From Minisyncoccota bacterium (GTDB taxonomy: Bacteria > Patescibacteriota > Minisyncoccia > Phycocordibacterales > JBAYGS01): a stretch of DNA of 64,000 nucleotides. The notes under the pieces are model-generated. The model was given only the letters and a program-made list of their open reading frames with translations, was not told the DNA's origin and did no database searches. Where the stretch lies: contig JBAYGS010000001.1 in the NCBI GenBank assembly GCA_041666545.1, positions 89,942 through 153,941 on the forward strand. Direction: 5' to 3'. The position numbers and the translations under genes are program-made. Positions 1 through 64,000 of the stretch are shown here, piece by piece. Each line of letters starts with the position of its first letter. The first letter of the stretch is position 1.

Positions 1-357
1 GCTGATGACAAGGCGATAGGAGGACTTCGTACCCTTTTTGTCCGGCAGATAGCGGCCGCGAGTTTCCACACGAACGCCGCCCTTGTCACCGGATGCCCAA
101 GAAACCACTCGATGATTGAGAGCATCGCGACCTTCGGGTATGGTAATCCGATATGACCATCGGTGGCCGATATCGGTCGGGAAGTAATCCCATGGTTGGC
201 CGAGAGGATGTTCGCCGGCCATTTCGGCCGAGACTGCGACCGCTCTTGCGGTTGCGCCTCCGGGTCTGGGGTTGCTGGTTTGTTGCGGATTATCGCAACC
301 GAGAAACAAGACTGTACACGCCGTCAGGAGCAGGGTAATCTGAACACGACTTTTCAT
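1..357 (-). CDS. lipoprotein, 5' portion (gene runs off window start)
   Basis: Reverse-strand ATG at 357-355 gives MKSRVQITLLLTACTVLFLGC, a signal peptide plus lipobox. The frame stays open to position 1. It is absent from the ORF track because no stop lies within the window. Confidence 0.4.
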   Translation of the reverse strand, partial: MKSRVQITLLLTACTVLFLGCDNPQQTSNPRPGGATARAVAVSAEMAGEHPLGQPWDYFPTDIGHRWSYRITIPEGRDALNHRVVSWASGDKGGVRVETRGRYLPDKKGTKSSYRLVIS

Positions 358-452
358 GGGGTCCTCTCTTGCTGTTGATGGTTGACGAAGAAACTATCCG
401 CTCGAATTCTAGGATAAGAAAATCTGAGTGTCAACGGTTTGTAAAATTTAAA

Positions 453-482
453 GGCCCCTTTGCTCGTGCGAGCAAAGGGGCC
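453..482 (-). terminator. intrinsic terminator after pyrB
   Basis: Perfect 14-bp stem ggcccctttgctcg/cgagcaaaggggcc with a 2-nt loop, followed by a T-run on the minus strand. Confidence 0.6.
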
Positions 483-498
483 AAGTGTCGTTTTGGCA

Positions 499-1431
499 CT
501 AAGCCAGAATATTCTGAAGCAGGGCCATCCGGACAAACATGCCGTTTTGGGCTTGGTGAAAATAGCGGGCTTGCGGATGTTCATCCACTTCCCTGGCAAT
601 TTCGCCAACGATGGGTAGGGGGTGAAGCAAGATCGCCTTTGAACGGAGCAGGGCCATTGTTTCGAGAGTAATCCGATGAGGCAGATTGGCCGTGGCGTCA
701 CCAACGCGTTCTTTTTGGAAGCGGGTCCAGTAAACCACATCGGCCTCCGGGAATGACTCCTCAAGATCGGTATCCAAACGGAATTCAATCTGTTTTTCCT
801 TAAGGTGGGCCTGGATGTCTTCGCCGATGGTGAGCTCCGGAGTGGAGACAAAAATCAACTTGATATTAAACTTCGACAACAGATAGGCGAGAGATCGAGC
901 AGTTCGCCCGTGCGCCAAATCTCCACCAATCACAACCGTGAGACCGTCGATGTGATCAAATTGCTCATGAATGGTACAGAGGTCGAGGAGCGCCTGGGTG
1001 GGGTGCTGGCCAGTGCCATCACCGGCGTTCACGATTGGAATGTTGAAGCCACAACTGTCACTCACGGCGGCCGCGCGATCGGCCGCGCCGGTGTCACTGT
1101 GACGAATGACAATCACGGAAGGGTAGAATCCGCATAGTACGCGGATGGTGTGCTCAAGAGTTTCACCCTTCACTTCCGAAGAAAATTCCCGACCGCTTTC
1201 GGTGCCGAGAGTTCTCATGCCCAAGTTGAGCGCGGCCATTTGGAAAGAAATGCGAGTTCGAGTCGAAGGTTCGGAAAAATGGTAGAGCAGAGTTTTGCTT
1301 GGAAAAGAGGCCCGCAGGAGGTCGACCCCCTGCTGAGTTTGGAAATGATGACGAATTGTCTGGGTCTGAAGGAACAACTTTTCAAGGGCACTGCGATCAA
1401 ACTGCTGGGCGCGGAGAATGTGATGCTTCAT
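499..1431 (-). CDS. pyrB: aspartate carbamoyltransferase catalytic subunit
   Basis: STRTR, HPTQ and HPLP motifs at 310 aa. HPLP (rather than HCLP) and the length favour ATCase over OTCase. Confidence 0.8.
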   Translation of the reverse strand: MKHHILRAQQFDRSALEKLFLQTQTIRHHFQTQQGVDLLRASFPSKTLLYHFSEPSTRTRISFQMAALNLGMRTLGTESGREFSSEVKGETLEHTIRVLCGFYPSVIVIRHSDTGAADRAAAVSDSCGFNIPIVNAGDGTGQHPTQALLDLCTIHEQFDHIDGLTVVIGGDLAHGRTARSLAYLLSKFNIKLIFVSTPELTIGEDIQAHLKEKQIEFRLDTDLEESFPEADVVYWTRFQKERVGDATANLPHRITLETMALLRSKAILLHPLPIVGEIAREVDEHPQARYFHQAQNGMFVRMALLQNILA

Positions 1432-1482
1432 TTCAATCCTCTTGTTAAGGTTCGGGGTCCACTTCCATAGTAGCGAGAATCA

Positions 1483-1521
1483 GCGCCCTGTCAAACGCCG
1501 CCGCGGCGTTTGACAGGGCGC
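1483..1521. promoter_or_regulatory. perfect 19-bp inverted repeat in the divergent pyrB/1545 intergenic region
   Basis: gcgccctgtcaaacgccgc|cgcggcgtttgacagggcgc, seen directly. Candidate operator or structural element. Confidence 0.5.
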
Positions 1522-1544
1522 GAAAAACGCGTAAAGTTATCTAA

Positions 1545-2426
1545 ATGAAGAACCTAATTAAAGTTTTATTTTTACTGGTCGTAACAGCACTCCTGGCCAC
1601 GGGCTCCGATTTGGCCAGAGCCGAAAATTTACCCGTCACTATTTCGATTGATGCGGCTGGCAGCATTAAGCTTGGCGGGGTCAAAGTTGTTCAGGTGGCC
1701 GGTACAACTTTTTATGCTCGCACCACCTGGGGCAATTCATTCATCCGCTACATCATAAAGACCGATTCTGACACGGTTTTCACTCGCCATTTTGGCGGAC
1801 CGGCCGTAGTCGGCGAAGTCGTGGCCGATCATTTTCTAAACCTGGAGGGTTACCTCGACGCCTCGTCTGACACGATTTCAATTAAAGCCAAGACAATTCA
1901 GAATTTGTCACTGAATGACGAGAAATCAGCTTTTTCCGGTAAGGTCAAAAGTTTGAATCTGGCCAACTCGCAATTTACCCTAACTGACAAAACCAAGGGT
2001 GACATCACGGTCGCGCTTGGTTCCGACACTTCAATAATTCGAAATGGTCGAGTCATCGACCGCAGTATTTTGAAAGTTGGGGATACAATTACCAAAGCTG
2101 ACGGTACCTACGATATTCCGAAAAAAATTCTGACCGCTAAAAATTTGGAAGTCTACCTAAACAGGAGTATGTTTTGGCCAAAAAATTTTCAAGGCGTTTT
2201 GAGGCGTCTGGATTCAACCACTTTACCGACCCAGGCAACAATCGCCATCGCCGGCACCGATTATACGGTAAAATTGCCGACTGATATTTTGATTCTGGAC
2301 AACAAGAAAAACAAAACGAAGTTGGGGCGATATTTGGAAGGGGACACGGTCCGCGTTTACGGCGCCATCCAAGAAGACGATTTTTCACTAATTATTGCAG
2401 AGGTAATTCGAAATATTGATCTCTAG
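1545..2426 (+). CDS. secreted hypothetical protein
   Basis: N-terminal signal peptide MKNLIKVLFLLVVTALLATGSDLARA. No recognisable catalytic motif. Confidence 0.55.
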   Translation: MKNLIKVLFLLVVTALLATGSDLARAENLPVTISIDAAGSIKLGGVKVVQVAGTTFYARTTWGNSFIRYIIKTDSDTVFTRHFGGPAVVGEVVADHFLNLEGYLDASSDTISIKAKTIQNLSLNDEKSAFSGKVKSLNLANSQFTLTDKTKGDITVALGSDTSIIRNGRVIDRSILKVGDTITKADGTYDIPKKILTAKNLEVYLNRSMFWPKNFQGVLRRLDSTTLPTQATIAIAGTDYTVKLPTDILILDNKKNKTKLGRYLEGDTVRVYGAIQEDDFSLIIAEVIRNIDL

Positions 2427-2622
2427 AGCTTTCCGGTGCTAAAAGATTTTTGGTCCAGCTCGACCCTAATTATTGGCTTAAAATCGGGGCGGTTTCACTG
2501 ATGGCCCGAAAACCGGCTATTCTATTGACATTTTTGGACAATTAGTATATACAAAGTACAGAATGCTGAGCATCAATTTGCTTGGTTAGGAGACCTTTAA
2601 CAACAAAAAGAAAGGCTAGTAT

Positions 2623-3843
2623 ATGCACGTTTCAATTGCAACTGCACCAGGTTCGGCCCATATCAACCCGGGCCAACCCGGTAAGATCAATAACCAGGAT
2701 GTGGTTTTGCGAATCGACCGACCGGATGGTCTGGTCGCCGTCCTCTGTGACGGTTGCGGTTCGCAGCCAAATTCTGCGACCGGCGCCGATATCGGTGCCA
2801 AACTGGTCGCGAAGGCGCTTACAAGTCAGCTCGACCGAGGGGTCGTGCCGGACAAGCTCGACTGGGAGCAAGTAGAATCGGAAGTCTGTGAGCAAATCGC
2901 GGCAATTGCGAAGACGATGACCCGAGGAGATCAGAGGGCCGATTTCGAGAAAACAATCGAATCGACCTTTCTCTTCACGATTATCGCTCTCGTGATTGCT
3001 GGTGATGCGGTTGCAGTGGCTCATTTGGGCGACGGGGTTTTGATTGTTGAAGATGACGCGACCATTTTGGATCCGCCTATCAAGAACAGTCCGCCCTATC
3101 TGGCCTACAATCTGCTCACTAAGACCGCCTATCACGATCCGAATCTGGTGAAGCATCTAAGCTTCACCGTCTTTGTCGCCTTCGACCTCAAGAAACTTGA
3201 AAAGGGTTTGGTTGTGGCGACTGATGGTTTCAAGCCACTTGTCGGCGAGGATTTCCATCATCCGTCTTTAGTTCAGAAGACCAACCTGCAACGCTGGCTC
3301 AACATCCACACAGCCGAGCGAATCGAATCGGGCACGTTTGTTCCCGGGCAGTGTCGCGATGATGTCAGTCTGGTGATTGCCCGCTCTGATGAGGCTCAGA
3401 ATAAGCTTCTGGCTGCGCGTCATGAGATGGTGGTTCTCAAAGGCCAGATCACGAAACTGACTGGCAAGGTTGATGATCTGACCGCCAAGCTCGCTACGAC
3501 CACTGCCGAGGCGAAGGCGTTCGAAGAAGAATGCACAAGCCTCGAAGCTGAAGTCAAAAGGCTAAAAAGGGAGCTCGGCAAGCTTGAAGCTCTGTCGGAA
3601 ATGGCACCGAAACTTTTGGCTAAGGCCAAGGAGTTTGATGGTGTCACCGGACGAGGACAACTTCGGCGTCTCGCCACAGAACTGGTTGAACTGACCAGGG
3701 TCAAGAAGGTGACAGTGAGGCCTCCGGGCTTCCTGGGCACAATCGGTAGCCTACTTTCCGGCAAACCGGCTTCGTCAACCAAAATCGTTGTTGAAGACGA
3801 TGGTGGTGATCCCGGCGGTACGTTTATTACGACCTGTGGCTAG
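2623..3843 (+). CDS. PP2C-family protein phosphatase with C-terminal coiled-coil (TerY-P-like triad member)
   Basis: VAVLCDGCGS and VVATDGF are PP2C metal-binding motifs. The C-terminal heptad-rich region KLTGKVDDLTAKLATTTAEAKAFEEECTSLEAEVKRLKRELGKLEAL is a coiled coil. Upstream promoter: TTGACA-N15-TATATA. Confidence 0.6.
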   Translation: MHVSIATAPGSAHINPGQPGKINNQDVVLRIDRPDGLVAVLCDGCGSQPNSATGADIGAKLVAKALTSQLDRGVVPDKLDWEQVESEVCEQIAAIAKTMTRGDQRADFEKTIESTFLFTIIALVIAGDAVAVAHLGDGVLIVEDDATILDPPIKNSPPYLAYNLLTKTAYHDPNLVKHLSFTVFVAFDLKKLEKGLVVATDGFKPLVGEDFHHPSLVQKTNLQRWLNIHTAERIESGTFVPGQCRDDVSLVIARSDEAQNKLLAARHEMVVLKGQITKLTGKVDDLTAKLATTTAEAKAFEEECTSLEAEVKRLKRELGKLEALSEMAPKLLAKAKEFDGVTGRGQLRRLATELVELTRVKKVTVRPPGFLGTIGSLLSGKPASSTKIVVEDDGGDPGGTFITTCG

Positions 3844-3893
3844 ATCGGAACCAAAATCAAAAAAGGGCTCGCTAAAAGGGCCGGAAAGGAAAA

Positions 3894-4940
3894 ATGTTCC
3901 GCATCAAAGTGCGTGATTGGAAACAACGGAATTTCAAGCAGATTGGTGAGGGTGGCGAAGCCGTCATCTACAAAATGAGAGAAGACTTGGTTGCCAAAAT
4001 CTTCCGTCAGCCGGACGATTTGGAATTCAAGGAAGACGCTGCCTCAAGAGAGGCCGCGAAAGTCAGGCTGGATGAAATGCAAACTAAGCTCCTGGAATTC
4101 CCAACGGATCTGCCGGAGGCTCTGATTGCCCCGACTGCTGTCCTTGTTGATGGTCGCGACGAAGTCTTTGGTTATGTGATGCCGTTTGTCAAAGGCACCT
4201 CACTGGATGCCGAGACCCGAACCGACAGTAAACTTAGCCTGAGAGAGCGGTACAAAGTAATCACCGAACTTCACGACCTAATCTCTGGCCTTCATGCCAA
4301 AGATGTCGTGGTCGGAGATCTAGGCGAGAATAACCTCTTGCTCCGCGAGCAGGATTTGGCGCTTCGGATGATCGATGCTGATAGTCTCCAATTTGGACCC
4401 TATCAATGCCGGACATTTGTGCCCCGTTTCGTCGACCCGAAGATTTTGGGTATCGGCGGAAACGTGGGGCTAGAAATTCCGACGAAACTTGCAAAAGCCA
4501 AAAAGACTCGTTCGACCGGTCGGAAATCTTCGACCCAAACTACCCGAAAGCGGAAAACCAAAAAAGCTGAGAAGCTTATCCCTGAGGTGTCGGCAGTCAA
4601 CAAGGCTGTCTATTCTTTGGTGGCGCCGCACTACAAGCTGGGTGACTGGTACTCCTATTTGGTGACAGTCATGAGGCTTCTTACTTTCACTGATCCGTAT
4701 GCCGGCGTTGTTGCCGGAATGGATCTTAGTGAGAGATTGGCCAACCGCGTCACCGTCTTTGATCCACGGGTAATTTATCCGGAAAACGCCAGGTCCCTGA
4801 AAGAGGTTCCGAGGCCGATTCTTGAGATATTTTTCCAGGTGTTTCATCGTGGTGAGCGGTTTGTACCAGAGAAGGCAGTGTTCGAGTCCCTGTTGGGTAA
4901 GTCATCAGTGTCTGAAAACAAAAAACAAGCCAAGCTTTAG
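3894..4940 (+). CDS. Ser/Thr protein kinase-like protein (TerY-P-like triad member)
   Basis: Glycine loop IGEGGEAVIYK; VAKIF is the VAIK lysine; HAKDVVVGDLGENN is a degenerate catalytic loop; basic K/R-rich linker. Confidence 0.55.
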   Translation: MFRIKVRDWKQRNFKQIGEGGEAVIYKMREDLVAKIFRQPDDLEFKEDAASREAAKVRLDEMQTKLLEFPTDLPEALIAPTAVLVDGRDEVFGYVMPFVKGTSLDAETRTDSKLSLRERYKVITELHDLISGLHAKDVVVGDLGENNLLLREQDLALRMIDADSLQFGPYQCRTFVPRFVDPKILGIGGNVGLEIPTKLAKAKKTRSTGRKSSTQTTRKRKTKKAEKLIPEVSAVNKAVYSLVAPHYKLGDWYSYLVTVMRLLTFTDPYAGVVAGMDLSERLANRVTVFDPRVIYPENARSLKEVPRPILEIFFQVFHRGERFVPEKAVFESLLGKSSVSENKKQAKL

Positions 4941-4966
4941 AGCCTGGCCAACGAGAAAGGAAAAAA

Positions 4967-5740
4967 ATGGCAAATGCTCCAATTCTACGAGGTCAAGGTG
5001 GCCGGAATCCAAAACCAGTCGATGAGATTGATCTGGATTCGTTTCTGGGTGGTGCGACCCCTGGCAATCAAGATAGCGATTCGGATGTGAGCGAGGGCGA
5101 AAATGAACCGACCCCGCCGCGACGCCAAACTTTGGCGCCGCCAACCTCCGACCGCTTGGTTGTCGTCGGGATTCTTCTCGACGACTCTGGGTCGATGAAG
5201 GACGGCAACATCTACAAGTCAGCAATTGATGGTATTCACGTCGGAGTGGAGGCCTTCAGGGGTGCGAGAGGTAGCGACTTCTATCTCATTGTTGAAGGAT
5301 TCAATCAGCTCTACTTCGAAGGTCTGATTGGTGAAGTCACCAAGGACTCATTCAATGCGTATGTACCTAATCACGGTTGTACGCCCCTCGTTGGAACTGC
5401 CATCAGCCTGGTGAAGAAAATGCAACAAGTGGCTGAAGGCTATGCCGCCATGGGAATCTCGGCTAGCACGGCAATGCTTCTCATTACTGACGGCCTGCCC
5501 GATGACCAACCGGCAGACTTCAGGGCGTATGTCGAAAAGGTGGGATATGTCGTTGGGATGGGTTGTGCTCTCCGCATCAACTCCGATCGCCTCGACGAAG
5601 GGGCGGTCAGGGCGTACCATGCCTGCTTTACCGGAATGGGTATCAAGACGATTGTGACACCTGGCGCCGAGCCTCCGGAGATCCGTCATGAAATCAACCA
5701 GTTCAGCCGAAGCGTGGCGGCGATTGCCGGCAACGCCTGA
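4967..5740 (+). CDS. von Willebrand factor A domain protein (TerY-like)
   Basis: MIDAS motif DDSGSM, downstream T and ITDGLPDD, and an N-terminal low-complexity acidic linker. Confidence 0.65.
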   Translation: MANAPILRGQGGRNPKPVDEIDLDSFLGGATPGNQDSDSDVSEGENEPTPPRRQTLAPPTSDRLVVVGILLDDSGSMKDGNIYKSAIDGIHVGVEAFRGARGSDFYLIVEGFNQLYFEGLIGEVTKDSFNAYVPNHGCTPLVGTAISLVKKMQQVAEGYAAMGISASTAMLLITDGLPDDQPADFRAYVEKVGYVVGMGCALRINSDRLDEGAVRAYHACFTGMGIKTIVTPGAEPPEIRHEINQFSRSVAAIAGNA

Positions 5741-5772
5741 AATCGGTTCTCAGTTCTTTTGTTGGATAAGCC

Positions 5773-5800
5773 AGGCCCGATCCTTTGGATCGGGCCTTTT
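5773..5800 (+). terminator. intrinsic terminator after vWA gene
   Basis: aggcccgatcc-tttg-gatcgggcct followed by ttt. Confidence 0.6.
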
Positions 5801-5850
5801 ATATTTCTTAATATATCTTCAATCTCCGATTTTTTAGCCACAATCCCCAC

Positions 5851-5886
5851 CTGCACTAATTCCTGCGATAGCGGGAATTAGTGCAG
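5851..5886. repeat. 13-bp perfect inverted repeat with 10-nt spacer
   Basis: ctgcactaattcc ... ggaattagtgcag, at the boundary between the GC-rich triad island and AT-rich frr. Confidence 0.5.
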
Positions 5887-5977
5887 TCGTAAGTACCCGT
5901 CTAATGCCGAGTTTCGATTTCTCGAGCAATCGGTTATACTGTAGGCATAGTAAATAAACTAACTAAAAATTAAAAAT

Positions 5978-6526
5978 ATGTTTGATTTCACCAAAATTAA
6001 AAAGCAAATCGCCGAAGTTGAAGCTTGGCTTACTAAAGAATTCTCCGGCATCAGAACCAATCGCGCGACCCCGGCCTTTCTTGATGGCATCAAAGTCGAT
6101 TCCTACGGCTCATTGATGTCCATAAATCAGATTGCTGCGATTTCGGTCGAAGATGCCCGAAGCTTGCGCATTGCCCCTTGGGATCATTCACAAGGGAAGA
6201 CAATTGAGAAAGCAATTACTGCTGCCAATCTGGGAGTTTCGGTCTCGGCCGACGATAAGGGTGTGCGCGTGACTTTTCCGGAACTTTCGGCAGAGAGGCG
6301 AGAACAAATTATTAAATTAGCCAAGGCTAAACTGGAGGATGCCCGCAAATCCTTGCGCGCTAACCGCGACGAAGTTGTTCGCGAACTGCAAGGTAAGGAA
6401 AAGGAAGGGGGTCTCGGCAAAGATGACATTTTCCGTCTCAAAGGTGATGTACAAAAGTTGGTTGATGCCGGAAATAAAAAACTGGAAGAGATGCTCGGTA
6501 AAAAAGAGCAAGAAATTAGCTCGTAG
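5978..6526 (+). CDS. frr: ribosome recycling factor
   Basis: GIRTNRA, LDGIKVDSYG and the VTFPELSAERR signature at 182 aa. Confidence 0.9.
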   Translation: MFDFTKIKKQIAEVEAWLTKEFSGIRTNRATPAFLDGIKVDSYGSLMSINQIAAISVEDARSLRIAPWDHSQGKTIEKAITAANLGVSVSADDKGVRVTFPELSAERREQIIKLAKAKLEDARKSLRANRDEVVRELQGKEKEGGLGKDDIFRLKGDVQKLVDAGNKKLEEMLGKKEQEISS

Positions 6527-6672
6527 CGAGCAATAACCAATAACCAAGAGACGATAACCAAGTCCGAACGCGTAGTCATCAATTGGAATTTTGATTCATT
6601 GAATATTGTTTGGAGCTTGTTTCTTGATTATTGGTTATTTTGCAAAAACTTTGATTTAGTTTTTCACCTCTT

Positions 6673-7764
6673 ATGTCCATAATCATTTTTCTAATAATTC
6701 TCGCCGTGCTAATTTTTGTCCATGAATTAGGGCATTTTTTGATTGCCAAAAAATCCGGTATTAGAGTGGACGAATTTGCTATCGGCTTTCCGCCGAAAAT
6801 TTTCGCCTGGCAAAGAGGTGAAACTAAGTACACCATCAATCTGATACCCTTCGGCGGTTTCGTAAAAATTTTCGGCGAAAACCCTGACGATGAATCAATT
6901 TCCGGCCCCGACTCCGCCCGAAGTTTTGTAAATAAGAACCGTGGCATTCAGGCGGGGGTTCTGATTGCCGGCATCCTCTTCAACTTACTTTTTGCCTGGA
7001 TTTTAATTTCCGGCAGTTTAAGCTTAGGTCTTAACACTTCCGTTTCCGGTTATGAAAAATACTCGCCGGACGCCAAGGTTTTGGTTGTCTCAGTTCTGCC
7101 GAATTCGCCAGCCTTCAGAGCCGGTCTTCAGGCGGGGGATAAAATCGAAAATCTTTCAATTGGCGCTAATCAATTATCCAAACTTACGGTTGCCGACACT
7201 CAAAATTTCATTTTCAATTCCAACGGGACACCCATCAAAATCGCGGCAACTCGAGGGATGGAGAAGCTTGACCTAACAGTTTTACCGGAGGCGGGGATTG
7301 TGCCAGACAAAATGGCTATCGGGGTTTCTCTCGATCTGGTTGGCACCCTGCGACTGCCAATTCACCGGGCAATTTATGAAGGTGCCAAAATTACTGCGAG
7401 CCTGACAAAGGAAACAGCTATCGGCCTGGCTAAATTTGTCTATCAGATTTTTGCCGGCTCAGCTGATTTTTCTCAGGTAGCCGGGCCAGTAGGAATCGTC
7501 GGTTTAGTTGGTGGCGCCGCCAAGTCCGGCCTATCATACCTCTTAACCTTTACAGCTTTTATCTCTATTAACCTAGCCGTAATCAATCTGGTTCCTTTTC
7601 CAGCGCTCGATGGTGGTCGCTTACTTTTCGTCGCTATCGAAGCGATTCGCCGAAAAAATATTAATCCCAAAATTGCCAATATTGTAAACGGCATCGGTTT
7701 TGCCATTTTAATTCTCCTAATGATTTTGGTGACCTATCACGATATTGCCAAACTTGTCAGCTAG
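6673..7764 (+). CDS. rseP: RIP zinc metalloprotease RseP (site-2 protease, M50) with PDZ domain
   Basis: HELGHF HExxH motif in TM1, a central PDZ-like segment, and the C-terminal LDGG motif. Confidence 0.85.
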   Translation: MSIIIFLIILAVLIFVHELGHFLIAKKSGIRVDEFAIGFPPKIFAWQRGETKYTINLIPFGGFVKIFGENPDDESISGPDSARSFVNKNRGIQAGVLIAGILFNLLFAWILISGSLSLGLNTSVSGYEKYSPDAKVLVVSVLPNSPAFRAGLQAGDKIENLSIGANQLSKLTVADTQNFIFNSNGTPIKIAATRGMEKLDLTVLPEAGIVPDKMAIGVSLDLVGTLRLPIHRAIYEGAKITASLTKETAIGLAKFVYQIFAGSADFSQVAGPVGIVGLVGGAAKSGLSYLLTFTAFISINLAVINLVPFPALDGGRLLFVAIEAIRRKNINPKIANIVNGIGFAILILLMILVTYHDIAKLVS

Positions 7765-7788
7765 AAAGTATAAGTGTAAAGTATAGGT

Positions 7789-8283
7789 ATGAATCCGAAT
7801 CCAGAAGAGATAAAATTCGATAAGAGTGCACAAGCCGAAAAGTTGTTGGCCGATTTGCGACTTTACAATGGCGTGCAAATGAAATTGATGAAGCGAATGC
7901 TAAAAGATCACCCAGGTGGCGCCAGCGCCAATTTTGAAATTTGGGTTGATTGTTGCTCTCCCGAATATCGCGAGGGTTTCTTCCAAATACTAAGGGACGA
8001 TCCAGATTTCCTTAAACGCTACCAGGAATCCGAGGGCGACGCCCTCTCGGCTGTTGAAGACAGGATCGGTATGCTACAAGAATTGGAGAAGCAATTAGCA
8101 ATCAAATTTGCCGGGGAGACTTCAGATAAGGCAATCTCGGATTGGCGCAAGAAAAATGCCAAGAGGCTGATGCAAATTCTGCACGAGAACCAGGAACTAG
8201 CCCTGCCTTTCGTCAATCATACTCATGATGATATTGAGGATGAGCAAGTCGCTCTGCAAAAAATCGAGGAATTGCTGAAGTAA
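7789..8283 (+). CDS. hypothetical protein
   Basis: Clean ORF followed by a strong terminator at 8286-8315. No recognisable motif. Confidence 0.45.
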   Translation: MNPNPEEIKFDKSAQAEKLLADLRLYNGVQMKLMKRMLKDHPGGASANFEIWVDCCSPEYREGFFQILRDDPDFLKRYQESEGDALSAVEDRIGMLQELEKQLAIKFAGETSDKAISDWRKKNAKRLMQILHENQELALPFVNHTHDDIEDEQVALQKIEELLK

Positions 8284-8342
8284 TTAAAAAACCACCCGAT
8301 TTCGCGGGTGGTTTTCGATTTCTCTTGCGTTCTCTTCACTCT

Positions 8343-9116
8343 TCACTTCGTGTCCGGGAATCGAAACCGGACACTGGTGAGCCGAATCGGCGCGCCGTCG
8401 AGGCGGGGCCGAAGATAGTTCATGACCAGCTCCTCGAACCGTTTCTGTTGCTCCTGCCGGAGCGGGTTCGTGAACTCGGCCATTTCTTTGCTGTGCTGAT
8501 CTTGGAAATCATACAACAGCATCGCCAAGTACTTTTTCACGATTTCGTCCTCGGACTTCGTTTCGAAGCCGTACTTTTCGCTGGCCGTCGCCGTGAAGCT
8601 CAAGAGACTTGCCATCTCTGCCAGCGTGCCACCATATGTGAACCTTGTTTCGTACAGGATACTCCGAACTTTTGGGTTCGAGGTTATCGGCACAACATTC
8701 ATTTCCGTCATGGCAGGGTGTGTGTTGTAACTGACCAATCGAAGTCCGTTATTGAGTATCGTCTCATACGAATCACGACTGATAGCCTCTTCGTGCTTGA
8801 ACACGCGATAGACCACAGCCCCACTACGGCTCACCAGTAAGGTGTGCGGGTTGATAAGGACGATCTGTCGCGCCACACCCGTGATATTTCCGTCATGAAA
8901 TGTTCCGACCACCACTCCTCCGAGGATAAGCGCGACAAGGGCCGCAACGGCTCCAAACTCCAATTGATCACCGAAATCGAACCTCTTCGGAAAGCGTCGG
9001 CAAATCAGGCCGACGCCAAAGCCGACGGCAGGGACCAACCCTAACCAGAGGAAGAGACAGAAGTGGGTAGTGCTACAGAGGATGGAAGTGAAGTCTGTCA
9101 TAAGGCCACCTTTCAA
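8343..9116 (-). CDS. membrane-anchored protein, paralog 1 (possibly SPFH/band-7-like)
   Basis: N-terminal TM helices. The C-terminal domain shares blocks with the upstream paralog: NPKV, YxFQxQxSKExAxFxNP and RxxSVxF. GC-rich. Confidence 0.45.
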   Translation of the reverse strand: MKGGLMTDFTSILCSTTHFCLFLWLGLVPAVGFGVGLICRRFPKRFDFGDQLEFGAVAALVALILGGVVVGTFHDGNITGVARQIVLINPHTLLVSRSGAVVYRVFKHEEAISRDSYETILNNGLRLVSYNTHPAMTEMNVVPITSNPKVRSILYETRFTYGGTLAEMASLLSFTATASEKYGFETKSEDEIVKKYLAMLLYDFQDQHSKEMAEFTNPLRQEQQKRFEELVMNYLRPRLDGAPIRLTSVRFRFPDTK

Positions 9117-9203
9117 TTTTTTGGTTTTTGATGTTTACCGTTTCTGCATCGGACTATACACCCAAAAGGGGATAAAGTCAAGCCCTGAAAAACCATTAAA
9201 AAG

Positions 9204-9230
9204 CCCACGTTTTGCACTGCAAAACGTGGG
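9204..9230 (-). terminator. intrinsic terminator between the two paralogs
   Basis: cccacgttttgc-act-gcaaaacgtggg with a T-run on the minus strand. Confidence 0.6.
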
Positions 9231-9250
9231 CAATTGATTCAAATAGGTCC

Positions 9251-10087
9251 TCACTCCAACTGAAACTGAACCGACCTGATTCGAACCCAGCCCTCGGCCA
9301 ATTTCGGCTCGAGATAGGCGCGAACCATTTTCTCGAAGGCAATCTGCTGTTCGTAATCCATCGGATTGCTAAACTTCGCGAGCTCCTTGCTGTTTTGGAA
9401 CTGGAAGTTGTAAAGATGAAACCGGACACAGTCGGCGATGCTGCCCAGGTGCCTTTCCGCTCCCATTTTGCGCTTGAAGGCCGTCGCCTGGACCTTGGCC
9501 CGCGGACTGCCACCTTCGCTGTAAACGATTTGGTAAGAGATTTGCTGGACCTTGGGATTTTCGGTGACTGGTCGAACCACCATGGCGACCTCCACCGTCT
9601 GTTCGTGATAGTCGGTCAGGTGATAGCCCTGGCCGGTCCAGAGCTTCAAATCCGAACGGCGAACAAACTCACCGTGTCGGAAAATCCTCAAAACATGGCC
9701 TTCCCGGTTCTCAAGCATTGTCATGGGTTTGACTGTTTCGAATCGAAACTCTGACAACAGGACAGGCGGCAATGTTCCGAGGAGGACCAACACCATCGAG
9801 AGAATGGACAGTGACAAAACAGTTGCAAAGAACATCACCCGCCGACTCCGGCCGTGAGAGAAGACCGAGTAAAGGGTTGCTTTCTTGCGCACTTGGCGTA
9901 GCAAAATAATTCCACCAAAAAGTACACACAGGCCGCAGAAGACCGGGGACATTAACCAGAAGATGCCTGCACCATCCAAATTTGCGATGTCTAGGCTTAG
10001 TTGATCGAGAAGGTTCATAATTTCAGTCTGATTTGATTTTTTAGGGGAAGTAGCAGTGCCAGATCCCAACGGTTCTATTTCTAACAA
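9251..10087 (-). CDS. membrane-anchored protein, paralog 2 (possibly SPFH/band-7-like)
   Basis: Same architecture and conserved blocks as 8343..9116. Confidence 0.45.
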   Translation of the reverse strand: MLEIEPLGSGTATSPKKSNQTEIMNLLDQLSLDIANLDGAGIFWLMSPVFCGLCVLFGGIILLRQVRKKATLYSVFSHGRSRRVMFFATVLSLSILSMVLVLLGTLPPVLLSEFRFETVKPMTMLENREGHVLRIFRHGEFVRRSDLKLWTGQGYHLTDYHEQTVEVAMVVRPVTENPKVQQISYQIVYSEGGSPRAKVQATAFKRKMGAERHLGSIADCVRFHLYNFQFQNSKELAKFSNPMDYEQQIAFEKMVRAYLEPKLAEGWVRIRSVQFQLE

Positions 10088-10227
10088 TACAGATTAAATT
10101 AGAGTTGTCAACATCGTTTTAAAGCCATTTTTGCGGTACTATATTGGGACAAATCCTAAGTTTAGAGGTTTGAAAGTTTTGAAGTCAGAGTCGCTGGCAC
10201 TAAATTTTTGAACTATGAACCAACAAA

Positions 10228-11472
10228 ATGCGCCAGTCACAACTTTTCACTAAATCACGCAAAGAGGCTCCAAAAGATGAGGTGGCCAAGAACGCCGAAC
10301 TTTTGATTCGAGCCGGTTTTATCAATAAAGAAATGGCCGGTGCCTATTCTTATTTGCCTTTGGGCTTAAGGACTTTAAACAAAATTGTTGGGATCATCCG
10401 CGAGGAGATGAACGGCTTGGGCGCCCAGGAACTTTTTTTGACGGCGCTACAAGAAAAAACTGTTTGGGAAAAGACTGACCGCTGGAGCGACGATAAAGTT
10501 GATAACTGGTTTAAAACTAAATTAAAAAGTGGCACTGAATTAGGCTTAGGTTTTACTCACGAGGAACCACTGACGGCCTTGATGAAAAATCACATCAGCT
10601 CTTTTCGGGATTTACCACTCTCAGCCTACCAATTCCAAACCAAATTTAGAAATGAAGCCCGCGCCAAGAGTGGCATTTTGCGTGGTCGAGAATTTTTGAT
10701 GAAGGATTTGTATTCTTTTTCTAAAGACGAAAAAGAGCACAATGAATTTTATGAAAGGGTTAAGGGCGCTTACAGTCGAATTTTCCAAAAAGTCGGCTTG
10801 GGTGATCAGACCTATGTGACTTTTGCTTCCGGAGGAAGTTTTAGCAAATATTCCCACGAATTCCAAACTCTGACCTCAGCCGGTGAAGATAATATTTATG
10901 TTTGTAATTCCTGCCGCATCGCCGTCAACGAGGAAATTATTAAAGATCAGCCAACCTGTCCGAACTGTAAAAGCGACAAACTCGAAGTCAAAAAAGCGGT
11001 TGAAGTCGGCAATATTTTCAGTCTTGGCGATAGGTTTTCCAAAGCCTTGGATTTGGTGTATCTTGATCAGGCCGGCGTTAAGAAACCGGTGATTATGGGC
11101 TCCTACGGCATCGGCCCAGGCCGAGTCATGGGTACCATTGTTGAGATTAATTCCGATGAAAATGGCATCATCTGGCCAAAAGCGGTGGCACCCTTCCAAA
11201 TTCACCTGATTTCAGTTGACGGTGGCAAGCCGGAGATTAAGGAAAAGGCGGAGAAAATTTATGAGGCTCTACTCAAAAGTGGCACGGAAGTTTTGTTCGA
11301 TGACCGAGAATTGCGCGCCGGCGAAAAGTTTGCCGAAGCCGATTTGCTGGGTCTCCCGCTTCGAGTAGTCGTGAGTGATAAATCCTTGAAGGCTGGTGGC
11401 GTGGAAGTCAAAGAGCGCAAGGGTGGGGCAGTCCGAATTGTGGCAGAGGAGCACATTTTAAGCCAGGTCTAA
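10228..11472 (+). CDS. proS: prolyl-tRNA synthetase, short form without INS editing domain
   Basis: N-terminus QLFTKSRKEAPKDEVAKNAELLIRAGFI, class II motifs, only 414 aa. Confidence 0.85.
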   Translation: MRQSQLFTKSRKEAPKDEVAKNAELLIRAGFINKEMAGAYSYLPLGLRTLNKIVGIIREEMNGLGAQELFLTALQEKTVWEKTDRWSDDKVDNWFKTKLKSGTELGLGFTHEEPLTALMKNHISSFRDLPLSAYQFQTKFRNEARAKSGILRGREFLMKDLYSFSKDEKEHNEFYERVKGAYSRIFQKVGLGDQTYVTFASGGSFSKYSHEFQTLTSAGEDNIYVCNSCRIAVNEEIIKDQPTCPNCKSDKLEVKKAVEVGNIFSLGDRFSKALDLVYLDQAGVKKPVIMGSYGIGPGRVMGTIVEINSDENGIIWPKAVAPFQIHLISVDGGKPEIKEKAEKIYEALLKSGTEVLFDDRELRAGEKFAEADLLGLPLRVVVSDKSLKAGGVEVKERKGGAVRIVAEEHILSQV

Positions 11473-11582
11473 AATACCAATCTGCGAATTTGATTCCCAT
11501 CAACTAATATCCGAATGGGAAGTTTTTCTCCTATTAGTTATTCGTAGATTGGGATAAAATTCGTGGATTGGTATTACATTTT

Positions 11583-12644
11583 ATGAAAAGAATTATAAAT
11601 AAATTTGGCGAGATGTTTTCCCAGGATATCGGTATCGACTTGGGCACGGCTAATACTTTGGTTTATGTGAGTGGGGAAGGCATCGTCATCAACGAGCCGT
11701 CGGTAGTCGCTATCAACCAAAAAACCGGACGCGTGGTCGCCGTCGGTAGTGAGGCCAAACAAATGCTCGGCCGCACACCGGCCCACATCGTGGCGGTACG
11801 CCCGCTCGTTGACGGGGTCATTTCCGATTTCGAAGTGACCGAGGAAATGATTCTCTACCTTTTGAATAAAGCCCAAGGTGGGAAAAAGAAATTTTTTGGC
11901 CCGCGCGTGGTAGTCGGCGTGCCGTCCGGTGTCACCAATGTCGAGACTCGCGCTGTGCGTGACGCCACCAAAAACGCCGGCGCCAGGGAAGTTTTGATTG
12001 TTGAGGAGCCGATGGCCGGCGCAATCGGCATTAAACTGCCGGTAATGGAACCGGTCGGCAATATGGTAATCGACATCGGCGGAGGTACTTCGGATATCGC
12101 GGTGATTTCACTCGGCGGGATTGTGCGCTCGAAAAATTTGCGCGTGGCCGGCGACCGATTGAATAATGATATTATCGCTTACATCAGAAGCGAGTTTAAA
12201 ATTTTGATTGGTGAAAAAACTGCTGAGGAGGTGAAAATTAAAATTGGTGCGGTGATTTCCGGTGAACGCCCGACTGAAGCTACGATCCGTGGCCGAGATT
12301 TGGTGACCGGACTACCTCGCGAGGTAATCGTCACCGATTCGGACATTAGGGAGGCCATGGCTCAATCAATTGACAACTTGCTCGAATCATCAAAGGAAGT
12401 TTTGGAAACCACTCCGCCGGAAATTTTGGCCGATGTCATGCAACGCGGTATCCACTTGGTCGGCGGCGGGGCACTAATCCGTGGCCTTGATCGCCTACTT
12501 TCTGACTATTTGAAAATCCCGGTTTTCGTTTCTGACGATCCTCTAACGGCGATTGCGCGCGGGGCCGGCGTGATTTTGGAAAATTTGCCCCAATACCAGG
12601 AAGTACTTATTGAAAACGAAGATGACCTACCACCTAAGAAGTAG
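11583..12644 (+). CDS. mreB: rod shape-determining protein MreB
   Basis: MKRIINKFGEMFSQDIGIDLGTANTLVYV matches the MreB N-terminus. Actin fold. The ORF is open from 11568. Confidence 0.9.
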   Translation: MKRIINKFGEMFSQDIGIDLGTANTLVYVSGEGIVINEPSVVAINQKTGRVVAVGSEAKQMLGRTPAHIVAVRPLVDGVISDFEVTEEMILYLLNKAQGGKKKFFGPRVVVGVPSGVTNVETRAVRDATKNAGAREVLIVEEPMAGAIGIKLPVMEPVGNMVIDIGGGTSDIAVISLGGIVRSKNLRVAGDRLNNDIIAYIRSEFKILIGEKTAEEVKIKIGAVISGERPTEATIRGRDLVTGLPREVIVTDSDIREAMAQSIDNLLESSKEVLETTPPEILADVMQRGIHLVGGGALIRGLDRLLSDYLKIPVFVSDDPLTAIARGAGVILENLPQYQEVLIENEDDLPPKK

Positions 12645-13410
12645 CTCTAGACGAAGCCGGCCGATTTTTGCCCGATTAGTTTCGATTCTAGTAGTCGTCC
12701 TCCTTCTAGGCTGGTTCGGTAGTCTGGCACCGATCCGAAATTTGGCCATAGATTTGGCCCGGCCATTCTGGGATTTTAAAACTGCTGCTTGGCGGGGCTT
12801 CCTCGTGGACAGCAGTCTAATTCAGGCAAAGCAGTCCCTGATTATTGAAACTGCCGGCCTAAGACAGCAAATTCAAGGTCTGGACGCTAAACTTCTGGAG
12901 TTTAATCGGATTTCCGCAGAGAATCTTGAATTGAAAAATTTACTGGGTCGGAAAGAAATCAACCGATCCGAAATTCTGACACGGGTGATCAGTGGTCCCA
13001 ACCAGACGCCTTTCGACACAATTTTAATTGATCGGGGTGAAGAAAATGGTATTAAAATAGGTGATAGGGTTGTTGCGCTTGGCAGTGTGGCTATCGCCCA
13101 AATAACCGAGGTTTTCACAAACACGGCTCGCGCCACACTATTTTCCTTTCCAGGTAAAAGCGCCGACGCTCTGATTGGCGACAGCGGAGTTATCACCACG
13201 GCTATTGGTCGAGGTGGTGGAAATTTTGAAGCCAAATTGCCCCGAGAAGTCGAGGTTAAATCTGGCGATGCGATTGTAATTCCTGAAATTGACTCCCACG
13301 CCTTCGCCGTAGTTGAGGATGTCTTACTCAAGCCAACCGACTCTTTTCAGACTATCTACTTTAAAAATCCGGTCAATGTCTCCGAGTTAGACTGGGTTAC
13401 TGTTAACTAA
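12610..13410 (+). CDS. mreC: rod shape-determining protein MreC
   Basis: Directly follows mreB. TM segment, coiled coil, then beta-rich C-terminal domain. Confidence 0.65.
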   Translation: MKTKMTYHLRSSSRRSRPIFARLVSILVVVLLLGWFGSLAPIRNLAIDLARPFWDFKTAAWRGFLVDSSLIQAKQSLIIETAGLRQQIQGLDAKLLEFNRISAENLELKNLLGRKEINRSEILTRVISGPNQTPFDTILIDRGEENGIKIGDRVVALGSVAIAQITEVFTNTARATLFSFPGKSADALIGDSGVITTAIGRGGGNFEAKLPREVEVKSGDAIVIPEIDSHAFAVVEDVLLKPTDSFQTIYFKNPVNVSELDWVTVN

Positions 13411-13415
13411 ATCAG

Positions 13416-13700
13416 ATGACAACTCGACCAATATTAACGAGAGTGGTCTCCGGCGTTTTGCTTCTTTTGGCGTTGCTTCTCACGCCGTGGTGGCTGACAT
13501 TTGCTCTCGGTTTGGTCGCAGTTTTTGTTTTTAAAGACTTTTACGAAATCATTATTCTGGGATTCTGCTTCGATCTGCTTTACGGGCCAGGACACATCTC
13601 GGGAGAAATTTTTAGAAGTTTTGCCGGCCTTTTGCTTTCGGCTTCGGTTCTGTTGCTGGCCACGATCATTAAAACTCGGCTGATTGTCTACAATCGTTGA
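13416..13700 (+). CDS. small polytopic membrane protein, MreD-like by position
   Basis: 94 aa, hydrophobic, between mreC and mrdA. Confidence 0.35.
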   Translation: MTTRPILTRVVSGVLLLLALLLTPWWLTFALGLVAVFVFKDFYEIIILGFCFDLLYGPGHISGEIFRSFAGLLLSASVLLLATIIKTRLIVYNR

Positions 13701-13711
13701 TTGGGTGATAA

Positions 13712-15424
13712 TTGAAAACAATGTGGTTTGCTAAAATTAAAAGAATATTTGTGCGACGAGGGATGAGAAGGGGTGGCGAAATCGACCCGGACGAAATTCT
13801 GCTTGACGGCGCCAATTTGCCGGCCTTTGATGTTTACCAATTCGAAGGTCGGCTGGAAAAAGCCATCTCCAAAATTTCAGTGATTTCGGCCGGCATTTTT
13901 TTGCTCCTAGTGGGAGCTTTGTTCGGTGCCCGTATTTGGCACCTACAAATCGCCGAGGGTGCGCTTTACGAAGCCAAGAGCGAGGCCAATCGCTTGCGCC
14001 ACACTCTGGTATTTGCCGAGCGGGGAATTATCTCCGACCGCAATAAAAATCTCTTGGCCTGGAATATTCCAAGCGCCAAGGAAACCCAGTTTTCCCTCCG
14101 TCGCTACGCGCCGATTGATGGCGTGGGCAACCTGTTGGGTTATGTCAAATATCCTTCTAAGGATAGTGCTGGCTTCTACTATCGCGAAGACTTCATCGGT
14201 CTCGATGGGCTGGAAAAGACCTACAACGATAAGCTTGGTGGTCAGAACGGCCTCAAAATCACCGAGACAGATGCCTTGAATAAAATCCAGTCCGAGAGTG
14301 TCCTGCGTCCTCCTAAAGACGGCGAGAGTCTGACTCTCTCAATCGACTCCGGATTGCAATCGGCCATGTTTAAGTTCATCAAGGAATTAGCGAATTCGTC
14401 AAAATTTACCGGCGGGGCCGGCGTAATCATGGATGTTAAAACCGGAGAGCTCGTCGTGCTTACAACCTATCCGGAGTACCAATCGCAGGTACTTACTGAT
14501 GGAGACGATTCGGCGAAAATCGCCACCTTGGTTAATGACAAACGCACCCCATTTCTTTTTCGGACTATCGCCGGACTTTACACCCCTGGCTCAATCGTCA
14601 AACCATTTGTCGCTCTCGGGGCCCTCCAAGAAAATGTGATAGACCCGAGCACAAAAATCTTGAGTACCGGCTCAATCTCAATTCCAAACCAGTATGACCC
14701 GACCAAAAAATCAACTTTTCGAGATTGGCGCGCCCACGGCTGGGTTGATATGAGACAGGCCCTGGCTGTTTCGTCGGATGTTTATTTTTACGAAATTGGC
14801 GGCGGATTTGAGAGTCAGCCCGGCTTGGGAATCTCCCGAATCGATAAGTATGTCAGCTTGTTTGGTCTGGGTAGTGATGTGCCGGGCGAGATGTTCAACG
14901 GGACGGCCGGCACGATTCCCAACCCGGAGTGGAAAGCTGACAACTTTGAGGATAAAACTTGGCGAGTCGGCGACACCTACAACACCGCTATCGGTCAATA
15001 CGGTTTTCAAGTGACACCGCTTCAAATCGTGCGCGCCATTGGTGCAGTAGCGAACGGCGGAAAACTTTTTGACCCGCAAATTATCAGGTCGGAAACTCCG
15101 GCTCAATTTCTGCAAATTCCGATTGACGAAAAACATTATGCCGTGGTGCGAGAGGGGATGCGACAGGCCGTGCTCATGGGCACGACCCAGGCTCTGAATG
15201 TTCTGCAAGTCGAAGTCGCCGGTAAAACCGGTACAGCCGAACTCGGCACCACTAAAAGTTTCGTCAACTCCTGGGTGACTGGCTTTTTCCCATATCGAGA
15301 TCCACATTACGCCTTCGCGGTAATTATGGAAAAGGGACCAGTCGCCAATCTGGTCGGCGCCGCCTATGTAATGCGTCAATTTCTAGACTGGTTATACCAA
15401 AATGCCCCCGAGTATCTTGAGTAG
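13712..15424 (+). CDS. mrdA: penicillin-binding protein 2 (transpeptidase)
   Basis: SIVKP (SxxK), SSD (SxN) and KTGTA motifs, with an N-terminal TM anchor. Confidence 0.85.
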   Translation: MKTMWFAKIKRIFVRRGMRRGGEIDPDEILLDGANLPAFDVYQFEGRLEKAISKISVISAGIFLLLVGALFGARIWHLQIAEGALYEAKSEANRLRHTLVFAERGIISDRNKNLLAWNIPSAKETQFSLRRYAPIDGVGNLLGYVKYPSKDSAGFYYREDFIGLDGLEKTYNDKLGGQNGLKITETDALNKIQSESVLRPPKDGESLTLSIDSGLQSAMFKFIKELANSSKFTGGAGVIMDVKTGELVVLTTYPEYQSQVLTDGDDSAKIATLVNDKRTPFLFRTIAGLYTPGSIVKPFVALGALQENVIDPSTKILSTGSISIPNQYDPTKKSTFRDWRAHGWVDMRQALAVSSDVYFYEIGGGFESQPGLGISRIDKYVSLFGLGSDVPGEMFNGTAGTIPNPEWKADNFEDKTWRVGDTYNTAIGQYGFQVTPLQIVRAIGAVANGGKLFDPQIIRSETPAQFLQIPIDEKHYAVVREGMRQAVLMGTTQALNVLQVEVAGKTGTAELGTTKSFVNSWVTGFFPYRDPHYAFAVIMEKGPVANLVGAAYVMRQFLDWLYQNAPEYLE

Positions 15425-15502
15425 AGTACAAGGGCTTAGTGGGTCCAAAACCCCTAAAGTTGTGAGACCAAGTCATTTGACTTTGGCCCTGATTTCTGTA
15501 TA

Positions 15503-15997
15503 ATGGCTCAACTTTTAACCCAATTTTTTATGGATAAAGAAAAATCTTACCTAACTCAAGACAAATTTAACGAGCTAAAAATCGAGCTAGAAAGCCTCAA
15601 AACTGTGAAGCGAAAGGAGGTGGCAGAAAGCCTGGAAGCGGCCAAATCCTTGGGCGATTTGTCAGAAAACGCCGAATACCAGGAAGCCAGAGAGCTTCAG
15701 GCCCAGATTGAAGACCGTATCGGCTATCTAGAAAATATGCTCAAGACCGCTTCGATTGTCGGATCTCACCACAGCGAAAAGGTTGAGGTTGGTTCTACTG
15801 TGGTTGTCCACAAAGGCAAAGAGAAGACTGAATATAAGTACCAGATTGTCGGCTCCGAAGAGGCCAACATGGCCGCCGGCAAGCTGTCCAATCTCTCACC
15901 GCTCGGGCTCGCCTTGATGGGTAAAAAAGTTGACGAAACATTTACCTTCAAGACACCGGCCGGTGTTGTGAGCTACAAGGTCATCAACATCAAATAG
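15503..15997 (+). CDS. greA: transcription elongation factor GreA
   Basis: LTQDKFNELKIELESLKTVKRKEVAESLEAAKSLGDLSENAEYQEARE is the GreA N-terminal coiled coil. Confidence 0.9.
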   Translation: MAQLLTQFFMDKEKSYLTQDKFNELKIELESLKTVKRKEVAESLEAAKSLGDLSENAEYQEARELQAQIEDRIGYLENMLKTASIVGSHHSEKVEVGSTVVVHKGKEKTEYKYQIVGSEEANMAAGKLSNLSPLGLALMGKKVDETFTFKTPAGVVSYKVINIK

Positions 15998-16007
15998 CAG
16001 AAATTAA

Positions 16008-16033
16008 AAACTCGCGAGACTCGCGAGTTTCTG
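16008..16033 (+). terminator. intrinsic terminator after greA
   Basis: ctcgcgag-ac-tcgcgag followed by ttt. Confidence 0.6.
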
Positions 16034-16038
16034 CGTTA

Positions 16039-16419
16039 TCAGGAAAGACTTTTGGTCTTGCGTCCGGTAATCGAATGATGCCCGACCATTTGCGCAACCT
16101 TTCTGGCGGCAGCCATGAGCTCAACCTGACTTACCGGAGCAGAGAGAAGCGCGGCCGTAGCCAACAATTCGGCATGTCGTCTCTTTTGACAGGCGAAACA
16201 GACTCGAATCTCATTTTTTCCTTCAAATACCGTGGTGGTATTGTAGGTAGATAAGATTACTTCAGGATGCTGACACTTGGGATCCTGGCAATTGGCCCTT
16301 CCCTTGAAACGCTCGATCGGCGGCGACCCCAGACCACTACTTGCCGACCCAAGCGGTATCGCTGTGCCAGCCAGACTCTTAGCTGAAAAGCTATTGTCAA
16401 ACTTTAGGTTAACTTGCAC
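16039..16419 (-). CDS. hypothetical Cys-rich protein
   Basis: 126-aa ORF with CQDPKC and CFACQKRRHAE. No family could be assigned. It occupies an otherwise empty 500-nt gap. Confidence 0.3.
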   Translation of the reverse strand: MQVNLKFDNSFSAKSLAGTAIPLGSASSGLGSPPIERFKGRANCQDPKCQHPEVILSTYNTTTVFEGKNEIRVCFACQKRRHAELLATAALLSAPVSQVELMAAARKVAQMVGHHSITGRKTKSLS

Positions 16420-16539
16420 GCAACTTCCTTTGGTTGTCCTATCCCGACCTCTTGTTCTTTTCTAAATTTATCACTCTGGTATGAAAAAGCAACCCGAAAG
16501 CGCTATAATGGTGATACGGGGCGACCCGTTTTTACATTT

Positions 16540-17232
16540 ATGAAGAACCGAAAATATTGGGTCCCGAGACTAATACCACAAATCCTCCAGCCGATTATCT
16601 GCGCTTTGGCCTGGCTGTTTTTTAAGATTTTCGCCAAAATAGAGTTTCGCGGGACGGAAAAAGTCCGCGCTCTTTCCAGTGGCGCCATTTTTGCCGCCAA
16701 TCATGTGAGCGAGCTTGATGTTCCTTTGTTGCGCATCGGCCTGCCATTTTTCGGACCCTTAGCCCCACTCTATTATGTCTCGCGACCGAAAGAGTTTTAC
16801 ACCAAATCCGGCTGGCGGAAAATATTTTACGGTGGCCTGCTTTTTAGACTGCTCGGTTCCTATCCGGCCTATTCCGGTCATCGTGACTACGCCTATTCCT
16901 TGCAGGATTTTGATTCGCTCTTGAAAGCCGGTCGTAGTGTGGCAATTTTCCCCGAGGGCAAGCGAACTGTGAATGGGGAAATTGACTTTGCCCACGGTGG
17001 CGTGGCCTTTCTCGCCCATACCTACCGAAAGCCGGTAGTGCCGATTGCGATTCACGGTCTTTACAAGCTCAGCCTGCGCGACCTGCTACTATTCAAGCGC
17101 CGGATAGTCATCACTTATGGCGATCCGATTCAAGCCTCCGCCCTGGTACCGCAACAACACCCTACGGTCAAAGATTTTCAAGCCGGTAGCCAATACTTGA
17201 TGGCCAGGATTGCCGAAATGCTTCCGCGCTGA
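16540..17232 (+). CDS. plsC: 1-acyl-sn-glycerol-3-phosphate acyltransferase
   Basis: NHVSELD (HX4D) and FPEGKR motifs. Start taken at MKNRKYW, in frame with the ORF open from 16414. Confidence 0.8.
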   Translation: MKNRKYWVPRLIPQILQPIICALAWLFFKIFAKIEFRGTEKVRALSSGAIFAANHVSELDVPLLRIGLPFFGPLAPLYYVSRPKEFYTKSGWRKIFYGGLLFRLLGSYPAYSGHRDYAYSLQDFDSLLKAGRSVAIFPEGKRTVNGEIDFAHGGVAFLAHTYRKPVVPIAIHGLYKLSLRDLLLFKRRIVITYGDPIQASALVPQQHPTVKDFQAGSQYLMARIAEMLPR

Positions 17233-17263
17233 TATGATTCCAAAATCAATTTAAGCTAAAAAT

Positions 17264-18409
17264 ATGAGGACCCATCTGGAAATTAAAAACGAAACCGAGG
17301 CTAAATTACTCGCCGAAATTCACAAGCGAACGGATTTTAAAGGTATTAGAATTCAAAATCTTTTAAAATTACCAGACCTGACGCTAAAGACAAACTCACC
17401 AATCCGATTTATTGTCGACAAGGTTGTTGCTTTGCCGCGCTTCAAGGATTTCGATATTGTCTCAATTCCCCAAATTATCAGCGTTAAGAACAACTTTGAT
17501 GTCCTAAATACGCCCAAGGATCACCCGAGCCGACGCGAAAGTGACACCTATTACGCCTCGCCGGATATGGTCTTGCGGACCCAGATGACCGATGTCTGGC
17601 CCTTTTATCTCCGCGAACCTTCAATCGTCAAAAAACTCAACAACGACGGGGAAGCGGGGGCGCTTTGTTTTGGTAAGGTTTATCGCAAGGACGAAATTGA
17701 CCGCAACCATTTTCCGGCCTTCCACCAAATCGACGGCCTTTATTTGTGCAAACGCGAGAAGCGAACCATTACCCAAAAAGATTTAGTTGATGTACTGGTC
17801 GATATCGCCAAAAGTCTCTACGGCGAGAAAGTCGAGTGGAAGGTGATTCCGGATGATTTCCCTTACACGCACCAGAGTGTCGAAATGGACATCATGATGA
17901 ACGGCAATTGGCTGGAGATTCTTGGAGCGGGCCTGGTCCGGGATATTGTTCTCGAGAACTTGGGTGTTGACCCAAAAGTTTACAATGGCTGGGCCTTCGG
18001 CTTCGGCTTGGATCGTTTAGCGATGATTAAAATGGGTATCAATGATATCCGAGTACTTTGGTCTGATGACGAAAGAATTACCCGCCAATTCACCAGTTTG
18101 GATTCGAAATTCAAGGAAGTCAGCAAATACCCGCAAGCCGTTCGCGACATCTCCTTCATTGTTGGCAAAGGCGTCGGCCTCAATAACTACTACGAGATTG
18201 TCCGCGACTGTGGTGGCAATTTGATTGAAGAGGTTAAACTACTCGACACCTATGATGATGAGAAAAAATTCGGCAAGGACAACATCAGCTACACTTTTCG
18301 AGTTGTCTACCGTTCTCCGGAGCGAACCCTGACCAGCAAAGAAATTAACGACATTCACGAACAAATCCGCTCCAAAACTGTCTCTGAATTGTCGGCCAAA
18401 CTCCGCTAG
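17264..18409 (+). CDS. pheS: monomeric (mitochondrial-type) phenylalanyl-tRNA synthetase: PheS catalytic core fused to FDX-ACB anticodon-binding domain
   Basis: Class IIc motifs FGKVYRKDEIDRNHFPAFHQIDG and GWAFGFGLDRLAMI. The C-terminal SKYPQAVRDISFIV...YRSPERTLTSKEIN matches the FDX-ACB (PheT B8-like) domain. Confidence 0.75.
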   Translation: MRTHLEIKNETEAKLLAEIHKRTDFKGIRIQNLLKLPDLTLKTNSPIRFIVDKVVALPRFKDFDIVSIPQIISVKNNFDVLNTPKDHPSRRESDTYYASPDMVLRTQMTDVWPFYLREPSIVKKLNNDGEAGALCFGKVYRKDEIDRNHFPAFHQIDGLYLCKREKRTITQKDLVDVLVDIAKSLYGEKVEWKVIPDDFPYTHQSVEMDIMMNGNWLEILGAGLVRDIVLENLGVDPKVYNGWAFGFGLDRLAMIKMGINDIRVLWSDDERITRQFTSLDSKFKEVSKYPQAVRDISFIVGKGVGLNNYYEIVRDCGGNLIEEVKLLDTYDDEKKFGKDNISYTFRVVYRSPERTLTSKEINDIHEQIRSKTVSELSAKLR

Positions 18410-18420
18410 GCATTAAAAAA

Positions 18421-18443
18421 CCCCGACTTGTCATCGGGGTTTG
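18421..18443. terminator. bidirectional intrinsic terminator
   Basis: ccccga-cttgtca-tcgggg, flanked by A-run and T-run. Confidence 0.6.
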
Positions 18444-18447
18444 AAAT

Positions 18448-18521
18448 TGGCAGCGGCGAGGAGACTTGAACCCCTACGGGCGGTTTTGGAGACCGCTGGC
18501 CTACCATTAGCCGACGCCGCT
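18448..18521 (-). tRNA. tRNA-Trp (anticodon CCA)
   Basis: Hand-folded cloverleaf: acceptor AGCGGCG/CGCCGCU, D-loop AATGGTA, anticodon stem GCGGU/ACCGC with loop CUCCAAA, T-loop TTCAAGT, discriminator G, encoded CCA. Confidence 0.8.
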
Positions 18522-18584
18522 GCAAGGAAGCTACTCTGTGCCAAGGTTATCACAATTAGGAATCATGACAACTTTACAAATTAC

Positions 18585-19355
18585 CTAGTTGTCATTTAAT
18601 TTTTTTGCAGAAAAGCCGAAAATATCTTTGTACCTTTTTTCCCCAAATAGGACTGGGTAAAAATCCTGTGTGGCCTTAATCTCAGTTTTGTTCGAAGGAT
18701 TAAAACCATAGACCTCGCCCTTTTTAAAAACTTTCAAATTCTCAACACCTTTTGTCAGACGGAAGCCCCTCGGTTTTGGGACAGTGGCATAGACTTCGAG
18801 AAATAATTTCTTCTGCTCCGGATTTAGGCCAGATCGATCTAAAATTTTAAAATGCTGAAGTATCAGAAGAATGGCATTTCGAGTATCCTTAAAAGTCTTA
18901 GTGCTTCTGTCTTTGCCAAATTCGAGTCCAATCCCAATTCTCGCGTTTGATATCAGGGCATTTTTTTCGGTTGCCTTCATGTAGAGAACATTTTTTGCAT
19001 TCGTAGCCTTAACAACTTTCATTGTCTCAGCATCAAGTTTGGTGACAATCACGCAGGATTTAAGCTCGCTTTCAGTAGAGTGAACATCTATTACAACATC
19101 GTAGGATTTTATCCTAGGTAACAACTGATGAGCTAAGCGCTCCTCATAAGTGCCATCCTTCCTTCCGGGAAACGACCGGTTAAGGTCAGACTCGATAAAG
19201 CGCTTCCTTTCTTTAACCGCTCGCTCGTTGGCAATCATAAAATCAACCCTACCTTTTGACAGGTCGAGTTCCTTTAAAGAAGCGATCACTCTCTGGCCCA
19301 GGCTTTCTGTGCCATGAGTGCCACCATTAATTAATATTGATGTCAGTTTTTTCAT
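18585..19355 (-). CDS. succinylglutamate desuccinylase/aspartoacylase (AstE/AspA) family zinc deacylase
   Basis: N-terminal INGGTHGTE (the GGxHGNE-type motif) and a conserved downstream His. 256 aa. Confidence 0.55.
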   Translation of the reverse strand: MKKLTSILINGGTHGTESLGQRVIASLKELDLSKGRVDFMIANERAVKERKRFIESDLNRSFPGRKDGTYEERLAHQLLPRIKSYDVVIDVHSTESELKSCVIVTKLDAETMKVVKATNAKNVLYMKATEKNALISNARIGIGLEFGKDRSTKTFKDTRNAILLILQHFKILDRSGLNPEQKKLFLEVYATVPKPRGFRLTKGVENLKVFKKGEVYGFNPSNKTEIKATQDFYPVLFGEKRYKDIFGFSAKKLNDN

Positions 19356-19411
19356 ATGTATAAAAAAGGTTCCTTAAACTAAGTGGTAAAAGGAACCCTG
19401 AATATTTAGGA

Positions 19412-20122
19412 TTAGCAGGCTTCGCCCAAAAACAGAAAGCCGTCACGGGTTTTGCCGTCTCTAATCCGCAAGGAAGTCTGAAACCATCGGTTAACTTCCT
19501 CATCATCAGACTTCGGTATCTCATCGTACAGGCACTGACTGTAGAGGTCATGTGACACGAAGGTTTGCTCATTGAAGCTACCGTTTCGGTCGCTCATGAG
19601 CACCTTTGCAGATTTTCGCCACTCGGCAGGAACAATTGGACTGGCCGGGTTTGCGGAAACCCTTTTGCAAAGTTTCCGCAAAAAACAGAACATGACGGGA
19701 TTTTGGGTGGTAAACCCAATCTTCCGAAGTCCAGACTCTGCGAACAGTGTCTTAACTGTCGCAATACCAACACCGCGAGTCTTGTGTTGTTTCCCAATCA
19801 AAACCCCAAACAGATAGAAGAGATCATGCTCTGAATGAAGATTGGCCGAGGCAAACCCGAGCACATCCGTGTCGGAATAGGCCAAGGCAAGCATGTCTCC
19901 ATCCTGCGTATGCTCCTTCACATCGTCATAAAAGCCCCGGCTTTCAGGACGGCCGAAACTAGATATTCCAGTTCGGTAGAGTTTTTCCAGCAGGGCCTCT
20001 GAGAAATCCTTTGGAGCTCTGCTGAAAGCTAGTTTAGGTTTTGCCAGCACCCCTACGCTGAAACCTCGAAACTTGACTTCTTTTCCACTACCAGCCAAAA
20101 CAAAATCGCTTGGCGTCTTCAT
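19412..20122 (-). CDS. GNAT-fold acyltransferase-like protein
   Basis: GVLIGKQHKTRGVGIATVKTLF resembles the GNAT motif A (R-x-x-G-x-A). 236 aa. First gene downstream of the T-box leader. Confidence 0.4.
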   Translation of the reverse strand: MKTPSDFVLAGSGKEVKFRGFSVGVLAKPKLAFSRAPKDFSEALLEKLYRTGISSFGRPESRGFYDDVKEHTQDGDMLALAYSDTDVLGFASANLHSEHDLFYLFGVLIGKQHKTRGVGIATVKTLFAESGLRKIGFTTQNPVMFCFLRKLCKRVSANPASPIVPAEWRKSAKVLMSDRNGSFNEQTFVSHDLYSQCLYDEIPKSDDEEVNRWFQTSLRIRDGKTRDGFLFLGEAC

Positions 20123-20164
20123 AATTGCTCCTCGATTGACGAAGATTTTAAGGAACTATTGCGG

Positions 20165-20420
20165 CAGTTTCTTGCCCAAAAGCAAGAATCCGCCCTTATA
20201 ACACAATCCAATGATTATGTACTAAGGGCGGATTACCGCGGTGCCACCTTATTTGCAAAAAGGTATTCCTTTCTGCCACTTCGCTGTCTTACGCCACTTC
20301 AGGCAAACAACAGCATTCCTGATAACGGGGGAGTCCGGATTTCCACTATCGCAGAAATCACTTTCGCTACCAACTATCTTACAGTCGGCAGCAAATTTCG
20401 ACCCAGCCCTCGGAAACATT
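20165..20420 (-). promoter_or_regulatory. T-box riboswitch leader (antiterminator bulge UGGC; discriminator-compatible with tRNA-Trp)
   Basis: Minus-strand sequence AAUAAGGUGGCACCGCGGUAAUCCGCCCUU matches the T-box consensus. Antiterminator: A1 AAGG:CCUU, 7-nt bulge UGGCACC, A2 GCGG:CCGC. Competing terminator AAUCCGCCCUUA...UAAGGGCGGAUU plus a U-run. Promoter TTGACA-N18-TAAACT. The Stem I specifier was not resolved. Confidence 0.7.
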
Positions 20421-20531
20421 TCGCCGAGGATCGAAATAAGTTTGTTTAAGTTTACTTGAATCCAACTCTTGGTGTCAACTTGACTTTTGTCTTCCAGATG
20501 ATAAGGTTCGGACAGGAAAGGACAATAACAA

Positions 20532-21902
20532 ATGAAAACGAAAGCCGTTCCGATTACCGAAATTAGTGAAATCCGTCGAATTCTCTGCCCACCAAATCTG
20601 GACCGTTCTGAACTGTTGGCGTCCAGGAGACAAGGGTCTCCTGAGCTAAAAGTCGAACAGGAAGTGCGAGCCATGAAATCTGTCACTTTCCACTGTGGAA
20701 AGTGTAAGGTCAATACGTGTGGCATCGAAAATGATCCTGGTGCCTCTGTCCGCCACTGTCCAGGCTGCAATTCAATCTTGATGCTCTGCCCGGTCTGCCA
20801 CAAGGCAACATCTGGCACGGAAAAATTCAAGATTCTCATCTGCGACAGTTGCCACACAGAGTTTGTCACCGACACAACAGTCCAATCGCTTATCGATATG
20901 GACCGCAAATCTCGACAAGTGGTACTCTCTGGAATCCGGGCGACCAACCGTCTTCACCTGGGAAATTTCCTGGGTGCAATCCGACAGTTCGTCCAGTATT
21001 CAACAGGCGACAACCTGTGTCTCTATTTCATTGCCGATTGGCACACTCTGACGACCTGTCAGGATGCCGCCACCGTTACCGGCAACAGTGTTGAAATCGC
21101 CATGAATTACATCGCCGCAGGACTCGATCCGGAGCGATCAATCATCTACGCGCAGTCCAGTGTTCCAGAAATTGCCGAGCTTGCCCTGTATCTTTCGATG
21201 ATTCAGGACAAAGGTGAACTCGAAGTTCTGCCGACACTCAAGGATCTGCTCCGTGGTGGTGCCAACATGAATCTGGGCCATCTCTCTTACCCGGTCCTCA
21301 TGGCTGCCGACATCCTGGGTCCAAAGGCGACCTTAGTGCCGGTTGGTTCTGATCAGATTCCAAATGTTGAATTGGCGCGTCGTTTGGCGAAGAAGTTCAA
21401 CCGCCGTTTCGGCCAGACCTTCGTGATTCCCGAAATCGGAGAGCAGAAGGTTAAGATCCCGGGCCTCGGTGGCGGTAAAATGGCCAAGTCAGACGAAAGT
21501 TCCTGCATCTTCATTGATGACGCCGCTGAGGTTGTGGCGAAAAAGTATGCCAAGCACGGAGTCACCGACAAGAACAAGGTCAAACGCGACGATTCCGGTG
21601 TTCCCGAAAATTGTGCCTCAATCTATCCGGTCTACCAAGTCCTTCTTGGGGAGGAGTCCTCCTTGCTTCAAGAAGTTGCAAACGGATGTAGGGTCGGTTC
21701 GCGAACCTGCCAGGAGTGCAAGGCTGAACTCGCCAAAATGGTGAACTCAATTCTTGAACCAGTTCGCGTCAAACGCCGCGAACTGGGGGGGAAGAGGGAA
21801 TTCGTCCGTGAAGTCCTGCACTTCGGTGGCTTAAAAGCCCGTGAGATAATTCGGCCGACCCTCGAGCTGGTTCGAGAAAAGCTCGGTATCATCGCGCCTT
21901 AG
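20532..21902 (+). CDS. trpS: tryptophanyl-tRNA synthetase paralog with N-terminal tandem zinc-ribbon extension
   Basis: Core: VVLSGIRATNRLHLGN (HIGH), YPVLMAADIL, VPVGSDQIPNVELARRLAKKFN, KMAKS. The N-terminal 120 aa carry four CxxC pairs (HCGKC/HCPGC, LCPVCH/ICDSCH). A canonical-looking internal start exists at 20898 (MDRKSRQVVLSG). GC-richer than the backbone. Confidence 0.75.
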   Translation: MKTKAVPITEISEIRRILCPPNLDRSELLASRRQGSPELKVEQEVRAMKSVTFHCGKCKVNTCGIENDPGASVRHCPGCNSILMLCPVCHKATSGTEKFKILICDSCHTEFVTDTTVQSLIDMDRKSRQVVLSGIRATNRLHLGNFLGAIRQFVQYSTGDNLCLYFIADWHTLTTCQDAATVTGNSVEIAMNYIAAGLDPERSIIYAQSSVPEIAELALYLSMIQDKGELEVLPTLKDLLRGGANMNLGHLSYPVLMAADILGPKATLVPVGSDQIPNVELARRLAKKFNRRFGQTFVIPEIGEQKVKIPGLGGGKMAKSDESSCIFIDDAAEVVAKKYAKHGVTDKNKVKRDDSGVPENCASIYPVYQVLLGEESSLLQEVANGCRVGSRTCQECKAELAKMVNSILEPVRVKRRELGGKREFVREVLHFGGLKAREIIRPTLELVREKLGIIAP

Positions 21903-21920
21903 TTCACTCAGTTCATCTAG

Positions 21921-21947
21921 CCCCGCGAAGCAATTCACGGGGTTTTT
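21921..21947 (+). terminator. intrinsic terminator after trpS paralog
   Basis: ccccg-cgaagcaattca-cgggg followed by ttttt. Confidence 0.6.
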
Positions 21948-22292
21948 AATTTGCCAAATCAGCTTGACACACTGTGTGCGAGCGCTAAACTTTACGGTAG
22001 AGGAACATACCAAGAAAGGACAGACGTTATGAGTGCAACCTCAACCGAGCCGAAAGTCACCAGTGATGGCCGTTTGTTCTATTGCAAAACACTCGACCAG
22101 TGGTTTAGCATCGAGGCCATCGAAGCTGATCCGCATTTGAGCCTGCAGGAAGACGAGACGGTGAAATTTTCGCCGAGCGCCGACAAGGAGGCATCCGTAG
22201 CCTAATTTGGCCATTTCCACCAAGCCCCGCCGCCCTAAAACCTAGTGGCGGCTTTTAATTTTCGAGGACTAATCATCTGCTATAATCAAAAC

Positions 22293-22790
22293 ATGGAAAT
22301 CAAATCGACTTTCACAAATCAGGCCAATCAGGTTCTAGATGTGATTTATCGCGAGGCCAACCCGACCAATAGGCTCGAAGGTAGAATTGTGCAAGGCGTC
22401 CACGCCTTCTGTTTCTGCGAAGGCAAATTTGTCCTGGTCTACAATGGAGAAAAGGGAAGTTGGACGCCACCAGGTGGTGGCATCGAGCCAGGCGAAACCT
22501 TTGAAGAAGCCGTCACTCGCGAGGTCAAGGAGGAAACGAATATGCGCGTTTTACAGCAGAAATTTATCGGTTATCAAGATGTCTTCGAGCCAACAAAAAT
22601 TGTCAGACAGACCCGTTCGGTTTGTCTCGTTGAGCCTTTTGGCGACTTCATCTCCGACCCGGACGGAGACATCACTGAAATCAAGCTTATCGACCCTTCC
22701 GACTATAAAAAATACTTCGACTGGGGAGCGGTTGGCAGTCACCTCATGTCCAAGGCTATAAAGATCGCAAACAGTCTCAAGAAGGAATAA
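22293..22790 (+). CDS. NUDIX hydrolase
   Basis: Nudix box GGGIEPGETFEEAVTREVKEETN. A TATAAT lies just upstream of the ATG at 22293. Confidence 0.75.
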   Translation: MEIKSTFTNQANQVLDVIYREANPTNRLEGRIVQGVHAFCFCEGKFVLVYNGEKGSWTPPGGGIEPGETFEEAVTREVKEETNMRVLQQKFIGYQDVFEPTKIVRQTRSVCLVEPFGDFISDPDGDITEIKLIDPSDYKKYFDWGAVGSHLMSKAIKIANSLKKE

Positions 22791-22795
22791 AAGCG

Positions 22796-22900
22796 CCTCA
22801 CTACTCACCACCCACCACTCACTACTCACTACTCACTACTCACTACTCACTACTCACTACTCACTACTCACTACTCACTACTCACTACTCACTACTTACC
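22796..22900. repeat. tandem 9-bp repeat (ctcactact) x ~11
   Basis: Seen directly. On the minus strand it reads agtagtgag, matching the AGTAGT repeat family at 55151-55181, 55566-55599 and 61391-61430. Confidence 0.9.
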
Positions 22901-22937
22901 CCCTCACACTATCCACATTTTGTCTATGGGCTTATTC

Positions 22938-22961
22938 GCGCGAATGGTAGAATAGATGAGG
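22938..22961 (+). promoter_or_regulatory. palindromic operator ttcgcgcgaa fused to extended -10 (tggtagaat), copy 1
   Basis: ttcgcgcgaatggtagaatagat is repeated verbatim at 24099-24122. The palindrome attcgcgcgaat recurs at 23264-23275. Confidence 0.55.
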
Positions 22962-23012
22962 GGGTCGAGAGTAGATAACAGAGAGCAAATGTAAATTGAA
23001 GTAAAGAATAAA

Positions 23013-23273
23013 ATGAATAATTTGGAAAAAATTTTAAAAGCTGTGGCAAATAAACGACGCATCGCCATTATTAAATATTTAGCGCTAAACAAAGAGGCGA
23101 GTGTGAGCGACATTTCGACCATAATCAAGCTCTCATTCAAGGCCACCTCCAAGCACCTGGGCGTTCTATACGCGGCTGATATTGTTGAAAAGGAACAGCG
23201 AAGTCTGCAAATGTTCTACCGTCTGGCCAGCACTCATCCGGTCATTAAATATATCTCTGATTCGCGCGAATAG
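23013..23273 (+). CDS. ArsR/SmtB-family winged-helix transcriptional regulator
   Basis: Metalloregulator-like HTH: NKRRIAIIKYLALNKEASVSDISTIIKLSFKATSKHLGVLYAADIV. Confidence 0.7.
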   Translation: MNNLEKILKAVANKRRIAIIKYLALNKEASVSDISTIIKLSFKATSKHLGVLYAADIVEKEQRSLQMFYRLASTHPVIKYISDSRE

Positions 23274-23401
23274 GCGAATAATAAGGTGGCGGTGAATTTT
23301 TGGGTGCAGACAAAATCTCGCGTCCGAAAAAACAAGACAAGAAAGTCAGGATCTGGTATAATTTTGGCACAGTCAGCCACGAAATACCCATCCTATTCAG
23401 A

Positions 23402-24100
23402 ATGAATCGATTTTTTTTAATTTCACCTTTGGTATTACAGACTCTGATTTGGCCGATTACTCGACCAGTTTTTCGTTTTTTTCTGCACCTCAAAATCGAC
23501 GGGGTGGAAAATCTAAAGTCTGTCACGAATAACCACGGCCTGATTTTTGCTTGCAATCACTCAAGTGAGCTTGATCCGATTCTCGTGCCGGCCAGCTTAC
23601 CGTTTCTATCACGATTGATGCCGATGTTTTACACCTCACGAGAGCAGAAGTTCTATCAGAACAGCGGCTGGCGACAAATATTCTACGGTGGACTATTTTT
23701 CAAAATTTGGGGCTCGCACGCGCTTCATTCGGGAAAACACAACTACGCCGAATCACTCCAAGACCACATTAAGATTTTGGGCCATGGTAAAAGTTTACTG
23801 ATTTTCCCCGAAGGCCGAAAAACTAAAGACGGCCAAATGCAGGAAGGGCACGGGGGAGTGGCTTTTTTGTCGCACACTCTCGACATTCCGATTGTGCCGG
23901 TACACATCAGTGGCCATTTCCAAATCTCCCTTTCAGATTTCCTACTCCGCCGACGCCACGTCAAGGTTGCATTTGGAAAAGCGATGAATCAGTCAGATGT
24001 TTTCGCTGGTATTCAATCACCATCAAGTCCAGACGGTAACGCCGAATATTTTAAATCTGCCGCCCAGAGTGTCATGCTTGAAATCAGCAAACTCGGCTAA
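23402..24100 (+). CDS. 1-acyl-sn-glycerol-3-phosphate acyltransferase paralog
   Basis: NHSSELD and FPEGRKT motifs. About 50% identical to the 16540..17232 product across its length. Confidence 0.75.
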   Translation: MNRFFLISPLVLQTLIWPITRPVFRFFLHLKIDGVENLKSVTNNHGLIFACNHSSELDPILVPASLPFLSRLMPMFYTSREQKFYQNSGWRQIFYGGLFFKIWGSHALHSGKHNYAESLQDHIKILGHGKSLLIFPEGRKTKDGQMQEGHGGVAFLSHTLDIPIVPVHISGHFQISLSDFLLRRRHVKVAFGKAMNQSDVFAGIQSPSSPDGNAEYFKSAAQSVMLEISKLG

Positions 24101-24122
24101 TTCGCGCGAATGGTAGAATAGA
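24099..24122 (+). promoter_or_regulatory. palindromic operator + extended -10, copy 2 (near-leaderless start of 24124 ORF)
   Basis: Identical 24-mer to 22938-22961. The ATG lies 7 nt after TAGAAT. Confidence 0.55.
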
Positions 24123-24123
24123 T

Positions 24124-24609
24124 ATGTACCCAAAAAAGCAAACGAAAATCATCGAAGATTTTTACGATACAGACCAACAATCTATTAAGCTATTTAGACT
24201 AGGGAAGTTGTCTGGACCAGAATTAGAAAAAATAAACCAAGAAAGCACAGAGACACTTAAGCAGATTATCGCTGAATATGGTTTTCCGTTTAGAAACGTG
24301 GCCTCAGAAAAGGCCTACTTAAGCGCCTTTTTAATTACACAGCACTCCTGCGACCACGGCTTTATGGGCAAGGTAATTGAAATATTTTTAAAAGCAAACA
24401 ATGAGCAGATTCGTCGAAAGGATTTGGGGTATCTGATTGACCGACTGAGAATTTTAAAAAATCTCCCCCAGCTCTACGGCACGCAATACAAGAAAAATGG
24501 CGACGATGTTCAGTTCCTGCCAATCGAGGACGAGGCAAACCTAGAAAAACGCCGCGCCGATTTGGAAATGGGCAGTTGGGACGATTATAAAAAACTAATT
24601 CGCGGTTAG
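24124..24609 (+). CDS. hypothetical protein
   Basis: 161-aa ORF immediately downstream of the repeated operator/promoter. Confidence 0.5.
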   Translation: MYPKKQTKIIEDFYDTDQQSIKLFRLGKLSGPELEKINQESTETLKQIIAEYGFPFRNVASEKAYLSAFLITQHSCDHGFMGKVIEIFLKANNEQIRRKDLGYLIDRLRILKNLPQLYGTQYKKNGDDVQFLPIEDEANLEKRRADLEMGSWDDYKKLIRG

Positions 24610-24694
24610 GGTCGGTATAACCAAGTGATTTATAAAATTGCGTGGTCGGTTTCAGAAAAAAGGGGAAGAGTCTGAAAATTTGATATATACCCTC

Positions 24695-24793
24695 ATGCTA
24701 AGCCAAAGAGCGATTGAGAAGATGTTGAGTATTAAAGAGGGGACTCGAATTACGGCCGAGGAGATGGCCAAGAGTTTGAAGATGGCCTTTTAA
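24695..24793 (+). CDS. small conserved peptide, copy A (MLSQRAIEKMLSIKEGTRITAEEMAKSLKMAF)
   Basis: Paralog of 26908..26991, inside a duplicated ~150-bp block. It is followed by a truncated copy of the hydrolase start (ATGAATTTTGAAGAGCAGTTTTAG). Confidence 0.35.
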   Translation: MLSQRAIEKMLSIKEGTRITAEEMAKSLKMAF

Positions 24794-24971
24794 TTAAAAT
24801 TTTGACTTTCCGCATGAATTTTGAAGAGCAGTTTTAGAATTTTTGCTGGTTGTTGGAACAATATTGCTCATGTTGACAGTAATATATAGAGTACTTATAC
24901 TTAACATCAGAGAACCGTAAATGCGGTTACTCCTAACAACCAGTCAAACCCCAAATGGTGAGGAAATCAGT

Positions 24972-25181
24972 ATGATAAGCAGACCAGTCCCCGACAGCTC
25001 TTTTGTGAAATCGAGCTACAGCCAGCCAGGAGGAATCATCAATTGTGTTGCCGTGGCCCGCACCCCCGATGTGGTGGCGGTTCGCGACACAAAGGATCCT
25101 TCCAAAACAACCCTCGCATTTACACACTCCGAATGGAAGGCGTTTTTGCAAGGAGTTCGTGCCGGTGAATTCGACATCTGA
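24972..25181 (+). CDS. DUF397-family protein
   Basis: SSYSQPGGIINCVAVA...VAVRDTKDPSKTTLAFTHSEWKAFLQGVRAGEFD matches the DUF397 signature known from actinobacteria. RBS gaggaa upstream; the ORF is open from 24921. Confidence 0.7.
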   Translation: MISRPVPDSSFVKSSYSQPGGIINCVAVARTPDVVAVRDTKDPSKTTLAFTHSEWKAFLQGVRAGEFDI

Positions 25182-25203
25182 ACGACGACACGGATACTAA
25201 AGG

Positions 25204-25225
25204 GCACGCGAAAAACGTGCTCTTT
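25204..25225 (+). terminator. intrinsic terminator after DUF397 gene
   Basis: gcacg-cgaaaaa-cgtgc followed by tcttt. Confidence 0.5.
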
Positions 25226-25256
25226 ATATTTTCAAATAGATATCGGAAAAATAAAA

Positions 25257-26867
25257 ATGATGATTAAAGTCAAAAATATTTCAAAAAGCTACGGAACACT
25301 CGTTGCTCTCAATGAGATATCTTTTTGTCTGGAAGATAGATGGAAAGTCGCGCTTGTCGGACCAAACGGCACAGGGAAAACTACTTTGCTCAAAATTCTT
25401 GCTGGCATAGAAGATTATGATGGTGGCTCGATCAAATACCCAGCCAAAATTCGAATTGGTTATTTGCCTCAAGATGTAAGTTTTGTCGAAGAGATGACAA
25501 TACTCTCATATATTCATCTTGTGTCTGACTTTGGAAATAAGGCTGGGAGCAAAGCGGCTGAATATAATTTTGAGCATCAAATGAAACTGGTACTGGCAGG
25601 TTTTGGTTTGGGTGACATTTCTCTAGACAGAGAGCTTTCAAGTTTAAGTAGTGGGCAGAAAACAAAAATTGCGCTTACTGGATTGCTACTTAAAGACGTT
25701 GACCTTTTGCTGCTTGATGAACCGACCAATAATCTTGACATACCCTCTCTCATTTGGCTTGAGGATTTTCTTAAAAAATCCCACGCAATTTACATTGTCG
25801 TCTCCCACGATAAACGCTTCTTGGATAACGTGACTAGTAGAGTTTTGGAGCTGGATTGGGCGAAACATACTATAACCGCAGAAAAAGGCAGTTATAGTTC
25901 CTACCTCGAAAGAAAATTAAAGTTGATTAAGCGACAAAAGGAATCATATCTATCTCAGCAACAGGAAATTGAACGACTTACGCTGGAGGCAAAAAAAAGA
26001 AAAGAAAAATCTGCTAAGGGCACACGCTGGACGGGGACGGACAACGATAAGTTTTTAAGAGGTTTCAAACGGGAACAAGCTGGTAAATCAGGGCGGGGGG
26101 CTAAGACGTTGGAAAAGCGAATTGAACAGATGGAAGAAATTGAAAAGATTGAAGAAAAAATCCCGCTCAATATCAACCTAGAAGCTATACATTCAGGTGC
26201 ACAGGCGGATATCAATCTGGTCGATGCGGTGGCGCGCTATGCTAGTGGTTTTTCCGTTGGCCCTGTTTCTCTGGAGATTAGATACGGTAAACGAATTGGC
26301 CTAGTCGGAGAAAATGGTTCGGGCAAATCGACCTTGCTCAAAATTATTTCGGGAGAAACTATGCCTAAAAGTGGCCAGACTAGCATTGGTTCAGGAGTTC
26401 GTGTCGGCAATATGATGCAGGAACATAACAATCTTCCACGAACCGAAATGGTGATGACCTTTTTAATGCAAAAGACAGGACTTGCCGAGAATGAGATTTA
26501 CAACGCTTTAGTAAAAATTGGTTTCTCTGAGAGAAATATTCGAGGTCAGATTTCAGAATTAAGCCCAGGTGCCCGTGCCCGACTTTCGCTCACAATATTC
26601 TCTCTACTCTCTGTAAATGTCTTGATCCTAGACGAGCCGACAAATCATCTGGACATTGAAGCCACCGCAGTTTTGGAAGAGTTACTTAAAAAGTATGAAG
26701 GAACGGTTATTTTAGTCTCTCATGATCGTTATTTTCTTGAAAAAACGCGACTGGATTCTATCTATCTACTCGAACACAAAATTATCAGAAGAATTTCAGG
26801 CCTACAGGAATATACTGCTCAAGCCGAAAAAGATGCACAAAAATTATTAAAAAAATTAGCTTTCTAA
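25257..26867 (+). CDS. ABC-F family ATPase (tandem ABC domains, no TMD)
   Basis: Two Walker A sites (GPNGTGKTT, GENGSGKST), two signature motifs (LSSGQKTK, LSPGARAR) and a charged inter-domain linker. 536 aa. Confidence 0.85.
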   Translation: MMIKVKNISKSYGTLVALNEISFCLEDRWKVALVGPNGTGKTTLLKILAGIEDYDGGSIKYPAKIRIGYLPQDVSFVEEMTILSYIHLVSDFGNKAGSKAAEYNFEHQMKLVLAGFGLGDISLDRELSSLSSGQKTKIALTGLLLKDVDLLLLDEPTNNLDIPSLIWLEDFLKKSHAIYIVVSHDKRFLDNVTSRVLELDWAKHTITAEKGSYSSYLERKLKLIKRQKESYLSQQQEIERLTLEAKKRKEKSAKGTRWTGTDNDKFLRGFKREQAGKSGRGAKTLEKRIEQMEEIEKIEEKIPLNINLEAIHSGAQADINLVDAVARYASGFSVGPVSLEIRYGKRIGLVGENGSGKSTLLKIISGETMPKSGQTSIGSGVRVGNMMQEHNNLPRTEMVMTFLMQKTGLAENEIYNALVKIGFSERNIRGQISELSPGARARLSLTIFSLLSVNVLILDEPTNHLDIEATAVLEELLKKYEGTVILVSHDRYFLEKTRLDSIYLLEHKIIRRISGLQEYTAQAEKDAQKLLKKLAF

Positions 26868-26907
26868 ATTTTTCGGCAGAAAGATAGGGATTTGATATAA
26901 TACCCCC

Positions 26908-26991
26908 ATGCTAAGCCAAAGAGCGATTGAGGAAATGCTGGGGATTAAAGAGGGGACTCAGGTCACAGCCGAGGAGATGGCGAAATTATAA
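26908..26991 (+). CDS. small conserved peptide, copy B (MLSQRAIEEMLGIKEGTQVTAEEMAKL)
   Basis: Paralog of 24695..24793 with conservative substitutions. Immediately upstream of the intact hydrolase gene. Confidence 0.35.
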   Translation: MLSQRAIEEMLGIKEGTQVTAEEMAKL

Positions 26992-27013
26992 TCAGAATTT
27001 TTGAATTTGCAGT

Positions 27014-27829
27014 ATGAATTTCGAAGAGCAGTTTCGGAAAAAATTTTCAGTAACTGTCCGCGGTAAAAACATTTACTTTGTGGATGTTGCCCCAAATCAA
27101 GCGGTCGAGGTGCCGATTTTTTTGGGACCCGGTTGGGGAGAGACACCGAATACCTTTAAGGATACCATCCGGGTGTTATTTGAGGCCGGATTTCGGGTTT
27201 TATGTGTTGAACATTCAAGGCAGGATCTGAAATTGATTACAAAGGGCAATTTGCCTCATCTGGAATTACAAAAAGCTGAGACTATCCTGCAAATACTGGA
27301 GGCGCAGAAAGTGGACGCAGTCAGCCTGATTGCTCATTCTGAAGGAGCTATTAATTGTATTATATCGGCTTCGCTCCGGCCGGAACTTTTTCGGAACATG
27401 ATTCTAGTTGGACCCTGTGGCCTGATGCGAGAAGAGACATTCATTAAACTAGTTGGCCGTTTTATTCTGAACCTATTGGAGGGGGTGGCTAGAGCCGCTA
27501 GAGAACCGGCGGCCCGCGTTCGATTGTTGCGATCTGCTGAAGAAACCGCAAAATATTTTCTTAAGAACCCGATTATGGGCCTACTTGAGGGCGGAGCCAT
27601 TTCTCATACCAAGCTTTTGGTTCTTTTAGAAAAACTATACCGAAGCGGTCTCAAGGCTGTAATCATTCACGGCTCTGACGATTGGGTTTTCCCAATTAAA
27701 GGGATGCGAGACCTTAGAAATTTAAGCTACATAGACTTTCATTTGGTTAAAGGCGACCATCATGATATTTATGCCAATCCAAAAAATTACCTATCATTCT
27801 TTAAGGACAGTCTCGCTAAGACAAATTGA
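27014..27829 (+). CDS. alpha/beta-fold hydrolase
   Basis: Nucleophile elbow AHSEG, conserved Asp/His downstream. 271 aa. Confidence 0.65.
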   Translation: MNFEEQFRKKFSVTVRGKNIYFVDVAPNQAVEVPIFLGPGWGETPNTFKDTIRVLFEAGFRVLCVEHSRQDLKLITKGNLPHLELQKAETILQILEAQKVDAVSLIAHSEGAINCIISASLRPELFRNMILVGPCGLMREETFIKLVGRFILNLLEGVARAAREPAARVRLLRSAEETAKYFLKNPIMGLLEGGAISHTKLLVLLEKLYRSGLKAVIIHGSDDWVFPIKGMRDLRNLSYIDFHLVKGDHHDIYANPKNYLSFFKDSLAKTN

Positions 27830-27864
27830 GCGTTTAGGTTATCCGTTTACCACGTGAGCCTGGT

Positions 27865-28767
27865 TTGATATCATTGATTGATATGGAAAAATACTTATCG
27901 ACCGAAAATCTGGAAAGACATAGTCTTGGCGTAAAAGTCATTAGGATTTTTACTGTTCCTTTATTGAACAATCTACCCGCCTCCTTAGTCCAGAAAATGA
28001 TGAAAAAATCTAGCAAGGATGCCTCGGCCGTGGTAGAGAGGGGAGGATCGACTCATGCCCTCGAAGCCATGTATAGCCGCCACAGCCGGAGTATTTTTTC
28101 AAGAGGATTTTGGCAAGGACTGGCCGATAGTTTCTGGCATCATGTGATTTCTCAGCCAAAAGCGATTCGAAATCGGTTAAAAATTGTAGAGCTGGCGATT
28201 GAAAAGGAGCTTGTGAAAATAATCTCCGAGAAAAGTGTAGACACTGACCCCGTTAGGATTCTAAATGTTGGGGGCGGTTCGTCTCGAGCGATTATGCACG
28301 TTCTGAATCGAATCTTCCAAGACCACCCGAATGTTCAAATTAAGGTAACCAATATTGATAAAGATGCTCGAGCTATCGAGCTGGGTAAAAAGATTGCAGA
28401 GCAACAAAAGCTCGGCCACTGTTTTGAGTGGATTAATGACGATGCTCGTAATATCTCAAAACTGGTGAGCCCAGAATCATTCGACCTAGTTGAAATGGTT
28501 GGTTTGCTAGATTACTTTCAAAACGATCGAGGCACCCAAGTCATCGGACAAATCTATAATGCCCTCAAAGTTGGCGGTATGTTTATTGTCGCCAATGTTT
28601 TTCCGAATTCGGAAATGCCTTTTGTCTACAAGACTGGCTGGCCCAAAATGTACTACAAGACGCCTGAAGATATTCGCACGATTTTAAAGCAAAGCGGGTT
28701 TAACGCCGAACCCGACATTTTTACAGAGCCCCTGAAAGTTCATATAATAGGTGTTGTAAGAAAATAA
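27865..28767 (+). CDS. class I SAM-dependent methyltransferase
   Basis: Motif I ILNVGGGSSRA, acidic post-I residue, FIVANVF motif. Confidence 0.6.
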   Translation: MISLIDMEKYLSTENLERHSLGVKVIRIFTVPLLNNLPASLVQKMMKKSSKDASAVVERGGSTHALEAMYSRHSRSIFSRGFWQGLADSFWHHVISQPKAIRNRLKIVELAIEKELVKIISEKSVDTDPVRILNVGGGSSRAIMHVLNRIFQDHPNVQIKVTNIDKDARAIELGKKIAEQQKLGHCFEWINDDARNISKLVSPESFDLVEMVGLLDYFQNDRGTQVIGQIYNALKVGGMFIVANVFPNSEMPFVYKTGWPKMYYKTPEDIRTILKQSGFNAEPDIFTEPLKVHIIGVVRK

Positions 28768-28769
28768 TT

Positions 28770-30413
28770 ATGGAGATATTTGCGATATCGGGTTTAATCA
28801 ACGGGATTGTCGCCACCGCGTTCGGTGTTCTTGTTATTTTAAAAAACTGGAAGGATCGTTCGAACCAGTTATACTTTTTGATGACTGCAGCTCTAGCTCT
28901 CTGGTCTTTCAGCTATTGGCAGTGGCTTTTATCTAGTGACTACACAACCGCCCTCTTTTGGGTGCGCACCCTCTCTGTTGGATCATTGTTTATCCCAATT
29001 TTTTTCTTTCATTGGGTCATTCAGCTAACTAAAAATAGGACATATAACTGTGTTGTTCTAAAAATTGTCTACGCAATCGCCGTAATCATTATCTTTTTTG
29101 TAAATTCACCACTTTTTATTGCAAACCTAGAAGGTAAATCGATTTTTACCTTCTGGCCAAATGCCGGAATGGTGTATGACATTTATTTTTCTTATATTTA
29201 TGTCGGCTTAATTCTTTATACAATTTATATTTTGATCCGCTCGTATCGACTTGCCGCTGACAACGATCGCAAGGGACAGATTCTTTACATACTCATCGGA
29301 GCGATTCTTGGTTTTGGTGGCGGTCTGACAAATTTCCCACTTTGGTTCGGGATTCCTCTTCCGCCATATGGAAATTTTCTGGTCGCCGCCTTTCCATTTT
29401 TGCTAGGCTACTCAGTTTTAAAGTTTAAATTATTCGACGCAAAAACAATCGCCACCGAGCTCTTAGTTTTCTTCATCGAAATTATTCTACTTGTCCAAGC
29501 CGTTCTATCCAAGTCGGCTACTGAAGCAGTCCTCAAAGGGGGTCTTTTCATCGTTGTCGGAATCTTCGGCTATTTACTTATTAAAAGTGTGTATCGCGAA
29601 GTTGAGCAACGCCAACAAATCGAGCAATTGGCCGCTAAGCTTGAAGCGTCGAATGAGGCCCTGGAAGGGGTTAACAAAAATTTGGCGGTGGCGAATGAAA
29701 AGCTGAAGGAGTTGGATCAGCTGAAAAGTGAATTTGTGTCGCTGGCAACCCATCAAATCCGCGGCCCGCTTACCGCGATCAAGGGCTACGCGTCACTCAT
29801 TATGGAAGGAGATTACGGCCGAATTTCGGCCAAGGTGAAGGAGGCGCTCGACTATATTTATAAATCGACCGAATCACTTGTCCTCGTGGTTAGTGACTTC
29901 TTGGATGTCTCGCGCATCGAGCAGGGCCGAATGAAATATGATTTTAAAATTTTTGATTTTCGAGATTTGGTGAAAGAGATTGTCAATGAATTAAAACCGA
30001 ATATCGACAAAGCCGGCCTGAATTTTACTTTTGAATCCAAGGAGGAGGAAAAATTCCCAATCAACGGCGACCAGGTCAAACTCAAGCAGGTCATCGCCAA
30101 CATCATCGACAATTCGGTCAAATACACACCTAAAGGCTCCGTCAAAGTCTCCGTCACTAAGCATGGCAAGAAAATCAAGTTTGCCGTCAAGGATACGGGG
30201 GTGGGAATTTCGCCAGATACTCTGCCGAGACTCTTTGCCAAATTTAGCCGCGCCCAAGATGCCAGCTTGACCAACACTAGCGGCACAGGTCTCGGTTTGT
30301 ATCTCGCCAAAGCCATCATCGAAGCCCATCAGGGCAAAATCTGGGCCGAGTCGGAGGGGAAGGGGAAGGGTTCACAATTCTATGTCGAACTTGACGAAAC
30401 TAAGAAAATTTAG
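28770..30413 (+). CDS. sensor histidine kinase with N-terminal 7TM domain (no cognate response regulator in window)
   Basis: H-box HQIRGPLTAIKGY, N-box IIDNSVKYT, G1 DTGVGIS, G2 GTGLGLYLAK. Seven predicted TM helices. Confidence 0.85.
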   Translation: MEIFAISGLINGIVATAFGVLVILKNWKDRSNQLYFLMTAALALWSFSYWQWLLSSDYTTALFWVRTLSVGSLFIPIFFFHWVIQLTKNRTYNCVVLKIVYAIAVIIIFFVNSPLFIANLEGKSIFTFWPNAGMVYDIYFSYIYVGLILYTIYILIRSYRLAADNDRKGQILYILIGAILGFGGGLTNFPLWFGIPLPPYGNFLVAAFPFLLGYSVLKFKLFDAKTIATELLVFFIEIILLVQAVLSKSATEAVLKGGLFIVVGIFGYLLIKSVYREVEQRQQIEQLAAKLEASNEALEGVNKNLAVANEKLKELDQLKSEFVSLATHQIRGPLTAIKGYASLIMEGDYGRISAKVKEALDYIYKSTESLVLVVSDFLDVSRIEQGRMKYDFKIFDFRDLVKEIVNELKPNIDKAGLNFTFESKEEEKFPINGDQVKLKQVIANIIDNSVKYTPKGSVKVSVTKHGKKIKFAVKDTGVGISPDTLPRLFAKFSRAQDASLTNTSGTGLGLYLAKAIIEAHQGKIWAESEGKGKGSQFYVELDETKKI

Positions 30414-30483
30414 CTAGAATACAAGGGAACAGCCGATAGGTGTCGGATTTGCTCCAAAAAAACCCAAAATGAAAGGCGATTGT

Positions 30484-30633
30484 ATGGATTCCCAGGCCCA
30501 ACAACCCTTCATGTTCGGTTTCAAGGTTAGCGTCGACTTGAAAGAAGAGGTCGCTAACTCGCAGGCGTGTGGCGGTACCTACTACACCACAAGCTCCGGC
30601 GGAAGAGAAACCGAATATGATGAGGACCCGTAA
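30484..30633 (+). CDS. candidate graspetide (microviridin-like) precursor peptide
   Basis: 49-aa ORF absent from the track. Leader QQPFMFGF resembles the PFFARFL recognition motif. Core TYYTTSSGGRETEYDEDP is rich in Thr/Ser donors and Asp/Glu acceptors. RBS aaagg; alternative start at 30469. Confidence 0.4.
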   Translation: MDSQAQQPFMFGFKVSVDLKEEVANSQACGGTYYTTSSGGRETEYDEDP

Positions 30634-30678
30634 GTTTTGACGGAACAAGCACACACTTTGATCAGATCAGATTTCTAG

Positions 30679-31179
30679 TCAAAGTGTTTTTTTATTAAGT
30701 CTCACCAGTTTAGCTTTTATTTCCTTTAGGGTTGGGACATTAAACTCAATCCTTTCCGAGTCGGTCGTTTTTGGATCGATCGGAAACAGCTTCCACCTGC
30801 CGGTCTTAATGTTTCTCTGAAATTGAGTCCCGAATTTCTGCTTTAATCCTTGTTGGGTGAGAATTCGGTCTGTGACGGCAGCGAAAAGCCATTTCGCTGG
30901 TTTATAATTCCTTTCCATACTCCCATTGACAAGTCGCAAGGCAATTTTTGTGTCGGAGAGCTTGCCACTATGGTGAAATATCATAGCTGCGCAGTAAAAT
31001 TCCTTACCATTCTTTAGTTGTCCACTTTTAACTATCCGCTTAGCTTCTGCCAGTCGATAGTTGTCCCTCTTAACCATAAGAGCGAAGTCTTTTTCGAAAA
31101 GTTTCGCTTTTCTATCTCGTTGGCCAGCTAAGAACAGACCCACAATTTTACTCAATCTTTTCCTTGACATGTCTACCAT
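30679..31179 (-). CDS. hypothetical protein
   Basis: 166-aa ORF between the precursor candidate and the ATP-grasp gene. Confidence 0.45.
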   Translation of the reverse strand: MVDMSRKRLSKIVGLFLAGQRDRKAKLFEKDFALMVKRDNYRLAEAKRIVKSGQLKNGKEFYCAAMIFHHSGKLSDTKIALRLVNGSMERNYKPAKWLFAAVTDRILTQQGLKQKFGTQFQRNIKTGRWKLFPIDPKTTDSERIEFNVPTLKEIKAKLVRLNKKTL

Positions 31180-31231
31180 GCTATATTACTCTAATTTTGA
31201 AGTCAACCGAACATTCAAAAATTGAGGATTT

Positions 31232-32185
31232 ATGATTCTTATTCTAACCAAGTCCTACGACCCAACGGCAGATTTTGTCTGTGAAAAAGCAAAAATGCGC
31301 GGGATAGGAGTTCACAGGGTTGATCTGGACTCCTTGCCGAAAGAAGGAACAGTGTCGATCATGGGTAACGGCTCCTGGGCTATTGATGCCAACACCGGCA
31401 AAATCGATAGCAGGGAGATTAAAAGGGTGTGGCAAAGGCGAATTCCCACAATCAAAATGGGGTTTCCTGACCCAGAAGCAAACGAGTACGCGGAAAAAGA
31501 ATGGAGACTATTGTTTGAGTGGTGGATTAATTCACTTCCGGATGGCCGGGTGTTGGATCCCGAGCACCGGCTAAAATTCGCTTACAACAAACTCCTTCAG
31601 CTTCAGTGTGCGAAACGAGTGGGATTGACTGTTCCTGACACCTTGGTCACAACAGACAGGGTGCTAGTGGAGCAATTTTATGAAAAGCACGGTGGCATGA
31701 TTGTTGTCAAATCTCTTGGTGGTTTTGGTAAAGTCCATACCGATCGGCAAGAGTTTGAAGCGATCTATACGAGCCAAGTTACAGAAAAGGATTTGGCTAG
31801 ATTATCGGAATTGAAATGTGTGCCAGTTGTTTTCCAGACCTGTATCGAAAAACTCTACGAGATCAGGGCAACGGTCGTAGGTGATCAAATCTTCTCTTGC
31901 AAAATTGAGTCCCAAAAGAGCGAGAAAACTAAAATCGACTGGAGAAAATATGATTTCAAGAATGTGCCACATACTCAGATTGAATTACCACCCGCAATTA
32001 ATGAGAAAATTCTCTCTGTGATGAGCACCTTCGGAATTCACTTCGCCTCCTTTGATCTTGCGTTTGACCAGTCCGGCCAGTACATTTTTTTTGAAATGAA
32101 CCCTAATAGTCAATGGGTTTGGATTGAAAATCTCACCGGCATGCCGATAACCGAAGCGTTGCTAGACTATCTTAACTGCGACTAA
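31232..32185 (+). CDS. ATP-grasp peptide maturase (MvdD/MdnC-like graspetide ligase)
   Basis: Collinear blocks with microviridin MvdD: VWQRRI, KLLQLQCAKRVGL, VTEKDLARLSELKCVPVVFQ, IRATVVGDQIFS, IDWRK, YIFFEMNPNSQWVWIE. Confidence 0.7.
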   Translation: MILILTKSYDPTADFVCEKAKMRGIGVHRVDLDSLPKEGTVSIMGNGSWAIDANTGKIDSREIKRVWQRRIPTIKMGFPDPEANEYAEKEWRLLFEWWINSLPDGRVLDPEHRLKFAYNKLLQLQCAKRVGLTVPDTLVTTDRVLVEQFYEKHGGMIVVKSLGGFGKVHTDRQEFEAIYTSQVTEKDLARLSELKCVPVVFQTCIEKLYEIRATVVGDQIFSCKIESQKSEKTKIDWRKYDFKNVPHTQIELPPAINEKILSVMSTFGIHFASFDLAFDQSGQYIFFEMNPNSQWVWIENLTGMPITEALLDYLNCD

Positions 32186-32197
32186 AACAACCACGCA

Positions 32198-32224
32198 AAC
32201 CCGATGTATTTTGTCGGGTTTTTA
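32198..32224 (+). terminator. intrinsic terminator after ATP-grasp gene
   Basis: acccga-tgtattttg-tcgggt followed by ttttaaatttt. Confidence 0.6.
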
Positions 32225-32261
32225 AATTTTGCAATCTTTTGAAAAAATTATTAGGAGCTAC

Positions 32262-32333
32262 ATCTGGGCCGAGTCGGAGGGCAAAGGCAAAGGCAGCCAG
32301 TTTTATGTGGAGTTGGAGGCTAAACCAGATTAG
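32262..32333 (+). pseudogene. histidine-kinase 3'-end remnant (IWAESEGKGKGSQFYVELEAKPD*)
   Basis: Translates to near-identity with the last 20 aa of the 28770..30413 kinase. No start codon and no upstream kinase body. Confidence 0.6.
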
Positions 32334-32528
32334 TAAATTTGGTCGCCCGAACCGTTCGGAACGGTTTTAGGGAGGCGAGGGATTAGTTGAGAAGTTAAAA
32401 AGCCCCGACGCTTGTCGCAAGGTCGGGACCCCGACTGAAACGCCGGGGTTTTGAAGTTGGGAGGTTTGGAAGTTTAGAAGGTAGTGGACTTATTGCGCAT
32501 CCAATTTCGCTGTGGTATTATTTACGAT

Positions 32529-32735
32529 ATGAGCACAATCGCTATTCCCAAAACAATAACTAAGGGGGAGGAACTAGTCATTATTCCTAGACGGGAGTAT
32601 GATCGCTTTTTAGCCATTATTTCCGGCAATGAAGAAATAAAAGGTGATGATGTTCTACGCTGGTCTCGAGAAGCTAAAAGACTTAAAAGAGCTGGTAAAT
32701 TACCTCTTCTGAACTCTCTTAAAAATCTTTTGTAA
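32529..32735 (+). CDS. Phd/YefM-like antitoxin
   Basis: Small acidic protein; VIIPRREYDRFL resembles the YefM core. Overlaps/abuts the downstream RelE-family toxin. The ORF is open from 32484. Confidence 0.45.
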   Translation: MSTIAIPKTITKGEELVIIPRREYDRFLAIISGNEEIKGDDVLRWSREAKRLKRAGKLPLLNSLKNLL

Positions 32736-32743
32736 AAGATTGC

Positions 32744-32998
32744 ATGAAAATTTATTTTCATCCACGATTTGCAAAGTCATTTAGCAAATTGTCGACTACG
32801 CTCAAGGCAAGGGCAATCGATAGGGAAAAGATATTTCGAATTAATCCGTTTAATTCGAGTCTCGATACTCACAAACTTCACGGAAAATTAAGAAATCAAT
32901 GGAGTTTTTCGGTTAATAGAAAGTGTAGAATTATTTTTGAATTTGTCGACAAGAATGTCATATTCCTCGACATAGGGGACCACTCACTATATCAGTAA
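32744..32998 (+). CDS. RelE/ParE-family toxin
   Basis: HKLHGKLRNQWSFSVNRKCRIIFEFVDKNVIFLDIGDHSLY is the characteristic RelE/ParE C-terminal core. Confidence 0.7.
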   Translation: MKIYFHPRFAKSFSKLSTTLKARAIDREKIFRINPFNSSLDTHKLHGKLRNQWSFSVNRKCRIIFEFVDKNVIFLDIGDHSLYQ

Positions 32999-33007
32999 TT
33001 TTAGATT

Positions 33008-33112
33008 CTCGCCAAATCAATCATCGAAGCCCACCAAGGCAAAATCTGGGCCGAATCCGAGGGTAAAGGTAAGGGGAGTCAGTTTTATGTGGAGCTGGGG
33101 GCCAAGGAATAA
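33008..33112 (+). pseudogene. histidine-kinase 3'-end remnant (LAKSIIEAHQGKIWAESEGKGKGSQFYVELGAKE*)
   Basis: Near-identical at protein level to the last 35 aa of the intact kinase. No start codon. Confidence 0.6.
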
Positions 33113-33190
33113 TTAGGACTCGGTAATTTAAGCCCCCTCCTGTGAGGTACGCTACCTTAAAGGAGGGATATAACGAATTAAAATCATTTC

Positions 33191-33658
33191 ATGAAAAGAA
33201 ACCGTTCAGCTGGAATAGTAATTAAGGACGATAAAGTTCTTGTGATGCATCGTATCAATAGAGGCGATGAATACTGGGTATTTCCTGGTGGCGGACAGGA
33301 AGACGGCGAAACATCAGAACAAACAGCGGTCCGTGAAATTGATGAGGAAACAACCATCAAAGTAAAGGTAGGAAGACCCGTATATCACATTACCTGGGAT
33401 ACGGGTGAAGAGAATTTTTTCTACCTCTGCGATTACATTTCAGGAGAGCCGAAATTGAGATCGGACTCGGAAGAAATTCATCAGATGAAGAGTGGCAAAC
33501 AAGTATATGAACCAATGTGGATCGAGATTAGTAAACTGTCCGAACTCAAGCTTTATCAATTGGAAGTACGAGATTTATTCTTGAGAGACTATAAGTCTGG
33601 TTTTCTAGAGCACATGCAAGAATTATTCATTAAGCTCGCCGAGCGAAGACATAAGTAA
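33191..33658 (+). CDS. NUDIX hydrolase
   Basis: Nudix box GGGQEDGETSEQTAVREIDEETT. Confidence 0.75.
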   Translation: MKRNRSAGIVIKDDKVLVMHRINRGDEYWVFPGGGQEDGETSEQTAVREIDEETTIKVKVGRPVYHITWDTGEENFFYLCDYISGEPKLRSDSEEIHQMKSGKQVYEPMWIEISKLSELKLYQLEVRDLFLRDYKSGFLEHMQELFIKLAERRHK

Positions 33659-33677
33659 ATTTAATAACAAAAGCCAT

Positions 33678-34286
33678 ATGAAATCTGGCAAATTACTTCT
33701 AACATCAACAGGTTTATCTTCTGGAAATATCGCAAAAAGATTTCAGAGTTTTTTTGCTGATCCTAGAAGCCAGACTGTTGCAATAGTAACAACGGCGGCA
33801 GAAGGTAAGGATCAAAATAAATATTCTCAATTGGCAAAAAAACAGTTAGAGGAAATGGGATTCGTTAAGATTGATTTTGTTGATCTTGAGGCAGAGCCAA
33901 GCAGAGACTTTTCTTCATACGGAGTTATCTATGTATGTGGAGGAAACACTTTTAAGCTTCTCAAATTTGCCCGAGAAGCAAATTTTAAAACTTCAATTGA
34001 AAACCTCCTGAGTCGAGGTGGTGTATATGTTGGCGTTAGTGCCGGAAGCATTATTGTCGGTCCTTCAATTGACATCACCAACGAGGTAGAACCCGAACCA
34101 AATGATATCGGCTTAAAAGATCTTGCTGGTTTTAGCATTACTAATCTTATTATTCTTCCTCATTATTCCTCAGAAAAGGAGCCGGCAACGGCTGATTTTG
34201 AGAAAAAATACGGAGTGAGAGTTGAGCGCTTGAACGACTCCCAGGCTGCTCTCCTAGAAAACGGAGAAGAAACTATTGTTGAATAA
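33678..34286 (+). CDS. peptidase S51 family (dipeptidase E/cyanophycinase-like)
   Basis: GGNTFKLL and GVSAGSII motifs. 202 aa. Confidence 0.6.
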   Translation: MKSGKLLLTSTGLSSGNIAKRFQSFFADPRSQTVAIVTTAAEGKDQNKYSQLAKKQLEEMGFVKIDFVDLEAEPSRDFSSYGVIYVCGGNTFKLLKFAREANFKTSIENLLSRGGVYVGVSAGSIIVGPSIDITNEVEPEPNDIGLKDLAGFSITNLIILPHYSSEKEPATADFEKKYGVRVERLNDSQAALLENGEETIVE

Positions 34287-34317
34287 AAATGGAGACACAC
34301 TTGCGTATGTCTCCATG

Positions 34318-35073
34318 TTAGAGCAACTTCTCAATATTACCTGTCAGATCCTTCACCCTTTTCCTTTTAGAAAGTCCGAGGGCGATTTCATAGATAGGCC
34401 GGTCCGAGGGCCGAAGGAGAATTGCTTGTCGCTCAAGCGAACGGAATCCACGGAGGTACTGGCGGCTGCGTGCAAACGCCAACCTGATCATTGCAGCTGT
34501 AGCATCTGAGAGGCATAGCTCTCGCTCGATGGTTGCATTTCCATGCAATTTTTCAAGTGTTGAGAGTTTTTGTTTTATCTCTTCAGTGCACAACTCAATG
34601 ATGTTTTTCGAGAGCAAAGCAGGATAGGGAATAAGTAACTCCCTCAAGCGGTCACCGGTGTCGGTTACGTCGTACAAAGTTTCAGCCGTAGCCAAATCTC
34701 CGCACAACGCCTCCGGCAACCAGTACCCGGTAGCCCATGAGCGATGTTGACCGCCCAGGTTCTTGCCCTTGATCCATCCTTCAACCTGCCGAACAAGTAG
34801 GGCCACATCGCAAACTGCGACACCACCCGTACCCGCTGGTAGATCAAAGCGTACGCTATCGTCGCACACGAAAAAGTTTCCATCAGGCCATCGTTTTCTC
34901 AGTAAAGATTCGATGATGGACGAATATGTCTCAATTCTACCCTCATCGCAACCTGCCAAGAGATCAATTTTGCCTTCCGACGAATTCCTCTTCCGTCCGA
35001 CACGTAAGAGCATTTTCATACCCTGCATCTCACGCAGAACGTGAGCAAGATCAGAGGTTACGCTACTTTTCAT
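34318..35073 (-). CDS. hypothetical protein (last gene of overlapping 4-gene operon)
   Basis: 4-nt start/stop overlap with the upstream AlaRS-like gene. GC-rich. No confident motif; possibly a nucleotidyltransferase-like fold. Confidence 0.45.
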   Translation of the reverse strand: MKSSVTSDLAHVLREMQGMKMLLRVGRKRNSSEGKIDLLAGCDEGRIETYSSIIESLLRKRWPDGNFFVCDDSVRFDLPAGTGGVAVCDVALLVRQVEGWIKGKNLGGQHRSWATGYWLPEALCGDLATAETLYDVTDTGDRLRELLIPYPALLSKNIIELCTEEIKQKLSTLEKLHGNATIERELCLSDATAAMIRLAFARSRQYLRGFRSLERQAILLRPSDRPIYEIALGLSKRKRVKDLTGNIEKLL

Positions 35074-36188
35074 AGCGCCCCCTTTCCGCGTTTCGCTTCC
35101 TCAAACCCGATTAAGGCCTTTGGAAAACCGAATGTGGATGCCAGATACTCGATGTCTGATTCGGTTAGAGGGCCATCCCTGTGGTAAACGAGCTTTTGAT
35201 ACTCTTTTCTCCCACGCTCAAGGCCTTTCTCGAATTTTGACACCTCTTCAGCAAATACGGTTTTCACCGTCTCGGCCGAAGACCACTGGTTTCCTGATAT
35301 CATGACAAACTCATCAAATGGAATCGATGCCTGCTGACAGAGGATGAATGCTTCTCGGATAAGTTTCCGAAGAACATAGTCCGCTGCCTTGTTTCCAGGC
35401 CGAAGCCCTTGTGATACCAGGATCACCGCCGCCTTGCCGAGATCGGCTAAGCGACACATGTTGGCTTGATCCTGAACTTTGGATCGTTTAGTGAGAGAGC
35501 TGACCACACCTACCCAGTTCGAGTTTTCATAGTCGCTTCGGCTGCACTCAACGGCAGTTACGATGCGATCAATACTAGCCCCTGAATCGGCAGCAATCAT
35601 CTCCAGCGGAGATTCAAAGAGGACTTCGCCTTGGAATTGGGTAAAGACCAAGTTCCAAAGTTCCATTGACTTCCCTGTGCCTGGATTTTGCCAAACAATC
35701 TCCGTACGAACGCCGCATCGGTTCCGAGTCGGTGTATAAGTGACGTTTCCATCATTGCTGATGATCCTAACACCTAGCCTTTCCCAGATTCTTTGAGACG
35801 TTTCATCTTGTGGGTGCACGGTCGCTGACAGTGTGCTGGGATTAATACCTAAGCACACCGTCAAATATCTCCATGCACTTTCGATCATCACATCCTTCAC
35901 TTCAGCTTCTTTGTCCTCGTAGAGGGAAAAGTGGCCAAGCATGTCGAATGCTAGATGATGCCTTCCTGAACGACCGATTTTCTCCCATCCATCAGTTCTC
36001 AAGCAGGTTTGCACCGAGACGACGCGACTACTTTTGGGAGATGTCCCATTAGAGATCGCGTCTTCGAATACAACTCCACCAGAGATGTTAAACAGGAGTT
36101 TCGGATTTGAACTTGCGATCGGAACACTGTCTTGCCACTTGAAACCGAAGGTCCCGAAGTGGCGCTTTATTTCAGCATACGACTTCAT
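35070..36188 (-). CDS. AlaRS aminoacylation-domain paralog (standalone, divergent)
   Basis: QTCLRTDG..HHLAFDMLGHFSL..IESAWRYLT..ELWNLVFTQFQ aligns with AlaRS QKCIRAGGKHNDLDDVG..HHTFFEMLGNFSFGDY..IQFAWELLT..EIWNIVFMQFNR. No editing or C-Ala domain. Confidence 0.6.
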   Translation of the reverse strand: MKSYAEIKRHFGTFGFKWQDSVPIASSNPKLLFNISGGVVFEDAISNGTSPKSSRVVSVQTCLRTDGWEKIGRSGRHHLAFDMLGHFSLYEDKEAEVKDVMIESAWRYLTVCLGINPSTLSATVHPQDETSQRIWERLGVRIISNDGNVTYTPTRNRCGVRTEIVWQNPGTGKSMELWNLVFTQFQGEVLFESPLEMIAADSGASIDRIVTAVECSRSDYENSNWVGVVSSLTKRSKVQDQANMCRLADLGKAAVILVSQGLRPGNKAADYVLRKLIREAFILCQQASIPFDEFVMISGNQWSSAETVKTVFAEEVSKFEKGLERGRKEYQKLVYHRDGPLTESDIEYLASTFGFPKALIGFEEAKRGKGAL

Positions 36189-37411
36189 GTGGAACCTCCC
36201 ATTGCCAAGTGTTTGAATACAGTCTGCCTGACTGCGTAGGTGAACTTGTTCATCACGGGATGAGTGACAAGTCCGTGGTTAGTGTCCCAACTTACGACAT
36301 GAGCCGGAATCCCGAGATTATCCAATATTGCCTGAGCACGTTCGATGTTCATGGAATATGCTGATCCATGAGCACAGATTTGCCGCTGAGCAAGAGGACA
36401 ACGAGACTCCTCACACTCGTGTCTGGCAAATGCCTGAACCGAAGTGATGCTAGGAATCTTGAGCATCCGAGTAAGCGCGCATGAGGATTTCAGGTATACT
36501 GGAACTCCAGAGAAGTGTTCAGCGCTCAAGGAAAAGATAAAGTCTATCAGATCTTGAGGCAGCATCTTCACATTGTCATTCTTAGGAATTTTTGGCATGG
36601 GAAGTTTGTGAATCTCCACCAGGCCATTTTCGATACCTTCAGTCCAACGCAATCCTCCAGGGATGATCATGTCAATGACGTTGCCATAGTGCTTTTCGAC
36701 CCAGAGCATCATCATTTCGATGCGATCCTTGTTTCCGCTCCATTCAGGAACGATCGGTCGCATGTACCATGCGATGGTGGCACCAGCTTCCTTTGCTTCT
36801 TCAGCATTCAGAAAGCGGTTGTTGTGAGCAGGTTCAATCGTATCAGGATTGTCTGCCCAGCACAGAGACAACATCAAGCCCCGCGTCGCATTTGTGATGC
36901 GGGCGATATCGAGCTTTCTCCCTTTCGGAACGCCACCTTTAGTGACGATCCAAAAGGGATTTCGCAGACCACGTTGCACGAATGCTTCCATGATCTCGAA
37001 TGTGCTATCTGTGACCGGTCCAGGAGCGAACGGTTCAGTGCTTGCGGTTCCGATGCTGATGATTGTCTCATTTGCAACGAAGAATGGATGCTTGATCAGT
37101 TCGTCGATGATTTGGTCAACGGTGAACTGATTGCGTCGCCTCGGTCTTTTCGGCATTGTGCCTTGATCAGCAAGATCCTGATTGGTGTCTTGCACGTGGC
37201 AGTATCTGCACTGCCACGAGCATCCAATCCAGAGATCAATACTCAGTGAGCTGTTAGACACACTGACGCACGAGAGGGGATGATTACTGTCAGGAACAAG
37301 AACTCCATACGTGTATTCACGCACAGAAAATTCTCGGCCCGTAGTCATCCCGTTGATTGTGACACGCGGTTCCGAACTGGCTGCCGCGAAGTATTCCTGT
37401 TTGGAATTCAT
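36185..37411 (-). CDS. radical SAM enzyme
   Basis: CSWQCRYC is the CxxxCxxC 4Fe-4S/SAM motif. 408 aa. Possibly SPL/COG1533-like. Overlaps both neighbours by 4 nt. Confidence 0.65.
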   Translation of the reverse strand: MNSKQEYFAAASSEPRVTINGMTTGREFSVREYTYGVLVPDSNHPLSCVSVSNSSLSIDLWIGCSWQCRYCHVQDTNQDLADQGTMPKRPRRRNQFTVDQIIDELIKHPFFVANETIISIGTASTEPFAPGPVTDSTFEIMEAFVQRGLRNPFWIVTKGGVPKGRKLDIARITNATRGLMLSLCWADNPDTIEPAHNNRFLNAEEAKEAGATIAWYMRPIVPEWSGNKDRIEMMMLWVEKHYGNVIDMIIPGGLRWTEGIENGLVEIHKLPMPKIPKNDNVKMLPQDLIDFIFSLSAEHFSGVPVYLKSSCALTRMLKIPSITSVQAFARHECEESRCPLAQRQICAHGSAYSMNIERAQAILDNLGIPAHVVSWDTNHGLVTHPVMNKFTYAVRQTVFKHLAMGGST

Positions 37412-38145
37412 GTGACAACTCCTTTCAAGTGGTTGATGTTGCGGTTTATTTGTTCTTCCGTCGTCATACCAATGACAACGGATGTTTTAAGCTGCAGGGC
37501 ATCTTTGACGAGCTGCTCGGCGGTGTGACTGGTAAGCAACTTACCCTGGCAGAAAAGACTTCTCAGAAGAATTTCCTTTTTCATCGCGAGTAAAGAAGGG
37601 AGCTGCTTAAGCACCCATTTTTGATTCCGATTGAAAGGAGCTTCGACAACATCAATGTAAGGCAAGACCTTATCACTGATGTCTGATGAAAAATCGTCTG
37701 GCAGAGAAATTCCTACCTTTTTAGCGATACCACTATCCTTCACCTCTTGCAGGTGCTGAAGAATAAACACTGCGTCTGACGACCATGAAGGAAGCCAGTT
37801 GTGCAGTAAGACTGTGTCGATCTGTGTTCTCCTGAGCCTACTCAGTGAGTTCTCTACACTTTGATCGAGATGATCACGCGAGTAGAATTCATTGATTGGA
37901 GCAGGAGCTTTCAAATCAGGTTTTTTGATCGCGGGAATTTTGGTCACAATGACCGCATCTTCCGGCAAGCATGAACCAAGTATCTCTTCAACTTCCCCTC
38001 CACCATAGACAGCCGCCGTATCAAAACGACGAATACCGTAGCTGATGGCGAAAAGTAGAAGCGATTCAATGTAGGCGGGGGACAGATTTTTGAACTGTCC
38101 TCCAAGTTGCCATGTGCCGAAGTAGAGCCGTTCAAACCATTTCAT
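37408..38145 (-). CDS. aldo/keto reductase
   Basis: GTWQLGG and FDTAAVYG N-terminal AKR signatures. Confidence 0.7.
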   Translation of the reverse strand: MKWFERLYFGTWQLGGQFKNLSPAYIESLLLFAISYGIRRFDTAAVYGGGEVEEILGSCLPEDAVIVTKIPAIKKPDLKAPAPINEFYSRDHLDQSVENSLSRLRRTQIDTVLLHNWLPSWSSDAVFILQHLQEVKDSGIAKKVGISLPDDFSSDISDKVLPYIDVVEAPFNRNQKWVLKQLPSLLAMKKEILLRSLFCQGKLLTSHTAEQLVKDALQLKTSVVIGMTTEEQINRNINHLKGVVT

Positions 38146-38310
38146 GTTTTTTCTCCTAATTTTGAGGTTGTTAAAGAGCTTTTAGTTAATTGCTTCTAGC
38201 ATAAGACTATAACAAAATCGGTGCCAGGTCAACTATACTCTTGTCAATAATTAGAATACATGTTAATCTATTCTAGGATTTGAAACCTTAACAAAAGAGA
38301 GGATACTGCA

Positions 38311-39603
38311 ATGAAACTGCCGTACAAGACAACAGAGGAAGTGCGCCAGACATTTCTGGGGCATTTTCTGAAACGTGATCATCGTCTCATCGAGCCATCA
38401 GGGATCATCCCAAAGAACGATCCGACCCTCATGTTCATTAACTCGGGCATGGCTCCGCTCAAGCCCTTCTTCACGGGCCAAGAGAAGCCCCCATCCCCAC
38501 GTCTGACGAATGTGCAGGACTGCATCAGGTTTGTGGATGTTGAAAGCGTCGGCGACTCTTATCACGGAACGAACTTTCGGATGATGGGGTCGTGGTCCTT
38601 CGGAGATTATTTCAAGGAACGAGCTATTGAGCTTGCCTTTGAACTCATTACCGACGGATTCGGAATCCCTGTTGACCGACTTTCTGCCACAGTATTCATG
38701 GCCGACGAAAGTCTACCCGGTGTGCCGAGCGATGAAGAGTCAGCCCGTATCTGGGAAAAGTTCCTGCCACGAGATCGTATCATTGGCCGACCGCCAGTCG
38801 ATAACTTCTGGGGTCCAGCTGGAACCAGTGGTCCATGTGGACCGTGCACTGAAGTTTTTTTTGATCGAGGTGAGGAATTCGCCGAGAAAAAAATCGACGA
38901 CGTGCTGGTTCCTGGGCGGCACATTGAGATCTGGAATGCCGGAGTGTTCATGCAATACTTCAAGGATGAGCAGGGGAATTTTTCCTCGCTTCCTATGAAG
39001 TGTGTGGATACAGGCGCAGGGCTCGAGCGTTTCGCAATGATTCTTCAGGATCGTGCTTCGATTCACGAAATCGATCAGTACGATTTGACCTATCAACTCA
39101 TCAATCAGCGCGTTGGTGATACGGCATGGACACGGGTCATACTTGATCATGTCAAGACCTCGATTCTGATGATTCGGGAAGGTATCGTCCCAAGCAACAC
39201 TCGGGAAGGGTATCTTCTCCGTCGTGCGCTTCGGCGTGCAATGATTGGTGTCTTCCTGCGGGGGATCAATCTGACCATTCTTCAGGAGTGGGCAGACTCC
39301 CTTAGTCAAGTGATTGATAACAAGGACCTGACCTTCCGTCAGAAATCTGTTATTGCTCACTGGCTCAGCGAGGAGCGTGACAGCTTCGAGAAGCTGATGC
39401 GTCGCAGCAGGAAGTATCTCGACAAGATCGTGGCCTCTAAGGAGTTGGATGCGCAACACGCATTCACTTTGAAAACCGGCATAGGCATCCCCGAAGATCT
39501 TTTGGAGGAATTCTGTGTTCGTCAAGGCATTCTGTTTCCGAAGGTTGAGTTCCTTCGACTTATCGGGGAACACCGGAACATCTCTCGTCGGCCGAAGAAG
39601 TAG
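38311..39603 (+). CDS. alaS: alanyl-tRNA synthetase, N-terminal aminoacylation + tRNA-recognition half only (430 aa)
   Basis: FINSGMAPLKPFF, QDCIRFVDVESVGDSYHGTNFRMMGSWSFGDYFK, GPCGPCTEVFFDRG, EIWNAGVFMQYF, VDTGAGLERFAMILQ. Ends with a strong terminator at 39622-39653. No editing or C-Ala domains. Confidence 0.8.
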   Translation: MKLPYKTTEEVRQTFLGHFLKRDHRLIEPSGIIPKNDPTLMFINSGMAPLKPFFTGQEKPPSPRLTNVQDCIRFVDVESVGDSYHGTNFRMMGSWSFGDYFKERAIELAFELITDGFGIPVDRLSATVFMADESLPGVPSDEESARIWEKFLPRDRIIGRPPVDNFWGPAGTSGPCGPCTEVFFDRGEEFAEKKIDDVLVPGRHIEIWNAGVFMQYFKDEQGNFSSLPMKCVDTGAGLERFAMILQDRASIHEIDQYDLTYQLINQRVGDTAWTRVILDHVKTSILMIREGIVPSNTREGYLLRRALRRAMIGVFLRGINLTILQEWADSLSQVIDNKDLTFRQKSVIAHWLSEERDSFEKLMRRSRKYLDKIVASKELDAQHAFTLKTGIGIPEDLLEEFCVRQGILFPKVEFLRLIGEHRNISRRPKK

Positions 39604-39741
39604 TTCTTTCGGCAACAAACAAGCCCACCTCGTTCATATCGGGGTGGGCTTTTATTTTGCTACCCCCAAGTCATCCAGAGATGATTTTTGTTAAAAGGTT
39701 ATCTTGAGTTTCCCATCGGTTCCATTCGAAGGTAGGATCGG

Positions 39742-39807
39742 ACCGAATCCGAAGGTAAGGGCAAGGGTAGCCAATTCTATGTGGAGGTTGAGGAAGCAAG
39801 GGATTAG
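39742..39807 (+). pseudogene. histidine-kinase 3'-end remnant (TESEGKGKGSQFYVEVEEARD*)
   Basis: Third degenerate copy of the kinase C-terminus. Followed by the junction motif agggattagttgagaagtt shared with the 32262 remnant. Confidence 0.55.
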
Positions 39808-39904
39808 TTGAGAAGTTTTGAAGTTTAGATGTTGAGGAGTTAAAGAGTTTTAGAATTAAGCTGAGGTTGTTTTATGACACAAAATATGCTATTCTATCAA
39901 ATAT

Positions 39905-40150
39905 ATGATTTCAGAATTTGTTGAAAATAAGCTTAAAAATGCTCTATATAAAATCCTAGAAGACAAGACCTACTTTGGCGAAATCAAAGGGGTTAAGGGT
40001 GTTTGGGCAAATGCCAAAACCCTTGAGTCTTGTCGGGCAGAGCTCCGTGAGGTGCTTGAGGATTGGATTTTACTGCAAGTGCGAAACGGAAACAAAATCT
40101 CCGGCTTACCACTGAGTTTCGATCGACGCAAAGATTTTTCCTATGCCTAG
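39905..40150 (+). CDS. hicB: HicB-family antitoxin
   Basis: UPF0150-like small protein (EIKGVKGVWANAKTLESCRAELREVLEDWILL) overlapping the downstream HicA. Confidence 0.55.
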   Translation: MISEFVENKLKNALYKILEDKTYFGEIKGVKGVWANAKTLESCRAELREVLEDWILLQVRNGNKISGLPLSFDRRKDFSYA

Positions 40151-40355
40151 GAACATCTCGCTTCGGATGTTAGTTAAAAAGTTTCGGGCACTGGGTTTTG
40201 ACGGCCCCTATTCCGGTAGTCGTCATCTTTTTATGGCCAAAAGGGATCTAAAAGTGAGAATCCCCAACCCACACAAAGGCGACATTTCAAAACATTTGGT
40301 AGCAGAGATACTTAGGCAGGCGGAAATTACAAGTGACGAATGGGAAAAAGCATAA
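40143..40355 (+). CDS. hicA: HicA-family toxin (mRNA interferase)
   Basis: KKFRALGFDGPYSGSRHLFMAKRDLKVRIPNPHKGDISKHLVAEILRQAEI matches the YcfA/HicA fold signature. Confidence 0.6.
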   Translation: MPRNISLRMLVKKFRALGFDGPYSGSRHLFMAKRDLKVRIPNPHKGDISKHLVAEILRQAEITSDEWEKA

Positions 40356-40362
40356 TCAGCGA

Positions 40363-41817
40363 CTATACCCTCGGCCTCATGAGAGGGAAAAGCTGAGCTT
40401 CGCGGATGCTTTTACCAGAGAGGAAACTGAAGAGTCGCTCCGAGACACCGAAACCAAACATCGGCGGCATGCCATATTCCATCGCCTCAACATATTCAAA
40501 GTCGGCCATTTGGGCCTCTTCATCGCCGGCATCACGGAGTTTTTGCTGTTTTTCAAAGCGCTCACGCTGATCGATAGGATTATTAAGCTCATTAAAAGCC
40601 TTGCCAACTTCACTACCCGCCAGGACAATCTGAAAGCGATCAACTACCCGATTATCTTTAGCATTCATCTTAGCGAGTGGTTCCAGATACACCGGAATAC
40701 CAGTCAAAACTGCCGGACCGCCGAGAGTCTTGCGGATTTGCTTCCAGAGCAAATCCACGCCTCGCCCGACATCAATCTTGGGTTCGTGAGGAATTTTTTC
40801 TTTTTTCAGAGAATCAAACACCGTGTTCAAATCAACCGTGCAGGGGTCAAAACCATATTTTTCAGACATCAGGTCGTTGTAATCAAGCTTTTGCCAGTCT
40901 GCCCCGAGATCAATCTCAAACTTTCCAATCGTAAATTTCAGAGTGCCGAAAGTTTTCTGGGCGACTTCGCGATACAAATCAATCAACATCGGCACACCCT
41001 TTCTCGCATCTTGAAAAGCCTCGTAAAATTCGAAGTGAGTGTAGTCTTGAGCGTGTTCGTAGGACATACCTTCGTTTCGGAACACTCGTCCGATTTCAAA
41101 GGTTTTTGGAATCCCGCCGACCATCAACTTCTTGTGCCACAATTCGGTCGAAATGCGAAGATAAACATCCAAGTCCAAGGCATTGTGGTGAGTGATAAAA
41201 GGTCGGGCTTCAGCGCCACCAGTTTTGGTCTCCAGAATCGGAGTTTCAACTTCAACAAAACCCCGCACAAGCATAAACGAACGGACCGCATTCCAAAAAA
41301 TCGAGCGCTTCCTCGCAATTTCGGCCACCTCGGGATTTAAAAGCATATCCAAGTAGCGTTTGCGGTACCGTTCATCCTCATCCTTCAGACCAAACCATTC
41401 GTCCGGCACTTGGCGCAGACTTTTAGCGAGCATTCGCCAACTGGTGCCGAGTAGGGAATTGGCCCCGCGTTTGGTAGTAAATGGGGTGCCTGTCACCTCT
41501 ATAAAATCGCTGGTATCAACTGTTTCAGTGAACAATTTAAAACTGTCCTCACCCAAGTCATCTTTCTTAATCAATGCCTGGACACGAGCGGTGCCATCAA
41601 ACAAATCGACGAAAATAATGCTACCTTGATCTCGACGAGACATAATCCGGCCAGCCAGGGTGACCGACTTTCCGGATTTCAAAAGCGCCTCAAAAGACTC
41701 GGCAAAAGTCCGATTATCATGACTACGAAAAGACTCGGCCGGATAAGGATCGATGCCGTGTCCCCTCAATATTTCCAATTTGGCCAGACGCTCAGAGCGT
41801 GTATCTTCGATAGACAT
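40363..41817 (-). CDS. lysS: lysyl-tRNA synthetase (class II)
   Basis: N-terminal OB domain, class IIb motifs. 484 aa. Confidence 0.9.
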   Translation of the reverse strand: MSIEDTRSERLAKLEILRGHGIDPYPAESFRSHDNRTFAESFEALLKSGKSVTLAGRIMSRRDQGSIIFVDLFDGTARVQALIKKDDLGEDSFKLFTETVDTSDFIEVTGTPFTTKRGANSLLGTSWRMLAKSLRQVPDEWFGLKDEDERYRKRYLDMLLNPEVAEIARKRSIFWNAVRSFMLVRGFVEVETPILETKTGGAEARPFITHHNALDLDVYLRISTELWHKKLMVGGIPKTFEIGRVFRNEGMSYEHAQDYTHFEFYEAFQDARKGVPMLIDLYREVAQKTFGTLKFTIGKFEIDLGADWQKLDYNDLMSEKYGFDPCTVDLNTVFDSLKKEKIPHEPKIDVGRGVDLLWKQIRKTLGGPAVLTGIPVYLEPLAKMNAKDNRVVDRFQIVLAGSEVGKAFNELNNPIDQRERFEKQQKLRDAGDEEAQMADFEYVEAMEYGMPPMFGFGVSERLFSFLSGKSIREAQLFPLMRPRV

Positions 41818-41859
41818 ATTTAAAATTTAACTTGTTATGGATTATATCAAAAATCGCGA

Positions 41860-41945
41860 TTTCATCAATCGTTAAGAACCCTTACGAATAGGGCATGCGA
41901 ATACAAAGAAGTTAAGAACCCTTACGAATAGGGCACACGAATATA
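41860..41945. repeat. two ~26-bp direct repeats (gttaagaacccttacgaatagggca) plus a cluster of seven ACGAAT hexamers
   Basis: Seen directly in the lysS/glyQS divergent intergenic region. Confidence 0.6.
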
Positions 41946-42120
41946 GTATGCGAATCACGAAACCACGAATACGCGCACACAAATTGGGGCACGGAGTTGA
42001 AAGCCCCTACGAATTTGGCTATGGCTGTAGGTTATCAGTTTCCCATTATTCCTAATTCATAATTCTCAATTCAATCCATTGCCGCTTTTCTAATTTGGTA
42101 AATTCTGATAAACTTCTCAT

Positions 42121-43452
42121 ATGAAAAAAGCTCCCGCCAAGGACAACCCGGCCGTCATGGAGGATATAATCTCACTCGCCAAGAGGCGAGGCTTTATCTA
42201 TCAAGGCTCCGAGATTTACGGCGGTCTTTCCGGAACCTGGGACTACGGCCCTTTGGGTGTGGCACTTAAAGACAACATCCGCCAGATTTGGTGGAAACAA
42301 TTTGTACTCGACCGTGACGATATGTACGGGATGGATGCCGCGATTTTGATGAATCAAAAAGTTTGGCAGGCGACCGGCCACGCGACTAACTTTTCCGACC
42401 CTCTCACCCCATGTCTAAAATGCAAAAAACAATTCCGCACTGACCACCTAAACGGCGCCACCAAGTGTCCGGAATGTGGGGGCAATTTCGGCCCAGAGAG
42501 AAAATTCAACATGATGTTTAAGACCAATGTCGGCCCTGAAGAAGGTGGAGGAAGTTTGTCATATTTGCGACCGGAAACCGCTCAAGGTATGTTTGTGAAT
42601 TTCAAAAATGTTTTGGATTCCTTCCATCCTAAATTGCCTTTTGGTCTGGCCCAAGTCGGTAAGGCTTTCCGAAACGAAATCTCGCCTCGAGACTTCACTT
42701 TCCGAGCTCGTGAGTTTGAACAAATGGAGATTGAATATTTTGTTAAACCAGAGGGTTGGGAGAAGATTTTTGAACATTTCGTTTCTGAAATGAGAAACTT
42801 TATCTCGGCCGTTGGAATTTCTGCGGACAAAGTCCACGAAAAAGAAATCGGCGATGCCGATCGGGCCTTTTATTCCAAACGCACGATTGATTTTGAATTT
42901 GATTTCCCTTTTGGCCAAAGCGAGCTTTACGGCTTGGCTTACCGTACCGATTATGACCTGAAAGCCCACGAAACCGAAAGTGGCAAGACTTTGGTTTATA
43001 CTGACACCGAAGCCAACGAGACTTTAGTGCCACACTGCATCGAGCCATCATTTGGTCTTGATCGAACCGTTTTGGCGGTCCTTTCAAGCGCCTTCAAAAA
43101 AGAGAAAACTGGCGAGGATGAGAGGATTGTTTTGAAATTTAACCCTAAAGTTGCTCCGGTATTGCTCGCAGTCTCGCCGCTTCTCCGAAACAAGCCGAAG
43201 TTGGTTGAAAAAGCCCAAGAAATCTACAAAACCTTGAAAAAGGAATTTGGCCGAGTGATGTTTGATGACAATGGCAACATCGGCAAGCGTTATCGCAGGC
43301 AAGATGAAATCGGCACGCCATTTTGCATTACTGTCGACTTCGACACCATTGAAAAAGATGACACTGTCACTGTCCGTGACCGAGACACGATGGAACAAGT
43401 CCGAATTAGATCCGACGAACTCGTCTCATTTTTTAAGAACAAATTAGCCTAG
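42121..43452 (+). CDS. glyQS: glycyl-tRNA synthetase, dimeric (glyQS-type)
   Basis: Eukaryote/archaeal-like class II GlyRS motifs. 443 aa. Confidence 0.9.
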   Translation: MKKAPAKDNPAVMEDIISLAKRRGFIYQGSEIYGGLSGTWDYGPLGVALKDNIRQIWWKQFVLDRDDMYGMDAAILMNQKVWQATGHATNFSDPLTPCLKCKKQFRTDHLNGATKCPECGGNFGPERKFNMMFKTNVGPEEGGGSLSYLRPETAQGMFVNFKNVLDSFHPKLPFGLAQVGKAFRNEISPRDFTFRAREFEQMEIEYFVKPEGWEKIFEHFVSEMRNFISAVGISADKVHEKEIGDADRAFYSKRTIDFEFDFPFGQSELYGLAYRTDYDLKAHETESGKTLVYTDTEANETLVPHCIEPSFGLDRTVLAVLSSAFKKEKTGEDERIVLKFNPKVAPVLLAVSPLLRNKPKLVEKAQEIYKTLKKEFGRVMFDDNGNIGKRYRRQDEIGTPFCITVDFDTIEKDDTVTVRDRDTMEQVRIRSDELVSFFKNKLA

Positions 43453-43516
43453 AGGACACCAGCTTGCAATTCAATTGAATATGAGTATTCTAAACCTAGA
43501 ATACTGAAAGGCTTTT

Positions 43517-43975
43517 ATGTTACCTAAAATTTTTGTAAAGGTTTCTGGGGGTCTTTTTACCTCAGCAGAGTTTCTAAGAATGATGTCGCGACTACAGTAT
43601 CACCGACTGGTGATTTGTGTCGGTGGTGGTTCACAGATTAATGCTGCCCTCGAAAAGATCGGAATCGAACGAAAATCCCATGGTCCACTTGGTCGGGAAT
43701 TGGCAACCCCACAACTGAGACAGGTGGCGGAAGGCGAGCTACTGAAAAATCAAGCGCTTCTTGAGGACAAACTGGCACGTTTAGGAATTACCGCAAAGGT
43801 GATTGTGCCTGTTTTAGACCTAGGAGGAGTTAGGACCCATGTTAACGGTGACCAGATGGTCAAAACTGCCTACCTTGGCTTTGACCGGCTCGTGGTGATG
43901 ACCACACCTGACAGATTGCAAGCCAAGAGGAGTATTTTCGCCGAATTGCCCAAGGTCGAAATCGTGGCAATCTAA
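43517..43975 (+). CDS. minimal amino-acid-kinase-fold protein
   Basis: KVSGG and ICVGGGSQINAALEKIGIE resemble the N-lobe of PyrH/ArgB-family kinases, but only 152 aa. Confidence 0.3.
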   Translation: MLPKIFVKVSGGLFTSAEFLRMMSRLQYHRLVICVGGGSQINAALEKIGIERKSHGPLGRELATPQLRQVAEGELLKNQALLEDKLARLGITAKVIVPVLDLGGVRTHVNGDQMVKTAYLGFDRLVVMTTPDRLQAKRSIFAELPKVEIVAI

Positions 43976-43984
43976 AACCCAGCC

Positions 43985-44006
43985 TCCTTCTTCGGGAGGT
44001 TTTTTA
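43985..44006 (+). terminator. intrinsic terminator
   Basis: cctcc-ttcttcg-ggagg followed by tttttt. Confidence 0.6.
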
Positions 44007-44049
44007 ATTGCTTTATCACAATTAAATTTTGAGATATACTGAAGCAACT

Positions 44050-45009
44050 ATGGCCGACAAAAAGAAAATTTTACTATCGGGCATCAAACCAACCGGCAAT
44101 TTGCATTTGGGCAACTATTTCGGAGCGATCAAGCAATTCGTAGAATTGCAAAATAAGTACGATTCCTATGTTTTCATCGCCGACTATCACGCCATGACAA
44201 CTCTCCTTGATGCCAAGGAACTATCAGAGAATAGTTTTAACATTGCGGTAGATTACATGGCCTTGGGTCTTGACCCGACGAAAATGACGCTTTTCAAGCA
44301 AAGCGACCTGCCCCAAGTGACCGAACTTTGCTGGATTTTCAACTGTCTAACAACTGTGCCATACCTCGAAAGAGCTCACGCCTATAAGGACGCGGTCGCC
44401 AAAGGTAAAGAGGCCAACATCGGACTTTTTGATTACCCAATTTTGATGGCCGCTGATATTTTAATCCAGGATGCTGATATCGTACCGGTGGGGCAAGACC
44501 AGAAACAACATGTCGAATACGCTCGCGACACGGCGGAAAAATTTAACCGCACCTTCGGTAAAGCCTTTAAAATTCCTGAACCTTACATCCTGAAAGATGT
44601 CGCCGTGGTCCCCGGAATTGACGGTCAAAAAATGAGCAAGAGCTATAACAACACCATTCCTATTTTCGCTTCAGATGAAGAGATCAAAAAACTAGTTATG
44701 GGGATTGTCACCGATTCCAACTCCGGACGTCCCGAAAATGTTTACGCCATTCATAAGCTGATTAAACCGGAAGCCGAGCTTGAAAAAGTTTACACAGAAT
44801 TTGCCGGCAAGTATCAAAAATTAAAGGAGGCTCTTTACAATGACCTCGTCTCATTCTTGACACCCTTCCGTGAAAAACGGGAGCAACTGCTTAAGGATAG
44901 GGCAGGGGTCTTGGCAATTCTCAAAGCTGGAGGCGACAAAGCCCGCGCCCGCGCTGAAGCTAAAATGGCAGAGGTCCGTAAACTGACCGGCCTGACTTTG
45001 ACCGCTTAA
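44050..45009 (+). CDS. trpS: tryptophanyl-tRNA synthetase (canonical)
   Basis: ILLSGIKPTGNLHLGNYFGAI, YPILMAADIL, VPVGQDQKQHVEYARDTAEKFN, KMSKS. The ORF is open from 44029. Confidence 0.85.
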   Translation: MADKKKILLSGIKPTGNLHLGNYFGAIKQFVELQNKYDSYVFIADYHAMTTLLDAKELSENSFNIAVDYMALGLDPTKMTLFKQSDLPQVTELCWIFNCLTTVPYLERAHAYKDAVAKGKEANIGLFDYPILMAADILIQDADIVPVGQDQKQHVEYARDTAEKFNRTFGKAFKIPEPYILKDVAVVPGIDGQKMSKSYNNTIPIFASDEEIKKLVMGIVTDSNSGRPENVYAIHKLIKPEAELEKVYTEFAGKYQKLKEALYNDLVSFLTPFREKREQLLKDRAGVLAILKAGGDKARARAEAKMAEVRKLTGLTLTA

Positions 45010-45013
45010 ACTT

Positions 45014-46819
45014 ATGGATTACAACAAAATGGAGTGGAAGTTGACGGGGCTCCAAAGCCTTTGGAAAAACGCCGTTAGGATCCTGAAAATCTGCTTTGAA
45101 GATCAGGGCCGTCTCCTAATAACGATCATTAGCTTGACCCTGGTGGTTTCGGCTTTGCCGTTTCTGAAACAGGGCGCCTATGCCTTGTTGGTTGACGTCA
45201 TTGCCGTGCCGAATTCCGGTAAACTGACATACGTGCTCGGGCTCGTGGTTTTGCTTCTGGTTTTGCCAGAATTTATTTACAGTCTGAAAGGTTATTTTGA
45301 TAAAAGATTTTATATTGATATTCAGAAGATTTTCGAATTGCGCTATCTCAAACACAAGGCCAAAATTGATGTGGCGAGATATGAAGATTCGAACTTCAAT
45401 AATTTACTGAATAATGCGGCTGAAAGGGGGATGTGGCCGATTGTAAATTTAGCTGACGGCCTGATTGCCAACATTTCCAACATTATCGGGGTCATCGTGG
45501 CCGGTATAATTTTGATTTTCTACAATTGGGTGTTTTTCCTGCTGATTTTCGTAGCCTTGATTCCCAAGCTCTACGTGGAAATCAAATATAGCCGCGATGT
45601 TTGGGGAATTTTTAACGCGAGCGCGCACGACCGAAGACGCTATTGGGATTTGCGCGGGCATTTTTATGACGTACCGAAGCTTACCGAACTAAAACTATTT
45701 CAGAACGTCTCCGAATTTTCCAAACGCATCAATAAAATTCTAGCCGATTTTAGCAGCGACCAAAAGGCTAACGAGTGGCGCAAAACACGACTGACCCTAT
45801 TTGCTCTGATTTTGAGTGGCTTAGCCTATCTGTTTTTTGGTTTTACTGTTGCCAATTCAGCTTTCTCCGGTCAGATTAGTCCCGGTACGATGATTTTCGT
45901 AATCGGTTCGGTCATTGAGTTTGGCAACGCACTATCCGGATTTTTCTTGAATGTCGGCAAGAGATACGAGGAAAATCTTTTTGTGACTGATATTTTCAGT
46001 ATTATGGAAACTCAGCCAATAATCACACCGCCGCAAAATCCGACCCTCGTGGACTACACAATCGCGCCCAGGGTTGAGTTCAAAAATGTCTCGTTTAAAT
46101 ACCCGAAGAGTGAGAGCTTAATTCTTAAAGACATTAGTTTTACAATTGAGCCGGGTGAAAAACTGGCTCTAGTAGGAATCAATGGCTCAGGGAAGACTAC
46201 GCTTATTAAACTGTTGTGCCGATTCTATGATCCAGTTGCGGGACAGATTTTGGTGAATGGTGTTGATTTGAAAGAAATCGACCTGGACTCATGGTGGAAA
46301 CATTTAGGTGTCCTGTTTCAGGATTTTGCTTCCTACAATTTTTTGGCCCGGGAGGTAATCGCGCTTGGGCGTTCACAGGTCGAAGCCAAGCACGAGCACA
46401 TCTCCAGGGCTGCGCAAATGGCGGAGGCCGATGAATTTATCATGAGATGGAAGAAAGGCTATGAACAGATGCTCGGTAAAGAATTTGAGGAGGGGATTGA
46501 CCCTTCAAAGGGTCAAATCCAAAAACTGGCCTTGGCCAGAGTCTTCTTCCGCGACCCTAAAATTATGGTTTTGGATGAACCGACCGCTTCGGTAGATGCT
46601 GAATCAGAGGCTAAAATTTTCGAGAGATTTACCGCTCTGCCGGATTCGGTCTCGGCTATTTTAATTTCTCACCGATTCTCGACTGTTAAAAAGACCGACA
46701 AAATTATTGTCTTGAAAGACAAAAAAATAGCTGAAATCGGCAGTCATAAGACACTGATTGCTCAAAATGGCATTTACGCTGGTCTCTTTAGGCTCCAAGC
46801 CAAGGGATATAAGGAGTAA
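45014..46819 (+). CDS. ABC exporter, fused permease-ATPase
   Basis: Six TM segments, then Walker A GINGSGKTT, signature-like SKGQIQKLALAR, Walker B MVLDEPTA. Confidence 0.8.
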   Translation: MDYNKMEWKLTGLQSLWKNAVRILKICFEDQGRLLITIISLTLVVSALPFLKQGAYALLVDVIAVPNSGKLTYVLGLVVLLLVLPEFIYSLKGYFDKRFYIDIQKIFELRYLKHKAKIDVARYEDSNFNNLLNNAAERGMWPIVNLADGLIANISNIIGVIVAGIILIFYNWVFFLLIFVALIPKLYVEIKYSRDVWGIFNASAHDRRRYWDLRGHFYDVPKLTELKLFQNVSEFSKRINKILADFSSDQKANEWRKTRLTLFALILSGLAYLFFGFTVANSAFSGQISPGTMIFVIGSVIEFGNALSGFFLNVGKRYEENLFVTDIFSIMETQPIITPPQNPTLVDYTIAPRVEFKNVSFKYPKSESLILKDISFTIEPGEKLALVGINGSGKTTLIKLLCRFYDPVAGQILVNGVDLKEIDLDSWWKHLGVLFQDFASYNFLAREVIALGRSQVEAKHEHISRAAQMAEADEFIMRWKKGYEQMLGKEFEEGIDPSKGQIQKLALARVFFRDPKIMVLDEPTASVDAESEAKIFERFTALPDSVSAILISHRFSTVKKTDKIIVLKDKKIAEIGSHKTLIAQNGIYAGLFRLQAKGYKE

Positions 46820-46830
46820 CATTAACGCAA

Positions 46831-46864
46831 TACATTATAATTTACGGTCGTAAATTATAATGTA
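46831..46864. repeat. perfect 16-bp inverted repeat with 2-nt spacer
   Basis: tacattataatttacg-gt-cgtaaattataatgta. The 2-nt spacer precludes a hairpin loop, so this is more likely a dimeric protein-binding site. Confidence 0.55.
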
Positions 46865-47053
46865 TGGGGGTAGGTCGGGAGCTAAAGTTTTGGTTTTAAT
46901 GACCCCCTCCCCGGCCTCCGCCAAGCCTCCGACCGGGGTTTCCTTTCAAGGCATCAGAATGATTACGGCTTAGCACATCAGAATGCGCTAAGCCGTTGCC
47001 CATTCAGCCCCGCCCTAGAGGGGGAAGAGTCGGACGGGGTTTCCTGGGATTGA

Positions 47054-47085
47054 AAAAACTCCGAGGCGACCCGCTTCGGAGTTTG
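47054..47085 (-). terminator. intrinsic terminator for minus-strand lipoprotein gene
   Basis: ctccgag-gcgacccgc-ttcggag with T6 on the minus strand. Confidence 0.6.
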
Positions 47086-47092
47086 TTGCAGA

Positions 47093-47479
47093 TTATTCGA
47101 TTACCGTGGTACTGCCGGCGCGCCCCTTAGTACCCTGCCAGCCCGAACCGTTGACCTCGGACAGAGAGCGGAGATGAATCTCCATTTCCTCGGCCATTCC
47201 CATCCTGTTCATTTTAATCTTGACCCACATACTATCCTCCGGCCGGACATCGACAATAAACCGAGCCCGCTGACGGCGCAGGTAGAAGTCCCTGAGGACA
47301 TAGCTATTCGTGCCTTGCTCAACTAAAAACGAGAAGTGGGTTCCCGTATGCATAAAGACTTTTTCGACACGACCCTGCTCAATCCGCGTATTTTCACCGT
47401 TCGAGTCGTTGCAGGCTGGCAAGAGTAGCAACAGACTTAAAAGACTGGCACCGATAAGAATATTCCATATTTTTTTCAT
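47093..47479 (-). CDS. lipoprotein
   Basis: MKKIWNILIGASLLSLLLLLPAC, signal peptide with lipobox. The ORF is open to 47533. Confidence 0.5.
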   Translation of the reverse strand: MKKIWNILIGASLLSLLLLLPACNDSNGENTRIEQGRVEKVFMHTGTHFSFLVEQGTNSYVLRDFYLRRQRARFIVDVRPEDSMWVKIKMNRMGMAEEMEIHLRSLSEVNGSGWQGTKGRAGSTTVIE

Positions 47480-47588
47480 AATAAGTACTCTCCATTTCTC
47501 TCCATATTTTGCATGACACAGTGTTTTTGTCAACCCTTGAAATTAAAAACCAGCAGGGGAGCGTGAGCTCCTCTGCTGGTCGAGGCGA

Positions 47589-47990
47589 CTATGCCCCCTC
47601 TAGGTATTTGACGGACCACGTCGGCCTGCCGTGGTCTTCACAGACCGGACGACCCCGGCATATGGCTGATGGCCGGTTGCCATTTTGTACGTGACATTCT
47701 GGCACCCAGTGCCAGACATCAGAGCAAACCGGATGATCAACCCACCAACGTTCCCAGTGACCGCCAAGAAGTCGGCGGACGATTCTGAGCTTGGGGAGTT
47801 GCAGGAAGAAGAACAGCAATCGGAGGAACCCCCTCCAAATGCCGAGCAACTTCCGGCCGGAAGAGATCTGCGGATTCCCCCGACGATGATGTTCGTGCCA
47901 CTCCATAACCAGAGCGGCGATAAGCCACCCCAGCACACAAGACACTACTAGGGTAACCCATAGCTCTGCGACTCCAACTAATGTTTTCAT
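47589..47990 (-). CDS. hypothetical small membrane protein
   Basis: N-terminal TM helix, Trp-rich, GC-rich segment. It overlaps a plus-strand ORF of similar length, so coding status is uncertain. Confidence 0.2.
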   Translation of the reverse strand: MKTLVGVAELWVTLVVSCVLGWLIAALVMEWHEHHRRGNPQISSGRKLLGIWRGFLRLLFFFLQLPKLRIVRRLLGGHWERWWVDHPVCSDVWHWVPECHVQNGNRPSAICRGRPVCEDHGRPTWSVKYLEGA

Positions 47991-48279
47991 AACTTTTCCT
48001 TAAGTTAGTTTGCGGCCAATTCTATGCCGTCCGTATCAGAGTCTCGGATGACTCATGGCTTGTCGCTAATTATGATAGAGCGACACGCAAAGAGTTGACC
48101 ACACAGTGACCAACCCGACATCGCCGGCCTTTTCTCTCCGGCGATACCAAATTCCTATAATTCATAAGTAGGGAGCTGGTATCGCTAGAGAGAGTTTTAA
48201 AGATCAATTTTGGCTATTATAGCATAAACGGTGTACTTTGTCAATCATTGGCAGCCCTATCGGATATGCTAATATACAG

Positions 48280-48465
48280 GAAAGCATTGATGCCTAAAAC
48301 AAGGCGGAGCTTGGGGAAGAAAGGGTACAAATACCTGATTAGACCCTCACGGGTGGCCCGTTAAAGCCTAAAAGAGAAATAAGCGAGGTGGTACCGCGGC
48401 GAATCATCGCACGCCCTTGCAAGAACGAAAATCGTTTCGTTTTTGCAAGGGCGTTTTATTTTATA
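48280..48465 (+). promoter_or_regulatory. T-box riboswitch leader upstream of class IIb aaRS
   Basis: AAAUAAGCGAGGUGGUACCGCGG at 48375-48398 matches the T-box consensus (bulge UGGU). Terminator cgcccttgcaa...ttgcaagggcg plus ttttatttt at 48412-48460, 22 nt before the ATG. Confidence 0.65.
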
Positions 48466-48487
48466 TTATTAACTATTCACCATTAAC

Positions 48488-49816
48488 ATGGAAAGAGCAT
48501 ACATCAAGGACTTAAAAACCAAGGTAGGCGAGGAAGTTACAATCGCCGGTTTTGTCGATATCAGGCGAGATCACGGCAAGCTGATTTTTATGGATTTGCG
48601 AGATGTCACCGGCAAAGTTCAGATGGTAATTTTGCCAAACCATAAGGAGGCGCAAGAGGTGGCAAAGGAATCGCGGCCGGAGTGGGTACTGGAAATCAAG
48701 GGCAAGGTGAACGCCCGGCCCGAGAAAATGATTAACAAGGATGAGCTTAATGGGACAATTGAAATTGAGGCGCTTGAAGTAAAGGTGCTCGGCAAAGCCC
48801 AAGAATTGCCGTTTGAAAAAAATACTGAAGTTAACATCGACACTTATCTCGACAACCTACCTTTCACCTTGCGCAAGGATCGCTCCCGAGCCATCTTCAA
48901 AGTTCAGTCACAAATCATGAAGAGTTTTCGCAATTATTTTATGAGCGAGGGCTTCATTGAATTTCAGGCCCCAAAGCTTATCGGTGACGATGCTGAAGGT
49001 GGAGCCAACTCTTTTGACATTACCTACTTCAAGCATGTGGCCCACTTGGCGCAAAGCCCACAGCTTTACAAACAAATTATGGTGGGAGTTTTTGAGCGAG
49101 TTTTCACTTCCGGCAACGTCTACCGAGCCGAGAAGCACAGTACCACTCGCCACTTAAACGAGTACACCTCGCTCGATATTGAAATGGGCTTCATCAAAGA
49201 CCACACAGATGTGATGCTGACCGAGACTGGCTTCCTCCAAAAATTGGAGGCTGACTTACAGGCCAACTGCGCCGGTGAGTTCGCCACCTTGAAAGCCGAA
49301 ATTCCAAGAGTACCAAAAGAAATTCCGGCTCTGTCTTTGCGAGAGGCCCAGAAATTGATTACCAAGGAGACCGGTAAGGATTGCACCCATGAGCCGGATC
49401 TCGAGCCGGAGCATGAAAGATGGCTCTGTGAATATGCCAAAAAAGAGTTTGGTTCAGATTTTATCTTCGTCACCAATTTCCCGACTGCTAAAAGGCCTTT
49501 TTACACCTATCGAGATGAGAAAGACCCGACCTACACCAAAGGCTTCGACCTTTTGTTCAGGGGAGTGGAAATTACGACCGGTGCCCAGCGAATCCACGAC
49601 TATGACGCTCTGGTTTCTTCGATGAAAGAGAAAGGATTAAATCCGGAGAAATTTGCTTTCTACCTTCAGGCCTTCAAATACGGCATGCCGCCGCACGGTG
49701 GTTTCGGCTTGGGCTTGGAGAGATTGACCCAAAAAATGCTTGGCTTGGACAACGTGAAAGAAGCTACTCTTTTCCCACGAGACCTAAACCGAATTGACGT
49801 CCGATTGTCGGAGTAG
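48488..49816 (+). CDS. aspartyl/asparaginyl-tRNA synthetase, archaeal-type class IIb (Asp vs Asn not resolved)
   Basis: N-terminal OB fold, QSPQLYKQ, FRAE and GGFGLGLERL motifs. 442 aa. Confidence 0.8.
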   Translation: MERAYIKDLKTKVGEEVTIAGFVDIRRDHGKLIFMDLRDVTGKVQMVILPNHKEAQEVAKESRPEWVLEIKGKVNARPEKMINKDELNGTIEIEALEVKVLGKAQELPFEKNTEVNIDTYLDNLPFTLRKDRSRAIFKVQSQIMKSFRNYFMSEGFIEFQAPKLIGDDAEGGANSFDITYFKHVAHLAQSPQLYKQIMVGVFERVFTSGNVYRAEKHSTTRHLNEYTSLDIEMGFIKDHTDVMLTETGFLQKLEADLQANCAGEFATLKAEIPRVPKEIPALSLREAQKLITKETGKDCTHEPDLEPEHERWLCEYAKKEFGSDFIFVTNFPTAKRPFYTYRDEKDPTYTKGFDLLFRGVEITTGAQRIHDYDALVSSMKEKGLNPEKFAFYLQAFKYGMPPHGGFGLGLERLTQKMLGLDNVKEATLFPRDLNRIDVRLSE

Positions 49817-50425
49817 ACTTTCGGTAAAAACTCTTGAAGAAAGCGGAGCAGCTAAAACTGATTCGAGTCGGCGCAAGGAGCAGGTCAGATCGTCCTGAAT
49901 CCTGCAGGTGGTTTTGACTTTCACAATTGCTTCAATCTGCCGATAATAGGAAAGTTTACGCTCAATGGAAGCGCCGAATTTCTTCCAAATCTGTGGCCCG
50001 CACTTCTCATAAGTTGCGACCAGTGAATCCAAATTCTGAATTGTGTCCGCTGCTGAAATCAAAACTGCACCCTCGGTGGCAGAGGACAACCTCGCCAGGT
50101 AACCGGCCTTACGCTCTTGCCAACTTTCCTTGAAGCAACCGCTCGCATCGGCGGTCCGTTTTTCCGTCACACTATCAACTAAATCTGCCACACCTTGCCC
50201 AAATTCTCGAGTCAGATAGTCGATTGAATAACTGAAATTATCTTCAACCGTATCGTGAAGCAGGGCGGCGCAAAGTAAATCCTCATTTTCAGTGTATTGT
50301 GAAAGAATCAGCATCACCGCAAAAGGATGAACGACGTAGGGTAGATCAAGGCCTACTCGCTTGAAGTCGCGATGGGCAAGCGCCGAGACATCGATGGCCT
50401 TTTGAATTTTGGGTGTAAAAATCAT
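49784..50425 (-). CDS. HD-domain (p)ppGpp hydrolase-like protein (RelA/SpoT hydrolase-only, Mesh1-like)
   Basis: HRDFKRVGLDLPYVVHPFAVMLIL...AALLHDTVED is the HD motif arrangement of SpoT-type hydrolases. 213 aa. Confidence 0.55.
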   Translation of the reverse strand: MIFTPKIQKAIDVSALAHRDFKRVGLDLPYVVHPFAVMLILSQYTENEDLLCAALLHDTVEDNFSYSIDYLTREFGQGVADLVDSVTEKRTADASGCFKESWQERKAGYLARLSSATEGAVLISAADTIQNLDSLVATYEKCGPQIWKKFGASIERKLSYYRQIEAIVKVKTTCRIQDDLTCSLRRLESVLAAPLSSRVFTESLLRQSDVNSV

Positions 50426-50653
50426 AAGAACTATTTTTGATTAGAATTTTGAGAAAAAAATACATCCGCCGGAGCGGAGGGAAGTAGTAGTATAACAAAG
50501 AGAAAATCCAAAACTCAAAAAAACTGTGGACAACCCCGTGCCCAAGGTGGGGAATAATCAGGCACCAAGAAACAATAACCAAGGATAGAGAAAAGAGGTA
50601 TGGGAAATAATCAATATCTTGAGGAAATGGCCTTTTTGGGTTATATTTCAAGG

Positions 50654-51385
50654 ATGATTGGCGCAACCTATCAGGTGAAAACCGCTGTTTTTGAAGGCCC
50701 TTTAGACCTGCTCCTGCAATTGATTGAGAAGCGTAAGCTGCTGATTAATGATATCGCCCTTTCGAAAGTAGCTGACGACTATATTGCCTATATTAAAGGC
50801 CTGGGACAATTTCCGGTCGGGGAGGCGGCCCACTTTGTCCTGATTGCTTCGACACTTTTGCTTATCAAGTCGAAATCGCTTCTGCCGACCCTGGAGCTAA
50901 CCGAAGAAGAGCGGGGTGACATCAGAGATTTGGAATTGCGACTTAAGATTTATCAACGCTTCAAAGCCTTGGCAACCATGATTCGGCCCAAACTTGGAGC
51001 CACACCATTATTTTTATCAGAGCCTCGACCAACAGCTCCGATTTTTTCGCCAAGCGCCGACATTACTCTGGAATCCTTGCTTGGCGCCATTCATAACACC
51101 CTACAAAACTTGCCAAAGAAGCAATTTGTACCCAAGGCGGTTGTCGACAAAGTTATCAGCCTTGAAGAAATGATCGGCAACCTAACCCAACGAATCAGTA
51201 GGAATCTGAAAATGAGCTTTAAGGAATTCTCCGGTTTCGGCAAAGCCGGGAAAGTTAATATCATCGTCGGTTTTTTGGCAATGCTCGAGCTCGTCAAGCA
51301 GGGTAGCATCCAGGTCAGACAAGAAAGACAGTTCGATGACATTTTTATGGAGACCAATCACGTCGGCTTACCAACTTATAATTAA
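50654..51385 (+). CDS. scpA: segregation and condensation protein A
   Basis: VFEGPLDLLLQLIEKRKLLINDIAL is the ScpA N-terminus. The ORF is open from 50600. Confidence 0.75.
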   Translation: MIGATYQVKTAVFEGPLDLLLQLIEKRKLLINDIALSKVADDYIAYIKGLGQFPVGEAAHFVLIASTLLLIKSKSLLPTLELTEEERGDIRDLELRLKIYQRFKALATMIRPKLGATPLFLSEPRPTAPIFSPSADITLESLLGAIHNTLQNLPKKQFVPKAVVDKVISLEEMIGNLTQRISRNLKMSFKEFSGFGKAGKVNIIVGFLAMLELVKQGSIQVRQERQFDDIFMETNHVGLPTYN

Positions 51386-51389
51386 TCAA

Positions 51390-51998
51390 ATGGAAAAGGA
51401 AACTCTAAACTTAATCGAGGCAGTCTTGTTTTGGCAAAGCGAGCCGATCACTGTCAAAAAACTGGCCGGCATGGTCAAAGTTTCCATTCCTGAACTCGAA
51501 AGCCGGCTCGCCGAACTTGCAACCAACCTGGAAACTCGTGGTGTTCGACTGGTGAGGAAAGACGACGAAGTCACACTCGCCACCGCACCCAATGCTTCGA
51601 CCCTGATTCAAGAGCTGACTAAAGAAGAGCTGACACGAGAACTTGGTAAGGCCGGTCTCGAGACTTTGGCGATTGTGCTATATCAAGGACCGATTACCAG
51701 ATCAGAAATTGATTATGTTAGAGGTGTCAATTCAAGTTTTATCTTAAGAAATCTCTCAATCCGAGGCTTAGTTGAAAGAATCAGCGATCCCAAAGATGAG
51801 CGCCGCTTCTTGTATCGACCAACCTTCGAATTGCTAACCCTCTTGGGTATCAGCAAAATCAGTGACTTACCTGAATACGGGGCGGTCAAAAAGGAACTTG
51901 AGGCCTTTCAAACTGAAAAGGCGACAAGTGAGGGTAAGCTCGAAGCGCCCGAGCAGGCGAGCCATCAGGATGAGAACAACCAAAATGCCACCCAGTAA
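51390..51998 (+). CDS. scpB: segregation and condensation protein B
   Basis: LIEAVLFWQSEPITVKKLAGMV and two winged-helix repeats. Follows scpA. Confidence 0.75.
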   Translation: MEKETLNLIEAVLFWQSEPITVKKLAGMVKVSIPELESRLAELATNLETRGVRLVRKDDEVTLATAPNASTLIQELTKEELTRELGKAGLETLAIVLYQGPITRSEIDYVRGVNSSFILRNLSIRGLVERISDPKDERRFLYRPTFELLTLLGISKISDLPEYGAVKKELEAFQTEKATSEGKLEAPEQASHQDENNQNATQ

Positions 51999-52983
51999 TC
52001 AAAACTACATAATTTTCTGGAAAAAATACTACCCGACAATTTTTTCGGTGGCGGTTATTTTAATTATTTTTGCGATTATCCGAGGTCTCATCAGTTATTC
52101 GGAAATTAAAGTTGCAGAAGAGAAAACCAAGGTCGAGCTAATCGCCAAACAAGAAGCCGCCAACCCTTTCAAGTCAATTGAGCTCGGGGCCAGGGCAGCC
52201 TATGTCTTCGACCTTACGACCGGCAGGGAGATTTTCAGTAAGAACGCCGAGGCGCAACTGCCTTTGGCTTCGCTCACGAAAACCATGGCGGCAATCGTCG
52301 CTCTCGAGGCGGTACCAGATTTTACAAATATTAGAATTAGCAACTCTTCACTTCGAGAAGAAGGGGACAGTGGCCTTAAAGTCGGGGAGGACTGGCCACT
52401 TCGCAAAATTCTAGGTTTTTCACTTACCGCCTCATCAAATGACGGAGTAAGAGCCATCGCCGAGACCATCGGCGAACAGGCACTAAACCAAAACCAAACT
52501 GCCGATTTATCCGATCGAGGTAAATTTGTTAACCTGATGAATCAGAAGTCAAATACCCTCGGACTGTCCCAAACCTTTTTCCTCAACGAAACCGGACTTG
52601 ATGTAAGCAGTAGCACAAGTGGCGCCTATGGCTCTGCGCGGGATGTCGCCAAACTGTTTGGCTATGCCCTAAACAGACATGCAGATGTTTTTCTGGATAC
52701 CGGTTATCCTGATTTTTCTGTTAAAATTAATGATGGTATCCATATCGCGAAAAATACCAACAAAATCGTTTCGGAAATTAGCGGCCTCGTCGCCTCTAAG
52801 ACCGGCTTCACCGATTTGGCCGGCGGCAACTTGGTAATCGCTTTCGATGCCGGCCTGATGCACCCGGTCATTGTTTCCATTTTGGGATCAACTGAAACCG
52901 GCCGGTTCGATGACGCACTGGCGCTTGTCAAATCCGCCATTGAGTATCTCGGAGACCACGAACCTAGAGTAAACTCTAAATAA
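51970..52983 (+). CDS. D-alanyl-D-alanine carboxypeptidase (PBP5-like)
   Basis: SLTK (SxxK), SSND (SxN) and SKTGFT (KTG) motifs, with an N-terminal TM. The ORF is open from 51862 overlapping scpB; start taken near MRTTKMPPSNQ. Confidence 0.65.
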   Translation: MRTTKMPPSNQNYIIFWKKYYPTIFSVAVILIIFAIIRGLISYSEIKVAEEKTKVELIAKQEAANPFKSIELGARAAYVFDLTTGREIFSKNAEAQLPLASLTKTMAAIVALEAVPDFTNIRISNSSLREEGDSGLKVGEDWPLRKILGFSLTASSNDGVRAIAETIGEQALNQNQTADLSDRGKFVNLMNQKSNTLGLSQTFFLNETGLDVSSSTSGAYGSARDVAKLFGYALNRHADVFLDTGYPDFSVKINDGIHIAKNTNKIVSEISGLVASKTGFTDLAGGNLVIAFDAGLMHPVIVSILGSTETGRFDDALALVKSAIEYLGDHEPRVNSK

Positions 52984-52989
52984 GACTAA

Positions 52990-54063
52990 ATGATAATCGA
53001 CATCGTAAAAATTTTTATTCCGGCCGCACTTTCCTTCATCATCGGAATTTTACTGACCCCATCTCTAACCGCCATTTTGTATCGAAAGGAAATGTGGAAA
53101 AAAAAGGCCAAGACCGTCTCTTTTGACGGCAGTAGCACGCCAATTTTTAATAAGCTTCACCAGGTCCGCGAGACCAGCACACCCCGATTAGGTGGCATCA
53201 TTATTTGGGGCTCAACTGCCATTACGGTAATTTTCATTTGGCTTTTGGCTCGGTTTTTCCCTTCGGACTTTACGCAAAAATTGGACTTTTTAAGTCGCTC
53301 ACAAACCTGGGTACCGCTCTTTGCGATGGTTTTCGGCGGCCTGGTCGGCTGGGTCGATGACCTTTTGGACATCCGTGGCACCGGTGATCATATTGCCGGC
53401 GGGCTCTCATTGAAGAAACGCCTCTTGATTGTCGGCTTCGTCGCCTTGCTATCGGCCCTCTGGTTTTACTTTAAGCTCGGCATCACTTCAATCGGTCTCC
53501 CGTTTGGTGGGGAATTGCAGATTGGCTGGCTCTTCGTGCCACTCTTTGTTATTGTTGCGGCCGCCATCTACTCTGGCGGTATCATCGATGGGCTCGATGG
53601 TTTGGCCGGTGGAATTTTTGCGGCAATTTTTGCCGCCTACGCCGGCATTGCTTTCTACCAGCAACAAATCAACTTGGCGGCTTTTTGCGTGACGATCGTC
53701 GGCGCCATTCTCGCTTTCCTTTGGTTCAATATCCCGCCGGCGCGATTTTATATGTCCGAGACCGGTAGCATGGCCCTGACGATTACCCTCACGATTGTGG
53801 CGTTTATGACAGACGCAGTTGGTGAAGGGCACGGACTGATTGTTTTGCCAATTATCGCCTTTCCACTCGTCATTACCACAGCCTCTGTTATTATCCAGTA
53901 TATATCAAAAAAATTCCGAAATGGGAAAAAAGTTTTTCTGGTCGCGCCTTTGCATCACCACTTCGAGGCGCTCGGTTGGCCGGCCTATAAAGTCACCATG
54001 CGCTACTGGGTTTTAGGTGTCGTCTTTGCCATTATCGGTCTAATCCTCGGACTAATTGGCTAG
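52990..54063 (+). CDS. mraY: phospho-N-acetylmuramoyl-pentapeptide transferase
   Basis: APLHHHFE motif, 10 TM helices, DD motifs. Confidence 0.9.
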   Translation: MIIDIVKIFIPAALSFIIGILLTPSLTAILYRKEMWKKKAKTVSFDGSSTPIFNKLHQVRETSTPRLGGIIIWGSTAITVIFIWLLARFFPSDFTQKLDFLSRSQTWVPLFAMVFGGLVGWVDDLLDIRGTGDHIAGGLSLKKRLLIVGFVALLSALWFYFKLGITSIGLPFGGELQIGWLFVPLFVIVAAAIYSGGIIDGLDGLAGGIFAAIFAAYAGIAFYQQQINLAAFCVTIVGAILAFLWFNIPPARFYMSETGSMALTITLTIVAFMTDAVGEGHGLIVLPIIAFPLVITTASVIIQYISKKFRNGKKVFLVAPLHHHFEALGWPAYKVTMRYWVLGVVFAIIGLILGLIG

Positions 54064-54065
54064 GT

Positions 54066-55160
54066 ATGCGCGATAAACCTCTCGACAAACCTTTTTTAGT
54101 TGCGGTTTTCCTGCTTGCAGCTGTCGGCCTTTTGATTTTCATTTCTGCCTCGATGGGGCTACTCGCGAGAACCGGGGCAAGTTTTAGCAGTACCGCCTTT
54201 AACCAAATTGTCTTCGGACTGGTCTTTGGCTCTATCGCCGCCTATCTCACTTCAAGATTAAATTACAAATTCTGGCGAACTTACGCTTTTTATATCTTTC
54301 TCGGCTCGCTGCTTGTGAGCCTGCTGGTCTATGTTCCAGGACTCGGTTTCAGTCATGGGGGAGCCACCCGTTGGATAATTGTTGCCGGAATTTCCTTCCA
54401 GCCGGCCGAGCTGATTAAAATCGGCTTCATCATTTATTTTGCCGCCTGGCTATCCGGTGTGAAGGAGAAGATAAAATTATTCAGGTTTGGCATGTTGCCA
54501 TTTTTGATTATTGTCGGGCTTGTCGGGGCCATCCTCTTGGCCCAGCCAGACACCGACACTTTTATGGTTATTTTTGCTGCCGGCTTGGCAATGTTTATTT
54601 CGGAAGGTGGCCGTTTTAGAGATATCCTCATTCTGGGAATTTTATCACTCCTTGCCATCGGTCTCCTCGCGATGCAGCGACCATATTTGATGTCACGGAT
54701 TACAGTCTTTTTAAACCCGGCCAGCGACCCTTTGGGTGCCGGCTATCAGATCCAGCAGTCCTTAATCGCCATTGGGTCGGGCCAAATCACGGGGCGCGGT
54801 TTCGGACAGAGTATTCAAAAATTTAACTTCTTACCAGAACCGATTGGGGACTCGATTTTCGCGGTAGCCGGAGAAGAATTTGGCTTCGTGGGGACAGTCT
54901 CGCTTTTACTTCTATTTTTGTACTTTACTTTGCGTGGGCTTAAAATCGGAACCCAAGCACCGGACGCCTTCAGTAGACTCGTAGTGGTCGGCATTGTTAT
55001 ACTTATCATTATCCAAGCCTATCTGAACATCGGCGCGATGCTTGGTCTTCTGCCACTTTCCGGAATTACTCTACCTTTCGTGAGTCACGGCGGCACAGCA
55101 CTCTTCTTTGTCCTGGCAGAAATTGGAATTATTTTGAACATTTCTAGATATAGTAAGTAG
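54066..55160 (+). CDS. ftsW: SEDS-family peptidoglycan glycosyltransferase FtsW/RodA
   Basis: Polytopic; conserved GFQPAE, ITLPFVSHGG and ALFF blocks. Confidence 0.85.
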   Translation: MRDKPLDKPFLVAVFLLAAVGLLIFISASMGLLARTGASFSSTAFNQIVFGLVFGSIAAYLTSRLNYKFWRTYAFYIFLGSLLVSLLVYVPGLGFSHGGATRWIIVAGISFQPAELIKIGFIIYFAAWLSGVKEKIKLFRFGMLPFLIIVGLVGAILLAQPDTDTFMVIFAAGLAMFISEGGRFRDILILGILSLLAIGLLAMQRPYLMSRITVFLNPASDPLGAGYQIQQSLIAIGSGQITGRGFGQSIQKFNFLPEPIGDSIFAVAGEEFGFVGTVSLLLLFLYFTLRGLKIGTQAPDAFSRLVVVGIVILIIIQAYLNIGAMLGLLPLSGITLPFVSHGGTALFFVLAEIGIILNISRYSK

Positions 55161-55200
55161 TTAGTAGTAAGTAGTAAGTAGGAAATGCAGAATAGCGGAA

Positions 55201-55578
55201 ATGGAAAAAAGTTATAAAAAACTTATTGTGTGGCAAAAAGGAGTTGACCTGGTGACAGAGATTTATGCACTTACCGCGAAACTGCCCAGGTCAGAAACCT
55301 ACGGATTAATTTCACAAATCCAACGATCCGCCGTCTCGATTCCGTCAAATATAACTGAAGGAAGCCGGCGACGGAGCAAGAAGGATTTTCAGCACTTCCT
55401 AAGTATTTCCTTTGGCTCAGGGTCAGAACTTGAAACACAAATTGAAATCTTAAGACGCTTGCCTTTTGGTAAAAATCTAAAGTATGAGAAAATTGATTCA
55501 TTGCTAACCGAAATCATGAAAATGCTTAATGTGATGGTGTATGGGAGCAAAATTCATTCTGAACCTACTAACTACTAA
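55201..55578 (+). CDS. four-helix-bundle protein (23S rRNA intervening-sequence protein family)
   Basis: LIVWQKGVDLVTEIYALTAKLPRSETYGLISQIQRSAVSIPSNITEG is the family signature. Flanked by imperfect inverted AGTAGT-type repeats at 55151-55181 and 55566-55599. Confidence 0.8.
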   Translation: MEKSYKKLIVWQKGVDLVTEIYALTAKLPRSETYGLISQIQRSAVSIPSNITEGSRRRSKKDFQHFLSISFGSGSELETQIEILRRLPFGKNLKYEKIDSLLTEIMKMLNVMVYGSKIHSEPTNY

Positions 55579-55601
55579 CTACTTACTACTAACTACTAGC
55601 T

Positions 55602-56729
55602 ATGAAAATTCTATTTACAGGCGGCGGTACGGGCGGACACTTTTACCCAATCATCGCCGTCGCTGAAGCCCTTAACAAAATTGCCAAGGATGAGAAACTG
55701 CTAGAGGCCAGTCTGTACTTTATGTCGAATGCGCCTTACAACGAACGCGCTCTGCTCGATAATCAAATCACCTTTGTCCAAAGTCCGGCCGGCAAAGTCC
55801 GACGCTATTTTTCACTGTTAAATTTTTTTGATTTGTTCAAAACAGCTTTCGGGGTTCTCAAGGCCACCATCATTATTTTTAGAATTTTTCCTGATGTTAT
55901 TTTCGGTAAAGGTGGTTATACCAGTTTTCCGGCACTCTTCGCCGGCCGACTGCTCGGTATTCCGGTCATGATCCACGAGTCAGACAGCTCGCCGGGCCGA
56001 GTCAACAAATGGGCAGGGAAGTTCGCCAAGCGAATTGCCGTCTCATATCCCGAAGCCGGTGAATTTTTTGACCAAGAAAAAGTTGCTTACACCGGCAACC
56101 CCGTTCGAGCCGAGATTGTCACCCCAACCACGGCCGGAGTTTTCGAATATTGGCAATTTTCACCGACCCTGCCGGTCATCATGATTCTCGGCGGTTCACA
56201 GGGCGCTTCCGCTATTAATGATGTCATTTTGGATGCCTTGCCAGATTTATTGGCCAGCTACCAGATTATTCATCAGACCGGCAAGGAGAAATTTGAGGAG
56301 GTCAGGGCTACTGCCGAATCAATTCTCAAGGACAATACTTACAAAAATCGCTACAAGCCATTACCTTATGTAAACGACTTAGCAATGCGAATGGGCGCCG
56401 GCGCTGCCAAGCTGATAATCTCTCGAGCCGGTTCAACAATTTTTGAAATTGCCATTTGGGGAATTCCAAGTATCATCGTGCCGATACCGGAGTCAATTTC
56501 CCACGACCAGAAAAGCAACGCTTTCGCTTATGCCAAAAGTGGGGGAGCGTTAGTCATTGAAGAGGAGAATTTTTCCACCCACTTGCTAGTTTCCGAAATT
56601 AACCGCCTATTTGGGAACCCGGGTATTTTAAAAAATATGTCGATAGGCGCCAAAGCTTTTGCTAGACCCGACGCCGCCGATAAAATCGCCCGAGAACTTA
56701 TTCGAATTGGTCTCTCCCACGAAAAATAA
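55602..56729 (+). CDS. murG: UDP-N-acetylglucosamine--N-acetylmuramyl-(pentapeptide) pyrophosphoryl-undecaprenol N-acetylglucosamine transferase
   Basis: GGGTGGHFYP N-terminal motif, GT-B fold. Confidence 0.9.
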   Translation: MKILFTGGGTGGHFYPIIAVAEALNKIAKDEKLLEASLYFMSNAPYNERALLDNQITFVQSPAGKVRRYFSLLNFFDLFKTAFGVLKATIIIFRIFPDVIFGKGGYTSFPALFAGRLLGIPVMIHESDSSPGRVNKWAGKFAKRIAVSYPEAGEFFDQEKVAYTGNPVRAEIVTPTTAGVFEYWQFSPTLPVIMILGGSQGASAINDVILDALPDLLASYQIIHQTGKEKFEEVRATAESILKDNTYKNRYKPLPYVNDLAMRMGAGAAKLIISRAGSTIFEIAIWGIPSIIVPIPESISHDQKSNAFAYAKSGGALVIEEENFSTHLLVSEINRLFGNPGILKNMSIGAKAFARPDAADKIARELIRIGLSHEK

Positions 56730-56781
56730 TCTAACCGGCAGGCAGCCTTAAAACTACGCGATTTTCTGCTATAATAGATTT

Positions 56782-58146
56782 ATGACTAAGACTTCAAATA
56801 CGAAGCCAGTTGTTCGTTTTGCACCATCACCAACCGGACTTTTTCACATCGGCAGTGCCCGGACCGCGCTTTTTAACTACCTTTTTGCCAGGCACAATCG
56901 GGGCCGTTTTCAGATCCGAATTGAAGACACGGATAAGGAGCGATCGGAAGCCAAATACGAGAAAGAAATTTTCGATTCCTTGGCCTGGCTCGGGCTGGAA
57001 TTCGACAATCAAGACAAGGTCGTTCGCCAATCCGAAAGAACCACGATTTACCGTGGCTATCTGGAAAAAATGATTGCCGATGGAACAGCCTACATTTCCA
57101 AGGAAGCCCCCAAGGAAGGCGGCCGGGCCGAAGTAATTCGTTTTAGAAATCCGGGCGAGAAGATTACCTTCAACGACGAAATCCGAGGTGAAATTACTTT
57201 TGACACTGCTGAGCTCAAGGATTTTGTCATTGCCAAAAGCTTGGATGAACCGATTTTCCATTTGGCGGTGGTAGTCGACGATTTCGAAATGGGCGTCACC
57301 CATGTCATTCGAGGTGAAGACCACATCTCAAACACACCAAGGCAAATTTTGATCCAAAGGGCCATTGGCGCCCCTCAGCCAATTTATGCCCACATTCCTT
57401 TAATTCTAGCTCCGGATAAATCCAAACTTTCCAAGCGCAAACATGGCGAGAGCGTCTCCTTGAGTTATTTTAAAAATGCCGGCTACCTGCCGGAAGCCAT
57501 GCTTAACTTCCTGGCACTTTTGGGCTGGGGCGCCGATGCCACCAAGGAAATTTTTACCAAAAGCGAGCTGATTGAAAAATTTGCGCTCGAGAAAGTAAAC
57601 AAGGGTGGGGCAATTTTCAACCTCGAAAAGCTAAACTGGTTAAACAAAGAGTACCTGAAACTGGAAATTAGAAAACCTGATTTCGAGCCAACAACCTATT
57701 TGCCGACAGAAATTCTGGAAGGTAAAAGCCCCGCCCAAATTAAGTTGATTTTCGAGACGATTTTCGAGCGAATCCAGGTTTGGGATGACATTAAAAAAAT
57801 GCTCACCTCAGGCGAGATTAATTACTTAAAATCCGACCCTAAATATGACGGAGAAAAATTGATTTGGAAGGGGAGTGACGCCACGAGAACCGCTCAAAAC
57901 CTCGAGCAAATCCTTGGTCTCATTCGGCCGATAGACGAGAGCGATTTTGCAGATAAAGACCGACTAAGGACTGCCGTTTGGGATTACGCCGAGAAAACTG
58001 GGCGCGGGGCGGTCCTCTGGCCAATGCGCTTTGGCTTGACTGGCCTGGATAAATCACCCGACCCCTTTAGTGTTGCCGCCATGATTGGCAAAACCGCGAC
58101 TGTAAGACGGCTGGAGGAAGCGGTTCGAATTCTAAGTCTGAAATAA
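56782..58146 (+). CDS. gltX: glutamyl-tRNA synthetase
   Basis: RFAPSPTGLFHIGSARTALFNYLFARH (HIGH) and KLSKR (KMSKS). Confidence 0.9.
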   Translation: MTKTSNTKPVVRFAPSPTGLFHIGSARTALFNYLFARHNRGRFQIRIEDTDKERSEAKYEKEIFDSLAWLGLEFDNQDKVVRQSERTTIYRGYLEKMIADGTAYISKEAPKEGGRAEVIRFRNPGEKITFNDEIRGEITFDTAELKDFVIAKSLDEPIFHLAVVVDDFEMGVTHVIRGEDHISNTPRQILIQRAIGAPQPIYAHIPLILAPDKSKLSKRKHGESVSLSYFKNAGYLPEAMLNFLALLGWGADATKEIFTKSELIEKFALEKVNKGGAIFNLEKLNWLNKEYLKLEIRKPDFEPTTYLPTEILEGKSPAQIKLIFETIFERIQVWDDIKKMLTSGEINYLKSDPKYDGEKLIWKGSDATRTAQNLEQILGLIRPIDESDFADKDRLRTAVWDYAEKTGRGAVLWPMRFGLTGLDKSPDPFSVAAMIGKTATVRRLEEAVRILSLK

Positions 58147-58154
58147 CTGCCAAA

Positions 58155-59435
58155 ATGAAGACGCTTGTTTCCAGAATTCTAATTTCAGTTTCGATTCTTG
58201 CCGTTTTTGGATTCCTGGCCTCGCCATCTCTGGGAGCCGAAATTGACGATCTCAAGGCCAAAATTGCCGAAAAAAATCAGGCGATTTCAGATTTGGAAAA
58301 GGAAATTGAGACTTACCAGAAACAAATCAACGAAGTCGGTGACAAGGCCAAGACTCTGCAAAATTATATCAAGACCCTAAACCTAACCATCACCAAACTA
58401 AACCGCGATGTCGCCCTGACCGAAACCCAAATTGCCGCTACCGGCTATACCATCAATCAGCTGACACTAGAGATTAAAAAACAGCAAGCGAGCATTGAGA
58501 CCAATACCGAGGCGGTGGCAAAAATCTTACGGGAAGTCGACCGCAGTGAGGGCCAATCAATGGTTGAGGCGGCTCTTATTTACAACAGCTTCAGTGAAGT
58601 CTGGAACGATATCGAAGCCTCAAACCGACTGCAAGAAAGTGTGCGTGAAAAAATCAATCAGTTGATCGCCACCAAGGCCGACCTTGAATCCAAAAGGAAA
58701 TCCCAGGAAGCCGAAAAGGACAAACTCGGCAAGCTCAAAAACAATCTCTCCGGTCAAAAGCAGGTTGTAAACCAGAACAAGGCTGCCCAAAATAATTTGC
58801 TAATTGCCACCAAAAATCAGGAGTCCGAATATCAGCGCATCCTAAAGGATAAACTGGCAAAAAAGTCCGCTTTCGAGGCCGAGTTGTTTGCCTTTGAGTC
58901 GCAGTTGCAAATTGCGATCGACCCTTCAAAATTACCCTCAGTCGGGACTGGAGTACTTAAGTGGCCAGTCGACAAGGTCTTAATCACTCAATATTTCGGC
59001 AACACTGATTTTGCTTCAAAGAATCCTCAAGTCTATAACGGTAAAGGCCACACCGGCATAGATTTCCGCGCCTCAATCGGCACAGCCATCAAGGCTGCCG
59101 GCGCCGGAAAAATCACCGGAGTAGGGGATACCGACTTGATTAAAGGTTGCTACTCGTATGGTCGCTGGGTCATGATTGACCACAACGACGGTCTCTCTAC
59201 TCTCTACGCCCATCTTTCGGTAATTTCAGTAAGACAGGGACAAACCGTGAATACCGGAGATATTATTGGCTATAGTGGCAGTACCGGCTATGCGACCGGA
59301 CCCCACTTACACTTTGGTGTCTATGCAACACAGGGTATAAGAATTGTCAAGTACGAGAACAGCCTCAACTGCAAAAACGCAATCGTTCCGATTGCTGACC
59401 CGAAAGCATACCTGAATCCGTTATCCTACTTGTAG
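58155..59435 (+). CDS. M23-family peptidoglycan DD-metalloendopeptidase with N-terminal coiled coil (EnvC-like)
   Basis: Signal/TM, long coiled coil, then HTGIDF and GYSGSTGYATGPHLHF motifs. Confidence 0.8.
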   Translation: MKTLVSRILISVSILAVFGFLASPSLGAEIDDLKAKIAEKNQAISDLEKEIETYQKQINEVGDKAKTLQNYIKTLNLTITKLNRDVALTETQIAATGYTINQLTLEIKKQQASIETNTEAVAKILREVDRSEGQSMVEAALIYNSFSEVWNDIEASNRLQESVREKINQLIATKADLESKRKSQEAEKDKLGKLKNNLSGQKQVVNQNKAAQNNLLIATKNQESEYQRILKDKLAKKSAFEAELFAFESQLQIAIDPSKLPSVGTGVLKWPVDKVLITQYFGNTDFASKNPQVYNGKGHTGIDFRASIGTAIKAAGAGKITGVGDTDLIKGCYSYGRWVMIDHNDGLSTLYAHLSVISVRQGQTVNTGDIIGYSGSTGYATGPHLHFGVYATQGIRIVKYENSLNCKNAIVPIADPKAYLNPLSYL

Positions 59436-59475
59436 GCTTGTTTTTAGTGGCTTTTATTTTGTATAATTACACTCA

Positions 59476-59814
59476 ATGAATATATTCAATTTTCCCAGGA
59501 ATCGAGGTCTAGTTAGAACCGTTCTCATCGTTCTGGTTGCAATTCTGGTCTTAAGCTACTTTCATATTGATATCAAGGGCATAGTTGAGTCACCGCTAGC
59601 CCAAAATAACTTAGGCTATGTCTGGGGTATCGTCACCAATGTGTGGAATAACTACTTATCACAGCCGGTCACTTATTTTTGGAACAATATCTTTATCGGA
59701 ATACTCTGGGAGAGTTTTACCGGAGCGCTTGGCCACATCAAGAATGGCGAGCAGCCACAGCTCAATACTTCAGGACCAAATGTCGATCTATTAAATACTG
59801 CCGGGGCCAACTAG
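59476..59814 (+). CDS. hypothetical membrane protein
   Basis: N-terminal TM helix, W-rich. 112 aa. Confidence 0.35.
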   Translation: MNIFNFPRNRGLVRTVLIVLVAILVLSYFHIDIKGIVESPLAQNNLGYVWGIVTNVWNNYLSQPVTYFWNNIFIGILWESFTGALGHIKNGEQPQLNTSGPNVDLLNTAGAN

Positions 59815-59949
59815 GCCTCGGTTTTCGTTTTTGTAATATGTACAAATCCGGTTCAGGGATTTATTAATGTACAAAAGATATATTGTGCGACACATAATCT
59901 AAAGCGAGACGATGCGTGTCCACCTTTTGACCCCCCTCCCCCAATAATT

Positions 59950-59978
59950 GACAGTGAGAGGTTGATATGCTATAATTG
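59950..59978 (+). promoter_or_regulatory. consensus sigma-70 promoter
   Basis: TTGACA-N17-TATAAT immediately upstream of the 59999 ORF. Confidence 0.55.
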
Positions 59979-59998
59979 CTCAAGAAAGGAATCTAGCT

Positions 59999-60340
59999 GT
60001 GAGTACTATTATCTTGCTCGGAAGCTATATCGGACTATCCGACTTCATTTTCGATGTCCAATGCAATGGATCACCTATCGCAGAATCGGAAGCTCGCGCG
60101 ATGGGCCTAATGGACGACAACACTGCTCGTCGCCATGCCCGCTCTAGCTATACTCGTGATTGGTATAGAGTAAAGCCAGGTGACCAGGTGCAGGTTCACT
60201 GGCAGGATGACGAACGGAACATTAAGACCACATTCGTCATTCTGACAGATCTTCCGAACCCACCACAGAGCCCAGACCACGAGAGCACTGGCATGCGGCT
60301 CTACGAGTACCTTAAAGCCAACTGCGAGCGCGTTCAATGA
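59999..60340 (+). CDS. hypothetical protein
   Basis: 113-aa ORF (GTG start) downstream of a consensus promoter. Confidence 0.35.
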   Translation: MSTIILLGSYIGLSDFIFDVQCNGSPIAESEARAMGLMDDNTARRHARSSYTRDWYRVKPGDQVQVHWQDDERNIKTTFVILTDLPNPPQSPDHESTGMRLYEYLKANCERVQ

Positions 60341-60460
60341 GGAGATCTTCAATCTGGAGGTCTCCTTTTTCTTTTGATACATTGTATTTCCGGAATAATT
60401 AAAACCCCTCAACAAATAAATTCGTTAAGGGGTTAAAAAGTAATCGATCGGTGTTATGGC

Positions 60461-60781
60461 TCACCGCCGTCGGCGAATTTTTTTGGCTTCCGGCCAAATC
60501 TCAAATTCCCTACTCATGTAGGGCCGGCACAACTTCAGGATTTCACCAAAGGTTTTCTTTAGGGCCAAGGTCTCAGTTTGAGCTCTGGCGAGCAAGGCCG
60601 AAAGCTTAATGCGACCTCGCTTTCTATCACCTTTGGACTGTCGGCCGAGCTCTTTGGCCAGGGCCTCGAGAATCAAAGGCTGTTGATCATATCTGAGCCG
60701 ACCAATGGCTTCACCGAGAATACTGTTTGATTCAAGTGCGCGACCGGGAACTTCAACCGGGTGAACTTTTTCTCGATTCAT
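60461..60781 (-). CDS. hypothetical basic protein
   Basis: 106 aa, Arg/Lys-rich C-terminus. Precedes the 60816-60845 terminator. Confidence 0.3.
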   Translation of the reverse strand: MNREKVHPVEVPGRALESNSILGEAIGRLRYDQQPLILEALAKELGRQSKGDRKRGRIKLSALLARAQTETLALKKTFGEILKLCRPYMSREFEIWPEAKKIRRRR

Positions 60782-60815
60782 AAGAACTTCTCCTTAAATA
60801 ACCCTACCAGAAAAC

Positions 60816-60845
60816 AAAAACCTCCGCGAGTGGCGGAGGTTTTTG
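60816..60845. terminator. bidirectional intrinsic terminator
   Basis: aaaaacctccgc-gagtg-gcggaggttttt. Confidence 0.65.
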
Positions 60846-60860
60846 TTTTCCTTATCCATA

Positions 60861-60910
60861 TTCCAGTCATACAATTTACTCACGACCGCGAGTAAATTGT
60901 ATGACTGGAA
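60861..60910. repeat. perfect 21-bp inverted repeat with 8-nt spacer
   Basis: ttccagtcatacaatttactc-acgaccgc-gagtaaattgtatgactggaa. Confidence 0.6.
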
Positions 60911-60932
60911 AACTGGATTTCTTTTAATTGAC

Positions 60933-61385
60933 TTAGTTTAGTTTCGCGATGAGCGGAGCCGAAGCGGCTACCGACTGTTTCCAACATGGTTTAGACGAAG
61001 CCCAAGGCCTGGTACCTTCTTTCTCATAGAGCCACTTGGCATAGGCCAGGTTGCCGTCAAGAGTTTTGATGTCAAAGCCCATTTCTTTGGCCTGCTTGGC
61101 ATGATAGAACTCATTAATCTGCATCACGCCCACATCGGCTCGGTTGACCTCGCCACGGAGAATCCTGCCATCTTTAGTAAGTTGCCGATAAGTCGATTCG
61201 CACTTGGCGATCTCGGCCATAATCGGAGCATCTTTGAAGTATTCCTTCACATGATCCTCCAAAGTAATCGGGCTTACAATCGCCTGCGGTTCAGAGCTTA
61301 CCGAAGCAATCCCCTCGGCCGAAGCGACCGGACTGCCGTACAAAGTTGAGACTAAAAGTGTCAAAGTGGTTGCAAGTTCAATCAT
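60933..61385 (-). CDS. secreted lytic transglycosylase-like (SLT domain) protein
   Basis: Signal peptide MIELATTLTLLVSTLYG; CESTYRQ (catalytic E-S) and GVMQIN are typical SLT blocks. The ORF is open to 61433. Confidence 0.45.
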   Translation of the reverse strand: MIELATTLTLLVSTLYGSPVASAEGIASVSSEPQAIVSPITLEDHVKEYFKDAPIMAEIAKCESTYRQLTKDGRILRGEVNRADVGVMQINEFYHAKQAKEMGFDIKTLDGNLAYAKWLYEKEGTRPWASSKPCWKQSVAASAPLIAKLN

Positions 61386-61630
61386 ATATTTTAGTTTATA
61401 GTGAGTGGTTAGTAGTTTGTAGTAAAGCCACAAATATTCGAGGAAATCTCACCTTGTTTCGTTTTAGAGAAACAAAAACAGAGCCGAAGCTCTATTTGCA
61501 ATAGTTTAGCATATTCGTGGGCACTTGTCAATACTAAACAACGGTCAGAACCTTGTGTCAAATGCCAAAAAATGGCTTAATGAAGCCATTTTTTACTTGA
61601 CAGCCGGCCGAAGTCTTTGGATAAAAACGG

Positions 61631-62233
61631 CTAGGATTGGCCGTTTTTGAGCCATGGGATTGGATATTGTCCAAAGTCTTCGAAAAACGGCCTGTTATAT
61701 AGCAATCTGGAAAGGGCCTCTGCCTCCCACTTCGCCCCATTGATTCCGATGTGGGGTTTCGGCTCGGCCGGAATTCCGATATAAGCCATTATTTTATCCG
61801 AATTCAAATCTGTCTTTTTGTCCTTAATTGGAAGCCTGATTCCCCTTTTAATCATGTCGGCGAGGCAAATTGAGTGCAAATCGATTGTACGATGATGCAG
61901 TGGCGCGGTCATATGAGCTCTCCTAGCCCCCGCCACAATAAAAGCCACATCAAGCGACGGGTTCTCCCCCGCTACCGTGTACTCTTCGGAAGCTTGCGCC
62001 CAATCCAGAAAGTCCTTCACGATCTCGGCCTCAGATTTCTTCTTTGGATCAACAATCTGCTCTTTAGTAAAACCGTTAACCGCCAGAGCCTCGCCATCAA
62101 TATGGGCACCGTCCCAAATCCGACATTCTTCATAAAATTGCCTTTTTGAATTACTAAAATCGACTGCCCCAATTGAGAGAAGTGAGTGCTTGTCCGGATT
62201 TAAACCTGATGTTTCAACATCAACGACAATCAT
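61631..62233 (-). CDS. DEDD-family 3'-5' exonuclease (DnaQ-like)
   Basis: Exo I MIVVDVETSGLN, conserved downstream D/H residues. The ORF is open to 62290. Confidence 0.6.
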   Translation of the reverse strand: MIVVDVETSGLNPDKHSLLSIGAVDFSNSKRQFYEECRIWDGAHIDGEALAVNGFTKEQIVDPKKKSEAEIVKDFLDWAQASEEYTVAGENPSLDVAFIVAGARRAHMTAPLHHRTIDLHSICLADMIKRGIRLPIKDKKTDLNSDKIMAYIGIPAEPKPHIGINGAKWEAEALSRLLYNRPFFEDFGQYPIPWLKNGQS

Positions 62234-62293
62234 TTTAAGAGTATATGGTATTAAGTATAAGGTATGCGGTATAAGAATCAAAGAAGACAAAAT

Positions 62294-62551
62294 CTAATCA
62301 TGGAACCAGTGACCAATTTTCTTTTCGATTTTCTCCTCAATAATTGAGATCCTTGCGTGGAGACCAGAAAATTTTTTTCGCCAGTTATGCCACCGAGTCT
62401 TAAAAGGGTCAGAAACTAGGGATAAAATAAATAGACCAAGCAAAATAAAAATTATCCCCTGAAGAAACGGCAAAAGAAGCCCCGCAGCACCGACCAAAAT
62501 GAGGCCGATCGCCACAACCTGCCAAGCAATTTTTTTGAAATTCTTTTTCAT
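62294..62551 (-). CDS. small membrane protein
   Basis: Two TM helices. 85 aa. Confidence 0.4.
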   Translation of the reverse strand: MKKNFKKIAWQVVAIGLILVGAAGLLLPFLQGIIFILLGLFILSLVSDPFKTRWHNWRKKFSGLHARISIIEEKIEKKIGHWFHD

Positions 62552-62592
62552 TCAATAAGGAAATCTCTGGTGAGTCTAAACCATTTGAACAA

Positions 62593-63666
62593 TCACTTTT
62601 GTCCTCCGCCCTTACCAGTTAGTTTTTCAATCCGCTCTTTCCGCTTATACCAGCCGTTTTGCAAAAGCACTCCATTACTCTTGGCATATTGTTCTGCTTG
62701 TTCAAAAAGCATAAGTGCCTCATCATTCCTGCCCGCCTCGGAAAAGTCGGCAAAATCCTGAAATAGCACACTAAGGTGGGTCATGTGCTTCCGAATCCGA
62801 CGCTCTTCAAAACCACCAGGTTGGTCAGTGCCCTTTCCTGAATAAATTGTAGCATTTGGAAACTGTTCGCCGACAGCCCAAAGGGCGGTCAGTATCGTAC
62901 CACCCTTATCAATCATATCATCAACAACTACGACTGTTTGCATAGTATCATCGGCGTCATCAGATTCAAAAACTGCTTTTTTCTTTTCCTTATCGACAGC
63001 AATTGCAAAAGTATTTACAGTGAGAGCCTGGTCAGAATATCTTTCGACTAGTTTTTTAACAACCTCAACATAAACACTTCCGCCGCTCAAAATTCCACCA
63101 ATCTTTGTATTTTTAAGAAAAAACTTCTTTATTGCATTCACACTAAGATCATTTGTACCCAACAGAAACTCTTGCAACACATACCGTGTTTCCTCCTCCG
63201 TCAATCTGTGATTCGGGTTTTTCAATGATTGACACTTTTCTTCAACCCTGACCAGCATATCGTCTACCGCCCTAAACAGATTACCTATCGAAAATTGGGG
63301 AGGAAGATCATGTGCCGAGCCTGCGCCTGTGTCCTGATAATCATCCCGCATTTTCCGCAATGTCTCCAAAAAATCAGGGTTAACCGATGTTGGCTTTTCG
63401 CTAATTGCTTGATCAAGAATTACATCGGCCATTCTGCTAGAGAATTGATGCGCTTTTCTTAGATGACTCTGGCACTCGGCAAAATCCTGATCTGCCAGTG
63501 CTTGCGTTCTAAATTTCCGCAAGATTACAATCCCCTCCTGCAGTCTCCGTTCATTCTCCAATCTAAGCTCATTTTCTTGCTCGGAAAGTGGTGACCTCTC
63601 ACGCTTCCTAAAATTGACATGGCTACCACCAAGCATCGCTTCAAAATTATCTGGTCTAGAAAACAT
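62593..63666 (-). CDS. type I phosphoribosyltransferase-domain protein with long N-terminal extension
   Basis: PRPP-binding loop VVVVDDMIDKGGT. 357 aa. Confidence 0.55.
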   Translation of the reverse strand: MFSRPDNFEAMLGGSHVNFRKRERSPLSEQENELRLENERRLQEGIVILRKFRTQALADQDFAECQSHLRKAHQFSSRMADVILDQAISEKPTSVNPDFLETLRKMRDDYQDTGAGSAHDLPPQFSIGNLFRAVDDMLVRVEEKCQSLKNPNHRLTEEETRYVLQEFLLGTNDLSVNAIKKFFLKNTKIGGILSGGSVYVEVVKKLVERYSDQALTVNTFAIAVDKEKKKAVFESDDADDTMQTVVVVDDMIDKGGTILTALWAVGEQFPNATIYSGKGTDQPGGFEERRIRKHMTHLSVLFQDFADFSEAGRNDEALMLFEQAEQYAKSNGVLLQNGWYKRKERIEKLTGKGGGQK

Positions 63667-64000
63667 AAATTTAATTCACTGTAACAATTCAACTGCGGGA
63701 TGCCGGGATATTTGATCCTTACAGGATCAGAGCCTATGGGTTAGGGAGAAAGTGCGCCAGGATTTGAAACTTACAGTTTCAGTACCCCTGTTGGATAAAT
63801 TTTTCGCCCGCAACGGACTCAAATTTATACTCAACAGGGCTTCAAATCCCGGGCGCATGTGCTCCCCAGCACATGCTCATCCCGCCAATTCTCACTTCGT
63901 TCGACTTGTCGGGATGCCGGGATTTGGCTACTACATAGCCAGGTGCTTTTCCATCTCGCAGACTCGATAAGGAAAAGCCTTTCACATCCCGGATGTGAGC

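Follow-up and report, generated by a model that had tools for sequence, protein, structure and literature searches.

The window, by which we mean the whole stretch of 64,000 nucleotides from a Minisyncoccota bacterium that was analysed here, holds a cassette of six genes encoding an aldo-keto reductase (AKR), a radical SAM enzyme (rSAM), a standalone paralog of the alanyl-tRNA synthetase (AlaRS) catalytic domain that we call AlaL, a nucleotidyltransferase-like protein (NTase), a 430-aa mini-AlaRS and an S51 serine peptidase. The data support an undescribed, co-transcribed system built round the AlaRS paralog together with the radical SAM enzyme and the reductase. Our favoured reading, held tentatively and with a little less than even confidence, is that of a mobile, ribosome-independent cassette for biosynthesis and self-immunity, whose product would be a stable alanyl-adenylate mimic (an aminoacyl-nucleoside or aminoacyl-nucleotide); if so, an ultra-small Patescibacterium would both make an aminoacyl-nucleotide antibiotic and protect itself against it. 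A preliminary description had proposed an alanine-activating tailoring system on a GC-rich island, of which the undescribed co-transcribed unit joining an AlaRS paralog to a radical SAM enzyme and a reductase stood, while the unit comprises six genes, includes an NTase and is not a compositional island. The locus is laid out as follows.

33678-34286, plus strand: S51 serine peptidase (PepE/MccG family), convergent with the operon
34289-34316, no strand: terminator-like bidirectional hairpin, a 12-bp stem followed by a T-run, between two convergent stop codons (consensus scan)
34318-35073, minus strand: Pol-beta-superfamily nucleotidyltransferase-like protein, 251 aa, its C-terminal part helical and of DUF4037 type; closes the operon
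35070-36188, minus strand: AlaL, the 372-aa AlaRS paralog, class II catalytic core and tRNA-recognition helical domain only
36185-37411, minus strand: radical SAM enzyme, 408 aa, with a spore-photoproduct-lyase-like fold
37408-38145, minus strand: aldo-keto reductase, 245 aa, first gene of the operon
38146-38310, no strand: divergent intergenic (promoter) region separating the AKR operon from the mini-AlaRS gene
38311-39603, plus strand: mini-AlaRS, 430 aa, catalytic and tRNA-recognition domains without editing or C-Ala domain
39621-39651, plus strand: intrinsic-terminator-like hairpin 3' of the mini-AlaRS gene, a 12-bp stem (8 GC pairs), 7-nt loop and T-run

The four minus-strand and one plus-strand reading frames first described agree in their coordinates with the ORF list, and the 4-nt overlaps at 37408-37411, 36185-36188 and 35070-35073 are present, all three junctions reading ATGA on the coding strand with the start over the stop; the strong hairpin reported downstream of the 430-aa gene is likewise there. 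Coupling of the four genes was confirmed, while the conserved unit is one of six, adding the mini-AlaRS and the S51 peptidase. Immediately downstream lie further aminoacyl-tRNA synthetase (aaRS) genes, namely LysRS, GlyRS and a class I gene of Trp/TyrRS type.

A search for co-occurrence of the block showed that it recurs: about 90 loci, from Patescibacteria and gut Firmicutes MAGs, hold in common with the window the S51, NTase, AlaL, rSAM, AKR and mini-AlaRS genes and only these, rearranged yet linked. All six stand on one strand in L086/L131, the order in Saccharibacteria is mini-AlaRS-AKR-rSAM-NTase, and the AKR is coupled to the mini-AlaRS in L006, L096 and L120 and, in other arrangements, to a class I LysRS (LysRS-I) or an AspRS core. 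In the gut Firmicutes form the NTase is fused N-terminally to the AKR, a peptidase of family S66 (LdcA/MccF family) stands in for S51, and the mini-AlaRS is missing. The synthetase itself is exchangeable: LysRS-I occurs, in place of the AlaRS pair, in 18 loci whose rSAM is 71-86% identical to that of the window (lysS_arch 345 bits, cut-off 147.55) and is in related cassettes fused to a metallophosphoesterase, an AspRS reduced to its catalytic core (304 aa, with neither anticodon nor GAD domain) occurs in L105, L108 and L109, and a full-length 895-aa AlaRS occupies the mini-AlaRS position in L132. The cassette looks accessory and mobile, because an AlaL-based scan of 185,579 species-level genomes found only 23 positive, its flanks are non-syntenic among loci, tRNA genes border many of them, a transposase lies at L140, and the cultivated Saccharibacterium Southlakia lacks it.

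That the 372-aa protein is a paralog of the AlaRS aminoacylation domain, as first proposed, is borne out by its Pfam match (tRNA-synt_2c, E 2.7e-43, profile positions 19-401 of 552), although it scores 155 bits against TIGR00344, far under the cut-off of 457, and is 25% identical to AlaRS. Its family of about 107 clusters is set apart from true AlaRS by a sharp drop in score. Residues R64, F81, E163, E176, N179, V181, D201, G203 and R208, the equivalents of E. coli R69, F90, E183, E209, N212, V214, D235, G237 and R243, are invariant, and the ATP- and alanine-binding residues are so without exception across 34 family members; a D235 to E change is seen in type-2 paralogs of other loci and not in AlaL. 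Lost are W170 and the GPCGPC motif, D400 has become Ser, and Asn303 and the tRNA-recognition domain are retained. Structure prediction, the check suggested earlier, gave an AlphaFold (AF2) model with pLDDT 92.5, in which the class II core is retained, because it superposes on AlaRS catalytic fragments at TM 0.77-0.82 (0.80-0.82 to 9jc7 and 1riq). Judged by its invariant ATP- and alanine-binding residues, AlaL very probably still activates alanine. A comparable case is EpmA, a LysRS paralog that works with the radical SAM enzyme EpmB; reduced to a class II catalytic core, EpmA still activates an amino acid, which it passes to an acceptor other than tRNA. Both systems encode a class II synthetase core paralog with a radical SAM enzyme, but EpmB, a PLP-dependent lysine 2,3-aminomutase, differs from the spore-photoproduct-lyase-like rSAM of the window, and to our knowledge EF-P modification involves neither a reductase, NTase or peptidase nor a second synthetase.

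The 430-aa protein carries WSFGDYFK, GPCGPCTE and DTGAGLERF as described, and matches tRNA-synt_2c over positions 1-430 (Pfam, E 3.2e-99), TIGR00344 with 345 bits (under the 457 cut-off), and the E. coli AlaRS 1-441 fragment with E 2e-69. It forms a family of its own, in which, among the 118 sequences analysed, R69, F90, W170, E183, E209, N212, V214, D235, G237 and R243 are 100% conserved, while D400 is retained in 26 and is Thr in the window protein. Two naturally truncated AlaRSs are comparable. [quoted passage not shown] Neither has been reported near an AlaRS-like paralog or in a cassette of rSAM, AKR, NTase and peptidase. The suggestion that the 430-aa gene is one half of a split housekeeping AlaRS found no support: no editing or C-Ala half is present in the window or adjoins the module in 95 related loci. 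Also against the split reading are the protein's separate family, the AlaRS-like paralog that stands beside it in every context examined, and its operon coupling to AKR, rSAM or NTase genes in several lineages; Southlakia, which does not carry the module, has one AlaRS only, an essential enzyme of 635 aa that includes an editing domain, a point that reaches the present organism by extension.

The preliminary assignment of the 408-aa protein as a CxxxCxxC radical SAM enzyme agrees with its motif CSWQCRYC, the Pfam Radical_SAM score being weak (19.2 bits, cut-off 29.5). No other gene of the cassette is as well conserved (up to 96% identity across loci), and its best fold match is spore photoproduct lyase (SPL), not Cfr. 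The rSAM matched no SPL model and differs from SPL and the COG1533 'DNA repair photolyase' in its identity of 14%, in a C terminus extended by 100 residues and bearing four extra invariant cysteines, and in a genomic context without link to DNA repair. The AKR assignment holds as well (Aldo_ket_red, E 1.5e-28, 100 bits, Pfam cut-off 24), with the catalytic tetrad D42/Y47/K69/H115 invariant in 20 of 20 homologues. The 251-aa protein, formerly 'unknown', indeed has no Pfam match itself, but is now assigned a Pol-beta-type nucleotidyltransferase domain through its relatives: among 46 remote ones found by phmmer, 13 match NTP_transf_2 (best 7.5e-6), 12 Polbeta and 13 DUF4037 (best 5.6e-9), and the family alignment shows h-V-G-[SR]..x10..[DK]-x-D-L-L with an invariant DD (D37, D71, D72). 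In the window protein the DxD motif reads K-I-D, its first Asp being absent, which leaves catalytic competence uncertain.

The sixth gene encodes a Peptidase_S51 protein (Pfam, E 9e-29, 101 bits, cut-off 23.9), which scores 61 bits against NCBIfam PepE, below the cut-off, and has DR_1070 and PepE as its nearest relatives of solved structure. All 15 homologues share Ser121 and His162, and gene and module are syntenic in 12 of the first genome loci and in most metagenome loci. Reading of the N-terminal sequence reveals no signal peptide. In Lys/Asp-type cassettes its identity is 44-56% despite rSAMs 78-86% identical, against 59-86% in Ala-type cassettes at similar rSAM identity (66-77% at rSAM 84-85%), so that the peptidase changes in step with the amino acid.

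Gene content, residue conservation, fusions, folds and synthetase exchange are what we observed; from them we infer what each enzyme catalyses, what the product is and that it serves as a toxin. AlaL, the mini-AlaRS (118/118), the AKR (20/20) and S51 (15/15) all keep their catalytic residues, and the S51/S66 substitution, the NTase-AKR and LysRS-I-metallophosphoesterase fusions and the exchangeable synthetase slot point the same way. A direct precedent is the ascamycin cluster of Streptomyces sp. 80H647, in which an extra AlaRS, AcmD, serves supply and self-resistance, AcmF is an AlaRS-like transferase truncated to the aminoacylation and tRNA-recognition domains, and AcmE is a de-alanylating hydrolase (Zheng et al. 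2024, reviewed in PMC12945691). The mini-AlaRS, AlaL and S51 would fill the roles of AcmD, AcmF and AcmE, respectively, and the ascamycin product is an alanyl-adenylate mimic, as that of the window is predicted to be. The mini-AlaRS would be a cluster-dedicated enzyme supplying Ala-tRNA(Ala) and/or a drug-insensitive target copy, while AlaL, with its ATP- and alanine-binding residues all kept and diverged elsewhere, may transfer the alanyl group to a non-canonical acceptor, either directly via Ala-AMP or by running the tRNA-charging step backwards, as AcmF does. The SPL-like rSAM, AKR and NTase would make or remodel the nucleoside or nucleotide part such that the aminoacyl link is not labile, and sister cassettes, by swapping the alanine-specific genes for class I LysRS or the truncated AspRS core, would yield lysyl or aspartyl versions. 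S51 (MccG) and S66 (MccF) are the two peptidase families known for immunity to aminoacyl-nucleotide antibiotics, with detoxification of such aaRS inhibitors demonstrated experimentally (PMC9239234), and both occur in the cassette, replacing each other; a cytoplasmic S51 (S66 elsewhere) would cut the aminoacyl-nucleotide bond and shield the producer, as MccG/MccF do against microcin C.

The differences are considerable. AcmF lacks the ATP/Ala-activation residues (N219Q, D232E) whereas AlaL retains all, and is therefore not an AcmF orthologue, which counts against biosynthesis; AcmE is a secreted alpha/beta hydrolase whereas S51 has no apparent signal peptide; and the window has no sulfamate or halogenase genes, an unrelated tailoring set (SPL-like rSAM, AKR, NTase), a Patescibacterium host and, in cassettes of its type, an exchangeable synthetase. 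Compared with microcin C, its six genes include no MccA precursor peptide, ThiF-like MccB or MccD/E, the aminoacyl part is proposed to come from aaRS paralogs rather than a ribosomal peptide, and the substrate of S51, which is below the PepE equivalog cut-off, is putative. The biosynthesis reading is further weakened by the missing DxD aspartate, by Lys-type cassettes without a separate truncated transferase, by an rSAM without any synthetase nearby in 5 of 37 well-flanked loci, by the lack of an exporter among the six genes (an adjacent MFS only in L142) and of sulfamate, ThiF-like or other known aminoacyl-nucleotide-forming genes, and by PADLOC, Rfam and PDB sequence searches that returned nothing bearing on function.

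An unlikely alternative, though the strongest of four, is an aminoacyl-tRNA or tRNA pathway of primary or cell-envelope metabolism rather than a toxin, in which the synthetase makes aa-tRNA (Ala, Lys, Asp), the rSAM, reductase and NTase alter the bound amino acid or 3' end, by analogy with Glu-tRNA reductase, Sec/Pyl-type conversions and tRNA repair, and the peptidase trims or recycles the product. The constant partners are real or near-real synthetases, including LysRS-I above its equivalog cut-off and the full AlaRS of L132, AlaL retains Asn303 and the tRNA-recognition domain, an SPL-like fold implies a substrate of nucleic-acid type, CCA-adding enzymes and tRNA-modifying toxins belong to the Pol-beta NTases, and Ala, Lys and Asp occur in peptidoglycan stems and bridges, S66 being the LD-carboxypeptidase family. 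Yet 60 loci yielded no dedicated or suppressor tRNA gene alongside the cassette, the Rfam search turned up no element, the mini-AlaRS family does not conserve D400, and AlaL stops short of the region that E. coli AlaRS fragment data define as required for tRNA charging; the S51/S66 exchange has no known tRNA-related meaning, and rarity, patchiness and mobility speak against a core function.

Resistance without production, quite unlikely in our judgement, would have the cassette protect against aminoacyl-adenylate antibiotics made by neighbours or hosts through drug-insensitive synthetases (mini-AlaRS, AlaL, class I LysRS), an MccG/MccF-type hydrolase and drug-modifying enzymes (an ANT-like nucleotidyltransferase, the reductase and a Cfr-like radical SAM enzyme). 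The NTase falls in the broad NTP_transf_2/DUF4037 group, which includes antibiotic nucleotidyltransferases (ANT enzymes). Resistance roles are documented for S51 and S66, often as stand-alone enzymes (PMC9239234), the core is without exporter, and gut Clostridia have a minimal pair of S66 and AlaL without tailoring genes, which could equally serve resistance or biosynthesis. Translational coupling of four genes, the rSAM being the most conserved, and the NTase-AKR fusion point instead to a one-substrate pathway rather than a set of independent resistance factors; AlaL is too diverged for a back-up housekeeping enzyme, a role already filled by the mini-AlaRS, and the rSAM resembles SPL rather than Cfr.

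It is improbable that the product is a non-canonical amino acid antimetabolite, an alanine analogue against which the AlaRS copies act as more discriminating, self-protective synthetases, as the clustered tRNA deacylases of such pathways would. Radical SAM and reductase chemistry is common in the formation of such amino acids. The mini-AlaRS active site is perfectly conserved, and clustered tRNA-quality-control genes mark such pathways (PMC13149037), but the mini-AlaRS has no editing domain, the same rSAM/AKR/NTase set (71-86% rSAM identity) is paired with Ala-, Lys- and Asp-specific synthetases, which is hard to reconcile with one amino-acid skeleton, and this reading does not account for the nucleotide-handling partners (NTase, CYTH, metallophosphoesterase) or the MccG/MccF-type peptidases.

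Even less probable is a housekeeping role, the 430-aa protein being the lineage's AlaRS or a split half beside an unrelated or loosely related operon, although the E. coli 461N N-terminal AlaRS fragment is active in aminoacylation, as is the viral enzyme, the active site is fully conserved and aaRS genes follow downstream: the protein always stands with an AlaRS-like paralog in the contexts examined, shares one operon with cassette genes in several lineages and is patchy, gut Firmicutes hold the cassette without it, none of the 95 loci has an editing or C-Ala gene nearby, and the cassette-free Saccharibacterium relies on its own longer enzyme.

In composition, the supposed GC-rich island is not borne out (module GC 0.487, window 0.465). 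The 38146-38310 intergenic region matches no Rfam family, and a 7-codon ORF inside it is not conserved in a four-locus comparison, while the region itself has a mean column identity of 75% over the four loci, with a conserved TTGAC box. GC3 of the module (0.48-0.57) is that of the neighbouring LysRS and GlyRS genes (0.51), and the S51 gene, at 0.286, is unlike the other five cassette genes.

The cassette consists of six genes, four of which form a minus-strand operon between an S51 gene and a divergently encoded short alanyl-tRNA synthetase (AlaRS):

33678-34286, plus strand: S51 peptidase-family protein
34289-34316: hairpin separating the stop codons of S51 and the convergent operon
34318-35073, minus strand: 251-aa nucleotidyltransferase (NTase)-like protein
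35070-36188, minus strand: AlaL, a 372-aa AlaRS paralog
36185-37411, minus strand: 408-aa radical SAM enzyme (rSAM)
37408-38145, minus strand: AKR, 245 aa
38311-39603, plus strand: mini-AlaRS, a 430-aa AlaRS with catalytic and tRNA-recognition domains
39621-39651: hairpin with a 12-bp stem and a T-run

The preliminary description had placed five of these ORFs at the same coordinates and had reported 4-nt overlaps within the minus-strand block, and each overlap (37408-37411, 36185-36188 and 35070-35073) is indeed an ATGA in which the start codon lies on the stop codon. The strong hairpin that it had placed 3′ of the 430-aa gene was likewise recovered, and profile searches of the five proteins with Pfam and NCBIfam agree with its domain calls for the AKR, the radical SAM enzyme, the AlaRS-like protein and the 430-aa AlaRS. 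The claim of a GC-rich island did not hold, since GC content is 0.487 in the module and 0.465 in the window, and the adjacent LysRS and GlyRS genes have the same GC3 as the module. The S51 gene has a GC3 of 0.286, compared with 0.48-0.57 in the other five cassette genes, and may differ in its history from the rest of the cassette.

A scan for the AlaL family, taking one genome per species, yielded 23 loci with true family members, against which the window genes were then searched by BLAST. The block that had been described as a unit recurs at related loci in other genomes, and does so as a six-gene unit including S51 and mini-AlaRS. In Parcubacteria-type genomes (loci L005-L013), mini-AlaRS, AKR, rSAM, AlaL, the 251-aa protein and a convergent S51 are all linked; in Saccharibacteria (L023-L026), mini-AlaRS, AKR, rSAM and the 251-aa protein form one operon with AlaL convergent to it; and in gut-derived MAGs labelled "Bacilli/Clostridia", the AKR and the 251-aa protein form one fusion protein, with an S66 peptidase gene located between rSAM and AlaL. 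All six genes are found on a single strand in L086 and L131. When all window ORFs were searched against the loci, none beyond the module genes was consistently recurrent, the other recurrent match being a 7TM histidine kinase of a large family (8 loci). Because no other window gene consistently recurs with the module, the flanks differ even at an identity of 85-96% between cassette proteins. The cassette is often bordered by ordinary tRNA genes, and a transposase adjoins the cassette in one gut locus. Two antisense ORFs, at 36515-37249 (plus strand, 244 aa, within rSAM) and 38740-39618 (minus strand, 292 aa, within mini-AlaRS), recur just where the sense gene is highly conserved and are most likely artefacts, not genes.

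AlaL matches the Pfam AlaRS profile (E 2.7e-43) over positions 19-401 of 552, corresponding to the aminoacylation and tRNA-recognition domains only, and belongs to a distinct family (about 107 clusters, proteins 370-390 aa long) in which identity goes as low as 35% and which a sharp drop in score sets apart from real AlaRS. Its AF2 model (pLDDT 92.5) has a TM of ~0.8 to AlaRS catalytic fragments, and by alignment to solved AlaRS fragments and by family conservation, the residues equivalent to E. coli R69, F90, E183, E209, N212, V214, D235, G237 and R243 are invariant; N179, D201, R64, R208, E163 and E176 (AlaL numbering) among them are so in 34 family members. W170 and the GPCGPC motif are not retained, and Ser stands in place of Asp400. 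The divergent aminoacylation-domain paralog recognized earlier has thus kept an AlaRS-type fold and, with the exception of W170, its alanine- and ATP-binding equivalents. It is almost certain from sequence and model that AlaL binds ATP as well as a small amino acid, but it is not a normal AlaRS. In most loci it is co-located with an extra AlaRS copy (mini-AlaRS) and an S51/S66 hydrolase, and at least three subfamilies can be told apart among the AlaRS-like paralogs beside mini-AlaRS; in one subfamily D235 is changed to E, as in AcmF of the ascamycin cluster. No relative of AlaL was found on IMG/VR contigs, on which ground phage carriage was rejected.

Mini-AlaRS covers positions 1-430 of the 552 in the Pfam profile, with no match to PF07973 (tRNA_SAD, editing) and no C-Ala domain, the gene ending ahead of its terminator. 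Its best 120 database matches measure 317-472 aa, nearly all of them 417-440, with identity down to 42%, and NCBI names these relatives "alanine--tRNA ligase-related protein"; with TIGR00344 (the alaS equivalog) it scores 345 bits, below the cut-off of 457. Its class IIc catalytic core has all the Ala- and ATP-binding residues, R69, F90, W170, E183, E209, N212, V214, D235, G237 and R243 (E. coli numbering), which are invariant in 118 of 118 family members. Of the residues reading G3:U70, Asn303 is kept in 103 of 118, and the Asp400 position is Thr in the window and Asp in 26 of 118; in a viral mini-AlaRS, loss of Asp400 need not abolish tRNA(Ala) charging (PMC10036535). A 4-residue deletion in the motif-2 loop is common to mini-AlaRS and a "small-AlaRS."

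It had been proposed as an alternative that the 430-aa gene is one half of a split housekeeping AlaRS. This part of the earlier interpretation was not supported: the second gene expected of a split AlaRS of the Nanoarchaeum type did not turn up, in that neither the window nor 95 related loci hold a homologue of the editing or C-Ala parts, the exception being L132, with a full-length AlaRS of 895 aa in place of mini-AlaRS; the observation itself stood, as did the idea of a cassette built around an AlaRS paralog. In seven of seven further contexts, distant mini-AlaRS genes have an AlaRS-like paralog adjacent, often overlapping, with S51/S66 usually close. Moreover, the cultivated Saccharibacterium Southlakia, which is without the cassette, has one PF01411 gene, which is essential and encodes 635 aa with an editing domain. 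Because of the adjacent paralogs, the lack of a nearby editing or C-Ala gene and the 635-aa AlaRS of Southlakia, an accessory, cassette-dedicated role of mini-AlaRS appears more likely on sequence grounds than a housekeeping one, and a housekeeping or split enzyme, for which its complete set of active-site residues might speak, is highly improbable.

The rSAM protein carries CSWQCRYC, a CxxxCxxC cluster motif, and a partial TIM-barrel radical SAM fold resembling that of spore photoproduct lyase (SPL), with just 19.2 bits against Pfam Radical_SAM, and its family of 241 clusters shares four extra invariant cysteines; C311, C333, C338 and C346 would be expected to bind a second cluster. Its assignment as an SPL orthologue was tested by sequence model and DNA-repair context and rejected. 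The AKR matches its Pfam profile (E 1.5e-28, 100 bits against a cut-off of 24) and has the tetrad D42/Y47/K69/H115 intact in 20 of 20 homologues, being short at 245 aa with a profile alignment that covers the N-terminal half only. The 251-aa protein itself has no Pfam match; however, its family shows a Pol-beta NTase-like pattern, G-[SR]...[DK]xD...DD, read as VGS...DxDLL...DD in relatives and as VGR...KIDLL...DD in the window protein, and 46 remote relatives include matches to NTP_transf_2 (13), Polbeta (12) and DUF4037 (13). Since hhalign comparisons of the NTase profile with kanamycin nucleotidyltransferase and with the NTase of locus L088 were non-significant, this assignment rests on the remote relatives, and as the window protein is without one motif carboxylate, its activity is uncertain. 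Profile searches of PDB with the rSAM and NTase alignments returned nothing useful.

A metagenome scan with the rSAM profile gave 62 loci, in which components were mapped and unidentified neighbours scanned. Cassettes whose rSAM is 71-86% identical to that of the window have no AlaL or mini-AlaRS, and carry instead a class I LysRS or an AspRS core, usually coupled to the AKR. Class I LysRS cassettes number 18 loci, their LysRS passing the lysS_arch cut-off, and in L105, L108 and L109 the AspRS is a catalytic core of 304 aa that has neither anticodon nor GAD domains. Of the 37 loci in which rSAM is flanked by 3.5 kb or more on each side, the synthetase is AlaL, with or without mini-AlaRS, in 27, class I LysRS in 5 and none in 5. 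In a human gut metagenome (L140, 2207-9928), S51, rSAM and an NTase-AKR fusion precede a fusion protein of class I LysRS and a calcineurin-like metallophosphoesterase; a Mu-type transposase/integrase is encoded upstream. An MFS transporter lies directly 3′ of rSAM in L142, and in L121, L122 and L125 (rSAM at ~8000-9220) a member of the rSAM family stands beside a CYTH (triphosphate tunnel) protein with no other cassette genes, a pairing that hints that the rSAM substrate may be a nucleoside triphosphate.

A second kind of cluster surrounds pairs of mini-AlaRS and the AlaL-like type-2 paralog (L084 9353-13463, L087 10348-13714, L089 10349-13329 and L085 2422-11902). It contains an AsnRS catalytic core without anticodon domain (AsnA-like), S66, a SAM decarboxylase and one or two methyltransferases, the L085 version having a PLP decarboxylase and a NodU-type carbamoyltransferase instead, and calls to mind the decoration and immunity genes MccD/MccE/MccF.

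The S51 protein matches PF03575 at 101 bits (cut-off 23.9), with Ser121 and His162 invariant, and at other loci its place is occupied by S66. This odd interchange is accounted for by the immunity peptidases of microcin C, MccG (S51) and MccF (S66) (PMC9239234), and by this family precedent the window S51 may be an aminoacyl-nucleotide hydrolase of the MccG/MccF type. Its identity to homologues is 44-56% in Lys/Asp-type cassettes with rSAM still 78-86% identical, and 59-86% in Ala-type cassettes at similar rSAM identity (66-77% at rSAM 84-85%); this lower identity in the Lys/Asp type suggests that the peptidase follows the amino acid of its cassette. The resemblance to microcin C has limits, in that none of the six cassette proteins matches the ThiF-like domain of MccB, and MccA is a precursor ending in Asn, whereas the sole short intergenic ORF here is not conserved. 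That ORF has seven codons (MLIYSRI) and lies in the divergent promoter region; it recurs in L005 and not in L007 or L008, and was rejected as a precursor peptide.

A close parallel comes from the ascamycin cluster of Streptomyces, in which AcmD is an extra, more drug-resistant AlaRS supplying Ala-tRNA, AcmF is an AlaRS-like protein, truncated to the aminoacylation and tRNA-recognition domains, that alanylates a nucleoside, and AcmE is a hydrolase that takes the alanine off (PMC12945691). This triad corresponds to mini-AlaRS, AlaL and S51 of the window. Having the same domain set as AcmF, AlaL may by analogy act as a transferase from Ala-tRNA to a nucleoside, and S51 would be the functional equivalent of AcmE. 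On the other hand, AcmF has lost ATP-binding and alanine-activation residues through N219Q and D232E (PMC12945691), whereas AlaL keeps its own and type-2 paralogs at other loci alone show the D to E change; given that the activation residues are retained, AlaL is not an AcmF orthologue. The non-synthetase partners are nucleotide-oriented, comprising the SPL-like rSAM and the Pol-beta NTase, with CYTH, HAD and metallophosphoesterase proteins in variants.

Since the triad maps onto ascamycin and the remaining enzymes are nucleotide-oriented, we favour, at slightly below an even chance, a biosynthesis-plus-immunity cassette for a stable aminoacyl-adenylate mimic in Ala, Lys and Asp versions; we infer its every chemical step and its toxin role from gene content, linkage, fusions, residue conservation and folds, which are observed. 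Besides the missing orthology between AlaL and AcmF, the weak points of such a mimic cassette are that Lys-type cassettes have no separate transferase, that the six-gene core has no exporter, and that some loci consist of S66 and AlaL only, or of rSAM only. It is possible, if doubtful, that the ultra-small, parasitic Patescibacteria and some gut Firmicutes make in this way, with neither a ribosomal peptide nor an NRPS, a new chemical class of aminoacyl-adenylate mimics, as a swappable toxin/immunity module directed against the translation of host or competitor, and that this is the first antibiotic pathway in Patescibacteria. In such a class, Ala or Asp synthetase catalytic-core paralogs or class I LysRS would deliver the amino acid, and the SPL-like rSAM with the reductase-nucleotidyltransferase pair would render the link non-hydrolysable. 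That the activated carboxyl is reduced and the resulting alcohol adenylylated to an aminoalkyl-adenylate is pure speculation.

Other explanations fare worse. Both AlaL and mini-AlaRS include the tRNA-recognition domain, and a pathway acting on aminoacyl-tRNA or tRNA is an unlikely but not negligible one. An extra AlaRS and a hydrolase could also make up a resistance-only island; the same unit includes rSAM, AKR and the NTase-like protein, and we consider this quite unlikely. A pathway for a non-proteinogenic amino acid with discriminating synthetase copies, an idea taken from PMC13149037, is improbable. Further candidates were rejected: anti-phage defence, with no PADLOC match for any of seven proteins; a riboswitch, T-box or other RNA element, with no Rfam match at E <= 1 across 33000-40400; and a dedicated or suppressor tRNA of pyl-like code expansion, with none near the module in the window and none consistent in 60 loci.

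It is already known that natural-product clusters can include synthetase paralogs, that resistant copies of synthetases exist and that MccF/MccG confer immunity; the cassette, its core of SPL-like rSAM, AKR and NTase, the exchangeable synthetase slot and the home in Patescibacteria and gut Firmicutes were not known before, and full-text literature searches yielded no paper describing this gene combination. Patescibacteria are regarded as nearly devoid of secondary metabolism and as living at the expense of host cells. If an aminoacyl-adenylate mimic is indeed made, Patescibacteria would gain their first predicted antibiotic-type pathway and, with it, a concrete molecular candidate for harm to, or control of, the host; a logic known so far from one Streptomyces cluster would become a widespread modular family with swapped specificity (Ala, Lys, Asp). 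The 241-cluster rSAM family of the poorly understood SPL/COG1533 group would gain a context, about 120 or more database proteins named "alanine--tRNA ligase-related" would be cluster-dedicated and not housekeeping AlaRS, and the gut-metagenome versions would be relevant to the human microbiome. Even without a toxin product, the tight, exchangeable coupling of a synthetase to the enzyme trio points to unexplored chemistry of activated amino acids.

The surroundings of the cassette in the window include the following genes:

32744-32998, plus strand: HigB/RelE-like toxin, with an 83-aa partner upstream
39905-40150, plus strand: HicB/UPF0150-like gene, just past the mini-AlaRS terminator
40363-41817, minus strand: class II LysRS
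42121-43452: GlyRS-like synthetase
44029-45009: class I Trp/Tyr-type synthetase

Toxin-antitoxin-type genes therefore flank the cassette on both sides (32484-32998 and 39905-40150, both plus strand), and the left flank from 24 to 34 kb is the AT-rich part of the window (GC 0.424). An MvdD-type ATP-grasp ligase (PF21068 and RimK; 31232-32185, plus strand) lies 1.5 kb left of S51 with small ORFs upstream, and may mark a graspetide-type RiPP locus; a homologue with 35% identity is found at L087 17454-18443, near a type-2 AlaL/mini-AlaRS pair and beside a nitroreductase-like gene. The left-flank Nudix, ATP-grasp and toxin-antitoxin genes were rejected as cassette members, being not conserved with the module, with the ATP-grasp homologue in one locus only. 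The three synthetase genes directly right of the cassette lie within 40363-45009, and L120, L142 and L149 likewise have a class IIb synthetase close to the cassette; this may be a matter of chance, given a small genome, or belong to the pattern. A 7TM-type sensor histidine kinase is encoded no more than a few kb from the cassette both in the window (28770-30413, plus strand) and in several unrelated loci, namely L086 (870-2516), L087 (13815-15449) and L003 (11559-13394); as the family is large, this proximity may be coincidence. Finally, 7 kb left of the cassette (25257-26867, plus strand) there is a 536-aa protein of the ABC-F type, a family with ribosome-protection factors among its members; it has two ABC domains and lacks a membrane domain.
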